This document shows positions 1-33,057 of a stretch of DNA of 33,057 nucleotides, piece after piece (positions within the stretch are counted from its first letter, which is position 1; each line of letters begins with the position of its first letter). This stretch comes from a virus. Taxonomy: Duplodnaviria; Heunggongvirae; Uroviricota; Caudoviricetes. The stretch covers positions 1 through 33,057 of the IMG/VR virus record IMGVR_UViG_2713896897_000015; one strand, given 5' to 3'. A program made the position numbers and the translations under genes. The notes beneath the pieces were generated by a model. It saw only the letters and a list, made by a program, of their open reading frames with translations, did no database searches and was not told the origin of the DNA.

Positions 1-8265: not shown

Positions 8266-9150
8266 ATGAAATTTTATACTCCATTAAGATACCCCGGCGG
8301 GAAAGGTAAGTTATCTTACTTTTTAAAAGATGTTATTGAAAAAAACTCGTTGAATGATGGAGCATATGCAGAACCTTACGCTGGTGGTGCAGGGGTGGCT
8401 TTAGAATTATTATTGGAAGAGTATGTCCGTAAAATCTATATAAATGATGCAGATTTTGCTGTTTATTCTTTTTGGTCATCTGTTGTTAGTGATACTGATG
8501 AGCTTTGCCGACTTATTAGCCGAGCAAAGATAGATATGGATGAATGGTCTTTTCATCGCTATGTTATTTCGAATCCTTCTGAGTTTACTAAGCTTGAGGT
8601 TGGCTTTGCTGCGTTTTTCTTAAATAGAACAAATCGTTCAGGTATTCTCAAGGCGGGGGTTATAGGTGGGAAATCACAAAATGGAAAATGGAAAATGGAT
8701 GTTCGCTTTAACAGGGCGGATTTAATTTCAAGAATTGAGAAGATAGCAAATTATAATCAAAGAATAGTAGTAACTAATCTGGATGCTTTGGATTTTCTTG
8801 ATGCCTTGAATTTTATGGATAATATGGGAAAGGTGGATAAAAATAAAATTCTTTTGTATTTGGATCCTCCTTACTATATTAAAGGGCAAGGGCTTTACAG
8901 GAATTTTTATGAGCATGATGATCATGTATTGGTTATGAAGAAACTCACAGAAATTAATTTCCCAAATTGGCTTGTTTCTTATGATAATGCTAAGGAAATT
9001 AAAGATATTTATAATGAATTTCCGCAAGTTGAGTATTCATTGCAATATACAGCGCATCTCAAAAAATCTGGAGAGGAAGTGATGATTTTTTCTCCTGAAA
9101 TAATTATTCCTAATACCCTGAAAGGGGTCTCAATGCCAACTTGCGCCTGA
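8266..9150 (+). CDS. Dam-family (D12 class) N6-adenine DNA methyltransferase; cargo gene 2
   Basis: 294-aa ORF with RYPGGKGKL (compare Dam KWAGGK), EPYAGGAGV (compare Dam EPFVGAGSV) and DPPY catalytic motif (LYLDPPYY). AGGGA RBS upstream; 69-bp gap after the ParB-like gene suggests an operon. AT-rich. Confidence 0.9.
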   Translation: MKFYTPLRYPGGKGKLSYFLKDVIEKNSLNDGAYAEPYAGGAGVALELLLEEYVRKIYINDADFAVYSFWSSVVSDTDELCRLISRAKIDMDEWSFHRYVISNPSEFTKLEVGFAAFFLNRTNRSGILKAGVIGGKSQNGKWKMDVRFNRADLISRIEKIANYNQRIVVTNLDALDFLDALNFMDNMGKVDKNKILLYLDPPYYIKGQGLYRNFYEHDDHVLVMKKLTEINFPNWLVSYDNAKEIKDIYNEFPQVEYSLQYTAHLKKSGEEVMIFSPEIIIPNTLKGVSMPTCA

Positions 9151-9297
9151 TTTTACTTATTTTTTGTCAGTAAGTAATTAGTTTGGTGCATTTATTTGCA
9201 TTCATTTTTAAATGCCAGTTCTGGTATCTGACATCAGTGCTGGCGCATTCTGACCATTACTGCTGCACTGCATTTAAAGCCCTGCATGAAGCGGGCG

Positions 9298-9316
9298 GGC
9301 GAGGCGGGGAAAGCAC
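9298..9316. other. cos site (19-nt cohesive-end sequence)
   Basis: GGCGAGGCGGGGAAAGCAC matches the P2 cohesive-end sequence as I recall it, and lies where expected between the A-side cargo and Q. Confidence 0.6.
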
Positions 9317-9458
9317 TGCGCGCTGGCGGTGGTGCTGATTTTATTTTTTCAGCGTCTGAGCGCGTCGTGATGGCGTTTAGATTGTTCGCCGGGGCGTTGG
9401 TTTGTCTGCGGGCTGTTTTGTGCGGTGGTGAGCGTGTGAGGGCGTGATGGCGGGTTGT

Positions 9459-9480
9459 AAAAAAGCCGCCCGCAGGCGGC
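9459..9480 (-). terminator. Rho-independent terminator downstream of Q (minus strand)
   Basis: Minus-strand RNA reads GCCGCC-UGCG-GGCGGC followed by UUUUUU, starting 6 nt after the Q stop. Confidence 0.55.
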
Positions 9481-9485
9481 GATGT

Positions 9486-10520
9486 TCAGCCGTTGTCAGT
9501 GTCCAGTGAGTAGTTTTTAAATCGGATGACCTCCTGACCGAGCCAGCCGTTTATCTCGCGGATCCTGTCCTGTAACGGGATAAGCTCATTGCGGACAAAG
9601 ACCTTTGCCACTTTCTCAATATCACCCAGCGACCCGACGTTCTCCGGCTTGCCCCCCATCAACTGAAAGGGGATGCGGTGCGCGTCCAGCAGGTCAGCGG
9701 CGCTGGCTTTTTTGATATTAAAAAAATCGTCCTTCGTTGCCACTTCACTGAGCGGGATAATTTTAATGCCGTCGGCTTTCCCCTGCGGGGCATAGAGAAA
9801 CAGATTTTTAAAGTTATTGCGGCCTTTTGACTTAACCATGTTTTCGCGAAGCATTTCGATATCGTTGCGGTCCTGCACGGCATCGGTGACGTACATGATG
9901 TATCCGGCATGAGCGCCGTTTTCGTAATACTTGCGGCGGAACAGCGTGGCCGACTCATTCAGCCAGGCAGAGTTAAGGGCGCTGAGATATTCCGGCAGGC
10001 CGTACAGCTCCTGATTAATATCAGGCTCCAGCAGATGAAACACGGAGCCGGGCGCGAAAGGTGTCGGCTCGTTGAAGGACGGCACCCACCAGTAAACATC
10101 CTCCTCCACGCCACGACGGGTATATTTTGCCGGTGAGGTTTCCAGTCTGATGACCTTACCGGTGGTGCTGTAACGCTTTTCCAGAAACGCATTACCGAAC
10201 ACCAGAAAATCCAGCACAAAACGGCTGAAATCCTGCTGGGAAAGCCACGGGTGCGGGATAAACGTTGAAGCCAGAATATTACGTTTGACGTAAATCGGTG
10301 AGCTGTGATGCACGGCAGCACGCAGGCTTTTTGCCAGACCGGTAAAGCTGACCGGCGGCTCATACCATCTGCCGTTACTGATGCACTCGACGTAATCCAG
10401 AATGTCACGGCGGTCGAGTACCGGCACCGGCTCACCAAAGGTGAATGCCTCCATTTTCGGGGCGCTGGCGGTCATTGTTTTTGCCGCAGGTTGCGGTGTT
10501 TTCCCTTTTTTCTTGCTCAT
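9486..10520 (-). CDS. Q: Portal protein
   Basis: 344-aa ORF, first gene after cos and transcribed leftward together with P as in P2; start codon overlaps the P stop. Confidence 0.95.
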   Translation of the reverse strand: MSKKKGKTPQPAAKTMTASAPKMEAFTFGEPVPVLDRRDILDYVECISNGRWYEPPVSFTGLAKSLRAAVHHSSPIYVKRNILASTFIPHPWLSQQDFSRFVLDFLVFGNAFLEKRYSTTGKVIRLETSPAKYTRRGVEEDVYWWVPSFNEPTPFAPGSVFHLLEPDINQELYGLPEYLSALNSAWLNESATLFRRKYYENGAHAGYIMYVTDAVQDRNDIEMLRENMVKSKGRNNFKNLFLYAPQGKADGIKIIPLSEVATKDDFFNIKKASAADLLDAHRIPFQLMGGKPENVGSLGDIEKVAKVFVRNELIPLQDRIREINGWLGQEVIRFKNYSLDTDNG

Positions 10521-12292
10521 CAGTAAAACTCCAGAATGGTGGATGTCAGCGGGGTGCTGATACCGGCGGTGAGTGGCTCATTTAACAGGGCGTGCATGGT
10601 CGCCCAGGCGAGGTCGGCGTGGCTGGCTTCCTCGCTGCGGCTGGCCTCATAGGTGGCGCTGCGTCCGCTGCTGGTCATGGTCTTGCGGATAGCCATAAAC
10701 GAGCTGGTGATGTCGGTGGCGCTGACGTCATATTCCAGACAGCCACGGCGGATGACGTCTTTTGCCTTGAGCACCATTGCGGTTTTCATTTCCGGCGTGT
10801 AGCGGATGTCGCGCGCGGCGGGATAGAACGAGCGCACGAGCTGGAACACGCCGACACCGAGGCCGGTGGCATCAATACCGATGTATTCGACGTTGTATTT
10901 TTCGGTGAGTTTGCGGATGGATTCAGCCTGGGTGGCAAAGTCCATGCCTTTCCACTGGTGACGCTCAAGTATTCTGAATTTGCCACCGGCCACCGCCGGC
11001 GGTGCCAGCACCACGCATCCGGCACTGTCGCCACGGTGTGACGGGTCGTAACCAATCCATACCGGGCGGGAGCCGAACGGATTGGCGGCAAACGGCGCAT
11101 AGTCTTCCCATTCTTCCAGCGTGTCGACCATGCAGCGTTGCAGCTCCTCGAACGGGAACACCGACGCCTTGTCGTCAACAAATTCACACATGAACAGGTT
11201 TTTAAAATCGTCGGCGCTGTTTTCACGTTTGAGCTGCTCAATGTCGAACAGTGTGCAGCCGCCTTTCAGGGCGTCCTCAATGGTGACAATCTGCCGCCAC
11301 TGGCCGTCCGCACAGAGAAGACCACCGGCAAGGGCGTTATGACTGACGTCGATTTCCACACGTTCGGCGGCGCTGGCGCGTCCCCGGTTGAACAGTTCAC
11401 CTGACCAGAACGGGTAGGCGTCGTGCGCCAGCGTGGACGGGGTGGAGAAATAGGTCGAGCGCAGGTGACTCTGTGAGGCCATACCTGATGCCACCTTACG
11501 CAGTACCTGAAAATTCGGGATCCAGAAAATCTCATCGACGTACAGGTCGCCGTTATGGCTCTGTGCGGTGTTGGAGTTGGTGCCGAGAAAAATCAGTTTT
11601 GCACAGTTATTGCCCAGGACAATCGGGTCACCGGTCAGGTCAACGTCAACCAGCCGGGCAAAGGCAATGATGTATTCGCGGAACACATACGCCTGCGTTT
11701 TACTGGCCGACAGAAAAATCTGGTTATGACCGGTTTTCAGGGCGCGCAGCAGCGCCTCGCGGGAAAAATAAAACGTCGCGCCAATCTGGCGGGATTTCAG
11801 GATATCGCGGATGCGGTGCTCAAGCCCGGCGCGATACCAGTGCAACTGATATTCGAAAGACTGCTCAAAGAAAATCTGCTCCAGCTTTTCGATGGCTTCG
11901 TCGCTGAAAAAATTCTTTTTCGGTTTGCGCCGCCCGCCTTTGTTGCGGTTAGCGACGTTCGGATTAAGGTCTGCCTCGTTGCCGGTCTGACTGTAGCGGT
12001 TGACCCGTGCCAGTCGTTCAATCTGGCGTCCCAGCAGGTCAATTTCCTTGAAGTCACCGCCGGTTTTCTGCGGTTTGATGATGAGCTGGGTCAGCCGCGC
12101 TTCCAGACTCATTTCGACACGGCTGATGGGGGCAACGCTGTCCCAGCCGTCGCGCTGTTTCCAGCTCTGCACCGTCGGGCGTTTCATCTGCAACATGGCG
12201 GCAATCTGCGGCACGGAAAATCCCTGCCAGTACAGCAGCGCCGCCTGACGACGCGGGTCGTGTAAAAGAGTGGTGTCTGTGGTGATGGTCAT
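10520..12292 (-). CDS. P: Terminase large (ATPase) subunit
   Basis: ORF-track entry extends to a TTG at 12322. The ATG at 12292 gives 590 aa beginning MTITTDTTLLHDPRRQ, the P2 P length. Confidence 0.95.
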   Translation of the reverse strand: MTITTDTTLLHDPRRQAALLYWQGFSVPQIAAMLQMKRPTVQSWKQRDGWDSVAPISRVEMSLEARLTQLIIKPQKTGGDFKEIDLLGRQIERLARVNRYSQTGNEADLNPNVANRNKGGRRKPKKNFFSDEAIEKLEQIFFEQSFEYQLHWYRAGLEHRIRDILKSRQIGATFYFSREALLRALKTGHNQIFLSASKTQAYVFREYIIAFARLVDVDLTGDPIVLGNNCAKLIFLGTNSNTAQSHNGDLYVDEIFWIPNFQVLRKVASGMASQSHLRSTYFSTPSTLAHDAYPFWSGELFNRGRASAAERVEIDVSHNALAGGLLCADGQWRQIVTIEDALKGGCTLFDIEQLKRENSADDFKNLFMCEFVDDKASVFPFEELQRCMVDTLEEWEDYAPFAANPFGSRPVWIGYDPSHRGDSAGCVVLAPPAVAGGKFRILERHQWKGMDFATQAESIRKLTEKYNVEYIGIDATGLGVGVFQLVRSFYPAARDIRYTPEMKTAMVLKAKDVIRRGCLEYDVSATDITSSFMAIRKTMTSSGRSATYEASRSEEASHADLAWATMHALLNEPLTAGISTPLTSTILEFY

Positions 12293-12465
12293 GAATACCT
12301 CGCCGTGATGAATACACGGCAAGGCTACTGAGTCGCGCCCCGCGATTCGCTAAGGTGCTGTTGTGTCAGTGATAAGCCATCCGGGACTGATGGCGGAGGA
12401 TGCGCATCGTCGGGAAACTGATGCCGACATGTGACTCCTCTAATCACTATTCAGGACTCCTGACA

Positions 12466-13320
12466 ATGGCAAAAAAAGTCTCAAAATTCTTTCGTATCGG
12501 CGTTGAGGGTGACACCTGTGACGGGCGTGTCATCAGTGCGCAGGATATTCAGGAAATGGCCGAAACCTTTGACCCGCGAGTCTATGGTTGCCGCATTAAC
12601 CTGGAACATCTGCGCGGCATCCTGCCTGACGGTATTTTTAAGCGTTATGGCGATGTGGCCGAACTGAAGGCCGAAAAGATTGACGATGATTCGGCGCTGA
12701 AAGGCAAATGGGCGCTGTTTGCGAAAATCACCCCGACCGATGACCTTATCGCGATGAACAAGGCCGCGCAGAAGGTCTACACCTCAATGGAAATTCAGCC
12801 GAACTTTGCCAACACTGGCAAATGTTATCTGGTGGGGCTGGCCGTCACCGATGACCCGGCAAGCCTCGGCACGGAATACCTGGAATTCTGCCGCACGGCA
12901 AAACACAACCCCCTGAACCGCTTCAAATTAAGCCCTGAAAACCTGATTTCAGTGGCAACGCCTGTTGAGCTGGAATTTGAAGACCTGCCTGAAACCGTGT
13001 TCACCGCCCTGACCGAAAAGGTGAAATCCATTTTTGGCCGCAAACAGGCCAGCGATGACGCCCGTCTGAATGACGTGCATGAAGCGGTGACCGCTGTCGC
13101 TGAGCATGTGCAGGAAAAACTGAGCGCCACTGAGCAGCGCCTTGCTGAGATGGAAACCGCCTTTTCCGCACTTAAGCAGGATGTGACTGACAGGGCGGAT
13201 GAAACCAGTCAGGCATTCACCCGCCTGAAAAACAGCCTCGACCACACCGAAAGTCTGACCCAGCAGCGCCGCAGCAAGGCCACCGGCGGTGGCGGTGACG
13301 CCCTGATGACGAACTGCTGA
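12466..13320 (+). CDS. O: Capsid scaffolding protein
   Basis: ORF 12400-13320. The ATG at 12466 (AGGA upstream) gives 284 aa beginning MAKKVSKFFRIGVEGDT, the P2 O length. Confidence 0.9.
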   Translation: MAKKVSKFFRIGVEGDTCDGRVISAQDIQEMAETFDPRVYGCRINLEHLRGILPDGIFKRYGDVAELKAEKIDDDSALKGKWALFAKITPTDDLIAMNKAAQKVYTSMEIQPNFANTGKCYLVGLAVTDDPASLGTEYLEFCRTAKHNPLNRFKLSPENLISVATPVELEFEDLPETVFTALTEKVKSIFGRKQASDDARLNDVHEAVTAVAEHVQEKLSATEQRLAEMETAFSALKQDVTDRADETSQAFTRLKNSLDHTESLTQQRRSKATGGGGDALMTNC

Positions 13321-13378
13321 CCGGCGTCAGTCAGTCCGGAAAAACCTTCACGATTAACCCTTAATTTCAGGAAAAACT

Positions 13379-14452
13379 ATGCGCCAGGAAACCCGCTTTA
13401 AATTTAATGCCTACCTGTCCCGTGTTGCCGAACTGAACGGCATCGACGCCGGTGATGTGTCGAAAAAATTCACCGTTGAACCGTCGGTCACCCAGACCCT
13501 GATGAACACCATGCAGGAATCCTCTGATTTCCTGACCCGCATCAACATTGTGCCGGTCAGCGAAATGAAAGGGGAAAAAATTGGCATCGGTGTCACCGGC
13601 TCCATCGCCAGCACCACCGACACCGCCGGTGGCACCGAGCGTCAGCCGAAGGACTTCTCGAAGCTGGCGTCAAACAAGTACGAATGCGACCAGATTAACT
13701 TCGATTTTTATATCCGCTACAAAACGCTTGACCTGTGGGCGCGTTATCAGGATTTCCAGCTCCGTATCCGTAACGCCATTATCAAACGCCAGTCCCTTGA
13801 TTTCATCATGGCCGGTTTTAACGGCGTGAAGCGTGCCGAAACCTCTGACCGCAGCAGCAATCCGATGTTGCAGGATGTGGCGGTCGGCTGGCTGCAGAAA
13901 TACCGCAATGAAGCCCCGGCGCGCGTGATGAGCAAGGTCACTGACGAGGAAGGTCGCACCACCTCTGAGGTCATCCGCGTGGGTAAGGGCGGTGATTATG
14001 CCAGCCTTGATGCACTGGTGATGGATGCGACCAACAACCTGATTGAGCCGTGGTATCAGGAAGACCCTGACCTTGTGGTGATTGTGGGGCGTCAGCTACT
14101 GGCGGACAAGTATTTCCCCATCGTTAACAAGGAGCAGGACAACAGCGAAATGCTGGCCGCTGACGTCATCATCAGCCAGAAACGCATCGGTAACCTGCCA
14201 GCGGTACGCGTCCCGTACTTCCCGGCGGATGCGATGCTCATCACGAAGCTGGAAAACCTGTCCATCTACTACATGGATGACAGCCATCGCCGCGTGATTG
14301 AGGAAAACCCGAAACTCGACCGCGTGGAGAACTACGAGTCAATGAACATTGATTACGTGGTGGAAGACTACGCCGCCGGTTGTCTGGTGGAAAAAATTAA
14401 GGTCGGTGATTTCTCCACACCGGCTAAGGCGACCGCAGAGCCGGGAGCGTAA
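13379..14452 (+). CDS. N: Major capsid protein
   Basis: 357-aa ORF following the scaffold gene, the P2 N length. Confidence 0.95.
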   Translation: MRQETRFKFNAYLSRVAELNGIDAGDVSKKFTVEPSVTQTLMNTMQESSDFLTRINIVPVSEMKGEKIGIGVTGSIASTTDTAGGTERQPKDFSKLASNKYECDQINFDFYIRYKTLDLWARYQDFQLRIRNAIIKRQSLDFIMAGFNGVKRAETSDRSSNPMLQDVAVGWLQKYRNEAPARVMSKVTDEEGRTTSEVIRVGKGGDYASLDALVMDATNNLIEPWYQEDPDLVVIVGRQLLADKYFPIVNKEQDNSEMLAADVIISQKRIGNLPAVRVPYFPADAMLITKLENLSIYYMDDSHRRVIEENPKLDRVENYESMNIDYVVEDYAAGCLVEKIKVGDFSTPAKATAEPGA

Positions 14453-14455
14453 CCG

Positions 14456-15199
14456 ATGACGAGTCCCGCACAGCGCCACATGATGCGGGTCTCGGCAGCG
14501 ATGACCGCGCAGCGGGAAGCCGCCCCGCTGCGACATGCAACTGTCTATGAGCAGATGCTGGTTAAGCTCGCCGCAGACCAGCGCACACTGAAAGCGATTT
14601 ATTCAAAAGAGCTGAAGGCCGCGAAAAAACGCGAACTGCTGCCGTTCTGGTTGCCGTGGGTGAACGGCGTTCTGGAGCAGGGCAAAGGTGCACAGGATGA
14701 CATTCTGATGACGGTCATGCTGTGGCGTCTGGATACCGGCGATATTGCCGGTGCGCTGGAGATTGCCCGTTATGCCCTGAAGTACGGTCTGACCATGCCG
14801 GGTAAACACCGCCGCACCCCGCCGTACATGTTCACCGAGGAGGTCGCGCTTGCGGCCATGCGTGCCCACGCTGCCGGTGAGTCTGTGGATACCCGCCTGC
14901 TGACGGACACCCTTGAACTGACCGCCACGGCTGACATGCCTGATGAAGTGCGCGCAAAGCTGCACAAAATCACCGGTCTGTTTCTGCGTGACGCTGGTGA
15001 TGCCGCCGGTGCGCTGGCTCACCTGCAACGTGCGACACAGCTCGACTGTCAGGCAGGCGTCAAAAAAGAGATTGAACGACTGGAGCGGGAGCTGAAACCG
15101 AAGCCGGAGCCGCAGCCAAAAGCGGCCACCCGTGCCCCGCGTAAGACCCGGAGCGTGACACCGGCAAAACGTGGACGCCCGAAAAAGAAAGCCAGTTAA
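14456..15199 (+). CDS. M: Terminase small (endonuclease) subunit
   Basis: 247-aa ORF immediately after N, with a basic C-terminal tail (KRGRPKKKAS); P2 M length. Confidence 0.9.
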   Translation: MTSPAQRHMMRVSAAMTAQREAAPLRHATVYEQMLVKLAADQRTLKAIYSKELKAAKKRELLPFWLPWVNGVLEQGKGAQDDILMTVMLWRLDTGDIAGALEIARYALKYGLTMPGKHRRTPPYMFTEEVALAAMRAHAAGESVDTRLLTDTLELTATADMPDEVRAKLHKITGLFLRDAGDAAGALAHLQRATQLDCQAGVKKEIERLERELKPKPEPQPKAATRAPRKTRSVTPAKRGRPKKKAS

Positions 15200-15298
15200 C
15201 AACCGAATGCGCCCCGCGCCAGGGCGGCACGCCGGTCAGTGAGGGTGAATCACCTGACACTGCACCGGCGTCCACCGCCCGACTTTTCAGAGGTAGTC

Positions 15299-15808
15299 AT
15301 GATGACGCTGATTATTCCGCGAAAGGAGGCTCCCGTGTCCGGTGAGGGTACGGTGGTCATCCCGCAACCGGCAGGCGACGAGCCGGTGATTAAAAACACG
15401 TTCTTTTTTCCCGATATCGACCCGAAGCGCGTCCGGGAACGTATGCGCCTTGAGCAGACCGTCGCCCCCGCCCGTCTGCGTGAGGCCATCAAGTCAGGCA
15501 TGGCTGAAACGAATGCGGAGCTGTACGAGTACCGCGAACAGAAAATTGCCGCCGGTTTTACGCGTCTGGCGGACGTCCCGGCGGACGACATCGACGGTGA
15601 AAGCATCAAAGTTTTTTACTACGAGCGCGCCGTGTGTGCGATGGCGACCGCATCGCTTTATGAGCGTTATCGCGGCGTGGATGCCAGTGCGAAAGGCGAC
15701 AAGAAGGCCGACAGCATTGACAGCACCATTGATGAGCTGTGGCGGGATATGCGCTGGGCGGTGGCGCGTATCCAGGACAAGCCGCGCTGCATCGTGAGTC
15801 AAATCTGA
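15299..15808 (+). CDS. L: Head completion/stabilisation protein
   Basis: ORF 15239-15808 starts at GTG. The ATG at 15299 (GAGG upstream) gives 169 aa, the P2 L length. Confidence 0.9.
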   Translation: MMTLIIPRKEAPVSGEGTVVIPQPAGDEPVIKNTFFFPDIDPKRVRERMRLEQTVAPARLREAIKSGMAETNAELYEYREQKIAAGFTRLADVPADDIDGESIKVFYYERAVCAMATASLYERYRGVDASAKGDKKADSIDSTIDELWRDMRWAVARIQDKPRCIVSQI

Positions 15809-16011
15809 TGAAGACCTTTGCGCTACAGGGCGACACGCTCGACGCCATTTGTGTCCGGTATTACGGGCGCACTGAGGGCGTGGTCGAAGTCGTGCTCGCC
15901 GCAAATCCGGGACTGGCTGAACTGGGGGCGGTGCTGCCACATGGCACCGCCGTCGAACTGCCCGACGTTCAGACCGCGCCCGTGGCTGAAACTGTCAATC
16001 TGTGGGAGTAA
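15808..16011 (+). CDS. X: Tail protein X (LysM-like)
   Basis: ATG at 15808 overlaps the L stop (ATGA) and gives 67 aa, MKTFALQGDTLDAICVRYYG..., the P2 X length. Confidence 0.85.
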   Translation: MKTFALQGDTLDAICVRYYGRTEGVVEVVLAANPGLAELGAVLPHGTAVELPDVQTAPVAETVNLWE

Positions 16012-16014
16012 CGC

Positions 16015-16296
16015 ATGACAGCAGAAGAAAAAAGCGTCCTGTCGCTTTTCATGATTGGGGTGCTGATTGTTGTCGGCAAGGTGCTTGCCGGTGGTGAACC
16101 CATCACCCCGCGTCTGTTTATCGGGCGCATGTTGCTCGGTGGTTTTGTCTCGATGGTTGCCGGTGTTGTTCTGGTGCAGTTTCCTGACCTGTCACTGCCT
16201 GCGGTGTGCGGCATCGGCTCCATGCTGGGTATCGCCGGTTATCAGGTGATTGAGATTGCCATTCAGCGCCGCTTTAAGAGCAGGGGGAAACCGTAA
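16015..16296 (+). CDS. Y: Holin
   Basis: 93-aa ORF with two or three hydrophobic transmembrane segments and a charged C-terminus, upstream of the endolysin. Confidence 0.9.
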   Translation: MTAEEKSVLSLFMIGVLIVVGKVLAGGEPITPRLFIGRMLLGGFVSMVAGVVLVQFPDLSLPAVCGIGSMLGIAGYQVIEIAIQRRFKSRGKP

Positions 16297-16793
16297 TGCC
16301 GGTAATTAACACGCATCAGAATATCGCCGCCTTTCTCGACATGCTGGCCGTGTCCGAAGGGACGGCGAACCATCCGCTGACGAAAAACCGGGGCTATGAC
16401 GTGATAGTCACCGGACTGGACGGAAAGCAGGAAATTTTCACCGACTACAGTGACCACCCGTTCGCACATGGTCGACCGGCGAAGGTGTTTAACCGTCGCG
16501 GTGAAAAATCCACGGCCTCCGGTCGCTATCAGCAGCTTTACCTGTTCTGGCCGCATTACCGCAAACAGCTTGCCCTGCCGGATTTCAGTCCGTTGTCACA
16601 GGACAGACTCGCCATTCAGTTGATCCGCGAACGCGGTGCACTGGATGACATCCGGGCGGGACGCATTGAGCGCGCCATTTCACGCTGTCGCAATATCTGG
16701 GCGTCCCTGCCGGGTGCCGGTTACGGTCAGCGTGAGCATTCACTGGAAAAACTGGTCACCGTCTGGCGTACCGCTGGCGGCGTACCGGCTTAA
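16296..16793 (+). CDS. K: Endolysin (lysozyme-like)
   Basis: 165-aa ORF in the lysis cassette between holin and lysA, the P2 K length. Confidence 0.9.
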   Translation: MPVINTHQNIAAFLDMLAVSEGTANHPLTKNRGYDVIVTGLDGKQEIFTDYSDHPFAHGRPAKVFNRRGEKSTASGRYQQLYLFWPHYRKQLALPDFSPLSQDRLAIQLIRERGALDDIRAGRIERAISRCRNIWASLPGAGYGQREHSLEKLVTVWRTAGGVPA

Positions 16794-16807
16794 ACGGAGT
16801 AAACACC

Positions 16808-17233
16808 ATGAAGAAATTATCCCTTTCACTGATGCTGAACGTGTCGCTGGCGCTGATGCTGGCACTGTCCCTGATTTATCCGCAGAGCGTGGCCGTCAGT
16901 TTTGTCGCTGCCTGGGCGATTCTGGCGACGGTTATCTGTGTGGTTGCCGGTGGTGTCGGCGTGTATGCCACTGAGTATGTGCTGGAACGCTACGGGCGGG
17001 AGCTGCCGCCTGAATCGCTGGCCGTGAAGATTGTCACGTCGCTGTTTTTGCAGCCGGTGCCGTGGCGCAGACGGGCGGCGGCTCTGGTGGTGATGGTGGC
17101 GACGTTTATCTCGCTGGTCGCTGCCGGGTGGATTTTTACCGCGCTGATTTACCTCGTGGCGTCGGTGTTCTTCCGGCTGATACGTACGGCCTGTCGTCAG
17201 CGTTTTGAGGGGTGGGAACCATGTCAAAGCTGA
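16808..17233 (+). CDS. lysA: LysA (membrane protein, lysis timing/antiholin-like)
   Basis: 141-aa ORF predicted to have four hydrophobic helices; P2 LysA position and length. Confidence 0.8.
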   Translation: MKKLSLSLMLNVSLALMLALSLIYPQSVAVSFVAAWAILATVICVVAGGVGVYATEYVLERYGRELPPESLAVKIVTSLFLQPVPWRRRAAALVVMVATFISLVAAGWIFTALIYLVASVFFRLIRTACRQRFEGWEPCQS

Positions 17234-17646
17234 TGATTGCGATGGTTGTGTTGTTATCGCTGGCGGTGGCGGGGCTGTTTCTGGCGAAGCATGAAAACGC
17301 CAGCCTGCGCGCCTCGCTGGACAGGGTGAACAACGTCGCCAGTGAACAGCAGACGACCATCACCATGCTGAAAAATCAGCTTCATGTTGCCCTCACCAGG
17401 GCAGACAAAAACGAGCTGGCGCAGGTGGCACTGCGTCAGGAACTGGAGAACGCCGCGAAGCGTGAAGCACAGCGCGAGAAAACCATCACGAGGTTACTTA
17501 ATGAAAACGAAGATTTTCGCCGCTGGTACGGCGCTGACCTGCCTGATGCTGTGCGCCGGTTGCACCAGCGCCCGGCCTGCACTGACGCCAGTGATTGTCC
17601 ACAACGCCTGCCCGAAAGTGAGCCTTTGCCCGATGCCGGGCAGTGA
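17221..17646 (+). CDS. lysB: LysB (Rz-like inner-membrane spanin)
   Basis: ORF 17212-17646 starts at GTG. The ATG at 17221 gives 141 aa with an N-terminal transmembrane helix followed by a coiled-coil region. Confidence 0.85.
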   Translation: MSKLMIAMVVLLSLAVAGLFLAKHENASLRASLDRVNNVASEQQTTITMLKNQLHVALTRADKNELAQVALRQELENAAKREAQREKTITRLLNENEDFRRWYGADLPDAVRRLHQRPACTDASDCPQRLPESEPLPDAGQ

Positions 17647-17791
17647 CCCGGAGACGAACGGTGATTTAAGTGCCGATATCCGGCAGCTTGAGAACGCGCT
17701 GGCACGCTGTGCCAGCCAGGTAAAAATGATTAAACACTGTCAGGACGAAAACGATGCTCAAACCCGACAGCCTGCGCAGGGCGCTGACTGA
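17501..17791 (+). CDS. lysC: LysC (Rz1-like outer-membrane lipoprotein spanin), nested in the +1 frame of lysB
   Basis: The ATG at 17501 (GAGG upstream) gives 96 aa beginning MKTKIFAAGTALTCLMLCAGC, a lipoprotein signal with lipobox LCAGC. The gene starts inside lysB and ends inside R. Confidence 0.8.
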   Translation: MKTKIFAAGTALTCLMLCAGCTSARPALTPVIVHNACPKVSLCPMPGSDPETNGDLSADIRQLENALARCASQVKMIKHCQDENDAQTRQPAQGAD

Positions 17792-18221
17792 TGCCGTCAC
17801 GGTGCTGAAAACCAGTCCCGAGATGCTGCGGATATTCGTGGATAACGGGAGTATTGCCTCCACACTGGCGACGTCGCTGTCATTTGAAAAGCGTTACACG
17901 CTCAATGTCATTGTGACCGACTTTACCGGTGATTTTGACCTGCTCATCGTGCCGGTGCTGGCGTGGCTGCGGGAAAATCAGCCCGACATCATGACCACCG
18001 ACGAAGGCCAGAAAAAGGGCTTCACGTTTTATGCGGACATCAACAATGACAGCAGCTTTGATATCAGCATCAGCCTGATGCTGACCGAGCGCACGCTGGT
18101 CAGTGAGGTGGACGGCGCGCTGCATGTGAAGAATATCCCGGAACCTCTGCCGCCGGAGCCGGTCACCCGCCCGATGGAGCTGTATATCAATGGCGAACTG
18201 GTGAGCAAGTGGGATGAATGA
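17754..18221 (+). CDS. R: Tail completion protein R
   Basis: 155-aa ORF, P2 R length and position. Confidence 0.9.
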   Translation: MLKPDSLRRALTDAVTVLKTSPEMLRIFVDNGSIASTLATSLSFEKRYTLNVIVTDFTGDFDLLIVPVLAWLRENQPDIMTTDEGQKKGFTFYADINNDSSFDISISLMLTERTLVSEVDGALHVKNIPEPLPPEPVTRPMELYINGELVSKWDE

Positions 18222-18666
18222 GTTTAAGCGTTTTGAAGACCGGCTGACCGGACTGATTGAATCGCTGTCACCGTCAGGGCGTCGGCGACTGAGCACCGAA
18301 CTGGCGAAACGTCTGCGGCAGAGTCAGCAGCGCCGGGTGATGGCACAGAAAGCCCCGGACGGCACACCCTACGCGCCACGCCAGCAGCAGAGCGCCAGAA
18401 AAAAGACCGGTCGTGTTAAGCGAAAAATGTTTGCGAAACTTATCACCAGTCGTTTTTTGCATATCCGCGCCAGCCCGGAACAGGCAGCAATGGAATTTTA
18501 CGGCGGGAAGTCACCGAAAATCGCCAGTGTGCATCAGTTTGGTCTGTCGGAAGAAAACCGGAAAGACGGTAAGAAAATTGATTATCCGGCGCGTCCTCTG
18601 CTCGGCTTTACCGGTGAGGATGTGCAGATGATTGAAGAGATTATTCTGGCTCACCTCGACCGTTAG
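18214..18666 (+). CDS. S: Tail completion protein S
   Basis: 150-aa ORF overlapping the R stop, P2 S length. Confidence 0.9.
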   Translation: MNEFKRFEDRLTGLIESLSPSGRRRLSTELAKRLRQSQQRRVMAQKAPDGTPYAPRQQQSARKKTGRVKRKMFAKLITSRFLHIRASPEQAAMEFYGGKSPKIASVHQFGLSEENRKDGKKIDYPARPLLGFTGEDVQMIEEIILAHLDR

Positions 18667-18732
18667 TTGTGCCATTCCCGACACCTCATCGTCACATTGC
18701 CGCCAGTATGACCCGGCGGCATCCTTCCCGTT

Positions 18733-19368
18733 ATGAACACTCTCGCAAATATTCAGGAACTCGCGCGCGCACTGCGCAACATGATCCGCACCGGCATTAT
18801 CGTCGAAACCGACCTTAACGCCGGTCGCTGCCGTGTGCAGACCGGCGGCATGTGCACCGACTGGCTTCAGTGGTTGACCCATCGCGCCGGACGTTCGCGC
18901 ACATGGTGGGCACCTTCCGTGGGGGAACAGGTGCTGATTCTGGCCGTGGGCGGTGAACTCGACACGGCGTTCGTTCTGCCGGGGATTTATTCCGGCGATA
19001 ACCCCGCGCCGTCTGCGTCGGCGGATGCCCTGCATATCCGTTTCCCTGACGGAGCGGTGATTGAGTATGAACCTGAAACCAGTGCACTCACGGTAAGCGG
19101 AATTAAAACGGCCAGCGTGACGGCTTCTGATTCTGTTACCGCCACGGTGCCGGTGGTCATGGTGAAAGCATCAACCCGCGTCACCCTGGACACACCGGAG
19201 GTGGTCTGCACCAACAGGCTGATTACCGGCACGCTGGAAGTACAGAAGGGCGGGACGATGCGCGGCAACATTGAACACACCGGCGGTGAACTCTCATCAA
19301 ACGGTAAGGTACTGCATACCCATAAACACCCCGGCGACAGTGGCGGCACAACAGGGGGACCTCTATGA
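18733..19368 (+). CDS. V: Baseplate central spike protein V
   Basis: 211-aa ORF, P2 V length, first gene of the baseplate operon after an intergenic gap. Confidence 0.9.
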   Translation: MNTLANIQELARALRNMIRTGIIVETDLNAGRCRVQTGGMCTDWLQWLTHRAGRSRTWWAPSVGEQVLILAVGGELDTAFVLPGIYSGDNPAPSASADALHIRFPDGAVIEYEPETSALTVSGIKTASVTASDSVTATVPVVMVKASTRVTLDTPEVVCTNRLITGTLEVQKGGTMRGNIEHTGGELSSNGKVLHTHKHPGDSGGTTGGPL

Positions 19369-19712
19369 CTGCGCGTTATCTCGGAATGAATCGCAGTGAT
19401 GGCCTGACGGTCACTGACCTTGAGCATATCAGCCAGAGTATCGGCGATATCCTGCGCACACCGGTCGGCTCACGGGTGATGCGTCGTGATTACGGCTCGT
19501 TGCTGGCATCAATGATTGACCAGCCGCAGACCCCGGCGCTTGAGTTGCAGATTAAGGTCGCCTGTTACATGGCGGTGCTGAAATGGGAACCCCGCGTCAC
19601 CCTGTCATCCGTCACCACTGAGCGCAGTTTTGACGGGCGAATGACGGTCACGTTAACCGGCCAGCACAACGACACCGGCCAGCCACTTTCGTTAACCATC
19701 CCTGTGAGTTGA
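19365..19712 (+). CDS. W: Baseplate protein W (gp25-like)
   Basis: 115-aa ORF overlapping the V stop. Confidence 0.9.
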   Translation: MTARYLGMNRSDGLTVTDLEHISQSIGDILRTPVGSRVMRRDYGSLLASMIDQPQTPALELQIKVACYMAVLKWEPRVTLSSVTTERSFDGRMTVTLTGQHNDTGQPLSLTIPVS

Positions 19713-19716
19713 AACC

Positions 19717-20625
19717 ATGCCGATTATCGACCTGAACCAGCTACCCGCACCGGATGTGGTCGAGGAGCTGGACTTTGAAACCATTCTTGCCGAACGCAAG
19801 GCGACACTGATTTCCCTTTACCCGGAAGACCAGCAGGAGGCGGTTGCCCGTACCCTGACGCTGGAATCTGAGCCTCTCGTCAAACTGCTGGAGGAAAATG
19901 CTTATCGTGAGCTTATCTGGCGTCAGCGTGTGAATGAGGCCGCACGGGCGGTGATGCTGGCCTGTGCCGCCGGTAATGACCTTGATGTGATTGGTGCCAA
20001 TTACAACACCACGCGCCTGATTATCACCCCGGCAGATGATTCGACTATCCCGCCGACACCGGCAGTGATGGAGTCTGACACCGATTATCGTCTGCGTATT
20101 CAGCAGGCGTTTGAGGGCTTAAGCGTCGCCGGGTCGGTGGGTGCCTATCAGTATCATGGTCGCAGTGCCGACGGGCGCGTCGCGGATATCTCTGTCACCA
20201 GTCCGTCTCCGGCCTGCGTCACTATCTCTGTGCTGTCACGTGAAAATAACGGTGTCGCATCCGAAGACCTGCTGGCTGTGGTGCGTAACGCCCTTAATGG
20301 CGAGGACGTCAGGCCGGTGGCTGACCGTGTGACCGTGCAGTCTGCCGCCATCGTTGAATACCAGATAAACGCCACGCTTTACCTTTACCCTGGCCCCGAA
20401 AGCGAACCCATTCGCGCTGCCGCCGTGAAAAAACTGGAAGCGTATATCACGGCACAGCACCGGCTGGGGCGCGACATCCGTCTGTCTGCCATTTATGCCG
20501 CTTTGCATGTGGAAGGCGTGCAGCGTGTCGAACTGACTGCACCGCTGGCCGACATCGTGCTCAACAGTACGCAGGCGTCTTTCTGTACCGAATACCGCGT
20601 CGTGACCGGAGGCTCGGATGAGTGA
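19717..20625 (+). CDS. J: Baseplate wedge protein J
   Basis: 302-aa ORF, P2 J length. Confidence 0.9.
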   Translation: MPIIDLNQLPAPDVVEELDFETILAERKATLISLYPEDQQEAVARTLTLESEPLVKLLEENAYRELIWRQRVNEAARAVMLACAAGNDLDVIGANYNTTRLIITPADDSTIPPTPAVMESDTDYRLRIQQAFEGLSVAGSVGAYQYHGRSADGRVADISVTSPSPACVTISVLSRENNGVASEDLLAVVRNALNGEDVRPVADRVTVQSAAIVEYQINATLYLYPGPESEPIRAAAVKKLEAYITAQHRLGRDIRLSAIYAALHVEGVQRVELTAPLADIVLNSTQASFCTEYRVVTGGSDE

Positions 20626-21229
20626 TTCGCGACTGCTGCCGACTGGCTCATCACCGCTTGAAGTTGCCGCCGCAAAAGCCTGTGCGGAAATTGAAAAAAC
20701 GCCGGTCAGTATTCGTGAGCTGTGGAACCCGGATACCTGCCCGGCAAATCTGCTGCCGTGGCTGGCGTGGTCATTTTCGGTTGACCGCTGGGATGATAAG
20801 TGGCCGGAAGCGACAAAACGCGCTGTTATCCGCGATGCGTATTTCATTCACTGCCATAAGGGCACTATAGGCGCAATCCGGCGTGTGGTGGAGCCGCTCG
20901 GCTATCTGATTGAGGTGAGGGAGTGGTGGCAACTCAATGAGGAGCCGGGGACGTTCCGCATCGTTGTTGGCGTGCTTGAGCAGGGTATTACCGAGGAAAT
21001 GTATCAGGAGCTGGAGCGCCTCGTTGCTGATGCAAAACCGGCGAGCCGCCATCTGACGGGACTGGCTATCAGTTTAAGTACAACCGGCAACATTTTTGCC
21101 GGTGCGGGATGCTATCACGGCGACGCCCTGACGGTTTATCCCTACACCCCGGAGGCCATTATTGTCGGAGGGGATTATTTCCCGGCCTCGGCCATTCATT
21201 TAATTGATAACCTGAGAGTAAACGCATGA
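20618..21229 (+). CDS. I: Baseplate protein I
   Basis: 203-aa ORF overlapping the J stop; N-terminus MSDSRLLPTGSSPLEVAAAKA as in P2 I, with a longer C-terminus. Confidence 0.88.
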   Translation: MSDSRLLPTGSSPLEVAAAKACAEIEKTPVSIRELWNPDTCPANLLPWLAWSFSVDRWDDKWPEATKRAVIRDAYFIHCHKGTIGAIRRVVEPLGYLIEVREWWQLNEEPGTFRIVVGVLEQGITEEMYQELERLVADAKPASRHLTGLAISLSTTGNIFAGAGCYHGDALTVYPYTPEAIIVGGDYFPASAIHLIDNLRVNA

Positions 21230-22725
21230 CAGTGAAATACTACGCCATTCTGACTAATCAGGGCGCAGCACGGCTGGCTAACGCGACGATGCTCGGCAGT
21301 AAGCTGAATCTGACGCAAATGGCCGTTGGTGATGCGAATGGTGTCTTGCCGACACCAGACCCGGCACAGACAAAACTGATTAACCAGAAACGCATCGCGC
21401 CGCTGAATCTTCTGAGTGTTGACCCGAACAACCAGAGCCAGATTATTGCGGAGCAAATCATCCCTGAGAACGAGGGCGGATTCTGGATCCGTGAGATTGG
21501 GCTTTATGATGATGAAGGCGTACTCATTGCGGTGGCAAACTGCCCGGAAACGTACAAACCGCAGTTGCAGGAAGGAAGCGGTCGTACCCAGACTATCCGC
21601 ATGATTCTGGTTGTCTCGAATACCGAAGCCATCACGCTGAAAATCGACCCGTCGGTGGTACTGGCGACCCGTAAATACGTGGATGATGAAGTCCTGGAAT
21701 TAAGGCTGTATGTGGATGACCAGATGAGAAACCACATTGCCGCACAGGATCCTCATACCCAGTATGCACAGAAACATAATCCGACATTTACCGGAGAACC
21801 AAAAGCGCCGACGCCTGCCGCAGGAAATAACACCACGCGGATTGCGACTACTGCGTTTGTTCAGGCCGCTATTACCGCTCTGATTAACGGTGCGCCAGCC
21901 ACGCTGGACACACTGAAAGAAATTGCCGCAGCCATTAACAATGACCCGAAATTCAGCACCACCATTAACAATGAGCTGGCACTGAAAGCGCCGCTGTCGA
22001 GTCCCGCACTTACCGGAACGCCAACAGCACCTACTGCGGCACAGTCGGTCAACAATACACAGATTGCCACCACGGCTTTTGTGAAATCAGCAATTGCGGC
22101 AATGGTGGGTTCTGCCCCTGCGGCACTGGATACACTGAATGAACTGGCGGCGGCGCTGGGGAATGACCCTAACTTTTCAACAACAGTGCTTAATGCACTG
22201 GCAGGCAAACAACCGCTGGACAATACGCTTACTAATTTGAGTGGAAAGGATGTTGCTGGTCTTCTCGCATACCTTGGTTTGGGAGAAGGCTCTGCATTAC
22301 CGGTTGGGGTGCCTGTTCCGTGGCCTTCAGCTACGCCGCCAACAGGCTGGCTGAAATGCAATGGCGCTGCCTTTGATAAGGTTAAATATCCCCGTCTTGC
22401 TACAGCATATCCATCAGGGAAACTACCTGATCTCCGCGGTGAGTTTATTCGTGGCTGGGATGACGGGCGCGGTATTGATACAGGGCGTGCTTTATTGAGT
22501 ATTCAGAGTGATGAAGTCAGAAAGCTCGCATTAAAATACTGGGGACCAGCTTCAAACAGTTCACCATCAAAAACATTTGCACTCAGCGACAGTGCCGGTG
22601 GCGGGTTGTACACGGATGGAATAAGTCAGGCAAGTGGTGGGATTATCAACGCTTTTCAGCTCCCTGGCGGTAACGAAACCCGCCCACGAAATGTTGCATT
22701 TAACTATATCGTGAGGGCTGCATAA
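21226..22725 (+). CDS. H: Tail fibre protein H (constant N-terminal part fused to the currently expressed variable C-terminal domain)
   Basis: 499-aa ORF with internal about 75-aa tandem repeats (IATTAFV...LDTLKEIAAA...NDPKFSTT) and a tail-collar-type C-terminus (PVGVPVPWP...GWLKCNG...YPRL...LPDLRGEFIRG). It is shorter than P2 H (669 aa). The inversion crossover site lies inside it at 22262-22287. Confidence 0.9.
   Translation: MTVKYYAILTNQGAARLANATMLGSKLNLTQMAVGDANGVLPTPDPAQTKLINQKRIAPLNLLSVDPNNQSQIIAEQIIPENEGGFWIREIGLYDDEGVLIAVANCPETYKPQLQEGSGRTQTIRMILVVSNTEAITLKIDPSVVLATRKYVDDEVLELRLYVDDQMRNHIAAQDPHTQYAQKHNPTFTGEPKAPTPAAGNNTTRIATTAFVQAAITALINGAPATLDTLKEIAAAINNDPKFSTTINNELALKAPLSSPALTGTPTAPTAAQSVNNTQIATTAFVKSAIAAMVGSAPAALDTLNELAAALGNDPNFSTTVLNALAGKQPLDNTLTNLSGKDVAGLLAYLGLGEGSALPVGVPVPWPSATPPTGWLKCNGAAFDKVKYPRLATAYPSGKLPDLRGEFIRGWDDGRGIDTGRALLSIQSDEVRKLALKYWGPASNSSPSKTFALSDSAGGGLYTDGISQASGGIINAFQLPGGNETRPRNVAFNYIVRAA
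21826..22240 (+). repeat. Intragenic tandem repeat (about 225-nt period, two copies) within H
   Basis: Protein repeats NTTRIATTAFVQAAITALINGAPATLDTLKEIAAAINNDPKFSTTINNELALKAP and NNTQIATTAFVKSAIAAMVGSAPAALDTLNELAAALGNDPNFSTTVLNALAGKQP. Coordinates are approximate. Confidence 0.6.
22262..22287. repeat. Invertase crossover site (gix/hix-like), left, inside H
   Basis: TTCTCGCATACCTTGGTTTGGGAGAA is an inverted copy of the site at 24086-24111 (21 of 26 identical, 14 contiguous). It has the TTC..AAACC/GGTTT..GAA architecture of Gin/Hin/Pin/Cin recombination sites. Confidence 0.7.
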
Positions 22726-23327
22726 TGGATAATGCTGTATTAAATAGCGAGTTTATTGCCACGAAGGCGGGGAATATTACCGTCTATAACTATGATAGTG
22801 AAACACGGGAATATATTTCCACATCAACTGAATATCTTGCTGTCGGCGTCGGTATCCCTGCATGTTCTTGTTTAGATGCTCCTGGCTCACATAAAGCTGG
22901 TTATGCAATTTGCCGTTCTGCAGATTTTAACTCATGGGAATATGTGCCAGACCATCGCGGTGAAATCGTCTATAGCACCGAAACAGGAGAATCAAAAGAA
23001 ATCACAGCTCCGGGTGATTACCCTGAAAAGACAACCACTATCGCCACGTTAACGCCATACGATAAATGGGATGGTGAGAAATGGGTGACGGATACCGAGG
23101 CACAGCATAGCGCCGCAGTAGACGCGGCAGAAGCACAACGTCAGTCACTGATTGATACTGCAATGGCTTCCATCAGTCTGATTCAACTGAAATTGCAGGC
23201 CGGACGTAAACTAACGCAGGCAGAAACAACCCGGCTTAACGCTGTGCTGGATTACATTGACGCGGTGACGGCAACAGATACCGGCACCGCGCCGGATGTC
23301 ATCTGGCCTGAACTGCCGGAGGCGTAG
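22725..23327 (+). CDS. G: Tail fibre assembly chaperone (G; Mu U-like)
   Basis: 200-aa ORF directly after H (TAATG overlap). The C-terminal motif (...LIDTAMASISLIQ...LNAVLDYIDAV...APDVIWPELP) is shared with the convergent minus-strand paralog. Confidence 0.85.
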   Translation: MDNAVLNSEFIATKAGNITVYNYDSETREYISTSTEYLAVGVGIPACSCLDAPGSHKAGYAICRSADFNSWEYVPDHRGEIVYSTETGESKEITAPGDYPEKTTTIATLTPYDKWDGEKWVTDTEAQHSAAVDAAEAQRQSLIDTAMASISLIQLKLQAGRKLTQAETTRLNAVLDYIDAVTATDTGTAPDVIWPELPEA

Positions 23328-23742
23328 GCCATTCATTATCTGGCGCACCGGAAGTATCGACCAGTTCCAGTGCGTCCAGGTAATCCAGCCACAAATTATA
23401 TTGCGCCAGTTCGTCACCTTTCAGACGACCAATAGCTGCTTTGCCAGGCCATTGCTTACTGTTCATATATTCGTTGGCATTATCAATAAGATTTTGCTTT
23501 TGAGCTGTGGCAAGGAGTATTGCTTCTTCAGGAGCCATTGGTGGAATATCAACCCACTCAGGTTGTCCATCATCATTTGCACCGCGCGCTTTCCCTTCAG
23601 GTGGTGTTCCTGAATAAGTCAAAAATATTTCATCAGATACTGGTGTAATATCATCCGGTAAGCTGTCATATGAGCGATATAGCTCCAGCATATCTACCGG
23701 ATAAAAAGCTAACGTCGTCCGTGAAAAATAATAATTACTCAT
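23299..23742 (-). CDS. Alternative tail fibre assembly chaperone (G'), used in the inverted orientation
   Basis: 147-aa minus-strand ORF with a Tfa-type C-terminus (NLIDNANEYMNSKQW...LWLDYLDALELVDTSGAPDNEWP). It converges on G and overlaps its 3' end by 29 nt. Confidence 0.8.
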   Translation of the reverse strand: MSNYYFSRTTLAFYPVDMLELYRSYDSLPDDITPVSDEIFLTYSGTPPEGKARGANDDGQPEWVDIPPMAPEEAILLATAQKQNLIDNANEYMNSKQWPGKAAIGRLKGDELAQYNLWLDYLDALELVDTSGAPDNEWPTPPAVQAR

Positions 23743-23743
23743 A

Positions 23744-24085
23744 TCAGCACCCTATTGCAAACCAGCGAAAATTATAATTGCCACCAGAAGCATCACAGCG
23801 TAGAAGAAATCCTGTCCTGGTCATATTCCCTGCTGCCCCGGCAACAATTTTTCCGCCACCATTATCGTAGGACGTCACCACCTGAAAACATTGCGACGGA
23901 AAAGCGATTGGGAAATTCATCTCATTGCCTGTCGAGCCTACATAACCCGTACCTGCGTCTCCTGCCCCCCATTGGATAATCAATCCTCCCGGTAACTTCT
24001 GATATCCCTTGCTGGCAATGCTGCCAGAAAAAGAACTCATATCCGGTATCTGACCTGAACCTGTTCCTACATTCCGTTTTGCCGC
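23744..24085 (-). CDS. Promoterless alternative tail-fibre C-terminal cassette (Hv'), fused in-frame to H after inversion
   Basis: The minus-strand frame through the 24086-24111 site encodes ...VGLGE-AAKRNVGTGSGQIPDMSSFSGS...NYNFRWFAIGC-stop, in the same codon register as LGLGE at the left site in H. Its stop is 1 nt before the G' start. Confidence 0.7.
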   Translation of the reverse strand, partial: AAKRNVGTGSGQIPDMSSFSGSIASKGYQKLPGGLIIQWGAGDAGTGYVGSTGNEMNFPIAFPSQCFQVVTSYDNGGGKIVAGAAGNMTRTGFLLRCDASGGNYNFRWFAIGC

Positions 24086-24111
24086 TTCTCCCAAACCAAC
24101 GTTTATGAAAA
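24086..24111. repeat. Invertase crossover site (gix/hix-like), right
   Basis: TTCTCCCAAACCAACGTTTATGAAAA, an inverted partner of 22262-22287, lies about 50 bp upstream of the invertase gene. Confidence 0.7.
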
Positions 24112-24160
24112 TGCAGAGATAACGGGCAACTGGCATCATCTCCGGTTTTTATTCAGGGGG

Positions 24161-24760
24161 ATGCTCATGCTTATTGGCTATGTACGCGTGTCAACAAATG
24201 ACCAGAACACGGAATTGCAGCGTAACGCGCTGGAGTGTGCAGGATGTGAGCTGATTTTTGAGGATAAAATCAGCGGCACGAAGTCCGACCGACCGGGACT
24301 GAAAAAACTGCTCAGAACATTATCAGCAGGTGACACTCTGGTGGTCTGGAAGCTGGACAGGCTGGGGCGTAGTATGCGGCATCTGGTCATTCTGGTTGAG
24401 GAGCTGCGCGAACGCGGCGTTAATTTTCGCAGCCTGACGGATGCTATTGATACCAGCACGCCGATGGGGCGCTTTTTCTTTCATGTGATGGGTGCCCTGG
24501 CTGAAATGGAGCGAGAACTCATTGTCGAGCGGACACGCGCCGGACTGGAAGCGGCCAGAGCCAAAGGTCGTATTGGTGGCAGACGACCGAAACTCACCAC
24601 GAGTGAGTGGGAGCAGGTCGGACGGTTGCTGGCTGCGGGGGAATCTCGTCAACGTGTGGCGCTGATTTTTGATATTGGCCTGTCCACGCTCTATAAAAAA
24701 TTCCCCTCATCAGCGACAAAGAATAAATTGTGTCATCCCTTAGCCAACCGGGACAAATAG
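24161..24760 (+). CDS. Serine DNA invertase (Gin/Hin/Pin/Cin family)
   Basis: 199-aa ORF; N-terminal catalytic domain with the GYVRVSTNDQ serine motif and a C-terminal HTH. AGGGGG RBS upstream; an alternative ATG lies at 24167. Confidence 0.93.
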   Translation: MLMLIGYVRVSTNDQNTELQRNALECAGCELIFEDKISGTKSDRPGLKKLLRTLSAGDTLVVWKLDRLGRSMRHLVILVEELRERGVNFRSLTDAIDTSTPMGRFFFHVMGALAEMERELIVERTRAGLEAARAKGRIGGRRPKLTTSEWEQVGRLLAAGESRQRVALIFDIGLSTLYKKFPSSATKNKLCHPLANRDK

Positions 24761-24819
24761 CCTGACATCTCCGGCACAACTGAAAATACCACTCACCCAT
24801 TAACCACGGAGTTAAACGG

Positions 24820-26010
24820 ATGAGTGACTATCATCACGGCGTGCAGGTGCTGGAGATTAACGACGGCACCCGCGTCATTTCCACCGTATCCACTGCCATT
24901 GTCGGCATGGTCTGCACGGCCAGCGATGCGGATGCGGAAACCTTCCCCCTCAATAAACCTGTGCTGATTACCAATGTGCAGAACGCAATTGCAAAGGCCG
25001 GTAAAAAAGGCACGCTGGCGGCATCGTTGCAGGCCATCGCTGACCAGTCAAAACCGGTCACCGTTGTCGTGCGCGTGGAAGACGGCACCGGTGATGACGA
25101 GGAAACGAAACTCGCGCAGACCGTTTCCAATATCATCGGCACCACCGACGAAAACGGTCAGTACACCGGACTGAAAGCCCTGCTGGCGGCGGAGTCGGTA
25201 ACTGGTGTTAAACCGCGTATTCTCGGCGTGCCGGGACTGGACACCAAAGAGGTGGCGGTTGCACTGGCATCAGTCTGTCAGAAGCTGCGCGCTTTCGGGT
25301 ATATCAGCGCATGGGGTTGTAAAACCATTTCCGAGGTGAAAGCCTACCGCCAGAATTTCAGCCAGCGTGAGCTGATGGTCATCTGGCCGGATTTCCTCGC
25401 ATGGGATACGGTCGCCAGTACCACCGCCACCGCGTATGCCACCGCCCGTGCGCTGGGTCTGCGCGCTAAAATTGACCAGGAGCAGGGCTGGCATAAAACG
25501 CTGTCCAACGTCGGGGTGAACGGTGTTACCGGCATCAGCGCGTCCGTATTCTGGGATTTGCAGGAGTCCGGCACCGATGCTGACCTGCTTAACGAGTCAG
25601 GCGTCACAACGCTGATTCGCCGTGACGGTTTCCGCTTCTGGGGTAACCGTACCTGCTCTGATGACCCGCTGTTCCTCTTTGAAAACTACACCCGCACCGC
25701 GCAGGTGCTGGCCGACACGATGGCTGAGGCGCACATGTGGGCGGTGGACAAGCCCATCACCGCAACGCTGATTCGCGACATCATTGACGGCATCAATGCC
25801 AAATTCCGTGAGTTGAAAACAAACGGCTATATCGTGGATGCGACCTGCTGGTTCAGCGAAGAATCCAACGATGCGGAAACCCTCAAGGCCGGAAAACTGT
25901 ATATCGACTACGACTATACACCGGTACCTCCTCTTGAAAACCTGACCCTGCGCCAGCGTATTACCGATAAATACCTGGCAAATCTGGTCACCTCGGTTAA
26001 CAGCAATTAA
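24820..26010 (+). CDS. FI: Contractile tail sheath protein
   Basis: 396-aa ORF, P2 FI length, followed by the tube gene. Confidence 0.95.
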   Translation: MSDYHHGVQVLEINDGTRVISTVSTAIVGMVCTASDADAETFPLNKPVLITNVQNAIAKAGKKGTLAASLQAIADQSKPVTVVVRVEDGTGDDEETKLAQTVSNIIGTTDENGQYTGLKALLAAESVTGVKPRILGVPGLDTKEVAVALASVCQKLRAFGYISAWGCKTISEVKAYRQNFSQRELMVIWPDFLAWDTVASTTATAYATARALGLRAKIDQEQGWHKTLSNVGVNGVTGISASVFWDLQESGTDADLLNESGVTTLIRRDGFRFWGNRTCSDDPLFLFENYTRTAQVLADTMAEAHMWAVDKPITATLIRDIIDGINAKFRELKTNGYIVDATCWFSEESNDAETLKAGKLYIDYDYTPVPPLENLTLRQRITDKYLANLVTSVNSN

Positions 26011-26022
26011 GGAGCCTGACCG

Positions 26023-26541
26023 ATGGCAATGCCGCGCAAACTCAAGTTAATGAACGTCTTTCTGAACGGCTACAGCTATCAGGGCGTCGCGAAGTCCGTC
26101 ACGCTACCAAAACTGACCCGTAAGCTCGAAAACTATCGCGGTGCGGGGATGAACGGCAGCGCACCGGTAGACCTCGGCCTTGATGACGATGCGCTGTCAA
26201 TGGAGTGGTCGCTCGGTGGCTTCCCGGATTCGGTTATCTGGGAGCTTTACGCCGCAACCGGTGTGGATGCCGTACCGATTCGTTTTGCAGGTTCTTACCA
26301 GCGCGACGATACCGGCGAAACGGTGGCCGTCGAGGTGGTCATGCGTGGACGTCAGAAAGAAATCGACACCGGCGAGGGCAAACAGGGAGAAGACACCGAG
26401 TCGAAAATCTCCGTGGTCTGCACCTATTTCCGGCTGACGATGGACGGTAAGGAGCTGGTCGAAATCGACACCATCAACATGATTGAGAAGGTGAACGGCG
26501 TCGACCGGCTGGAGCAACACCGCCGCAATATCGGCCTGTGA
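26023..26541 (+). CDS. FII: Tail tube protein
   Basis: 172-aa ORF, P2 FII length. Confidence 0.95.
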   Translation: MAMPRKLKLMNVFLNGYSYQGVAKSVTLPKLTRKLENYRGAGMNGSAPVDLGLDDDALSMEWSLGGFPDSVIWELYAATGVDAVPIRFAGSYQRDDTGETVAVEVVMRGRQKEIDTGEGKQGEDTESKISVVCTYFRLTMDGKELVEIDTINMIEKVNGVDRLEQHRRNIGL

Positions 26542-26597
26542 TTTTCATCCGGTCAGCCTGGCTGACCGGTTAACCCCGATTCAGAAGTGAGAAAACC

Positions 26598-26873
26598 ATG
26601 AACAAAGAAAATGTCATTACCCTGGAAAATCCGGTCAAGCGTGGTGAGCAGGTCATCGAACAGGTCACGCTGATGAAACCTAACGCCGGGACGCTGCGCG
26701 GTGTCAGTCTGGCTGCGGTCGCGAACTCCGAAGTCGATGCACTGATTAAAGTGCTGCCGCGTATGACGGCACCGATGCTGACCGAGCAGGAGGTCGCCGC
26801 GCTGGAACTGCCTGACCTTGTGGCGCTGGCCGGTAAGGTGGTCGGTTTTTTGTCGCCGAACTCGGTGCAGTGA
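26598..26873 (+). CDS. E: Tail assembly chaperone E
   Basis: 91-aa ORF upstream of the tape-measure gene, ending just after a GGTTTTTTG slippery run. Confidence 0.9.
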   Translation: MNKENVITLENPVKRGEQVIEQVTLMKPNAGTLRGVSLAAVANSEVDALIKVLPRMTAPMLTEQEVAALELPDLVALAGKVVGFLSPNSVQ

Positions 26874-27025
26874 CGTTTCCAAAAAATCTCTCGGTCGATG
26901 ACCTGATGGCGGATGTGGCAGTGATATTTCACTGGCCGCCATCAGAACTGTATCCCATGAGCCTGACCGAACTCATCACATGGCGCGAAAAGGCGCTCCG
27001 GCGAAGTGGAAACACGAATGAGTAA
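26598..27025 (+). CDS. E+E' frameshift-extended tail assembly chaperone (programmed -1 frameshift at TTTTTTG, 26846-26852)
   Basis: Hand translation of the -1 frame from the slippery site runs open for about 58 codons (...VTFPKNLSVDDLMADVAVIFHWPPSELYPMSLTELITWREKALRRSGNTNE) to TAA at 27023-27025, overlapping the T start. This is the conserved chaperone arrangement upstream of tape-measure genes. Confidence 0.7.
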
Positions 27026-29465
27026 CAATGTAAAATTACAGGTATTGCTCAGGGCTGTTGACCAGGCATCCCGCCCGTTTAAATCCATCCGCACAGCGAG
27101 CAAGTCGCTGTCGGGGGATATCCGGGAAACACAAAAATCACTGCGCGAGCTGAACGGTCACGCATCCCGTATTGAGGGATTCCGCAAGACCAGCGCACAG
27201 CTCGCCGTGACTGGTCATGCACTTGAAAAGGCACGGCAGGAAGCCGAAGCCCTTGCCACACAGTTTAAAAATACCGAACGTCCGACCCGTGCTCAGGCGA
27301 AAGTGCTGGAATCCGCAAAGCGTGCGGCGGAGGACTTACAGGCGAAATATAACCGCCTGACGGACTCCGTTAAACGCCAGCAGCGGGAACTGGCCGCTGT
27401 GGGAATTAATACCCGCAATCTTGCACATGATGAGCAGGGACTGAAAAACCGTATCAGTGAAACCACCGCACAGCTTAACCGTCAGCGTGACGCACTGGCG
27501 CGTGTCAGTGCACAACAGGCAAAACTTAACGCAGTAAAACAGCGTTATCAGGCCGGAAAGGAACTGGCCGGAAATATGGCCTCAGTGGGCGCTGCCGGTG
27601 TGGGGATTGCGGCGGCGGGAACGATGGCCGGAGTTAAGCTGCTGATGCCCGGTTATGAGTTTGCGCAGAAAAACTCAGAATTGCAGGCTGTGCTCGGTGT
27701 GGCAAAAGACTCCGCCGAAATGGCTGCACTACGCAAGCAGGCGCGCCAGCTCGGCGACAATACCGCAGCCTCGGCAGATGATGCAGCCGGTGCGCAGATT
27801 ATTATTGCGAAAGCCGGTGGGGATGTTGATGCCATTCAGGCGGCAACGCCGGTCACGCTGAATATGGCGCTGGCGAACCGTCGCACAATGGAAGAAAACG
27901 CCGCCCTGCTGATGGGGATGAAATCCGCCTTTCAGCTTTCAAACGATAAGGTCGCTCATATCGGGGATGTTCTCTCCATGACGATGAACAAAACCGCCGC
28001 CGATTTTGACGGCATGAGCGATGCGCTGACCTATGCCGCACCTGTGGCAAAAAATGCCGGTGTCAGCATTGAAGAAACCGCCGCAATGGTCGGGGCGCTG
28101 CATGATGCAAAAATCACAGGCTCAATGGCGGGGACGGGAAGCCGTGCCGTGTTAAGCCGCCTGCAGGCACCGACGGGAAAAGCATGGGATGCACTCAAAG
28201 AGCTTGGCGTGAAAACCTCAGACAGCAAAGGAAACACCCGGCCAATATTTACCATTCTGAAAGAAATGCAGGCCAGTTTTGAGAAAAACCGGCTCGGTAC
28301 TGCCCAGCAGGCTGAATACATGAAAACTATTTTCGGGGAGGAGGCCAGCTCAGCCGCTGCCGTGCTGATGACTGCCGCCTCAACCGGAAAGCTGGACAAA
28401 CTGACCGCTGCGTTTAAAGCCTCAGACGGGAAGACTGCCGAGCTGGTAAATATCATGCAGGACAACCTCGGCGGTGACTTTAAGGAGTTTCAGTCCGCTT
28501 ATGAGGCGGTGGGGACAGACCTGTTTGACCAGCAGGAAGGCGCACTGCGTAAGCTCACACAGACGGCCACAAAGTATGTGTTAAAACTCGACGGCTGGAT
28601 CCAGAAAAACAAATCACTGGCGTCAACCATTGGCATCATTGCCGGTGGCGCGCTGGCGCTTACTGGCATCATCGGTGCAATTGGTCTTGTAGCCTGGCCG
28701 GTTATCACTGGCATCAATGCCATCATCGCGGCAGCAGGCGCAATGGGGGCAATCTTCACGACGGTTGGTAGTGCCGTTATGACGGCCATCGGGGCGATTA
28801 GCTGGCCGGTTGTGGCCGTGGTGGCTGCAATTGTCGCCGGGGCGTTGCTTATCCGTAAATACTGGGAGCCTGTCAGCGCATTCTTTGGCGGTGTGGTGGA
28901 AGGGCTGAAAGCGGCATTTGCGCCGGTGGGGGAACTGTTCACGCCACTTAAGCCGCTGTTTGACTGGCTGGGTGAAAAGTTACAGGCCGCGTGGCAGTGG
29001 TTTAAAAACCTGATTGCCCCCGTCAAAGCCACCCAGGACACCCTGAACCGTTGCCGTGACACGGGTGTCATGTTCGGGCAGGCACTGGCTGACGCGTTGA
29101 TGCTGCCGCTTAATGCGTTCAACAAACTGCGCAGCGGTATTGACTGGGTACTGGAAAAACTCGGTGTTATCAACAAAGAGTCAGACACACTTGACCAGAC
29201 CGCCGCCAGAACTCAAGCCGCCACGTATGGCAGCGGTGGTTATATTCCGGCGACCAGCTCTTATGCAGGCTATCAGGTTTATCAGCCGGTCACGGCACCG
29301 GCTGGCCGCTCTTATGTGGACCAGAGTAAAAACGAATATCACATCAGCCTGACGGGTGGTACTGCGCCGGGGACACAGCTTGACCGCCAGTTACAGGATG
29401 CGCTCGAAAAATACGAGCGGGATAAACGTGCGCGCGCCCGTGCCAGCATGATGCATGACGGTTAA
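27018..29465 (+). CDS. T: Tail tape-measure protein
   Basis: ORF 27006-29465 starts at GTG. The ATG at 27018 gives 815 aa, the P2 T length; coiled-coil N-terminus and glycine/alanine-rich hydrophobic segments. Confidence 0.93.
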   Translation: MSNNVKLQVLLRAVDQASRPFKSIRTASKSLSGDIRETQKSLRELNGHASRIEGFRKTSAQLAVTGHALEKARQEAEALATQFKNTERPTRAQAKVLESAKRAAEDLQAKYNRLTDSVKRQQRELAAVGINTRNLAHDEQGLKNRISETTAQLNRQRDALARVSAQQAKLNAVKQRYQAGKELAGNMASVGAAGVGIAAAGTMAGVKLLMPGYEFAQKNSELQAVLGVAKDSAEMAALRKQARQLGDNTAASADDAAGAQIIIAKAGGDVDAIQAATPVTLNMALANRRTMEENAALLMGMKSAFQLSNDKVAHIGDVLSMTMNKTAADFDGMSDALTYAAPVAKNAGVSIEETAAMVGALHDAKITGSMAGTGSRAVLSRLQAPTGKAWDALKELGVKTSDSKGNTRPIFTILKEMQASFEKNRLGTAQQAEYMKTIFGEEASSAAAVLMTAASTGKLDKLTAAFKASDGKTAELVNIMQDNLGGDFKEFQSAYEAVGTDLFDQQEGALRKLTQTATKYVLKLDGWIQKNKSLASTIGIIAGGALALTGIIGAIGLVAWPVITGINAIIAAAGAMGAIFTTVGSAVMTAIGAISWPVVAVVAAIVAGALLIRKYWEPVSAFFGGVVEGLKAAFAPVGELFTPLKPLFDWLGEKLQAAWQWFKNLIAPVKATQDTLNRCRDTGVMFGQALADALMLPLNAFNKLRSGIDWVLEKLGVINKESDTLDQTAARTQAATYGSGGYIPATSSYAGYQVYQPVTAPAGRSYVDQSKNEYHISLTGGTAPGTQLDRQLQDALEKYERDKRARARASMMHDG

Positions 29466-29479
29466 GGAGGTGACGAAAA

Positions 29480-29959
29480 ATGATGCTCGCGTTAGGTATG
29501 TTTGTTTTTATGCGCCAGACGCTGCCACACCAGACCATGCAGCGTGAATCAGATTATCGCTGGCCGTCAAATTCCTGTATCGGTAAACGGGATGCCTTTC
29601 AGTTTCTCGGTGTGGGTGAGGAAAACATTACGCTTGCAGGCGTGCTTTATCCCGAACTGACCGGCGGGAAGCTGACGATGACCACGCTCAGGCTGATGGC
29701 AGAGGAAGGCCGGGCGTGGCCGTTGCTGGATGGCACCGGCATGATTTACGGCATGTATGTCATCAGCAGGGTGAGTGAAACAGGGAGTATTTTCTTTGCA
29801 GACGGCACACCCAGAAAAATTGATTTTACGCTGTCGCTCACCCGCGTTGATGAATCACTGGCCACGCTTTATGGCGATATCGGTAAACAGGCGGAATCGT
29901 TCATCGGTAAGGCTGGCAGTATGGCGACCAGATTCACGGGTATGACGGGGGCGGGATAA
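29480..29959 (+). CDS. U: Tail protein U
   Basis: 159-aa ORF, P2 U length; the stop overlaps the D start. Confidence 0.9.
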   Translation: MMLALGMFVFMRQTLPHQTMQRESDYRWPSNSCIGKRDAFQFLGVGEENITLAGVLYPELTGGKLTMTTLRLMAEEGRAWPLLDGTGMIYGMYVISRVSETGSIFFADGTPRKIDFTLSLTRVDESLATLYGDIGKQAESFIGKAGSMATRFTGMTGAG

Positions 29960-31122
29960 TGCTGGATGCGCTGACATTTGATGCAGGCAGTACGCTGACG
30001 CCGGATTACATGCTGATGCTCGACAGCAGGGATATTACCGGCAATATCAGCGACCGTCTGATGAGCATGACCCTGACAGATAACCGGGGCTTTGAGGCTG
30101 ACCAGCTTGATATTGAACTGAACGATGCCGACGGGCAGGTCGGGCTGCCGGTTCGTGGCGCTGTCCTGACGGTGTATATCGGCTGGAAAGGTTTTGCCCT
30201 GGTATGCAAAGGGAAATTTACCGTTGATGAGGTTGAACACCGGGGCGCACCGGATGTGGTCACCATCCGCGCCCGGAGTGCAGATTTTCGCGGGACGCTC
30301 AATTCCCGCCGGGAAGGCTCCTGGCATGACACCACGCTCGGTGCGATTGTTGAGGCGATAGCCACCCGTAACAGGCTGGAAGCCAGTGTCGCTCCGTCAC
30401 TGGCCGGAATTAAAATCCCGCACATCGACCAGTCGCAGGAGTCCGATGTGAAATTCCTGACCCGTCTTGCTGAACGCAACGGCGGCGAGGTGTCGGTAAA
30501 AATGGGAAAACTGTTGTTTCTCAAAGCGGGGCAGGGGGTGACGGCCAGCGGTAAAAAAATCCCGCAGGTCACCATAACCCGCAGCGACGGCGACCGCCAT
30601 CATTTTGCGATTGCTGACCGTGGAGCCTATACCGGCGTAACGGCAAAGTGGTTACACACCAAAGACCCGAAACCACAAAAGCAGAAGGTAAAACTGAAAC
30701 GCAAAAAGAAAGAAAAACACCTGCGCGCACTGGAGCACCCGAAAGCAAAACCGGTCACGCAGAAGAAAGCGCCAAAAGTACCGGAAGCGCGCGAAGGTGA
30801 ATACATGGCCGGTGAGGCTGACAACGTTTTTGCCCTGACTACGGTATATGCCACGAAAGCGCAGGCCATGCGCGCCGCTCAGGCGAAGTGGGATAAACTG
30901 CAACGGGGGGTGGCGGAGTTCTCCATCAGCCTGGCTACCGGTCGGGCTGATATTTACACGGAAACGCCGGTCAGAGTGTCAGGCTTTAAGCGCGTCATAG
31001 ACGAGCAGGACTGGACAATCACTAAGGTGATACATTTTCTGAATAATAGCGGCTTCACGACGTCCTTAGAGCTTGAGGTCAGGCTTTCTGATGTGGAGTA
31101 CGAAACAGAAGATTATGAGTGA
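29959..31122 (+). CDS. D: Tail protein D (baseplate hub-like)
   Basis: 387-aa ORF, P2 D length, last tail gene before ogr. Confidence 0.93.
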   Translation: MLDALTFDAGSTLTPDYMLMLDSRDITGNISDRLMSMTLTDNRGFEADQLDIELNDADGQVGLPVRGAVLTVYIGWKGFALVCKGKFTVDEVEHRGAPDVVTIRARSADFRGTLNSRREGSWHDTTLGAIVEAIATRNRLEASVAPSLAGIKIPHIDQSQESDVKFLTRLAERNGGEVSVKMGKLLFLKAGQGVTASGKKIPQVTITRSDGDRHHFAIADRGAYTGVTAKWLHTKDPKPQKQKVKLKRKKKEKHLRALEHPKAKPVTQKKAPKVPEAREGEYMAGEADNVFALTTVYATKAQAMRAAQAKWDKLQRGVAEFSISLATGRADIYTETPVRVSGFKRVIDEQDWTITKVIHFLNNSGFTTSLELEVRLSDVEYETEDYE

Positions 31123-31203
31123 TGTCTTTTGTTTATCTGTTTGTTTTATAAGGATAAATTAACTAAAATGGCACTATCAACAAAACCGGAAGAGGTGCTC
31201 GCG

Positions 31204-31422
31204 ATGTTTCATTGTCCTTTATGCCAGCATGCCGCACATGCGCGTACAAGCCGCTATATCACTGACACGACAAAAGAGCGTTATCACCAGTGCCAGAACG
31301 TGAATTGCAGCGCCACGTTCATCACTTATGAGTCGGTACAGCGATACATCGTGAAGCCGGGAGAAGTCCACGCCGTGAGGCCGCACCCGTTGCCGTCAGG
31401 GCAGCAAATTATGTGGATGTAA
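31204..31422 (+). CDS. ogr: Late-gene transcriptional activator Ogr (C4 zinc finger)
   Basis: ORF 31129-31422. The ATG at 31204 gives 72 aa, MFHCPLCQHAAHARTSRYITDTTKERYHQCQNVNCSATF..., with the Cys4 arrangement CxxC-N22-CxxxxC and the P2 Ogr length. Confidence 0.93.
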   Translation: MFHCPLCQHAAHARTSRYITDTTKERYHQCQNVNCSATFITYESVQRYIVKPGEVHAVRPHPLPSGQQIMWM

Positions 31423-31435
31423 TTACAAACAGAAA

Positions 31436-31460
31436 GCCCCTCAGTCGAGGGGCTTTTTTT
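31436..31460 (+). terminator. Rho-independent terminator after ogr
   Basis: GCCCCTC-AGTC-GAGGGGC (7-bp perfect stem) followed by seven T residues. Confidence 0.65.
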
Positions 31461-31524
31461 GTCGATGTGGTCAATGTGTGGACGCGACCAGAAATAAATC
31501 CTTTTATTTCAATTTGTTGTACGT

Positions 31525-31551
31525 AAAAAATAAGCCCGTGTAAGGGAGATT
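31525..31551. repeat. attR core (27 bp, ogr-proximal junction), identical to the 3' end of cyaR
   Basis: AAAAAATAAGCCCGTGTAAGGGAGATT is a direct repeat of 371-397 with two mismatches. Confidence 0.7.
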
Positions 31552-31611
31552 ACACAGGCTAAGGAGGTGGTTCCTGGTACAGCTAGCATTTTATGGGTTA
31601 TGTTTTTCAGC
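31525..31611 (-). ncRNA. cyaR: CyaR (RyeE) small regulatory RNA, CRP-activated, Hfq-dependent
   Basis: The minus strand reads GCUGAAAAACAUAACCCAUAAAAUGCUAGCUGUACCAGGAACCACCUCCUUAGCCUGUGUAAUCUCCCUUACACGGGCUUAUUUUUU, which matches the enterobacterial CyaR sequence as I remember it, including the terminator hairpin and U-tail. It lies downstream of yegQ on the same strand, as in E. coli K-12. Confidence 0.8.
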
Positions 31612-31645
31612 GAAACGGATGATAACCATAATAAATGCAGCTGTA

Positions 31646-31661
31646 TGTGATCGGTTTCTAA
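31646..31661. promoter_or_regulatory. Candidate CRP-binding site of the cyaR promoter
   Basis: TGTGATCGGTTTCTAA (one good TGTGA half-site and one weak) is centred about 42 bp upstream of the inferred CyaR 5' end, the class II CRP position. CyaR is known to be CRP-dependent. Confidence 0.35.
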
Positions 31662-31695
31662 GAATTTTCCATCCGGGAAAAATAATCGAAATTAA

Positions 31696-33057
31696 TTACT
31701 TACCGTGCGGATTACGCGTGGTTTCCCCGGAGAAATTACGCATCAACAGCGCGTAATTCAGCTCAAGATCCTGCGGTACTGGGATCCACACAGTATAACC
31801 ATCGCCAGGTGCGACCGGCATTGCTTCACCTTTGGCGTTTTCCATGTGCTCAAGGGTAAAGTTAATGTTGCCTTGTGGCGTCATCAGCTCAAGGCTGTCG
31901 CCAACGGAGAATTTATTTTTCACCGCTACAGCAGCAAAGTTGCCTTTGCGCTCACCGGTAAACTCACCAACAAACTGCTGGCGATCAGAAACCGAATAAC
32001 CGTATTCGTAGTTCTGATAATCGTCGTGAGTATGGCGACGCAGGAATCCTTCGGTGTAACCACGATGCGCCAGACCTTCCAGCGTTTCCAGCAGGCTGGT
32101 ATCGAACGGTTTGCCCGCCGCCGCATCATCAATCGCTTTACGATAAACCTGCGCGGTACGTGCGCAATAGTAGAAAGATTTGGTACGGCCTTCGATTTTC
32201 AGCGAATGCACGCCCATTTTGGTCAGGCGCTCAACGTGGGCGATGGCGCGCAGATCTTTCGAGTTCATGATGTAAGTGCCGTGTTCATCTTCGAACGCGG
32301 TCATATATTCGCCCGGACGCTGGGCTTCTTCGATCATAAACACTTTATCAGTTGGCGCGCCGATCCCCAGCGTCGGTTCAACGTTTTGCACCGGAATCGG
32401 TTCGTACTTGTGTACGATGTTGCCGACGTCATCTTCTTTGCCTTCCTGTACGTTGTACTCCCAGCGGCAGGCGTTAGTGCAGGTGCCCTGGTTCGGGTCG
32501 CGTTTGTTGATATAGCCAGAGAGCAGGCAGCGACCGGAGTAGGCCATGCACAATGCGCCGTGAACGAAGATCTCAAGCTCCATATCCGGCACCTGATTAC
32601 GGATCTCTTCAATCTCTTCCAGCGACAGCTCGCGAGAGAGGATCACGCGGGTCAGGCCCATTTGCTGCCAGAATTTCACCGTTGCCCAGTTCACGGCGTT
32701 AGCCTGTACTGAGAGGTGGATCGGCATTTCAGGGAAGTGCTCACGCACCAGCATAATCAGCCCCGGATCGGACATAATCAGCGCATCCGGCCCCATTTCC
32801 ACCACCGGTTTCAGGTCACGGATAAAAGTTTTCAGCTTGGCGTTGTGCGGTGCAATATTGACCACGACATAAAACTTTTTCCCCAGAGCGTGTGCTTCAT
32901 TGATGCCGAGCTGGAGATTTTCATGGTTGAATTCATTGTTGCGCACGCGCAGGGAGTAACGCGGCTGGCCCGCATAAACAGCATCTGCGCCATAAGCGAA
33001 AGCGTAACGCATATTTTTTAGCGTTCCCGCCGGGGAAAGGAGTTCCGGTTTAAACAT
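31696..33057 (-). CDS. yegQ: U32-family peptidase-like protein YegQ (TrhP, tRNA hydroxylation protein)
   Basis: 453-aa ORF whose N-terminus MFKPELLSPAGTLKNMRYAFAYGADAVYAGQPRYSLRVRNNEF matches E. coli YegQ from memory. The start codon is the last three bases of the window. G+C and codon usage look chromosomal. Confidence 0.92.
   Translation of the reverse strand: MFKPELLSPAGTLKNMRYAFAYGADAVYAGQPRYSLRVRNNEFNHENLQLGINEAHALGKKFYVVVNIAPHNAKLKTFIRDLKPVVEMGPDALIMSDPGLIMLVREHFPEMPIHLSVQANAVNWATVKFWQQMGLTRVILSRELSLEEIEEIRNQVPDMELEIFVHGALCMAYSGRCLLSGYINKRDPNQGTCTNACRWEYNVQEGKEDDVGNIVHKYEPIPVQNVEPTLGIGAPTDKVFMIEEAQRPGEYMTAFEDEHGTYIMNSKDLRAIAHVERLTKMGVHSLKIEGRTKSFYYCARTAQVYRKAIDDAAAGKPFDTSLLETLEGLAHRGYTEGFLRRHTHDDYQNYEYGYSVSDRQQFVGEFTGERKGNFAAVAVKNKFSVGDSLELMTPQGNINFTLEHMENAKGEAMPVAPGDGYTVWIPVPQDLELNYALLMRNFSGETTRNPHGK

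Follow-up and report, generated by a model that had tools for sequence, protein, structure and literature searches.

Genomic context of the locus

The 33,057-nt window analyzed here (the whole stretch of DNA, positions 1 to 33,057 of IMG/VR record IMGVR_UViG_2713896897_000015) is a complete P2-like prophage. Between its genes for a gpA-type replication endonuclease and a Q-type portal protein lies an island of ∼2.9 kb, recognizable in the composition profile by a GC content of 33 to 40%, versus 53 to 58% in the flanks. The island carries two co-oriented, adjacent genes separated by a 69-nt spacer, referred to here as A (upstream) and B (downstream). The principal features are as follows:

477-1490, minus strand: integrase
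4007-6334, plus strand: P2 gpA-type replication endonuclease, left hotspot anchor (Pfam PF05840 Phage_GPA, E = 2.5e-122)
6334-6415, plus strand: scrap of a DUF3850 pseudogene, left over from earlier cargo of the hotspot (annotated in RefSeq at loci of 99% identity)
6400-9250, no strand: low-GC cargo island, P2 hotspot #1 (tin/old position; composition, genome search)
6637-6669, no strand: perfect 14-nt inverted repeat TTTATGATAAAAAT/ATTTTTATCATAAA, upstream of A (repeat search)
6691-8196, plus strand: A, PD-lambda-5 A, ParB/HEPN protein, 501 aa (PADLOC, fold)
8209-8228, no strand: 9-nt inverted repeat TCTGGACAT-gg-ATGTCCAGA, in the A-B spacer (repeat search)
8266-9150, plus strand: B, PD-lambda-5 B, D12-class (alpha-type) DNA methyltransferase, 294 aa (open reading frame, Pfam, PADLOC, identity to RCQ13838.1)
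9299-9317, plus strand: GGCGAGGCGGGGAAAGCAC, cos-like 19-mer, ∼150 bp downstream of the B stop codon (read directly)
9486-10520, minus strand: P2 Q-type portal protein, right hotspot anchor (Pfam PF04860, E = 5.9e-14)
10520-12322, minus strand: terminase (Terminase_6N/6C/Terminase_5)
21226-23327: tail-fiber genes
31696-33057, minus strand: host U32 peptidase gene, at the right end

The DUF3850 scrap was placed in the window by means of the offset between locus and window coordinates. The 19-mer at 9299-9317 we take to match the 19-nt cohesive end (cos) of P2. The position of the island is that described for P2 hotspot #1: the tin/old hotspot of P2 is a reservoir of anti-phage systems (Rousset 2022; Vassallo 2022) and adjoins cos (Rousset 2022).

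To gauge how widely the cargo is distributed, window positions 6300-9500 were searched against 5,426 complete Escherichia coli genomes. The flanks match in 2,151 of these, and the full cassette is present in 22 (98.8 to 99.6% identity), always between genes annotated as "replication endonuclease" and "phage portal protein." The B protein has been recorded, without any residue change, on 360 contigs; together with the full-length PADLOC match described below, this puts the gene far beyond chance. A nucleotide search of 50,697 deposited phage genomes retrieved no full-length copy of the cassette; with tblastn, the full-length relatives were all distant (26 to 28% identity, in Vibrio and Pseudomonas phages), and relatives of the N-domain alone were found in P2, Wphi, and L-413C. 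The A-B pair sits as a moron in the hotspot between gpA and cos of a P2-like prophage, and the preliminary description of B as prophage cargo holds for this low-GC island between P2 gpA and the portal and terminase genes.

The methyltransferase B

The B reading frame starts at an ATG, with a Shine-Dalgarno-like sequence, GAGAGGGA, ∼5 nt on its 5' side, and its end coordinate includes the stop codon. The three motifs reported for B in the preliminary description (RYPGGKGKL, EPYAGGAGV, and DPPY) translate exactly from the following plus-strand positions:

8287-8304, plus strand: motif X, RYPGGK, within RYPGGKGKL at 8287-8313
8371-8397, plus strand: motif I, EPYAGGAGV, residues 36-44 (AdoMet binding)
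8863-8874, plus strand: motif IV, DPPY, residues 200-203 (catalytic)

The order of these motifs is that of the alpha class, with motif I before the target-recognition region and motif IV after it. Both are intact, both are invariant in 6 orthologues, and both align to the same motifs of PDB chain 7M6B, the only chain matched to B by sequence (E = 2.3e-12). The enzyme in that structure, M.CbeI, belongs to the alpha class, has DPPY, and methylates cytosine at N4.

Assignment of B to the D12 class, as first proposed, is borne out by Pfam PF02086 (MethyltransfD12), whose match to residues 9-256 covers positions 1-246 of the 253-position profile and scores 59.8 bits (gathering cutoff, 22; E = 4.4e-16). 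The label "Dam-family," on the other hand, fails in its strict sense: the NCBIfam dam model TIGR00571 gives B 47.1 bits, versus a cutoff of 114.85, and B was rejected as a Dam (GATC-specific) orthologue on this ground. Judged by these profiles, B is a D12-class enzyme and not a Dam orthologue. In RefSeq, B is named "DNA adenine methylase."

The partner protein A

A mechanical reading frame call places the start of A at position 6622. We instead regard the ATG at 6691 as the real start because the PADLOC match to A begins at residue 24 of the mechanical frame; this ATG also has an AGAGGA box 7 nt before it and agrees with the RefSeq annotation (a "hypothetical protein" of 501 aa) and with the N termini of homologues.

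Sequence-based family searches were uninformative for A. Pfam gave no match for A at E ≤ 0.1, ParBc (PF02195) included, and none for 35 homologues at E ≤ 0.05; Pfam and NCBIfam scans of A and these homologues yielded no meaningful family, and the A sequence and profile retrieved low-complexity noise only from PDB sequences. An AlphaFold2 model built from a 35-sequence alignment (mean pLDDT, 78.9) was confident for residues 1-285 and 355-501, which are joined by a disordered linker (residues 286-353). The predicted domains are as follows:

6691-7065, plus strand: ParB/Srx N-domain, residues 1-125 (EGNRR at 6919-6933)
7066-7545, plus strand: ParB-like helix-turn-helix (HTH)/central domain, residues 126-285
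7546-7749, plus strand: disordered linker, residues 286-353
7750-8193, plus strand: HEPN-fold domain, residues 354-501 (QQYVHN at 8095-8112)

Foldseek searches with the N-terminal half of the model (N-domain plus DNA-binding domain) retrieved KorB, ParB, and Noc (E ∼3e-3; probability up to 1.0). The N-domain is modeled with a ParB/Srx fold and a G-x-x-R arginine box, and the C terminus is modeled as a four-helix HEPN fold. The statement that the only partner of B is ParB-like is therefore apt for an upstream protein that lacks any Pfam match and is predicted to fold as ParB/Srx plus HEPN. Previous HHpred analysis of A gave ParBc a probability of 96.4% over residues 6-89 and HEPN one of 35.6% (Vassallo et al. 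2022); compared with the latter value, the predicted fold makes the assignment to HEPN more secure.

Among 144 representatives of the A family, the residues conserved at 98 to 100% are N18, R20, [ED]77-G-N-R-R81, H136, W148, R197, E383, R402, and H473. R197 lies within the sequence ITNxxRLxGD, which we take to resemble the NxLRLL sequence of the ParB HTH. Four positions before H473 (itself 98% conserved), 141 of the 144 representatives have N, H, or Q and none has R, and arginine is absent from the common residues at positions -5 and -6; R402 is conserved but located on a different helix from H473. Read from this alignment, the canonical Rx4-6H motif of HEPN domains is missing across the A family.

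Neither Pfam nor fold searches detected an endonuclease fold (PD-(D/E)xK, HNH, GIY-YIG, or PLD) in A, and island open reading frames other than A and B gave no family match. A is accordingly a protein with no recognizable classical endonuclease domain and with a HEPN-like domain that lacks the Rx4-6H arginine. The absence of a canonical restriction endonuclease next to B, remarked on at the outset, extends to the island as a whole, since positions 6400-9250 hold only A, B, and the DUF3850 scrap.

Identity with PD-lambda-5

Both proteins match PADLOC models over their full length: PD-Lambda-5_A (PDLC03998) matches A over profile positions 1-465 of 466 (E = 9e-168), and PD-Lambda-5_B (PDLC04018) matches B over positions 1-280 of 291 (E = 7.9e-122). 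PD-lambda-5 was described from strain ECOR7 as a 2,461-bp interval encoding RCQ13837.1 ("ParB/HEPN") and RCQ13838.1 (methyltransferase) (Vassallo et al. 2022, Nat Microbiol, Tables S1 and S2) and was validated experimentally as a clone that retained 272 bp of upstream sequence as its own promoter (Vassallo et al. 2022).

B is identical to RCQ13838.1 (P0003) at 291 of 294 residues and falls in the same 90% cluster; the three substitutions (A180V, E251G, and V288G) all lie outside the catalytic motifs. For A, comparison was made with the gene upstream of an exact copy of RCQ13838.1 in E. coli strain A7 (from an orangutan), which stands in for RCQ13837.1. The two proteins are identical at 497 of 501 residues, and all four differences are within the disordered linker. 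By sequence identity, the locus is an allele of the published and experimentally validated PD-lambda-5 system, whose ECOR7 version, 99% identical to it, has demonstrated anti-phage activity (Vassallo et al. 2022). The locus shows every testable feature of PD-lambda-5 and of the P2 hotspot, and it falls outside both the Dam subfamily and classical Type II restriction-modification (R-M).

In the published assays, PD-lambda-5 protected against all but one of 10 phages, with stronger protection against T-even phages than against lambda-vir or T7 (Vassallo et al. 2022). A stronger effect on T-even phages, whose DNA is heavily modified, than on lambda or T7 is unusual for simple site-specific cleavage. 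The entry "Escape plaques: No" in Table S1, i.e., no high-frequency escape (Vassallo et al. 2022), sets the system apart from classical R-M, in which epigenetic escape occurs often. Cloning of the system required an MG1655 host deleted for "the region containing mrr," and the authors labeled the system "RM+Abi"; they reported no dissection by single genes or point mutants (Vassallo et al. 2022). In the literature examined, we found no experiments on whether B is needed for defense, whether A is toxic without B, or whether methylation blocks A. Searches on the mechanism of PD-lambda-5, on RefSeq WP_000675355, and on the methylomes of P2-like prophage methyltransferases returned nothing beyond Vassallo 2022 and surveys.

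Conservation of the A-B pair

In all eight of the divergent loci compared (29 to 75% identity in A), a D12 methyltransferase gene directly follows the A homologue on the same strand. These partner methyltransferases are 267 to 325 aa long, and the distance between the two genes ranges from an overlap to ∼135 nt, with some pairs overlapping or only 4 nt apart. The surroundings are unrelated, comprising P2 hotspots (Enterobacter and Serratia), a Providencia lambdoid prophage, an integrase-flanked element in Desulfoluna, a Vibrio island, a metagenome-assembled genome, and a mobilizable element with ArdA. The methyltransferases form a coherent clade (44 to 59% identity) in which EPxAGGA and DPPYY are invariant and which is marked by a distinctive insert block, FFLNRTNxSGI..G.IGG..Q.G.WK.D.R.N. 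A and B co-evolve as a unit. The preservation of the A-then-B pair across such divergent loci argues strongly that B is not an orphan, and the "orphan-looking" enzyme of the preliminary description is better regarded as one component of the two-gene PD-lambda-5 system. The family is large, with 3,091 clusters at 50% identity retrieved at E ≤ 1e-3 and 373 at E ≤ 1e-30.

Inverted repeats and promoter-like sites

The 14-nt inverted repeat at 6637-6669 overlaps a promoter-like site (6625-6653), falls within the 272-bp upstream segment taken as the native promoter in the published construct (Vassallo et al. 2022), and is partially conserved in the Enterobacter locus; it is a candidate operator or promoter region. 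The 9-nt repeat at 8209-8228 overlaps the -35 element of a promoter-like site (8211-8240). Its core, TGGACA..TGTCCA, is kept in the Enterobacter locus, and the Providencia locus has an unrelated inverted repeat with 16-nt arms at the same place in the A-B spacer. This repeat may act as an operator or as an RNA hairpin that tunes methyltransferase expression. Scans of the sequence for promoters (by consensus only) and terminators gave results not above shuffle expectation.

Proposed mechanism and alternatives

We favor a reading, to which we assign a probability of roughly 75%, in which B is the methyltransferase subunit of PD-lambda-5 and marks self DNA, with A acting on DNA that is left unmarked. 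B would methylate a short non-GATC motif on host and prophage DNA, most likely at N6-adenine, and the modification would serve as the self mark. A, probably dimerized by its HEPN-fold C terminus, would contact DNA with its ParB-like N-terminal domain and HTH and would act only on DNA free of the mark, i.e., incoming phage DNA. Its output could come from ParB-type NTPase or nuclease chemistry or from the HEPN-like domain (DNA nicking, NTP-driven clamping or blocking, or RNA cleavage). B would then be the "modification half/antidote" of a restriction-like system that has no classical endonuclease, and methylation of P2 progeny DNA would be a by-product. Of the three roles suggested for B in the preliminary description, namely, anti-restriction self-protection, epigenetic regulation, and modification half of a non-canonical restriction system, the last comes closest and is essentially the published view; the orphan framing around it did not survive.

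The need for a host lacking the mrr region implies that B is active in vivo. The same requirement points to a mark other than GATC, since dam+ K-12 strains live with GATC methylation of their own; restriction genes besides mrr may also have been lost with the deleted "region containing mrr." The DpnI/MboI sensitivity assay put forward as a check on B would probably be uninformative.

Two observations are compatible with an Abi-like or BREX-like variant: escape plaques were absent, and T-even phages were strongly affected. In a toxin-antitoxin or abortive-infection module, methylation would not be the signal that separates self from non-self; A could be a HEPN-type toxin that is set free or activated upon infection and that B neutralizes by protein-protein contact or by control of expression. 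Alternatively, the pair could block replication of unmarked DNA in a BREX-like manner without cleavage. Besides the plaque data and the effect on T-even phages despite their modified DNA, such a scheme draws on the "RM+Abi" wording of Vassallo et al. and on the ParB/KorB-like N-domain and HTH of A, which would suit a DNA clamp that does not cleave. We nevertheless consider it unlikely. None of the orthologues departs from B in the catalytic motifs, and methylation in vivo is implied by the mrr-region deletion; together these argue that catalysis by B, and not only binding, is under selection. The arginine of canonical HEPN RNases is also missing across the A family.

A second alternative keeps the self-marking system and changes only the chemistry of B, which would produce N4-methylcytosine (m4C) rather than N6-methyladenine (m6A). 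What speaks for m4C is that the closest solved relative, M.CbeI, is an N4-cytosine enzyme and that the score of B is below the dam cutoff. Inference of a target motif from the B sequence was dropped, as B has no close characterized relative and the nearest solved one differs in base specificity. Members of the D12 class (PF02086) with known chemistry overwhelmingly produce m6A, and the classical triggers of Mrr are m6A and m5C. Set beside the RefSeq name of B and the fact that Vassallo et al. single out mrr, this background makes the m4C alternative distinctly improbable, and N6-adenine is the base that B most likely modifies.

Least credible, and in our estimation very improbable, is a true orphan in which B works independently of A, in anti-restriction self-methylation of P2 or as an epigenetic regulator, and sits beside A through incidental packing of the hotspot: P2 hotspots do often house more than one independent system (Rousset 2022), PD-lambda-5 has no reported single-gene dissection, and a promoter-like site in the spacer could allow B to be transcribed alone, but against this stand the A-then-B order, which is strict in all eight loci despite identities as low as 29% and unrelated contexts, the overlapping or nearly abutting genes at some of them, the separate clade and distinctive insert of the B orthologues, and the modeling of A and B as one system by PADLOC.

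Within the preferred reading of B as the self-marking subunit of PD-lambda-5, a more specific proposal can be made for A, which we put forward tentatively and hold to be rather doubtful. A may be an NTP-gated DNA clamp of the ParB/KorB type, dimerized through a HEPN fold devoid of the usual RNase arginine, that loads on DNA lacking the B mark and is not a classical nuclease. It would then belong to a wider class of "ParB-N protein plus methyltransferase" modules in P2 hotspots. If so, restriction-like immunity could be achieved without a restriction endonuclease, Wphi gp98/gp96 with the C5 methylase Mth would be one example of an unrecognized module class, and the genes of such modules would so far have been annotated as "partitioning."

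Whatever the output of A, the annotation of the locus can be corrected: the "DNA adenine methylase" and "hypothetical protein" of RefSeq constitute a published anti-phage system in the canonical P2 defense hotspot. New here are the absence of the HEPN Rx4-6H arginine across the A family, the score of B below the Dam cutoff, and the identity of the closest solved relative of B as an N4-cytosine enzyme. The mechanism, methylation motif, and modified base of PD-lambda-5 are unpublished in the literature searched, and the family is large (∼3,100 clusters at 50% identity). The predicted ParB/KorB-like plus HEPN-fold architecture, with its non-canonical HEPN site, provides concrete residues to mutate.

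Comparison with known systems

B shares with the GATC orphans E. coli Dam and T4 Dam the D12 fold family, the motif order X-I-...-IV, and DPPY; it differs from them in being paired with an effector gene and in its probable non-GATC pattern. Type II R-M systems with an alpha-class (D12) methyltransferase, of the DpnII and EcoRV type, resemble PD-lambda-5 in having an effector gene next to the methyltransferase gene, in broad protection, and in methylation in vivo, which is implied for B. The partner in PD-lambda-5 is different, with a predicted ParB/Srx, HTH, and HEPN-fold architecture rather than a PD-(D/E)xK, HNH, or GIY-YIG nuclease, and the high-frequency epigenetic escape plaques of Type II systems are not reported for it.

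With members of the ParB superfamily, such as the modification-dependent defense proteins SspE/GmrSD (DUF262 proteins) and DndB and the CTP-dependent DNA clamps ParB, KorB, and Noc, A has in common a ParB/Srx N-domain with [DE]G-x-x-R (EGNRR in A), followed by a DNA-binding region and a fused C-terminal effector or dimerization domain. Unlike these proteins, A has no Pfam match to ParBc or DUF262, and its C terminus is predicted to be a HEPN fold rather than an HNH/DUF1524 or ParB dimerization domain. In contrast to the ParB-superfamily proteins of phosphorothioation-linked defense, A is partnered with a base methyltransferase. The combination of ParB, HEPN, and DNA methylase is a recurrent R-M-linked theme (Anantharaman et al.), and A resembles those HEPN families in its domain combination; in the A family, N, H, or Q takes the place of the Rx4-6H arginine. 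PD-lambda-5 of ECOR7, finally, matches the locus in its two genes, their order, the protein sizes (501 and 294 aa), and the location in the P2 gpA/portal hotspot, with 99% identity in both proteins.

Boundaries and candidate control elements of the defense cassette

In the window, the P2 hotspot between the gpA replication endonuclease and cos/portal holds PD-lambda-5, a two-gene anti-phage system consisting of a ParB/HEPN protein (A) and a D12-class methyltransferase (B). About 150 bp past the methyltransferase stop codon, at window positions 9299-9317, lies GGCGAGGCGGGGAAAGCAC, which we take to be the P2-type 19-nt cohesive end; the defense cassette therefore occupies the very end of the linear genome as packaged. 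At the other edge, directly 3′ of gpA (window 6334-6415), RefSeq annotation of 99%-identical loci marks a frameshifted and truncated DUF3850 ("RNA-binding") pseudogene scrap, probably a leftover of previous hotspot cargo.

Two short, perfect inverted repeats accompany the genes. The first (14-nt arms, window 6637-6669) is directly upstream of gene A and overlaps a promoter-like site, while the second (9-nt arms, window 8209-8228) falls in the A-B spacer and overlaps another promoter-like −35 element. The core of the spacer repeat is kept in an Enterobacter homologue, and a 16-nt-arm repeat of unrelated sequence is found at the equivalent position in Providencia. Both window repeats are candidate operators or hairpins that set the A:B expression ratio.

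Base specificity of the methyltransferase

The nearest solved sequence relative of the "adenine" methyltransferase (window 8266-9150) is M.CbeI (PDB entry 7M6B), a D12-like enzyme that has the DPPY motif and targets N4 of cytosine. The label "adenine methylase" is thus unsafe for D12 members when assigned from homology alone.

Possible attachment locus and second variable locus of the prophage

A host peptidase U32 gene (window 31696-33057, minus strand) reaches the final base of the window. This gene presumably resembles yegQ, which adjoins the cryptic P2 remnant ogrK in K-12; this resemblance would suggest a classical P2 attachment locus. The second P2 variable locus, at the Z/fun position, contains three genes (window 23299-24760):

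23299-23742, minus strand, second tail-fiber assembly gene (Caudo_TAP)
23744-24139, minus strand, alternative tail-fiber tip, inverted (Gp53-like_C)
24161-24760, plus strand, serine invertase (Resolvase and HTH_7)

Jointly, these genes are an invertible host-range switch, not a defense gene.

Comparison with distant PD-lambda-5 pairs and the Wphi locus

A distant PD-lambda-5 pair with overlapping genes (A, 31% identity) was found at locus L004 (Logan ERR13909476_8997, 1082-7518). Adjoining it are an AAA_21/AAA_15 ATPase, a Toprim/DUF3991 protein, the anti-restriction gene ardA, and a MobC/NikA relaxosome gene, and the pair looks to be carried on a mobilizable or conjugative element. At another compared locus, L007, the gene caller cut the methyltransferase too short. 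Starting the gene at the upstream, in-frame ATG at 3711 (gene 3711-4598) recovers its N-terminal LRYPGGK motif, and the true A-B spacer is therefore about 50 nt, not 135 nt.

In phage Wphi (AY135739.1, 29004-32684), the same P2 hotspot is occupied by three genes (coordinates local to this locus, L012):

96-1301, gp98, 401 aa, ParB-like N-domain
1222-2331, gp96, 369 aa, unknown protein
2328-3266, minus strand, divergent orientation, Mth, C5 cytosine methylase

The likeness of gp98 to PD-lambda-5 A is limited to the ParB-like N-domain (partial matches to PADLOC models, E value of about 3e-24), and gp98 also matches PDC-M38A (E = 9e-25). Similar N-domain-only relatives are present in further peduoviruses, among them P2 and L-413C. 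Together, gp98, gp96, and Mth may represent a second defense module of the "ParB-N protein plus methylase" type.

What the first reader, a model, noticed from the sequence alone, without database searches (positions are those of the whole stretch)
21226..22725. Tail fibre H has a non-P2 receptor-binding end and internal 75-aa tandem repeats
The N-terminal roughly 170 residues look like P2 H, but the protein is 499 aa rather than 669 aa. It contains two about 75-aa tandem repeats (about 21826-22240), and its current C-terminus carries a tail-collar-like motif set (PWP...GWLxCNG...YPxL...LPDLRGEFIRG) of the kind seen in Mu/P1-type fibre tips. The alternative cassette encodes an unrelated, glycine-rich C-terminus. 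The prophage therefore probably encodes two receptor specificities that differ from P2.
Basis: partly seen in the sequence, partly recalled or inferred. Interest (0 to 1): 0.45.

Follow-up and report, generated by a model that had tools for sequence, protein, structure and literature searches.

The report
Switchable tail-fibre gene of P2-like prophage
This is the tail-fibre gene of a P2-like prophage whose receptor-binding end can be swapped by flipping a 1.8-kb DNA segment; every part belongs to an already described family and a 99% identical copy is already in GenBank, so it is real but ordinary.

Summary
The sequence features are real. ORF 21226-22725 encodes a 499-aa P2 H-type fibre. It has a P2-like N-terminal domain (PF12571, aa 1-150) and two 74-aa tandem units at nt 21778-21999 and 22000-22221. 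Its C-terminus carries a Phage Tail Collar domain (PF07484).

Three points in the interpretation need correcting.
- **Repeats.** They are the known 222-bp "b1/b2 repeated elements" of phage P1 S (78% aa identity). P2 H itself carries one such unit, so P2 similarity runs to aa 332, not 170.
- **Collar end.** It is not Mu/P1-type. Mu S/S', P1 S/S' and P2 H lack this domain. It matches e14 StfE and the collar (D10) of T4 gp37 and gp12.
- **Context.** Two 27-nt cix/gix-like inverted sites (22262-22288 and 24085-24111) flank a 1.82-kb segment next to a PinE-like invertase (87%). This is the same layout as the e14 P segment.

An in-silico flip gives an in-frame 467-aa H' ending in a gp53-like / R1-pyocin-foot-like domain. 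E. coli AH01 carries exactly this flipped form. Two receptor specificities different from P2 are therefore likely, but the receptors are unknown. KC618326 holds a 99% identical fibre. Low interest.

The parts
21226..22725 (+). Tail-fibre gene H in its present orientation (499 aa): constant part aa 1-350 plus collar-type variable end
   Evidence: ORF list; Pfam PF12571 and PF07484; 99% identical to the fibre of KC618326
21226..21675 (+). N-terminal P2 H-type domain (aa 1-150), presumed baseplate attachment
   Evidence: PF12571 E=1.4e-62; 52% identity to P2 H aa 1-151
21778..21999 (+). Shaft repeat unit 1 (74 aa), counterpart of P1 S element b1
   Evidence: Self-diagonal and DNA identity; 78% to P1 S aa 258-330; b1/b2 annotated in NC_005856
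22000..22221 (+). Shaft repeat unit 2 (74 aa), counterpart of P1 S element b2 and of the single b unit of P2 H (aa 256-329)
   Evidence: 81% to P1 S aa 331-404 and 78% to P2 H aa 256-329; 73% DNA identity to P2 13499-13714
22262..22288 (.). Left crossover site (cix/gix/pix-like), central TT at 22274-22275, inside codons for AYLGLGE
   Evidence: Inverted repeat I1; comparison with P1 cix and Mu gix; 2 matches in the window against 0 expected; core TTGGTTTGGGAGAAGG is identical to the e14 P-segment repeat quoted in PMC12529663
22276..22725 (+). Variable end 1: T4 gp37/gp12-type collar domain split by a short variable insert (about 22507-22674)
   Evidence: PF07484; PDB 2XGF, 9CUY, 1OCY; 55% to e14 StfE, with identical flanks and a divergent middle
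22725..23327 (+). Tail-fibre assembly chaperone for end 1 (200 aa, TfaE-like)
   Evidence: PF02413; 91% to e14 TfaE
23299..23742 (-). Tail-fibre assembly chaperone for end 2 (147 aa, TfaP-like C-terminus)
   Evidence: PF02413; 76% to the last 70 aa of e14 TfaP
23744..24097 (-). Variable end 2 (promoterless cassette; its ORF runs up to an ATG at 24139): gp53-like_C / R1-pyocin-foot-like domain
   Evidence: PF21882 E=2.9e-20; PDB 9ZD7, 6CXB, 6CL5, 4MTM; in-frame fusion after an in-silico flip
24085..24111 (.). Right crossover site, central AA at 24098-24099
   Evidence: the natural inversion breakpoints fall here
24161..24760 (+). Serine DNA invertase of the Pin/Cin/Gin group (likely start at ATG 24167)
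   Evidence: PF00239 and PF02796; 87% to PinE, 78% to Cin, 79% to Gin; the 5' region corresponding to the P1 enhancer is conserved

Best explanation
The locus is the tail-fibre module of a P2-like (Peduovirus) prophage. Its fibre gene H is built from known, horizontally exchanged modules and is controlled by a two-state DNA inversion switch of the e14 P-segment / P1 C-segment / Mu G-segment kind. The constant part (aa 1-350) has three pieces: a P2 H-type N-terminal domain, a short linker, and a shaft made of two 74-aa 'b' units shared with P1 S. Codons 346-354 (AYLGLGE) contain a 26-27-nt crossover site, and its inverted partner lies 1.8 kb downstream. The adjacent PinE-like serine invertase flips the intervening segment. 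In the present orientation, H ends in a T4 gp37/gp12-type collar domain carrying a short variable insert, which is the probable receptor-contacting tip, and is followed by a TfaE-like chaperone. In the other orientation, H' (467 aa) ends in a gp53-like / R1-pyocin-foot-like lectin-type domain and is followed by a TfaP-like chaperone. A lysogen population therefore releases virions with one of two receptor-binding tips, neither homologous to the P2 H tip. Shown here: the module identities, the sites, the in-frame fusion, and natural occurrence of both orientations. Inferred: current activity of the invertase, trimeric structure, and which receptors are bound.
For: Domains. Repeat statistics. 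P1 b1/b2 identity: 78% aa over 157 aa and 72% DNA over 422 nt, with the elements annotated in the P1 record. P2 H carries one b unit. Crossover sites: inverted repeat, alignment with cix and gix, only two sites against 0 expected by chance, and the same core as the e14 repeats in PMC12529663. An in-silico flip gives an uninterrupted 467-aa H'. E. coli AH01 (NZ_CP055251) has collinear flanks (98.7% and 97.1%) and an inverted interior (95.7%), with breakpoints at the two sites and an annotated 467-aa fibre. The Hc-collar junction occurs at 80% coverage or more in 345 of 5426 E. coli genomes. e14 homology: TfaE 91%, PinE 87%, StfE 55%, StfP 38%. PDB matches: T4 gp37 tip, phiTE short fibre and gp12 for end 1; R1 pyocin fibre and AP22 gp53 for end 2. 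Literature: inversion was shown experimentally in e14 and in P2-like prophages of EPEC (PMC4272514). T4 gp37 D10 is a collar into which the receptor-binding D11 domain is inserted (PMC6957217).
Against: No reads or experiments from the source strain, so the inversion activity of this copy is inferred. The enhancer region is conserved, but it lies in coding sequence, so conservation does not prove function. Receptor-binding roles are inferred from homologues with only 24-55% identity in the relevant parts. Single-sequence structure models were unusable (pLDDT 36 and 34).
Confidence: 0.9

Rival explanations
1. The switch is a frozen relic. The prophage expresses only the collar-type fibre and the gp53-like cassette is dead cargo.
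For: In assemblies, the collar-ON junction of this allele is far commoner (345 genomes) than the exact flipped junction (2 genomes at full length). No direct inversion data exist for this strain.
Against: The invertase ORF is intact and both Pfam domains are complete. Both sites retain the conserved core. The cassette and its chaperone are intact and in frame. A closely related prophage is found flipped. Many further genomes carry Hc fused to diverged gp53-like alleles, so the raw counts understate the flipped state.
Confidence: 0.07
2. One reading: the current C-terminus is a Mu/P1-type fibre tip.
For: Only the general organisation is Mu/P1-like: a constant part, invertible variable parts, a chaperone after each end, and a Gin/Cin-like invertase.
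Against: No BLASTP similarity of either variable end to Mu S, Mu Sv', P1 S or P1 Sv'. The Collar domain is absent from all of them. The chaperones give no BLASTP hit to Mu U/U', P1 U/U' or P2 G at E<1e-3.
Confidence: 0.02
3. The non-fused cassette ORF 23744-24139(-) is made as a free 131-aa protein with its own ATG. It would act for the host as an adsorption blocker of other phages, as reported for e14 StfE2. The inversion would then also toggle a defence function.
For: The ORF is built like e14 StfE2: a short leader running through the crossover site, followed by a gp53-like_C domain. Kirigo et al. 2025 report that plasmid-produced StfE2 blocks T2 adsorption (PMC12529663).
Against: Only about 21-27 nt separate this ORF from the divergent invertase gene. 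The promoter scan found no promoter-like site upstream of it on the minus strand. It is 38% identical to the e14 domain. The ATG may be a by-product of sequence next to the site. The published blocking mechanism rests on docking.
Confidence: 0.1
4. The 74-aa repeats are a compositional (Ala/Thr-rich) artefact rather than a true duplication.
For: Tandem Repeats Finder reports nothing, and third codon positions are near random.
Against: The diagonal score is 221 against 51 for the next best. DNA identity is about 9 sd above other offsets. Unit 1 matches P1 b1 best and unit 2 matches P1 b2 best. A relative (pro483) differs by exactly one 74-aa unit.
Confidence: 0.01

Closest known systems
Invertible P segment of cryptic prophage e14 (pinE, stfP/stfE, tfaP/tfaE) of E. 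coli K-12
   Same: Same gene order: fibre constant part, variable end, tfa, tfa' (-), variable end' (-), invertase. Same crossover core TTGGTTTGGGAGAAGG. The same pair of domain types (Collar and gp53-like_C). Identities are TfaE 91%, PinE 87% and StfE 55%.
   Different: Here the constant part is a complete P2 H-type fibre in an apparently complete prophage, not a truncated remnant. The insert within the collar (22507-22674), the gp53-like domain (38%) and the N-terminus of Tfa2 are different alleles.
P2-like phage of E. coli O157:H43 T22 (KC618326 / NC_041848, Peduovirus magyaro)
   Same: The fibre is 99% identical over all 499 aa, in the same orientation and with the same neighbouring genes including the invertase. 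It is 96.9% identical at DNA level over 77% of the first 25 kb of the window.
   Different: Cargo regions differ. The silent cassette is annotated there as a shorter hypothetical protein.
Phage P1 C segment (S/S', U/U', cin) and Mu G segment (S/S', U/U', gin)
   Same: Same mechanism and layout. The invertase is 78-79% identical. The P1 S constant part carries the same b1/b2 222-bp repeated elements (78% aa).
   Different: The variable ends and chaperones are unrelated in sequence. In P1 and Mu the invertible segments are larger (about 4.3 kb and 3 kb by the annotated boundaries).
Canonical P2 gpH (669 aa)
   Same: PF12571 N-terminal domain (52%) and one b unit (78%). Same genomic position after J and I.
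   Different: P2 H has two 'a'-type PF03406 repeats, only one b unit and a Gp34_trimer-containing C-terminus. It has no crossover site and no invertase. In P2, G and fun(Z) occupy this position. The replaced block is window 21055-24739.
T4 gp37 tip domain D10 (collar) and T4 gp12 collar; phiTE short tail fibre (9CUY)
   Same: Sequence matches to both halves of the collar, including the terminal ...NxAFNYIVR motif. In gp37 the receptor-binding domain is an insertion into the collar (PMC6957217).
   Different: The insert here spans at most about 60-70 residues, against 128 residues (882-1009) for D11 in gp37. No His-x-His iron-binding repeats are visible in the sequence.
R1-type pyocin fibre foot (6CXB/6CL5) and Acinetobacter phage AP22 gp53 (4MTM)
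   Same: Variable end 2 matches PF21882 and these chains.
   Different: The PDB matches are weak to moderate (E from 1e-6 to 9e-3). The receptor cannot be transferred from them.

Membership tests
P2 gpH-type tail fibre | N-terminal PF12571 domain | tested here: met
   E=1.4e-62, full-length match aa 1-150; 52% identity to P2 H
P2 gpH-type tail fibre | Position after baseplate genes V-W-J-I and before tail sheath FI in a P2-like genome | tested here: met
   ORF order; about 97% DNA identity to P2 on both sides
P2 gpH-type tail fibre | P2 H C-terminal receptor-binding region | tested here: not met
   No significant BLASTP match beyond aa 332; different Pfam content
Gin/Cin/Pin-type invertible tail-fibre switch | Adjacent serine invertase with resolvase catalytic domain and HTH | tested here: met
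   PF00239 E=2.8e-52 and PF02796 E=4.8e-13; 87% PinE, 78% Cin, 79% Gin
Gin/Cin/Pin-type invertible tail-fibre switch | Two inverted crossover sites of about 26 bp with the conserved core, one of them inside the fibre gene | tested here: met
   22262-22288 and 24085-24111; alignment with cix and gix; 2 found against 0 expected
Gin/Cin/Pin-type invertible tail-fibre switch | Inversion fuses the constant part in frame to an alternative C-terminus that is followed by its own chaperone gene | tested here: met
   In-silico H' of 467 aa without stops; Tfa genes on both strands
Gin/Cin/Pin-type invertible tail-fibre switch | Both orientations actually occur | tested here: met
   Shown between genomes, not within one culture: E. 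coli AH01 and MSB1_9I carry the flipped form, with breakpoints at the sites
Gin/Cin/Pin-type invertible tail-fibre switch | Fis-dependent recombinational enhancer in the 5' part of the invertase gene | tested here: inconclusive
   The first 124 nt have 88% mean column identity with cin, gin and pinE, and the P1 enhancer is annotated at cin nt 19-90. Coding constraint could explain the conservation.
Mu S / P1 S-type fibre tips | Sequence homology of the variable end to Mu S/S' or P1 Sv/Sv' | tested here: not met
   No BLASTP hit at E<1e-3; these tips carry PF21446 or PF12604, not PF07484
Phage tail collar domain (PF07484; T4 gp12 / gp37 D10) | Match to the family profile above the curated threshold, and to solved members | tested here: met
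   52.7 bits against a cutoff of 24; 2XGF E=1.6e-20, 9CUY E=7.7e-19, 1OCY E=4.9e-6
Phage tail collar domain (PF07484; T4 gp12 / gp37 D10) | Trimeric collar fold with an inserted tip domain | tested here: inconclusive
   Single-sequence AlphaFold2 model had pLDDT 36. The split match to both collar halves agrees with the fold but is not a structure.
Gp53-like_C (PF21882; R1 pyocin foot, AP22 gp53) | Match to the family profile above the curated threshold | tested here: met
   73 bits against a cutoff of 24.9, full-length 1-84 of 84; PDB hits
P1 S 'b' repeated element (222 bp) | Tandem 222-bp / 74-aa units homologous to P1 b1 and b2 | tested here: met
   Period of exactly 222 nt; 78% aa over 157 aa to P1 S aa 256-412; b1/b2 annotated at P1 36642-37086

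The most novel reading that the evidence does not exclude
The currently unfused cassette ORF (23744-24139, minus strand; 131 aa) has its own ATG, a leader running through the crossover site and a gp53-like domain, the same build as e14 'StfE2'. It might be expressed from the lysogen as a free protein that masks surface receptors. In that case the fibre switch of an intact P2-like prophage would also toggle a host-protective adsorption block against unrelated phages.
Probability: 0.08. Interest if true: 0.5.

Novelty: already known. Interest (0 to 1): 0.1.

Why it matters
It matters little beyond correct annotation. The locus is a clean example of how P2-like prophages exchange fibre modules: P1-type shaft units, e14-type invertible tips, and T4-type collar and pyocin-type foot domains. 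It also shows a prophage hedging between two host receptors. The practical uses are predicting host range and choosing fibre modules for engineered phages or tailocins. Nothing here challenges current understanding.

Tried and rejected
- Tandem Repeats Finder on 20500-26000 found no array in H. The repeat is too diverged at DNA level (60%) and had to be shown by diagonal scoring.
- Direct comparison with Mu S, Mu Sv', P1 S and P1 Sv' gave nothing for the variable ends. The Mu/P1-tip idea was dropped.
- Single-sequence AlphaFold2 models of both variable ends were unusable (mean pLDDT 36.4 and 33.8), so no fold search was run. I ran no further search on building alignments, because sequence matches to solved structures already placed both domains.
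- A search for a third crossover site, which would make a multi-state shufflon, found only the two sites.
- A literature search for PDB entry 9D93, the only solved chain matching the b unit, returned irrelevant papers. The fold of the b unit remains unassigned.
- One coordinate error on my part was corrected.
Full report
**1. What is at the coordinates**

The ORF 21226-22725(+) exists and encodes 499 aa. Its start overlaps the end of the gene I homologue (20618-21229). Its stop overlaps the start of a 200-aa tail-fibre assembly gene (22725-23327).

Pfam places a complete "Phage tail-collar fibre protein, N-terminal" domain (PF12571) at aa 1-150 (E=1.4e-62). It places a "Phage Tail Collar Domain" (PF07484) at aa 361-408 (E=4.1e-14).

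The window as a whole is a P2-like prophage. It is about 97% identical to P2 and other Peduovirus genomes over most of its length. An integrase-like ORF lies at the left end and the host gene yegQ at the right.

**2. The repeats**

- Scoring every diagonal of the protein against itself gives one outstanding offset, 74 aa. Its ungapped BLOSUM62 score is 221, against 51 for the next best.
- The units are aa 185-258 and 259-332, i.e. nt 21778-21999 and 22000-22221.
- They share 44/74 residues and 133/222 nucleotides. The best 222-nt windows at 223 other in-frame offsets average 72.5 +/- 6.5 matches.
- Third codon positions agree at only 26/74, so the duplication is old and is maintained at protein level. 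That is why Tandem Repeats Finder saw nothing.

The repeat is not a peculiarity of this gene. The two units together are 78% identical over 157 aa to aa 256-412 of the P1 S fibre, and 72% identical at DNA level over 422 nt. In the P1 record this stretch is annotated as "repeated element b1" and "b2", of 223 and 222 bp. Unit 1 matches b1 best and unit 2 matches b2 best, so the duplication predates the exchange between these phages.

P2 H itself has one b unit (aa 256-329, 78% identical to unit 2), preceded by two 'a'-type PF03406 repeats that the window protein lacks. Similarity to P2 H therefore reaches aa 332, not about 170.

Copy number varies among close relatives. Phage pro483 has a 399-aa H with a single hybrid unit, exactly 74 aa fewer in the shaft.

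**3. The invertible segment**

The strongest inverted repeat in the region is 22262-22288 against 24085-24111 (27 nt). Read in the same sense, the two sites compare with the known sites as follows:

| Site | Sequence |
|---|---|
| Window, left | TTCTCGCATACC TT GGTTTGGGAGAAG |
| Window, right (reverse complement) | TTTTCATAAACG TT GGTTTGGGAGAAG |
| P1 cix | ...CCAATACC TT GGTTTAAGAGAAC |
| Mu gix | ...CCAAAACC TC GGTTTACAGGAAAC |

The core TTGGTTTGGGAGAAGG is the very repeat reported to flank the e14 P segment (PMC12529663). A degenerate 19-mer for the site matches only these two places in the 33-kb window, with none expected by chance. The switch therefore has two states, not several.

The central TT occupies positions 2-3 of a Leu codon in H and of a Val codon in the opposite cassette. 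Joining 21226-22275 to the reverse complement of 24097 downwards gives an uninterrupted 467-aa H'.

Next to the right site lies a 199-aa serine recombinase (PF00239 plus PF02796). It is 87% identical to PinE, 78% to Cin and 79% to Gin. Its first 124 nt correspond to the region holding the annotated Cin enhancer, and they are 88% conserved across the four genes. That is suggestive, but the region is also coding sequence.

**4. Both orientations exist in nature**

A 500-nt query made from the predicted flipped junction matches E. coli AH01 (98.2%) and MSB1_9I (95.6%) over its full length.

In AH01 the annotation shows a 467-aa fibre, then the 147-aa Tfa, then on the opposite strand the 200-aa Tfa and a 178-aa collar cassette, then the recombinase. 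BLASTN shows collinear flanks (window 20600-22288 at 98.7% and 24085-25000 at 97.1%) and an inverted interior (22675-24102 at 95.7%). The breakpoints lie at the two sites.

The junction as found in the window occurs at 80% coverage or more in 345 of 5426 complete E. coli genomes. Inversion has been demonstrated experimentally within cultures for e14 and for P2-like prophages of EPEC (PMC4272514).

**5. What the two ends are**

*End 1 (aa 351-499)*

- It is 55% identical to e14 StfE.
- It matches the T4 gp37 tip crystal structure 2XGF (E=1.6e-20), the phiTE short tail fibre 9CUY (E=7.7e-19) and T4 gp12.
- The gp37 match is split. H aa 356-436 align with gp37 811-885. The last roughly 47 residues, ending ...RNVAFNYIVRAA, align with gp37 980-1026.
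- In gp37, residues 811-881 and 1010-1026 form the collar domain D10. The receptor-binding needle D11 is an insertion into it (PMC6957217).
- By analogy, the short stretch between the collar halves here is the likely receptor-contacting tip. This is the part that differs from e14 StfE and the AH01 cassette while the flanks are nearly identical.

*End 2 (117 aa after the site)*

- It is a full-length Gp53-like_C domain (PF21882, E=2.9e-20).
- It is 38% identical to the e14 StfP C-terminus.
- It has weak to moderate matches to the R1-pyocin fibre foot and AP22 gp53.

The two ends are essentially unrelated to each other (E=0.004 over 59 aa). Neither end matches P2 H, Mu S/S' or P1 Sv/Sv', and none of those proteins has a Collar domain. 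The right comparison is e14 StfE and the T4 collar.

Each end has its own PF02413 chaperone. Tfa1 is 91% identical to TfaE, and the C-terminus of Tfa2 is 76% identical to TfaP.

**6. Mosaic boundaries**

Relative to canonical P2, high identity stops at window 21054, inside gene I. It resumes at 24740, just upstream of FI. P2's end of I, H, G and fun(Z) are thus replaced by a 3.7-kb block holding the end of I, H, the two tfa genes, the second cassette and the invertase.

**7. Mechanism, and how sure**

Most likely (0.9), this is a working two-state fibre switch that gives the phage two receptor-binding tips, neither like that of P2.

- Shown: module identities, the sites, frame preservation and natural occurrence of both states.
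- Inferred: activity in this strain, the trimeric folds and the receptors.

Structure prediction from single sequences failed (pLDDT 36 and 34).

A minor alternative concerns the unfused cassette ORF (131 aa, own ATG). It could act like e14 StfE2, which is reported to block T2 adsorption (PMC12529663). There is little room for a promoter upstream, and no promoter-like site was found there.

**8. Novelty**

A 99% identical fibre with the same neighbours is deposited as the P2-like phage of E. coli O157:H43 T22 (KC618326). Full-length relatives at 61-79% identity occur in Escherichia, Salmonella, Klebsiella and Yersinia P2-like phages. All modules and the mechanism are textbook. The finding is correct in its facts, partly wrong in its attribution, and of low interest.

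Noticed in passing
window 6622-9150 (+): Two cargo genes between P2 gene A and the portal gene match the PD-Lambda-5 anti-phage system. Protein A is 524 aa (PADLOC E=9e-168). Protein B is 294 aa, a D12-class adenine methyltransferase (E=8e-122). They sit in the P2 tin/old cargo position.
   Followed up: partly
window 31450-33057: The flanking host gene yegQ (peptidase U32 family) is at most 95.8% identical to any of 5426 complete E. coli genomes. The host may therefore be a divergent Escherichia lineage rather than typical E. coli.
   Followed up: no
L010 3501-4700 (phage pro483 H) compared with window 21778-22221: pro483 H (399 aa) has one hybrid b unit where the window has two. The difference is exactly 74 aa, consistent with unequal recombination between units and with variable shaft length.
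   Followed up: partly
window 23744-24139 (-): The silent cassette is an ORF with its own ATG 14 codons upstream of the crossover site (MMPVARYLCIFINV|GLGE...). This is the same build as e14 'StfE2', which was reported to block T2 adsorption (PMC12529663).
   Followed up: partly
window 22507-22674: Inside the collar cassette, a stretch of about 170 nt has no DNA similarity to the e14 or AH01 alleles, although both flanks are 81-88% identical. It is a hypervariable insert and probably the receptor-contacting tip.
   Followed up: partly
window 21055-24739: P2's fun(Z) gene and the terminator after G are absent. The whole block from the end of I to just upstream of FI is replaced relative to canonical P2.
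   Followed up: yes
window 23246-23263 / 23372-23389, and 23299-23327: The two convergent tfa genes overlap by 29 nt. They also carry an 18-nt inverted repeat (89% complementary) that reflects their homologous C-termini (LDYIDA / LDYLDA).
   Followed up: no

What the first reader, a model, noticed from the sequence alone, without database searches (positions are those of the whole stretch)
22262..24760. Mu G-segment-like invertible tail-fibre switch inside a P2-type tail operon
Two inverted 26-bp gix/hix-like sites (22262-22287 inside H, 24086-24111) bracket a roughly 1.85-kb segment. It carries the current variable H C-terminus and chaperone G on the plus strand, and on the minus strand a promoterless alternative C-terminus (23744-24085) and chaperone G' (23299-23742). 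A Gin/Hin/Pin-family serine invertase gene follows at 24161-24760. Both crossover sites encode G-L-G-E in the same codon register, so inversion would make an in-frame alternative fibre. P2 itself has a fixed H/G and carries Z/fun at this position, so this is a host-range switching module occupying a known P2 variable locus.
Basis: partly seen in the sequence, partly recalled or inferred. Interest (0 to 1): 0.7.

Follow-up and report, generated by a model that had tools for sequence, protein, structure and literature searches.

The report
Invertible tail-fibre switch in P2-like prophage
A P2-type prophage of E. coli carries a flip-flop DNA segment, turned over by its own Pin/Gin-type invertase, that swaps the tip of the tail fibre and its chaperone; the feature is real and looks intact, but it is a common, already annotated and already described kind of phage host-range switch.

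Summary
Two 26-bp sites in inverted orientation (22262-22287, 24086-24111) share an identical inner 14 nt and the same central TT. They bracket two convergent cassettes, each a tail-fibre tip plus a chaperone. An intact serine invertase gene follows (24167-24760). Inverting the segment in silico gives an in-frame 467-aa alternative fibre.

The invertase has every catalytic and Fis/enhancer-contact residue checked. Its 5' end carries the family's enhancer: two Fis-like sites 48 bp apart, about 98 bp from the crossover site.

Two O157:H7 genomes carry the same prophage with identical crossover sites and a 99.5% identical invertase. Their flanks are 100% identical and the 1.87-kb segment is flipped. 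E. coli AH01 carries this window's own cassette pair in the flipped state.

The closest relative is the e14 Pin/P-segment system of E. coli K-12, not Mu G. The right site is identical to the K-12 site, PinE is 87% identical, and chaperone G is 91% identical to TfaE.

Public records already annotate such invertases in P2-like phages. Inversion in P2-like prophages has been shown experimentally (PMC4272514). The feature is already known and of low interest.

The parts
21226..22261 (+). Constant part of tail-fibre gene H (N-terminal about 345 codons), outside the invertible segment
   Evidence: ORF 21226-22725. Pfam Phage_tail_fib N-terminal domain, residues 1-150, E 1.4e-62. 52% aa identity to P2 H over residues 26-332.
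22262..22287 (+). Left crossover site (pix/gix-like, 26 bp) inside H, with central TT at 22274-22275
   Evidence: Matches 23/26 positions of the left site of the K-12 e14 P segment (CTCTCGAAAACCTTGGTTTGGGAGAA). The alignment breakpoint in flipped genomes falls at 22274-22288.
22276..22725 (+). Currently expressed variable C-terminus of H (149 aa, tail-collar type)
   Evidence: Pfam Collar, E 4e-14. phrog_523 tail collar fiber protein, E 5e-69. 55% identity to the C-terminal part of e14 StfE.
22725..23327 (+). Chaperone G (tail-fibre assembly protein) for the current tip
   Evidence: Pfam Caudo_TAP, E 9e-31. 91% identity to K-12 TfaE over 200 aa.
23299..23742 (-). Alternative chaperone G', silent in this orientation; it converges on G and overlaps it by 29 nt
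   Evidence: Pfam Caudo_TAP, E 9e-27. Its C-terminal 70 aa are 76% identical to K-12 TfaP.
23744..24097 (-). Alternative variable C-terminus of H (117 aa, gp53-like), with no start codon of its own inside the segment
   Evidence: Pfam Gp53-like_C, E 3e-20. 38% identity to the StfP C-terminus. Fuses in frame to the constant part of H after in-silico inversion. That fusion exists as a 467-aa annotated protein in E. coli AH01.
24086..24111 (-). Right crossover site (26 bp), with central dinucleotide at 24098-24099
   Evidence: Identical to the site next to pinE in K-12 e14 and in E. coli 3359.
24167..24760 (+). Serine DNA invertase (197 aa; an in-frame ATG two codons upstream at 24161 is the alternative start)
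   Evidence: Pfam Resolvase (E 3e-52) plus HTH_7. Mu Gin structure 3UJ3, E 1e-93. Identities: 86.7% to K-12 PinE, 79% to Mu Gin, 78.5% to P1 Cin. RefSeq annotates the 594-nt version in near-identical prophages.
24185..24256 (.). Recombinational enhancer equivalent (nt 19-90 of the invertase gene), with two Fis-like 15-mers at 24189-24203 and 24237-24251
   Evidence: Corresponds to the annotated 'enhancer of Cin-mediated C-segment inversion' in P1, nt 19-90 of cin. 57/72 nt are identical to it. The two Fis-like 15-mers are 48 bp apart centre to centre and lie 97.5 and 145.5 bp from the crossover centre. They are conserved in pinE, gin and cin.
24728..24819 (+). P2-type late promoter pF region (Ogr activator site and leader of FI). 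It overlaps the last 11 codons of the invertase and marks the right edge of the replaced module.
   Evidence: Alignment with the annotated P2 pF activator-binding site and transcription start. blastn homology to P2 resumes at 24740.

Best explanation
This is a two-state, Pin/Gin-type site-specific inversion switch for the tail-fibre tip of a complete P2-like (Peduovirus) prophage.

The invertase (24167-24760) is expected to bind as dimers to the two 26-bp sites. It would be activated by host Fis bound to the enhancer inside its own 5' coding region. It would cut both sites at the central TT and exchange strands by subunit rotation, flipping the 1824 bp between the crossover centres.

H is transcribed from the late V-operon promoter, upstream of and outside the segment. 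Only the cassette lying on the + strand is therefore joined in frame to the constant 349 codons of H and co-expressed with its cognate chaperone.
- Present orientation: a 499-aa collar-type fibre plus the 200-aa chaperone G.
- Flipped orientation: a 467-aa gp53-like-tipped fibre plus the 147-aa chaperone G'.

A lysogen population would thus release two virion types with different receptor specificities, which is bet-hedging on host range.

Shown here:
- the anatomy of the module
- the in-frame fusion after inversion
- intact catalytic and Fis-contact residues
- conservation of the enhancer
- natural inversion of the same module between otherwise identical prophages

Inferred from the family:
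- dependence on Fis
- the chemistry of strand exchange
- that the two tips recognise different receptors
For: Sites and the in-frame fusion.

Domain content of all five genes.

Invertase:
- Aligns ungapped over residues 1-182 with Mu Gin (PDB 3UJ3 and 4M6F, E 1e-93 and 3e-92).
- Has Ser9 in the GYVRVSTNDQ motif, Arg8, the DRLGR motif and wild-type Met114.
- The residues that PMC3798978 reports as uniquely conserved in Fis/enhancer-dependent invertases are present. Hin K47, K/R48 and K/R51 correspond to K46, K47 and R50 here. Hin Q151, R154 and L155 correspond to Q150, R153 and L154 here (sequence; Hin numbering offset).

Enhancer:
- The region equivalent to the annotated P1 cin enhancer is 57/72 identical to it.
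- It contains two Fis-like 15-mers exactly 48 bp apart. Such pairs occur at only 4 of 32,995 positions in the window.
- The proximal 15-mer is 97.5 bp from the crossover. In Hin this distance is about 100 bp.

Natural inversion:
- O157:H7 strains ECP19-2498 and FRIK944 have flanks that are 100.000% identical (4214 and 2214 nt). The 1866 nt between the same two sites is inverted.
- Their invertase is 196/197 identical to the window's.
- E. coli AH01 is collinear with the in-silico flipped window at 97%.
- Both junction types occur at 100% identity in several genomes each.

Experiment by others: whole-genome sequencing and PCR found both orientations coexisting in P2-like prophages of EPEC E2348/69 (PMC4272514).
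Against: - No read-level or experimental data exist for this particular element. Activity is inferred from near-identical relatives.
- The two outer half-sites differ at 5 of 12 positions. This is normal for the family, but binding was not measured.
- No sigma-70-like promoter for the invertase was found between 24112 and 24166 by the simple scan.
- The enhancer lies in coding sequence, so part of its conservation is explained by protein conservation alone.
- The receptor specificities of the two tips are unknown.
Confidence: 0.9

Rival explanations
1. Frozen relic. The module has the right architecture, but in this particular prophage it no longer flips, because of weak invertase expression or subtle site or enhancer changes. 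The fibre is in effect fixed in the collar-type state.
For: No promoter-like site was found directly upstream of the invertase. A close relative, phage record KC618326 from strain T22, has a frameshifted and truncated invertase, so decay does happen in this lineage. The current orientation is the more frequent one at 80% or more junction coverage: 308-320 genomes against 3-40.
Against: The invertase ORF is full length and differs by 1 of 197 residues from that of a prophage seen in both orientations. The crossover sites are identical to the sites of that prophage. All catalytic and Fis-contact residues and the enhancer are intact. Din-family invertases present elsewhere in the cell could also act in trans.
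Confidence: 0.07
2. The switch mainly serves the lysogen rather than the phage. Inversion would produce a tail-fibre-derived protein that blocks adsorption of other phages, as reported for PinQ-driven inversion of the e14 P segment, where the product StfE2 blocks T2.
For: The module is homologous to the e14 P segment: identical right site, G 91% identical to TfaE, invertase 87% identical to PinE. PMC12529663 reports that inversion of the 1797-bp e14 P segment yields StfE2, which inhibits T2 adsorption.
Against: Here the segment sits in an apparently complete P2-like prophage. Integrase, replication, capsid, lysis, baseplate, sheath, tube and tape-measure genes are 95-98% identical to active P2-like phages. 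H is part of a late operon that in P2 depends on Ogr, and so is not expected to be expressed in a quiescent lysogen. Both alternative products are full-length fibres, each with its own chaperone.
Confidence: 0.03
3. The inverted repeat is only a conserved coding motif (LGLGE) shared by two tail-fibre cassettes. Any inversion would then occur by general homologous recombination, and the neighbouring recombinase would be unrelated cargo.
For: Exact 14-nt inverted repeats are not extremely rare in this window. The repeat lies in coding sequence on both strands.
Against: Fourteen identical nucleotides are too few for efficient RecA-dependent recombination (established knowledge). The sites have the 12-2-12 layout, and the right one is identical to the e14 pix site next to pinE. 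Natural breakpoints fall exactly within the sites. The adjacent gene is a Gin/Pin orthologue with its enhancer.
Confidence: 0.01

Closest known systems
Pin / P-segment inversion system of cryptic prophage e14, E. coli K-12 (pinE, stfE, tfaE, tfaP, stfP/ycfK)
   Same: The layout is the same: fibre constant part, site, two convergent tip-plus-chaperone cassettes, site, invertase. The right crossover site is identical (TTCTCCCAAACCAACGTTTATGAAAA) and the left site matches at 23/26. Site-to-site spacing is 1824 bp here and 1827 bp in K-12. Identities: invertase 86.7% to PinE, G 91% to TfaE, C-terminal half of G' 76% to TfaP, and the two tips 55% and 38% to the StfE and StfP C-termini.
   Different: e14 is a defective lambdoid remnant with a decayed fibre gene (stfE is annotated as a pseudogene). 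Here the module is attached to a P2-type H gene in an apparently complete prophage. The invertase has a 13-residue longer C-terminal tail that runs into the P2 pF promoter. The tip domains have diverged.
Annotated P2-like (Peduovirus) phages and prophages with the same module: 'Escherichia phage P2' KC618326 (O157:H43 T22), pro483, Salmonella phage MET_P1_103_31, O157:H7 prophages
   Same: The gene order I-H-G-G'-tip'-invertase-FI is the same, with 96-97% nucleotide identity over the flanks and shared cassettes. The invertase is annotated as 'DNA invertase', 'hin' or 'recombinase family protein'. pro483, AH01 and FRIK944 are deposited in the flipped state.
   Different: The alternative tip cassette varies between records: window 23478-24038 has no match in the T22 and O157:H7 versions. 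The T22 invertase is frameshifted.
Mu G segment with Gin, P1 C segment with Cin, and Salmonella Hin (the Din family of Fis/enhancer-dependent serine invertases)
   Same: The mechanism class is the same: 26-bp sites, an enhancer in the 5' end of the invertase gene, and tail-fibre tip-plus-chaperone cassettes (Mu and P1). The invertase is 79% identical to Gin and 78.5% to Cin. The enhancer is 55/72 identical to gin and 57/72 to cin.
   Different: blastp finds no similarity between these cassettes and Mu S, U, S' or U' at E 1e-3. The sites match gix and hix, as recalled from memory, at only 14-18 of 26 positions. In P1, cin lies on the other side of its segment, next to cixL. Hin controls a promoter, not a fibre.
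Classical phage P2 (NC_001895)
   Same: Backbone genes V, W, J and most of I are 95% identical at the nucleotide level. The pF promoter and FI are 98% identical.
   Different: P2 has a fixed 669-aa H and a 175-aa G, a V-operon terminator and fun(Z) between G and FI. It has no invertase and no inverted cassettes.

Membership tests
Din family of Fis/enhancer-dependent serine DNA invertases (Gin, Cin, Pin, Hin) | Small serine recombinase: N-terminal resolvase catalytic domain plus C-terminal helix-turn-helix | tested here: met
   Pfam Resolvase, E 2.8e-52, residues 5-137; HTH_7, E 4.8e-13, residues 140-183. Full-length ungapped match to Gin structures 3UJ3 and 4M6F, E 1e-93.
Din family of Fis/enhancer-dependent serine DNA invertases (Gin, Cin, Pin, Hin) | Catalytic serine (Gin Ser9) and the conserved Arg/Asp active-site residues are intact | tested here: met
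   MLIGYVRVSTNDQ contains Arg8 and Ser9, and the WKLDRLGRS motif is present. Both are identical to Gin in the alignment.
Din family of Fis/enhancer-dependent serine DNA invertases (Gin, Cin, Pin, Hin) | Residues uniquely conserved in Fis/enhancer-dependent invertases: basic helix-B residues (Hin 47, 48, 51) and helix 1 of the DNA-binding domain (Hin Q151, R154, L155) | tested here: met
   The criterion comes from PMC3798978. The window protein has K46, K47, R50 and Q150, R153, L154 (window numbering = Hin numbering minus 1, from the 1HCR match; sequence).
Din family of Fis/enhancer-dependent serine DNA invertases (Gin, Cin, Pin, Hin) | Two 26-bp imperfectly palindromic crossover sites in inverted orientation with matching central dinucleotides | tested here: met
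   The sites are at 22262-22287 and 24086-24111, with a 12-2-12 layout, central TT in both and 21/26 identity. The right site is identical to the K-12 e14 site.
Din family of Fis/enhancer-dependent serine DNA invertases (Gin, Cin, Pin, Hin) | Recombinational enhancer with two Fis sites 48 bp apart, in cis, in the 5' part of the invertase gene | tested here: met
   Region 24185-24256 corresponds to the annotated P1 cin enhancer. Fis-like 15-mers lie at 24189-24203 and 24237-24251, 48 bp apart and conserved in pinE, gin and cin. Such a pair occurs at 4 of 32,995 positions in the window. The Fis consensus and the 48-bp rule were recalled from the literature. Fis binding itself was not tested.
Din family of Fis/enhancer-dependent serine DNA invertases (Gin, Cin, Pin, Hin) | The segment actually inverts | tested here: inconclusive
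   Not testable for this very DNA molecule, because no reads are available. It is met for near-identical relatives. L004 and L008 have 100% identical flanks and an inverted segment with the same sites. AH01 holds the flipped state of this cassette pair. Inversion has been shown experimentally in P2-like prophages of EPEC (PMC4272514).
e14-type P segment (Pin system) specifically | Sites and cassettes are homologous to pix, tfaE, tfaP, stfE and stfP | tested here: met
   Right site 26/26, left site 23/26, G to TfaE 91%, G' to TfaP 76% (C-terminal 70 aa), current tip to StfE 55%, alternative tip to StfP 38%, invertase to PinE 86.7%.
Mu G segment specifically | Cassettes are homologous to Mu S/U and S'/U' | tested here: not met
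   blastp of both tips and both chaperones against Mu S, U, U' and the S' C-terminus gave no hit at E 1e-3. Only the invertase matches. The module works like the G segment but is not a copy of it.
P2-like phage (Peduovirus) tail operon | P2 gene order V-W-J-I-H-G ... FI-FII-E-T-U-D, with the late promoter pF upstream of FI | tested here: met
   95% nucleotide identity to P2 across V to I. The pF region and FI are 98% identical. Pfam hits are Tail_P2_I and sheath domains. The best whole-window matches are Peduovirus records.

The most novel reading that the evidence does not exclude
The most novel reading not excluded has two parts.

1. Cross-talk between prophages. The right crossover site is identical to the e14 pix site, and Din invertases are known to substitute for one another. 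The invertase of this intact P2-like prophage could therefore act in trans on e14-type P segments and on other prophage fibre switches in the same cell, and they on it. That would link it to the recently reported recombinase-activated anti-phage effect of P-segment inversion (PinQ/StfE2, PMC12529663).

2. Coupling to late transcription. The last 11 codons and the stop codon of the invertase lie inside the Ogr-dependent pF promoter. Translation or read-through of the invertase gene and activation of the late tail operon could interfere with each other, tying switching to the lytic programme.
Probability: 0.12. Interest if true: 0.35.

Novelty: already known. Interest (0 to 1): 0.1.

Why it matters
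As a discovery it matters little. Invertible tail-fibre cassettes driven by Gin/Cin/Pin-type invertases have been textbook material since the 1980s. This version is annotated in P2-like phage records and in hundreds of E. coli genomes.

It has practical value in three ways:
- It is a clean positive control, showing that a reader can recognise a site-specific inversion switch from raw sequence.
- It warns annotators that the 'gp53-like domain-containing protein' and 'phage tail protein' fragments called next to such invertases are promoterless alternative fibre tips, not independent genes.
- It is a reminder that host range predicted from one assembly of a P2-like prophage covers only one of two states.

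Tried and rejected
- NCBIfam gave no specific family for the fibre, tips or chaperones. For the invertase it gave only sub-threshold hits to other serine recombinases.
- A search for a third crossover site, which would make the module a shufflon like one EPEC P2-like prophage, found none.
- My first Fis-motif scan pointed to 15-mers centred at gene positions 101 and 138/151. I rejected these when the P1 record placed the cin enhancer at nt 19-90. The pair at positions 30 and 78, with exact 48-bp spacing, was then identified.
- blastp of the cassettes against Mu S/U/S'/U' and against the P2 H C-terminus and G found nothing. The 'Mu G-segment' label is therefore an analogy, not homology.
- The simple promoter scan found no invertase promoter. 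A weak terminator-like hairpin at 24128-24147 was not pursued.
- A perfect 17-nt inverted repeat between H (21653) and FI (25410) looked improbable. Its FI arm is absent from all related loci, so I treated it as chance.
- Two look-ups by PMC id, for a DNA-inversion review and for the Fels-2 Fin study, failed because the papers are not held.
- A literature search for the cdt-V P2-like prophage paper found nothing on the invertase.
- I did not locate the E2348/69 prophages in the genome collection, so their sites were not compared directly.

Full report
**1. The observation**

The region was read directly and its ORFs listed.
- H: 21226-22725 (+), 499 aa.
- G: 22725-23327 (+), 200 aa.
- G': 23299-23742 (-), 147 aa. 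It converges on G and overlaps it by 29 nt.
- Alternative tip: a minus-strand ORF ending at 23744.
- Recombinase: an ORF from 24161 (or 24167) to 24760 (+).

The repeat finder reports the longest inverted repeat of the region at 22262-22288 / 24085-24111: 27 nt, 81% complementary, 1796 nt between the arms.

Written as 26-bp sites, the left site is TTCTCGCATACC-TT-GGTTTGGGAGAA. The reverse complement of the right site is TTTTCATAAACG-TT-GGTTTGGGAGAA. They match at 21/26 positions. The inner half-site and the central TT are identical.

The 14-mer TTGGTTTGGGAGAA occurs only at these two places in the 33-kb window, even with 2 mismatches allowed. The chance expectation is 0.22. The module therefore has two sites, not three.

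Exact 14-nt inverted repeats alone are not very rare here. The case rests on the context described below.

**2. Content of the segment**

Pfam assignments:
- H: P2-type fibre N-terminal domain plus a Collar domain in the variable part.
- Both small genes: Caudo_TAP, the tail-fibre assembly chaperone family.
- Minus-strand tip: Gp53-like_C.
- Last gene: Resolvase plus HTH_7.

PHROGs agrees.

Both sites encode G-L-G-E in the same register (xxT GGT TTG GGA GAA). Inverting 22275-24098 in silico joins the constant 349 codons of H to the minus-strand tip without a stop. The product is a 467-aa protein.

The ATG of the mechanical ORF 23744-24139 lies beyond the crossover site. The alternative tip therefore has no start codon of its own inside the segment.

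**3. The invertase**

The protein aligns without gaps over residues 1-182 with the two solved Mu Gin structures (E 1e-93 and 3e-92). Identities are:
- 79% to Mu Gin
- 78.5% to P1 Cin
- 86.7% to K-12 PinE

Ser9, Arg8 and the DRLGR motif are present.

PMC3798978 names two groups of residues as uniquely conserved in Fis/enhancer-dependent invertases. One is the basic helix-B residues, Hin 47, 48 and 51. The other is Hin Q151, R154 and L155. The window protein has K46, K47, R50 and Q150, R153, L154, with numbering one lower than Hin.

RefSeq uses the second ATG (594 nt) in near-identical prophages. This matches the Gin and Pin start.

**4. The enhancer**

The P1 record annotates the 'enhancer of Cin-mediated C-segment inversion' at nt 19-90 of cin. 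The equivalent window stretch is 24185-24256. It is 57/72 identical to cin, 55/72 to gin and 62/72 to pinE.

It contains two Fis-consensus-like 15-mers at 24189-24203 and 24237-24251. Their centres are exactly 48 bp apart, and all four genes conserve them. A pair of this kind occurs at only 4 of 32,995 positions in the window.

The proximal one lies 97.5 bp from the crossover centre. PMC3798978 gives about 100 bp for Hin.

The Fis consensus and the 48-bp rule are recalled from the literature. Because the enhancer is coding sequence, part of its conservation comes from protein conservation. Fis binding is inferred, not shown.

**5. Does it flip?**

Direct evidence for this molecule is not available. 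Comparative evidence is strong.
- E. coli AH01 (NZ_CP055251) carries the same cassette pair in the other orientation. There the 467-aa fusion is annotated as the tail protein.
- AH01 is collinear with the in-silico flipped window from 18075 to 23698 (97.0%) and from 23867 to 26426 (95.9%). Against the window as given, the alignment breaks at 22274-22288 and 24085-24102, exactly at the sites.
- Two O157:H7 genomes, ECP19-2498 and FRIK944, are more telling. Their flanks are 100.000% identical (4214 and 2214 nt, no mismatch). The 1866 nt between the sites is inverted.
- The crossover sites of these two genomes are identical to the window's. Their invertase differs from the window's at 1 of 197 residues.
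- Each junction type is found at 100% identity and full coverage in several genomes.
- Phage pro483 is also deposited in the flipped state.

**6. What it is related to**

The module is homologous to the P segment of the cryptic prophage e14 of E. coli K-12.

| Feature | Match to K-12 e14 |
|---|---|
| Right site | 26/26 |
| Left site | 23/26 |
| Site-to-site spacing | 1824 bp here, 1827 bp in K-12 |
| G vs TfaE | 91% |
| G' vs TfaP (C-terminal 70 aa) | 76% |
| Current tip vs StfE C-terminus | 55% |
| Alternative tip vs StfP C-terminus | 38% |

The cassettes show no blastp similarity to Mu S, U, S' or U'. 'Mu G-segment-like' describes the mechanism; the lineage is Pin/e14.

**7. Relation to P2**

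P2 has fun(Z) on the minus strand between G and FI, a V-operon terminator, and the Ogr-activated pF promoter.

Nucleotide homology to P2 (95%) ends at window 21054, inside gene I. It resumes at 24740 by blastn, or at about 24728 in the multiple alignment.

The replaced block is therefore the C-terminus of I, H, G and Z/fun. It is not an insertion at Z/fun alone.

The last 11 codons and the stop codon of the invertase lie in sequence homologous to the pF activator-binding site.

**8. How common and how well known**

- Sixty-eight phage records match the region. They include P2-like phages of Escherichia, Klebsiella, Salmonella and Yersinia whose invertase is annotated.
- 115 phage records encode a homologous invertase at E 1e-40 or better.
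- In 5,426 complete E. coli genomes, 2,344 have a match to the site plus invertase. In 510 records the best match is 95-99% identical.
- Goldberg et al. (PMC4272514) detected coexisting orientations in two P2-like prophages of EPEC E2348/69 by whole-genome sequencing and PCR. One was a simple two-repeat switch and the other a three-repeat shufflon. They attributed the inversions to hin homologues that alternate tail-fibre structures.

The finding is an already known kind, and this specific version is already annotated.

**9. Rivals**

- An inactive relic is possible. A relative has a frameshifted invertase, and no promoter was detected. It is unlikely, given the near-identity to a module seen in both states.
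- A host-defence role like PinQ/StfE2 (PMC12529663) cannot be excluded. It is not favoured, because the prophage is complete and H is a late gene.
- A chance repeat with RecA-dependent inversion is contradicted by the site structure, the exact breakpoints and the dedicated enzyme.

**10. Verdict**

The feature is already known. Interest is 0.1.

Noticed in passing
window 6622-9150 (+): Two cargo genes sit in the P2 old/tin hotspot, between replication gene A (4007-6334) and portal gene Q (9486-10520, minus strand). One encodes 524 aa with no Pfam hit; the other encodes a 294-aa D12-class N6-adenine methyltransferase. They match the PD-Lambda-5 anti-phage system, components A and B (PADLOC E 9e-168 and 8e-122).
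   Followed up: partly
window 24728-24760: The last 11 codons and the stop codon of the invertase are encoded by sequence homologous to the Ogr activator-binding site of the P2 late promoter pF. The C-terminal tail of the invertase (residues 183-197) has no counterpart in Gin or Pin. The gene physically overlaps the control region of the FI tail operon.
   Followed up: partly
window 21054: Nucleotide homology to P2 (95%) stops inside baseplate/fibre-attachment gene I, not at the start of H. The exchanged module therefore includes the C-terminus of I together with H.
   Followed up: no
L001 (KC618326, 'Escherichia phage P2' from O157:H43 T22) 5495-5989: In this deposited phage genome the invertase is annotated at 495 nt and diverges after about residue 129, consistent with a frameshift. 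Its switch may be locked, or the record may contain a sequencing error.
   Followed up: partly
L008 (E. coli O157:H7 FRIK944) 3152-4573: PGAP annotates the flipped-state fibre as a partial pseudogene plus a separate 'gp53-like domain-containing protein'. Translated from L008 position 3152, the sequence reads through as one ORF without a stop, from the H start to the end of the gp53-like tip. This is an annotation artefact typical of these switches.
   Followed up: partly
window 21653-21669 and 25410-25426: A perfect 17-nt inverted repeat links H and the sheath gene FI. About 0.13 such pairs are expected per shuffled window. The FI arm is absent from all five related loci examined, so it is probably coincidental.
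   Followed up: partly
window 23246-23263 and 23372-23389: An 18-nt inverted repeat (89%) lies around the overlapping 3' ends of the two convergent chaperone genes. It reflects the conserved LDYID/LDYLD C-terminal motif encoded on opposite strands.
   Followed up: no
window 24128-24147: A weak terminator-like hairpin followed by TTTTTATT lies between the right crossover site and the invertase start. It may end read-through from the V operon or modulate invertase expression.
   Followed up: no
window 477-1490 (-) and 31696-33057 (-): The window spans an entire prophage. A phage integrase gene lies at the left end, and a host-type Peptidase U32 gene runs off the right end.
   Followed up: no
window 23478-24038: The central part of the alternative tip cassette has no match in the T22 and O157:H7 versions of the module, while the flanking chaperone and crossover site do match. 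Tips are exchanged independently within the switch.
   Followed up: no

What the first reader, a model, noticed from the sequence alone, without database searches (positions are those of the whole stretch)
31525..31611. Prophage integrated into the 3' end of the cyaR sRNA gene; the att core equals the CyaR terminator
The 27-bp right att core (31525-31551) is exactly the last 27 nt of CyaR (3' arm of the terminator hairpin plus the U-tail). Integration regenerated an intact CyaR at the right junction, with ogr converging on it 65 bp away and separated by a strong terminator (31436-31460). The left junction keeps only an orphan 27-nt CyaR 3' pseudo-copy with two substitutions (371-397). This is a case of sRNA-gene targeting, analogous to tRNA-gene targeting by other integrases. 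CyaR expression or termination could be affected by convergent ogr transcription.
Basis: partly seen in the sequence, partly recalled or inferred. Interest (0 to 1): 0.5.

Follow-up and report, generated by a model that had tools for sequence, protein, structure and literature searches.

The report
P2 prophage inserted at cyaR tail
This is an ordinary phage P2-type prophage sitting in its long-known attachment site at the 3' end of the small-RNA gene cyaR. The one modest twist is that the host is Escherichia albertii-like, so the phage has swapped in its own two-base-different copy of the CyaR terminator.

Summary
CyaR is at 31525-31611 on the minus strand (Rfam 100.7 bits; 87/87 identical to E. 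coli K-12 cyaR). Its last 27 nt (31525-31551) are identical to the annotated attP core of phage P2. A 25/27 copy lies at 371-397, next to a P2 integrase gene (99.4% identical to P2 Int).

The K-12 record annotates cryptic prophage PR-X as overlapping the cyaR 3' end. The E. coli W genome paper lists "cyaR RNA" as a P2 insertion site. About 22% of complete E. coli genomes carry ogr beside cyaR.

Two corrections apply.
- The left copy is not a decayed pseudo-copy. It is the host's own CyaR tail. The same sequence is the native cyaR 3' end in 50 Enterobacteriaceae species. In the E. albertii type strain, window 1-397 runs straight into window 31552 onward.
- The lysogen's CyaR is therefore a chimera, with a host promoter and body and a phage-donated terminator arm (G73A, A75G). 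Predicted hairpin stability is unchanged.
- The direct repeat is 74 nt, not 27. Positions 324-370 are a relic P arm of an older P2-like prophage, cut by an IS3-family fragment.

Convergent ogr plus its terminator is the same layout as in K-12, where CyaR functions. Interest is low.

The parts
1..323 (-). Fragment of an IS3-family insertion sequence (orfA pseudogene and IS end). It lies outside the prophage and truncates the older P-arm relic.
   Evidence: blastn gives 87% identity over 17-323 to features annotated 'IS3 family transposase'. The translated minus strand hits Pfam HTH_Tnp_1, E 1e-8. The same fragment sits at the same place in E. albertii NBRC 107761 (99.0% over 1-397).
324..370 (+). 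Relic of the P arm (part of one Int arm-type repeat plus the IHF region) of an older P2-like prophage. It was already present before this prophage integrated.
   Evidence: It forms part of the 74-nt direct repeat with 31478-31524. It aligns to the P2 and K-12 PR-X P arms. It is present next to cyaR in the E. albertii type strain, which lacks this prophage.
371..397 (-). attL core. This is the host's original last 27 nt of CyaR (allele ...CCTGCG...), displaced from the gene by integration. It has no 5' arm and so forms no hairpin.
   Evidence: 25/27 match to the P2 core. Its inner 20 nt (378-397, the part that was searched) are identical to the native cyaR 3' end in 50 species representatives, and the whole 27 nt are identical in the E. 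albertii type strain. The fold of 371-440 on the minus strand is unstructured: -6.2 kcal/mol, z +1.2.
398..511 (+). P' arm of the prophage attachment site. By homology to P2, the Cox sites map to about 414-487 and the Int arm-type repeats to about 485-511.
   Evidence: Window 324-1897 is 98.7% identical to P2 (L004 1846-3419). Feature positions were transferred from the P2 annotation.
477..1490 (-). int, the P2-type tyrosine integrase.
   Evidence: Pfam Int_N and Phage_integrase. 99.4% amino-acid identity to P2 Int.
398..31524 (+). Body of a Peduovirus (P2-like) prophage, 31.1 kb, running from int-C-cox at the left to the late genes and D-ogr at the right.
   Evidence: About 97% identity over 73-78% of the first 25 kb to P2-like phages. 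Cox, C-like HTH, Int and Ogr have Pfam hits. gpD is 98.5% and Ogr 100% identical to P2.
31204..31422 (+). ogr, the late-gene activator, convergent with cyaR.
   Evidence: Pfam Ogr_Delta, E 1e-21. 100% identical to P2 Ogr.
31436..31460 (+). Intrinsic terminator of ogr and the late F operon.
   Evidence: -19.6 kcal/mol, z -4.3. The homologous P2 feature is annotated 'rho-independent terminator for ogr transcript and F operon'.
31462..31524 (+). P arm of this prophage. By homology to P2, the Int arm-type sites map to about 31462-31489 and the IHF site to about 31493-31526.
   Evidence: Near-identity to P2 24293-24357. Annotation.
31525..31551 (-). attR core. It is the last 27 nt of the expressed CyaR. 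At least its distal 15 nt (including nt 73 and 75 of CyaR) come from the phage.
   Evidence: Identical to the P2 attP core. It differs from the E. albertii native allele at exactly the two positions that the left copy retains.
31525..31611 (-). cyaR (ryeE) sRNA gene. It is intact and chimeric, with a host 5' part and a phage-donated 3' end.
   Evidence: Rfam RF00112, 100.7 bits. 87/87 identical to K-12 cyaR. It differs from E. albertii CyaR at G73A and A75G. The terminator hairpin is -15.9 kcal/mol against -16.2 for the native allele.
31612..31695 (-). cyaR promoter region, of host type.
   Evidence: 0/84 differences to the E. albertii type strain and 1/84 to K-12.
31696..33057 (-). yegQ/trhP, the chromosomal gene upstream of cyaR.
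   Evidence: Pfam Peptidase_U32 and its C-terminal domain. Annotated yegQ/trhP in E. coli hits. The cyaR-yegQ stretch 31478-33057 is 98.0% identical to E. albertii NBRC 107761, and 31524-33057 is about 95% identical to E. coli.

Best explanation
A P2-type phage, with Int, Ogr and attP essentially identical to phage P2 itself, integrated by Int-mediated site-specific recombination into its standard chromosomal site. That site is the 27-bp sequence forming the loop, 3' arm and U tail of the intrinsic terminator of the CRP-dependent sRNA gene cyaR, downstream of yegQ. The host is Escherichia albertii-like.

Before integration the site read: IS3 fragment, 47-bp relic of an older P2-like P arm, native cyaR tail (allele CCTGCG), cyaR body, yegQ.

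Recombination inside the core placed the phage's copy of the tail (allele CCCGTG, the E. coli/P2 type) onto the cyaR body at attR. It moved the host's own tail to attL, next to int. The expressed CyaR therefore has a host promoter and seed region and a phage-donated terminator arm with two changed bases. These changes move a G.U wobble within the stem but leave the predicted stability unchanged.

What is shown: the sequences, the junctions, the empty site and the allele origins. What is inferred: that Int (with IHF) catalysed the event, and that at least one strand exchange lies on the cyaR-proximal side of core position 15. ogr converges on cyaR but has its own strong terminator, so no effect on CyaR is expected.
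For: - CyaR identity: Rfam 100.7 bits; 87/87 identical to K-12 cyaR.
- The core is identical to the annotated P2 attP core, and similarity to P2 stops exactly at 31551 and resumes at 398.
- Int is 99.4% and Ogr 100% identical to P2; the prophage body is about 97% identical to P2-like phages.
- The core pair is not due to chance.
- Pre-integration site: in E. albertii NBRC 107761, window 1-397 (99.0%) is contiguous with window 31552-33057 (98.0%).
- The left-copy allele is contiguous with the cyaR body in all 50 genome-representative hits, i.e. it is the gene's own 3' end. In 42 of them the flank beyond it is non-phage; in 8 a P-arm-like sequence adjoins it.
- The cyaR promoter is of host type (0/84 differences to E. 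albertii), while CyaR nt 73 and 75 are of P2/E. coli type.
- Hairpin stability is -15.9 vs -16.2 kcal/mol.
- Prior knowledge: K-12 PR-X (2167183-2167811) overlaps cyaR (2167114-2167200); PMC3032704 Table 2 lists 'cyaR RNA' as the site of Wphi2 (P2), K-12 ogr-D' and P2*B.
- 1205 of 5426 complete E. coli genomes have ogr abutting cyaR-yegQ. In every ogr-less row listed, the match starts exactly at the core edge (query 395/396 = window 31524/31525).
- 27 attR and 4 attL junctions of P2-like prophages at cyaR are found in IMG/VR.
Against: - The identity of the window's own strain is unknown. The pre-integration state is inferred from a 98-99% identical relative, not from a cured derivative.
- The position of strand exchange is constrained only by two polymorphisms. 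If these lay inside the overlap region, heteroduplex segregation could give the same pattern.
- No expression data exist for CyaR or ogr in this lysogen.
Confidence: 0.93

Rival explanations
1. One reading: the left 27-mer is a copy of the same core that has decayed by two point mutations since integration, and the right core and CyaR are simply the unaltered host gene.
For: The two copies differ at only two positions. In E. coli lysogens the host and phage cores are identical, so this would be the default assumption.
Against: The inner 20 nt of the left copy, which span both variable positions, match exactly the native cyaR tail of 50 species. The full 27 nt match the E. albertii type strain, which also shares the same IS and relic flank. 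The right copy matches P2 and E. coli, while the adjoining cyaR promoter and yegQ are E. albertii-type. Two independent mutations recreating a pre-existing allele exactly is very unlikely.
Confidence: 0.03
2. The prophage entered by RecA-dependent homologous recombination between the phage P arm plus core and the resident 74-bp relic plus core, rather than by Int-mediated site-specific recombination.
For: The pre-existing site offers 74 bp of 84% similarity to the phage attP region.
Against: - The longest perfect stretches are only about 12 bp, far below efficient RecA substrates.
- The novel joints coincide exactly with the annotated right edge of the P2 core (397/398 and 31551/31552).
- Both polymorphisms segregate as expected for an exchange within the core.
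- An intact P2 Int and arms are present.
Confidence: 0.03
3. The left relic and core are the remains of a tandem second copy of the same prophage (a double lysogen), later deleted by the IS, not a pre-existing scar.
For: P2 can form tandem lysogens (general knowledge). The relic is P-arm-like and abuts an IS end.
Against: The relic differs from this prophage's own P arm: the 74-nt repeat is 84% identical overall, and 10 of its 12 mismatches fall within the 47 relic positions. It is present, with the IS, in the E. albertii type strain that lacks the prophage.
Confidence: 0.01

Closest known systems
Phage P2 primary attachment site in E. coli and the K-12 cryptic remnant PR-X (ogrK-yegZ) beside cyaR
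   Same: Same 27-bp core, the same P arm-terminator-ogr layout converging on cyaR, and the same neighbour yegQ/trhP. The core forms the 3' end of cyaR.
   Different: Here the prophage is full length (31.1 kb) with int, and the host is E. albertii-like. Host and phage cores differed at 2 of 27 positions before integration. K-12 keeps only ogr-D', with a partial core on the yegR side.
Wphi2 (P2-like prophage of E. coli W) and P2*B of E. coli B, listed with insertion site 'cyaR RNA' (PMC3032704, Table 2)
   Same: P2-type prophages at cyaR, explicitly named as an RNA-gene insertion site in print.
   Different: Those hosts are E. coli, where the cores are identical, so no allele replacement is visible.
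Integration of 186-type and other P2-like phages and islands into the 3' ends of tRNA/tmRNA genes (phage 186 in tRNA-Ile; Fels-2 and SopE-phi in ssrA)
   Same: The phage carries a copy of the 3' end of a small stable RNA gene, restores the gene on integration and leaves a displaced 3' fragment at the far junction (PMC3448106; shown here).
   Different: The target is an Hfq-dependent regulatory sRNA terminator, not a tRNA-like fold. The P2 specialist review described P2-type integrases as integrating 'between other genes'.
Other sRNA loci used as prophage att sites (rybB for P2-like elements in E. coli W/B/Crooks; sdsR/ryeB in Salmonella)
   Same: sRNA genes serve as anchors for horizontally acquired DNA (Table 2; PMC3333887 conclusion).
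   Different: Different sRNA and different integrase specificity.

Membership tests
CyaR/RyeE sRNA (Rfam RF00112) | Scores above the family gathering threshold over the full covariance model | tested here: met
   100.7 bits vs 47, model positions 1-85/85, E 3e-19
CyaR/RyeE sRNA (Rfam RF00112) | Sequence identity to the experimentally defined E. coli K-12 cyaR, and synteny downstream of yegQ/trhP | tested here: met
   87/87 identical to K-12 b4438; yegQ lies immediately upstream
CyaR/RyeE sRNA (Rfam RF00112) | Rho-independent terminator hairpin plus U tail (the Hfq-binding 3' module) | tested here: met
   11-bp stem, 6-nt loop, U-rich tail; -15.9 kcal/mol, z -7.1
CyaR/RyeE sRNA (Rfam RF00112) | cAMP-CRP-dependent transcription and Hfq-dependent target regulation | not testable with these tools
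   The promoter region is 1/84 different from K-12 and 0/84 from E. albertii. Function was not measured.
P2-type (Peduovirus) prophage with the P2 Int/attP system | Tyrosine integrase orthologous to P2 Int, adjacent to the att site | tested here: met
   Pfam Int_N and Phage_integrase; 99.4% identical to P2 Int; the gene ends 80 nt from the core
P2-type (Peduovirus) prophage with the P2 Int/attP system | 27-bp core identical to the P2 attP core, present as a direct repeat at both prophage ends | tested here: met
   attR core 27/27 and attL core 25/27
P2-type (Peduovirus) prophage with the P2 Int/attP system | P and P' arms with Int arm-type repeats, IHF and Cox sites flanking the core | tested here: met
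   Sequence near-identity to the annotated P2 features. Protein binding was not tested.
P2-type (Peduovirus) prophage with the P2 Int/attP system | An unoccupied site in a relative that contains a single core and joins the two flanks | tested here: met
   E. albertii NBRC 107761 joins window 1-397 to 31552 onward. The E. coli O157:H7 empty site carries the core within cyaR.
P2-type (Peduovirus) prophage with the P2 Int/attP system | Complete P2 gene set (C, cox, replication gene A, capsid, tail, lysis, ogr) and inducibility | tested here: inconclusive
   About 97% identity over 73-78% of the first 25 kb to P2-like phages, plus D and ogr. Not every gene was checked for integrity, and viability is untested.
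RNA-gene 3'-end targeting with gene restoration (tRNA/tmRNA-type att sites) | attB overlaps the 3' end of a small RNA gene. The element supplies a replacement 3' end, and a displaced 3' fragment remains at the other junction. | tested here: met
   The core is the last 27 nt of CyaR. The phage allele is on the gene and the host allele is at attL.

The most novel reading that the evidence does not exclude
P2-type phages may act as agents of allele replacement for the CyaR terminator and Hfq-binding module. The window shows the mechanism directly: E. albertii-type cyaR has acquired the P2/E. coli-type 3' arm.

The 'empty' E. coli site itself keeps a P-arm relic. The 15-mer TCGATGTGGTCAATG lies 48 nt from the core, and this flank is present in 5375 of 5426 genomes. 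The E. coli allele CCCGTG differs from that of E. albertii, E. whittamii, Escherichia sp. E1V33 and more than 40 other species.

The species-wide E. coli cyaR 3' end could therefore itself be a fixed, phage-donated sequence left by an ancient P2-like prophage that decayed in place.
Probability: 0.35. Interest if true: 0.4.

Novelty: already known. Interest (0 to 1): 0.2.

Why it matters
It matters little as a discovery. P2 integration at the cyaR terminator is annotated in E. coli K-12 and published, and it occurs in about a fifth of sequenced E. coli.

Its modest value is as a clean natural example, visible only because host and phage cores differ by two bases. It shows that integration replaces the 3' end of an sRNA with a phage-borne copy. 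It also constrains where P2 Int exchanges strands within the 27-bp core. Finally, it shows that the cyaR site accumulates layered prophage scars, including in genomes regarded as 'empty'.

Tried and rejected
- **Decayed pseudo-copy.** I tested whether the left core was one. It is rejected, because the allele is the native cyaR tail in 50 species and in the E. albertii empty site.
- **Second CyaR at the left junction.** None is there. Rfam finds only one copy, and the orphan tail does not fold.
- **E. coli host.** Rejected. yegQ is about 95% identical to all 5424 matching E. coli genomes, but the cyaR-yegQ stretch is 98% identical to E. albertii NBRC 107761.
- **Homologous recombination or tandem lysogeny** as the origin of the 74-nt repeat. 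Both are rejected (see rival explanations).
- **Literature.** Searches for an explicit statement linking the P2 att site to CyaR in the sRNA papers mostly led nowhere. De Lay & Gottesman 2009 and Karlsson 2006 are not held. The link was found in PMC3032704 Table 2 and in the K-12 annotation. One search failed because 'P2' is too short a term.
- **Terminator scan.** The simple scan did not list the ogr terminator on the plus strand. Folding and the P2 annotation show it is there.

Full report
**Observation**

The window contains one Rfam hit at gathering threshold. It is CyaR_RyeE at 31528-31613 on the minus strand, full length, 100.7 bits against a threshold of 47.

The 27-mer AAAAAATAAGCCCGTGTAAGGGAGATT is at 31525-31551. 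A copy with two mismatches (AAAAAATAAGCCTGCGTAAGGGAGATT) is at 371-397. No other match exists at up to three mismatches, and shuffles give none.

Small corrections are needed.
- The core comprises the last two bases of the 5' arm, the loop, the 3' arm and the U tail (fold).
- ogr ends at 31422, which is 102 nt from the CyaR 3' end. The '65 bp' is the distance from the terminator T run, which ends at 31460.

**What surrounds it**

To the right of cyaR lies yegQ/trhP (Peptidase_U32). To the left lies a P2-type prophage.
- Ogr (31204-31422) is 100% identical to P2 Ogr, and gpD is 98.5% identical.
- Int (477-1490, minus strand) is 99.4% identical to P2 Int.
- Cox and a C-type repressor follow.
- The first 25 kb of the prophage is about 97% identical to P2-like phages over 73-78% of its length.

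The GenBank record of P2 annotates the following features: the ogr/F-operon terminator, the Int P-arm site, the IHF site, a 27-bp attP core (24356-24382), Cox sites, and the P' arm overlapping the int 3' end. The window's right core is identical to that attP core. Similarity to P2 stops exactly at 31551 on the right and starts exactly at 398 on the left. This is a textbook attL/attR pair for P2 Int.

**The left junction is more than a 27-nt orphan**

The direct repeat is 74 nt (324-397 vs 31478-31551, 84% identity). Positions 324-370 align to the P arm of P2 and of the K-12 remnant. Positions 1-323 are a fragment of an IS3-family element. The DNA left of the left core is therefore the scar of an earlier P2-like prophage cut by an IS, not ordinary chromosome.

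**Origin of the two 'substitutions'**

I searched one genome per species for the left-copy allele (AAGCCTGCGTAAGGGAGATT). This gave 50 hits across Citrobacter, Salmonella, Atlantibacter, Lelliottia, Enterobacter, Siccibacter, Mangrovibacter, E. albertii, E. whittamii and Escherichia sp. E1V33. In all 50 it is contiguous with the body of cyaR, so it is the native cyaR tail. In 42 of these the flank beyond it is non-phage; in 8 a P-arm-like sequence adjoins it.

In E. albertii NBRC 107761, window 1-397 (99.0% identity: IS fragment, relic and this core) runs directly into window 31552-33057 (98.0%). That is the pre-integration site, and it identifies the host as E. albertii-like. Consistent with this, yegQ is only about 95% identical to every E. 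coli genome.

The left copy is therefore the host's original CyaR tail. The tail now attached to cyaR is the phage's. The lysogen's CyaR differs from E. albertii CyaR at G73A and A75G and equals the E. coli/P2 version. In contrast, the cyaR promoter region is 0/84 different from E. albertii and 1/84 different from K-12. The expressed sRNA gene is thus a host-phage chimera.

Both variants pair with the same 5' arm (GCCUGUGUAA), with one G.U wobble at a different position in each. The terminator hairpins fold at -15.9 and -16.2 kcal/mol. No functional change is predicted. The orphan tail at attL has no partner arm and does not fold.

**Mechanism**

The sequence data show three things:
- the attP-identical core;
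- junctions that fall exactly at the core edge;
- the host allele at attL and the phage allele at attR.

From these I infer that P2 Int, with IHF, recombined attP with the E. albertii site despite 2/27 mismatches. I also infer that at least one strand exchange lies on the cyaR-proximal side of core position 15. If the mismatches lay within the overlap region, segregation of a heteroduplex could give the same pattern, so the exchange point is only constrained, not mapped.

Homologous recombination with the 74-bp relic is unlikely. Perfect stretches are only about 12 bp, and the joints sit exactly at the core edge. Tandem lysogeny is excluded, because the relic and the IS exist in the type strain without the prophage.

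**Convergent ogr**

The terminator at 31436-31460 is strong (-19.6 kcal/mol) and is annotated as such in P2. The same ogrK-terminator-P arm-core-cyaR arrangement is present in K-12 MG1655. K-12 is, to my knowledge, the background in which CyaR was characterised. The arrangement is also present in 1205 of 5426 complete E. coli genomes. Interference with CyaR is therefore not expected to be a special property of this lysogen. It remains untested.

**Comparison with what is known**

- The K-12 RefSeq record annotates 'cryptic prophage PR-X' at 2167183-2167811, overlapping cyaR at 2167114-2167200.
- The E. coli W genome paper (PMC3032704, Table 2) lists 'cyaR RNA' as the insertion site of Wphi2 (P2), of K-12 ogr-D' and of P2*B. 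It lists rybB ncRNA and ssrA as further RNA-gene sites.
- A review of P2-like integrases describes RNA-gene 3'-end targeting with gene restoration for 186-type phages. It describes P2-type integration as mostly intergenic (PMC3448106).
- IMG/VR holds 27 attR and 4 attL junctions of P2-like prophages at cyaR carrying the CCTGCG core, with Citrobacter/Salmonella-type and Escherichia-type cyaR bodies.
- Citrobacter youngae and C. amalonaticus representatives have ogr next to cyaR, with a gpD homologue as well in the two C. youngae genomes.

The phenomenon is thus widespread and documented. The finding is a further instance of a known thing.

**What is mildly new**

Because the host and phage cores differ here, the replacement of an sRNA 3' end by a phage-borne copy is directly visible. 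In addition, the E. coli 'empty' site keeps a 15-nt exact P-arm motif (TCGATGTGGTCAATG) 48 nt from the core. That flank is present in 5375 of 5426 complete E. coli genomes. Together with the E. coli-specific CCCGTG allele, this allows the reading that the E. coli cyaR tail is itself a fixed phage donation. I rate that at about 0.35. It cannot be settled with the scans available.

**Verdict**

- Observation: confirmed.
- Interpretation: supported with corrections. The left copy is the host original. The repeat is 74 nt because of an older relic. The ogr distance is 102 nt.
- Novelty: already known.
- Interest: low (0.2).

Noticed in passing
window 6622-9150 (+): A two-gene PD-Lambda-5 anti-phage defence system. 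Protein A is 524 aa (PADLOC E 9e-168). Protein B is 294 aa (E 8e-122) and is a D12-class N6-adenine methyltransferase. It sits in the variable cargo region between the P2 early genes and the portal gene.
   Followed up: partly
window 22262-24760: An invertible tail-fibre segment. cix/gix-like inverted repeats lie at 22262-22288 and 24085-24111 (27 nt, 81% complementary). An alternative tail-fibre C-terminus (23744-24139, minus strand) and a tail-fibre assembly gene (23299-23742, minus strand) are in the inverted orientation. A serine invertase (24161-24760, plus strand; Resolvase + HTH_7) lies beside them.
   Followed up: partly
window 1-323: An IS3-family orfA fragment (pseudogene, minus strand) ends at about 323, exactly where the relic P arm begins. 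The identical arrangement is in E. albertii NBRC 107761 (L024), so the IS event predates this prophage.
   Followed up: yes
L002 2955-3029 (E. coli O157:H7 Z866); K-12 L001 about 2810-2880: The supposedly empty E. coli cyaR site carries a degenerate P2 P-arm relic (TCGATGTGGTCAATG plus further similarity) just outside the core. The flank is present in 5375 of 5426 complete E. coli genomes. In K-12 the yegR-side junction of PR-X keeps this relic plus only about 19 nt of core, fused to the D' pseudogene.
   Followed up: partly
L020, L025 (Citrobacter youngae), L051 (C. amalonaticus), L022/L038 (Salmonella diarizonae/arizonae), L032 (Huaxiibacter); IMG/VR loci L055-L085: P2-type P arms, and in the Citrobacter loci ogr (plus gpD homologues in L020 and L025), abut cyaR in several genera. 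They carry the CCTGCG core that matches those hosts' native cyaR. L055 and L078 are the attL and attR of one 34.9-kb IMG/VR prophage.
   Followed up: partly
L056, L063, L068, L070 (IMG/VR): These are attR junctions with an Escherichia-type cyaR body (ACACAGGC...ATTTTATGGG) that keep the CCTGCG tail next to a P2-like P arm. The outcome seen in the window (phage CCCGTG on the gene) is therefore not the only one in non-coli Escherichia. Either those phages carry the CCTGCG core or the exchange occurred elsewhere.
   Followed up: no
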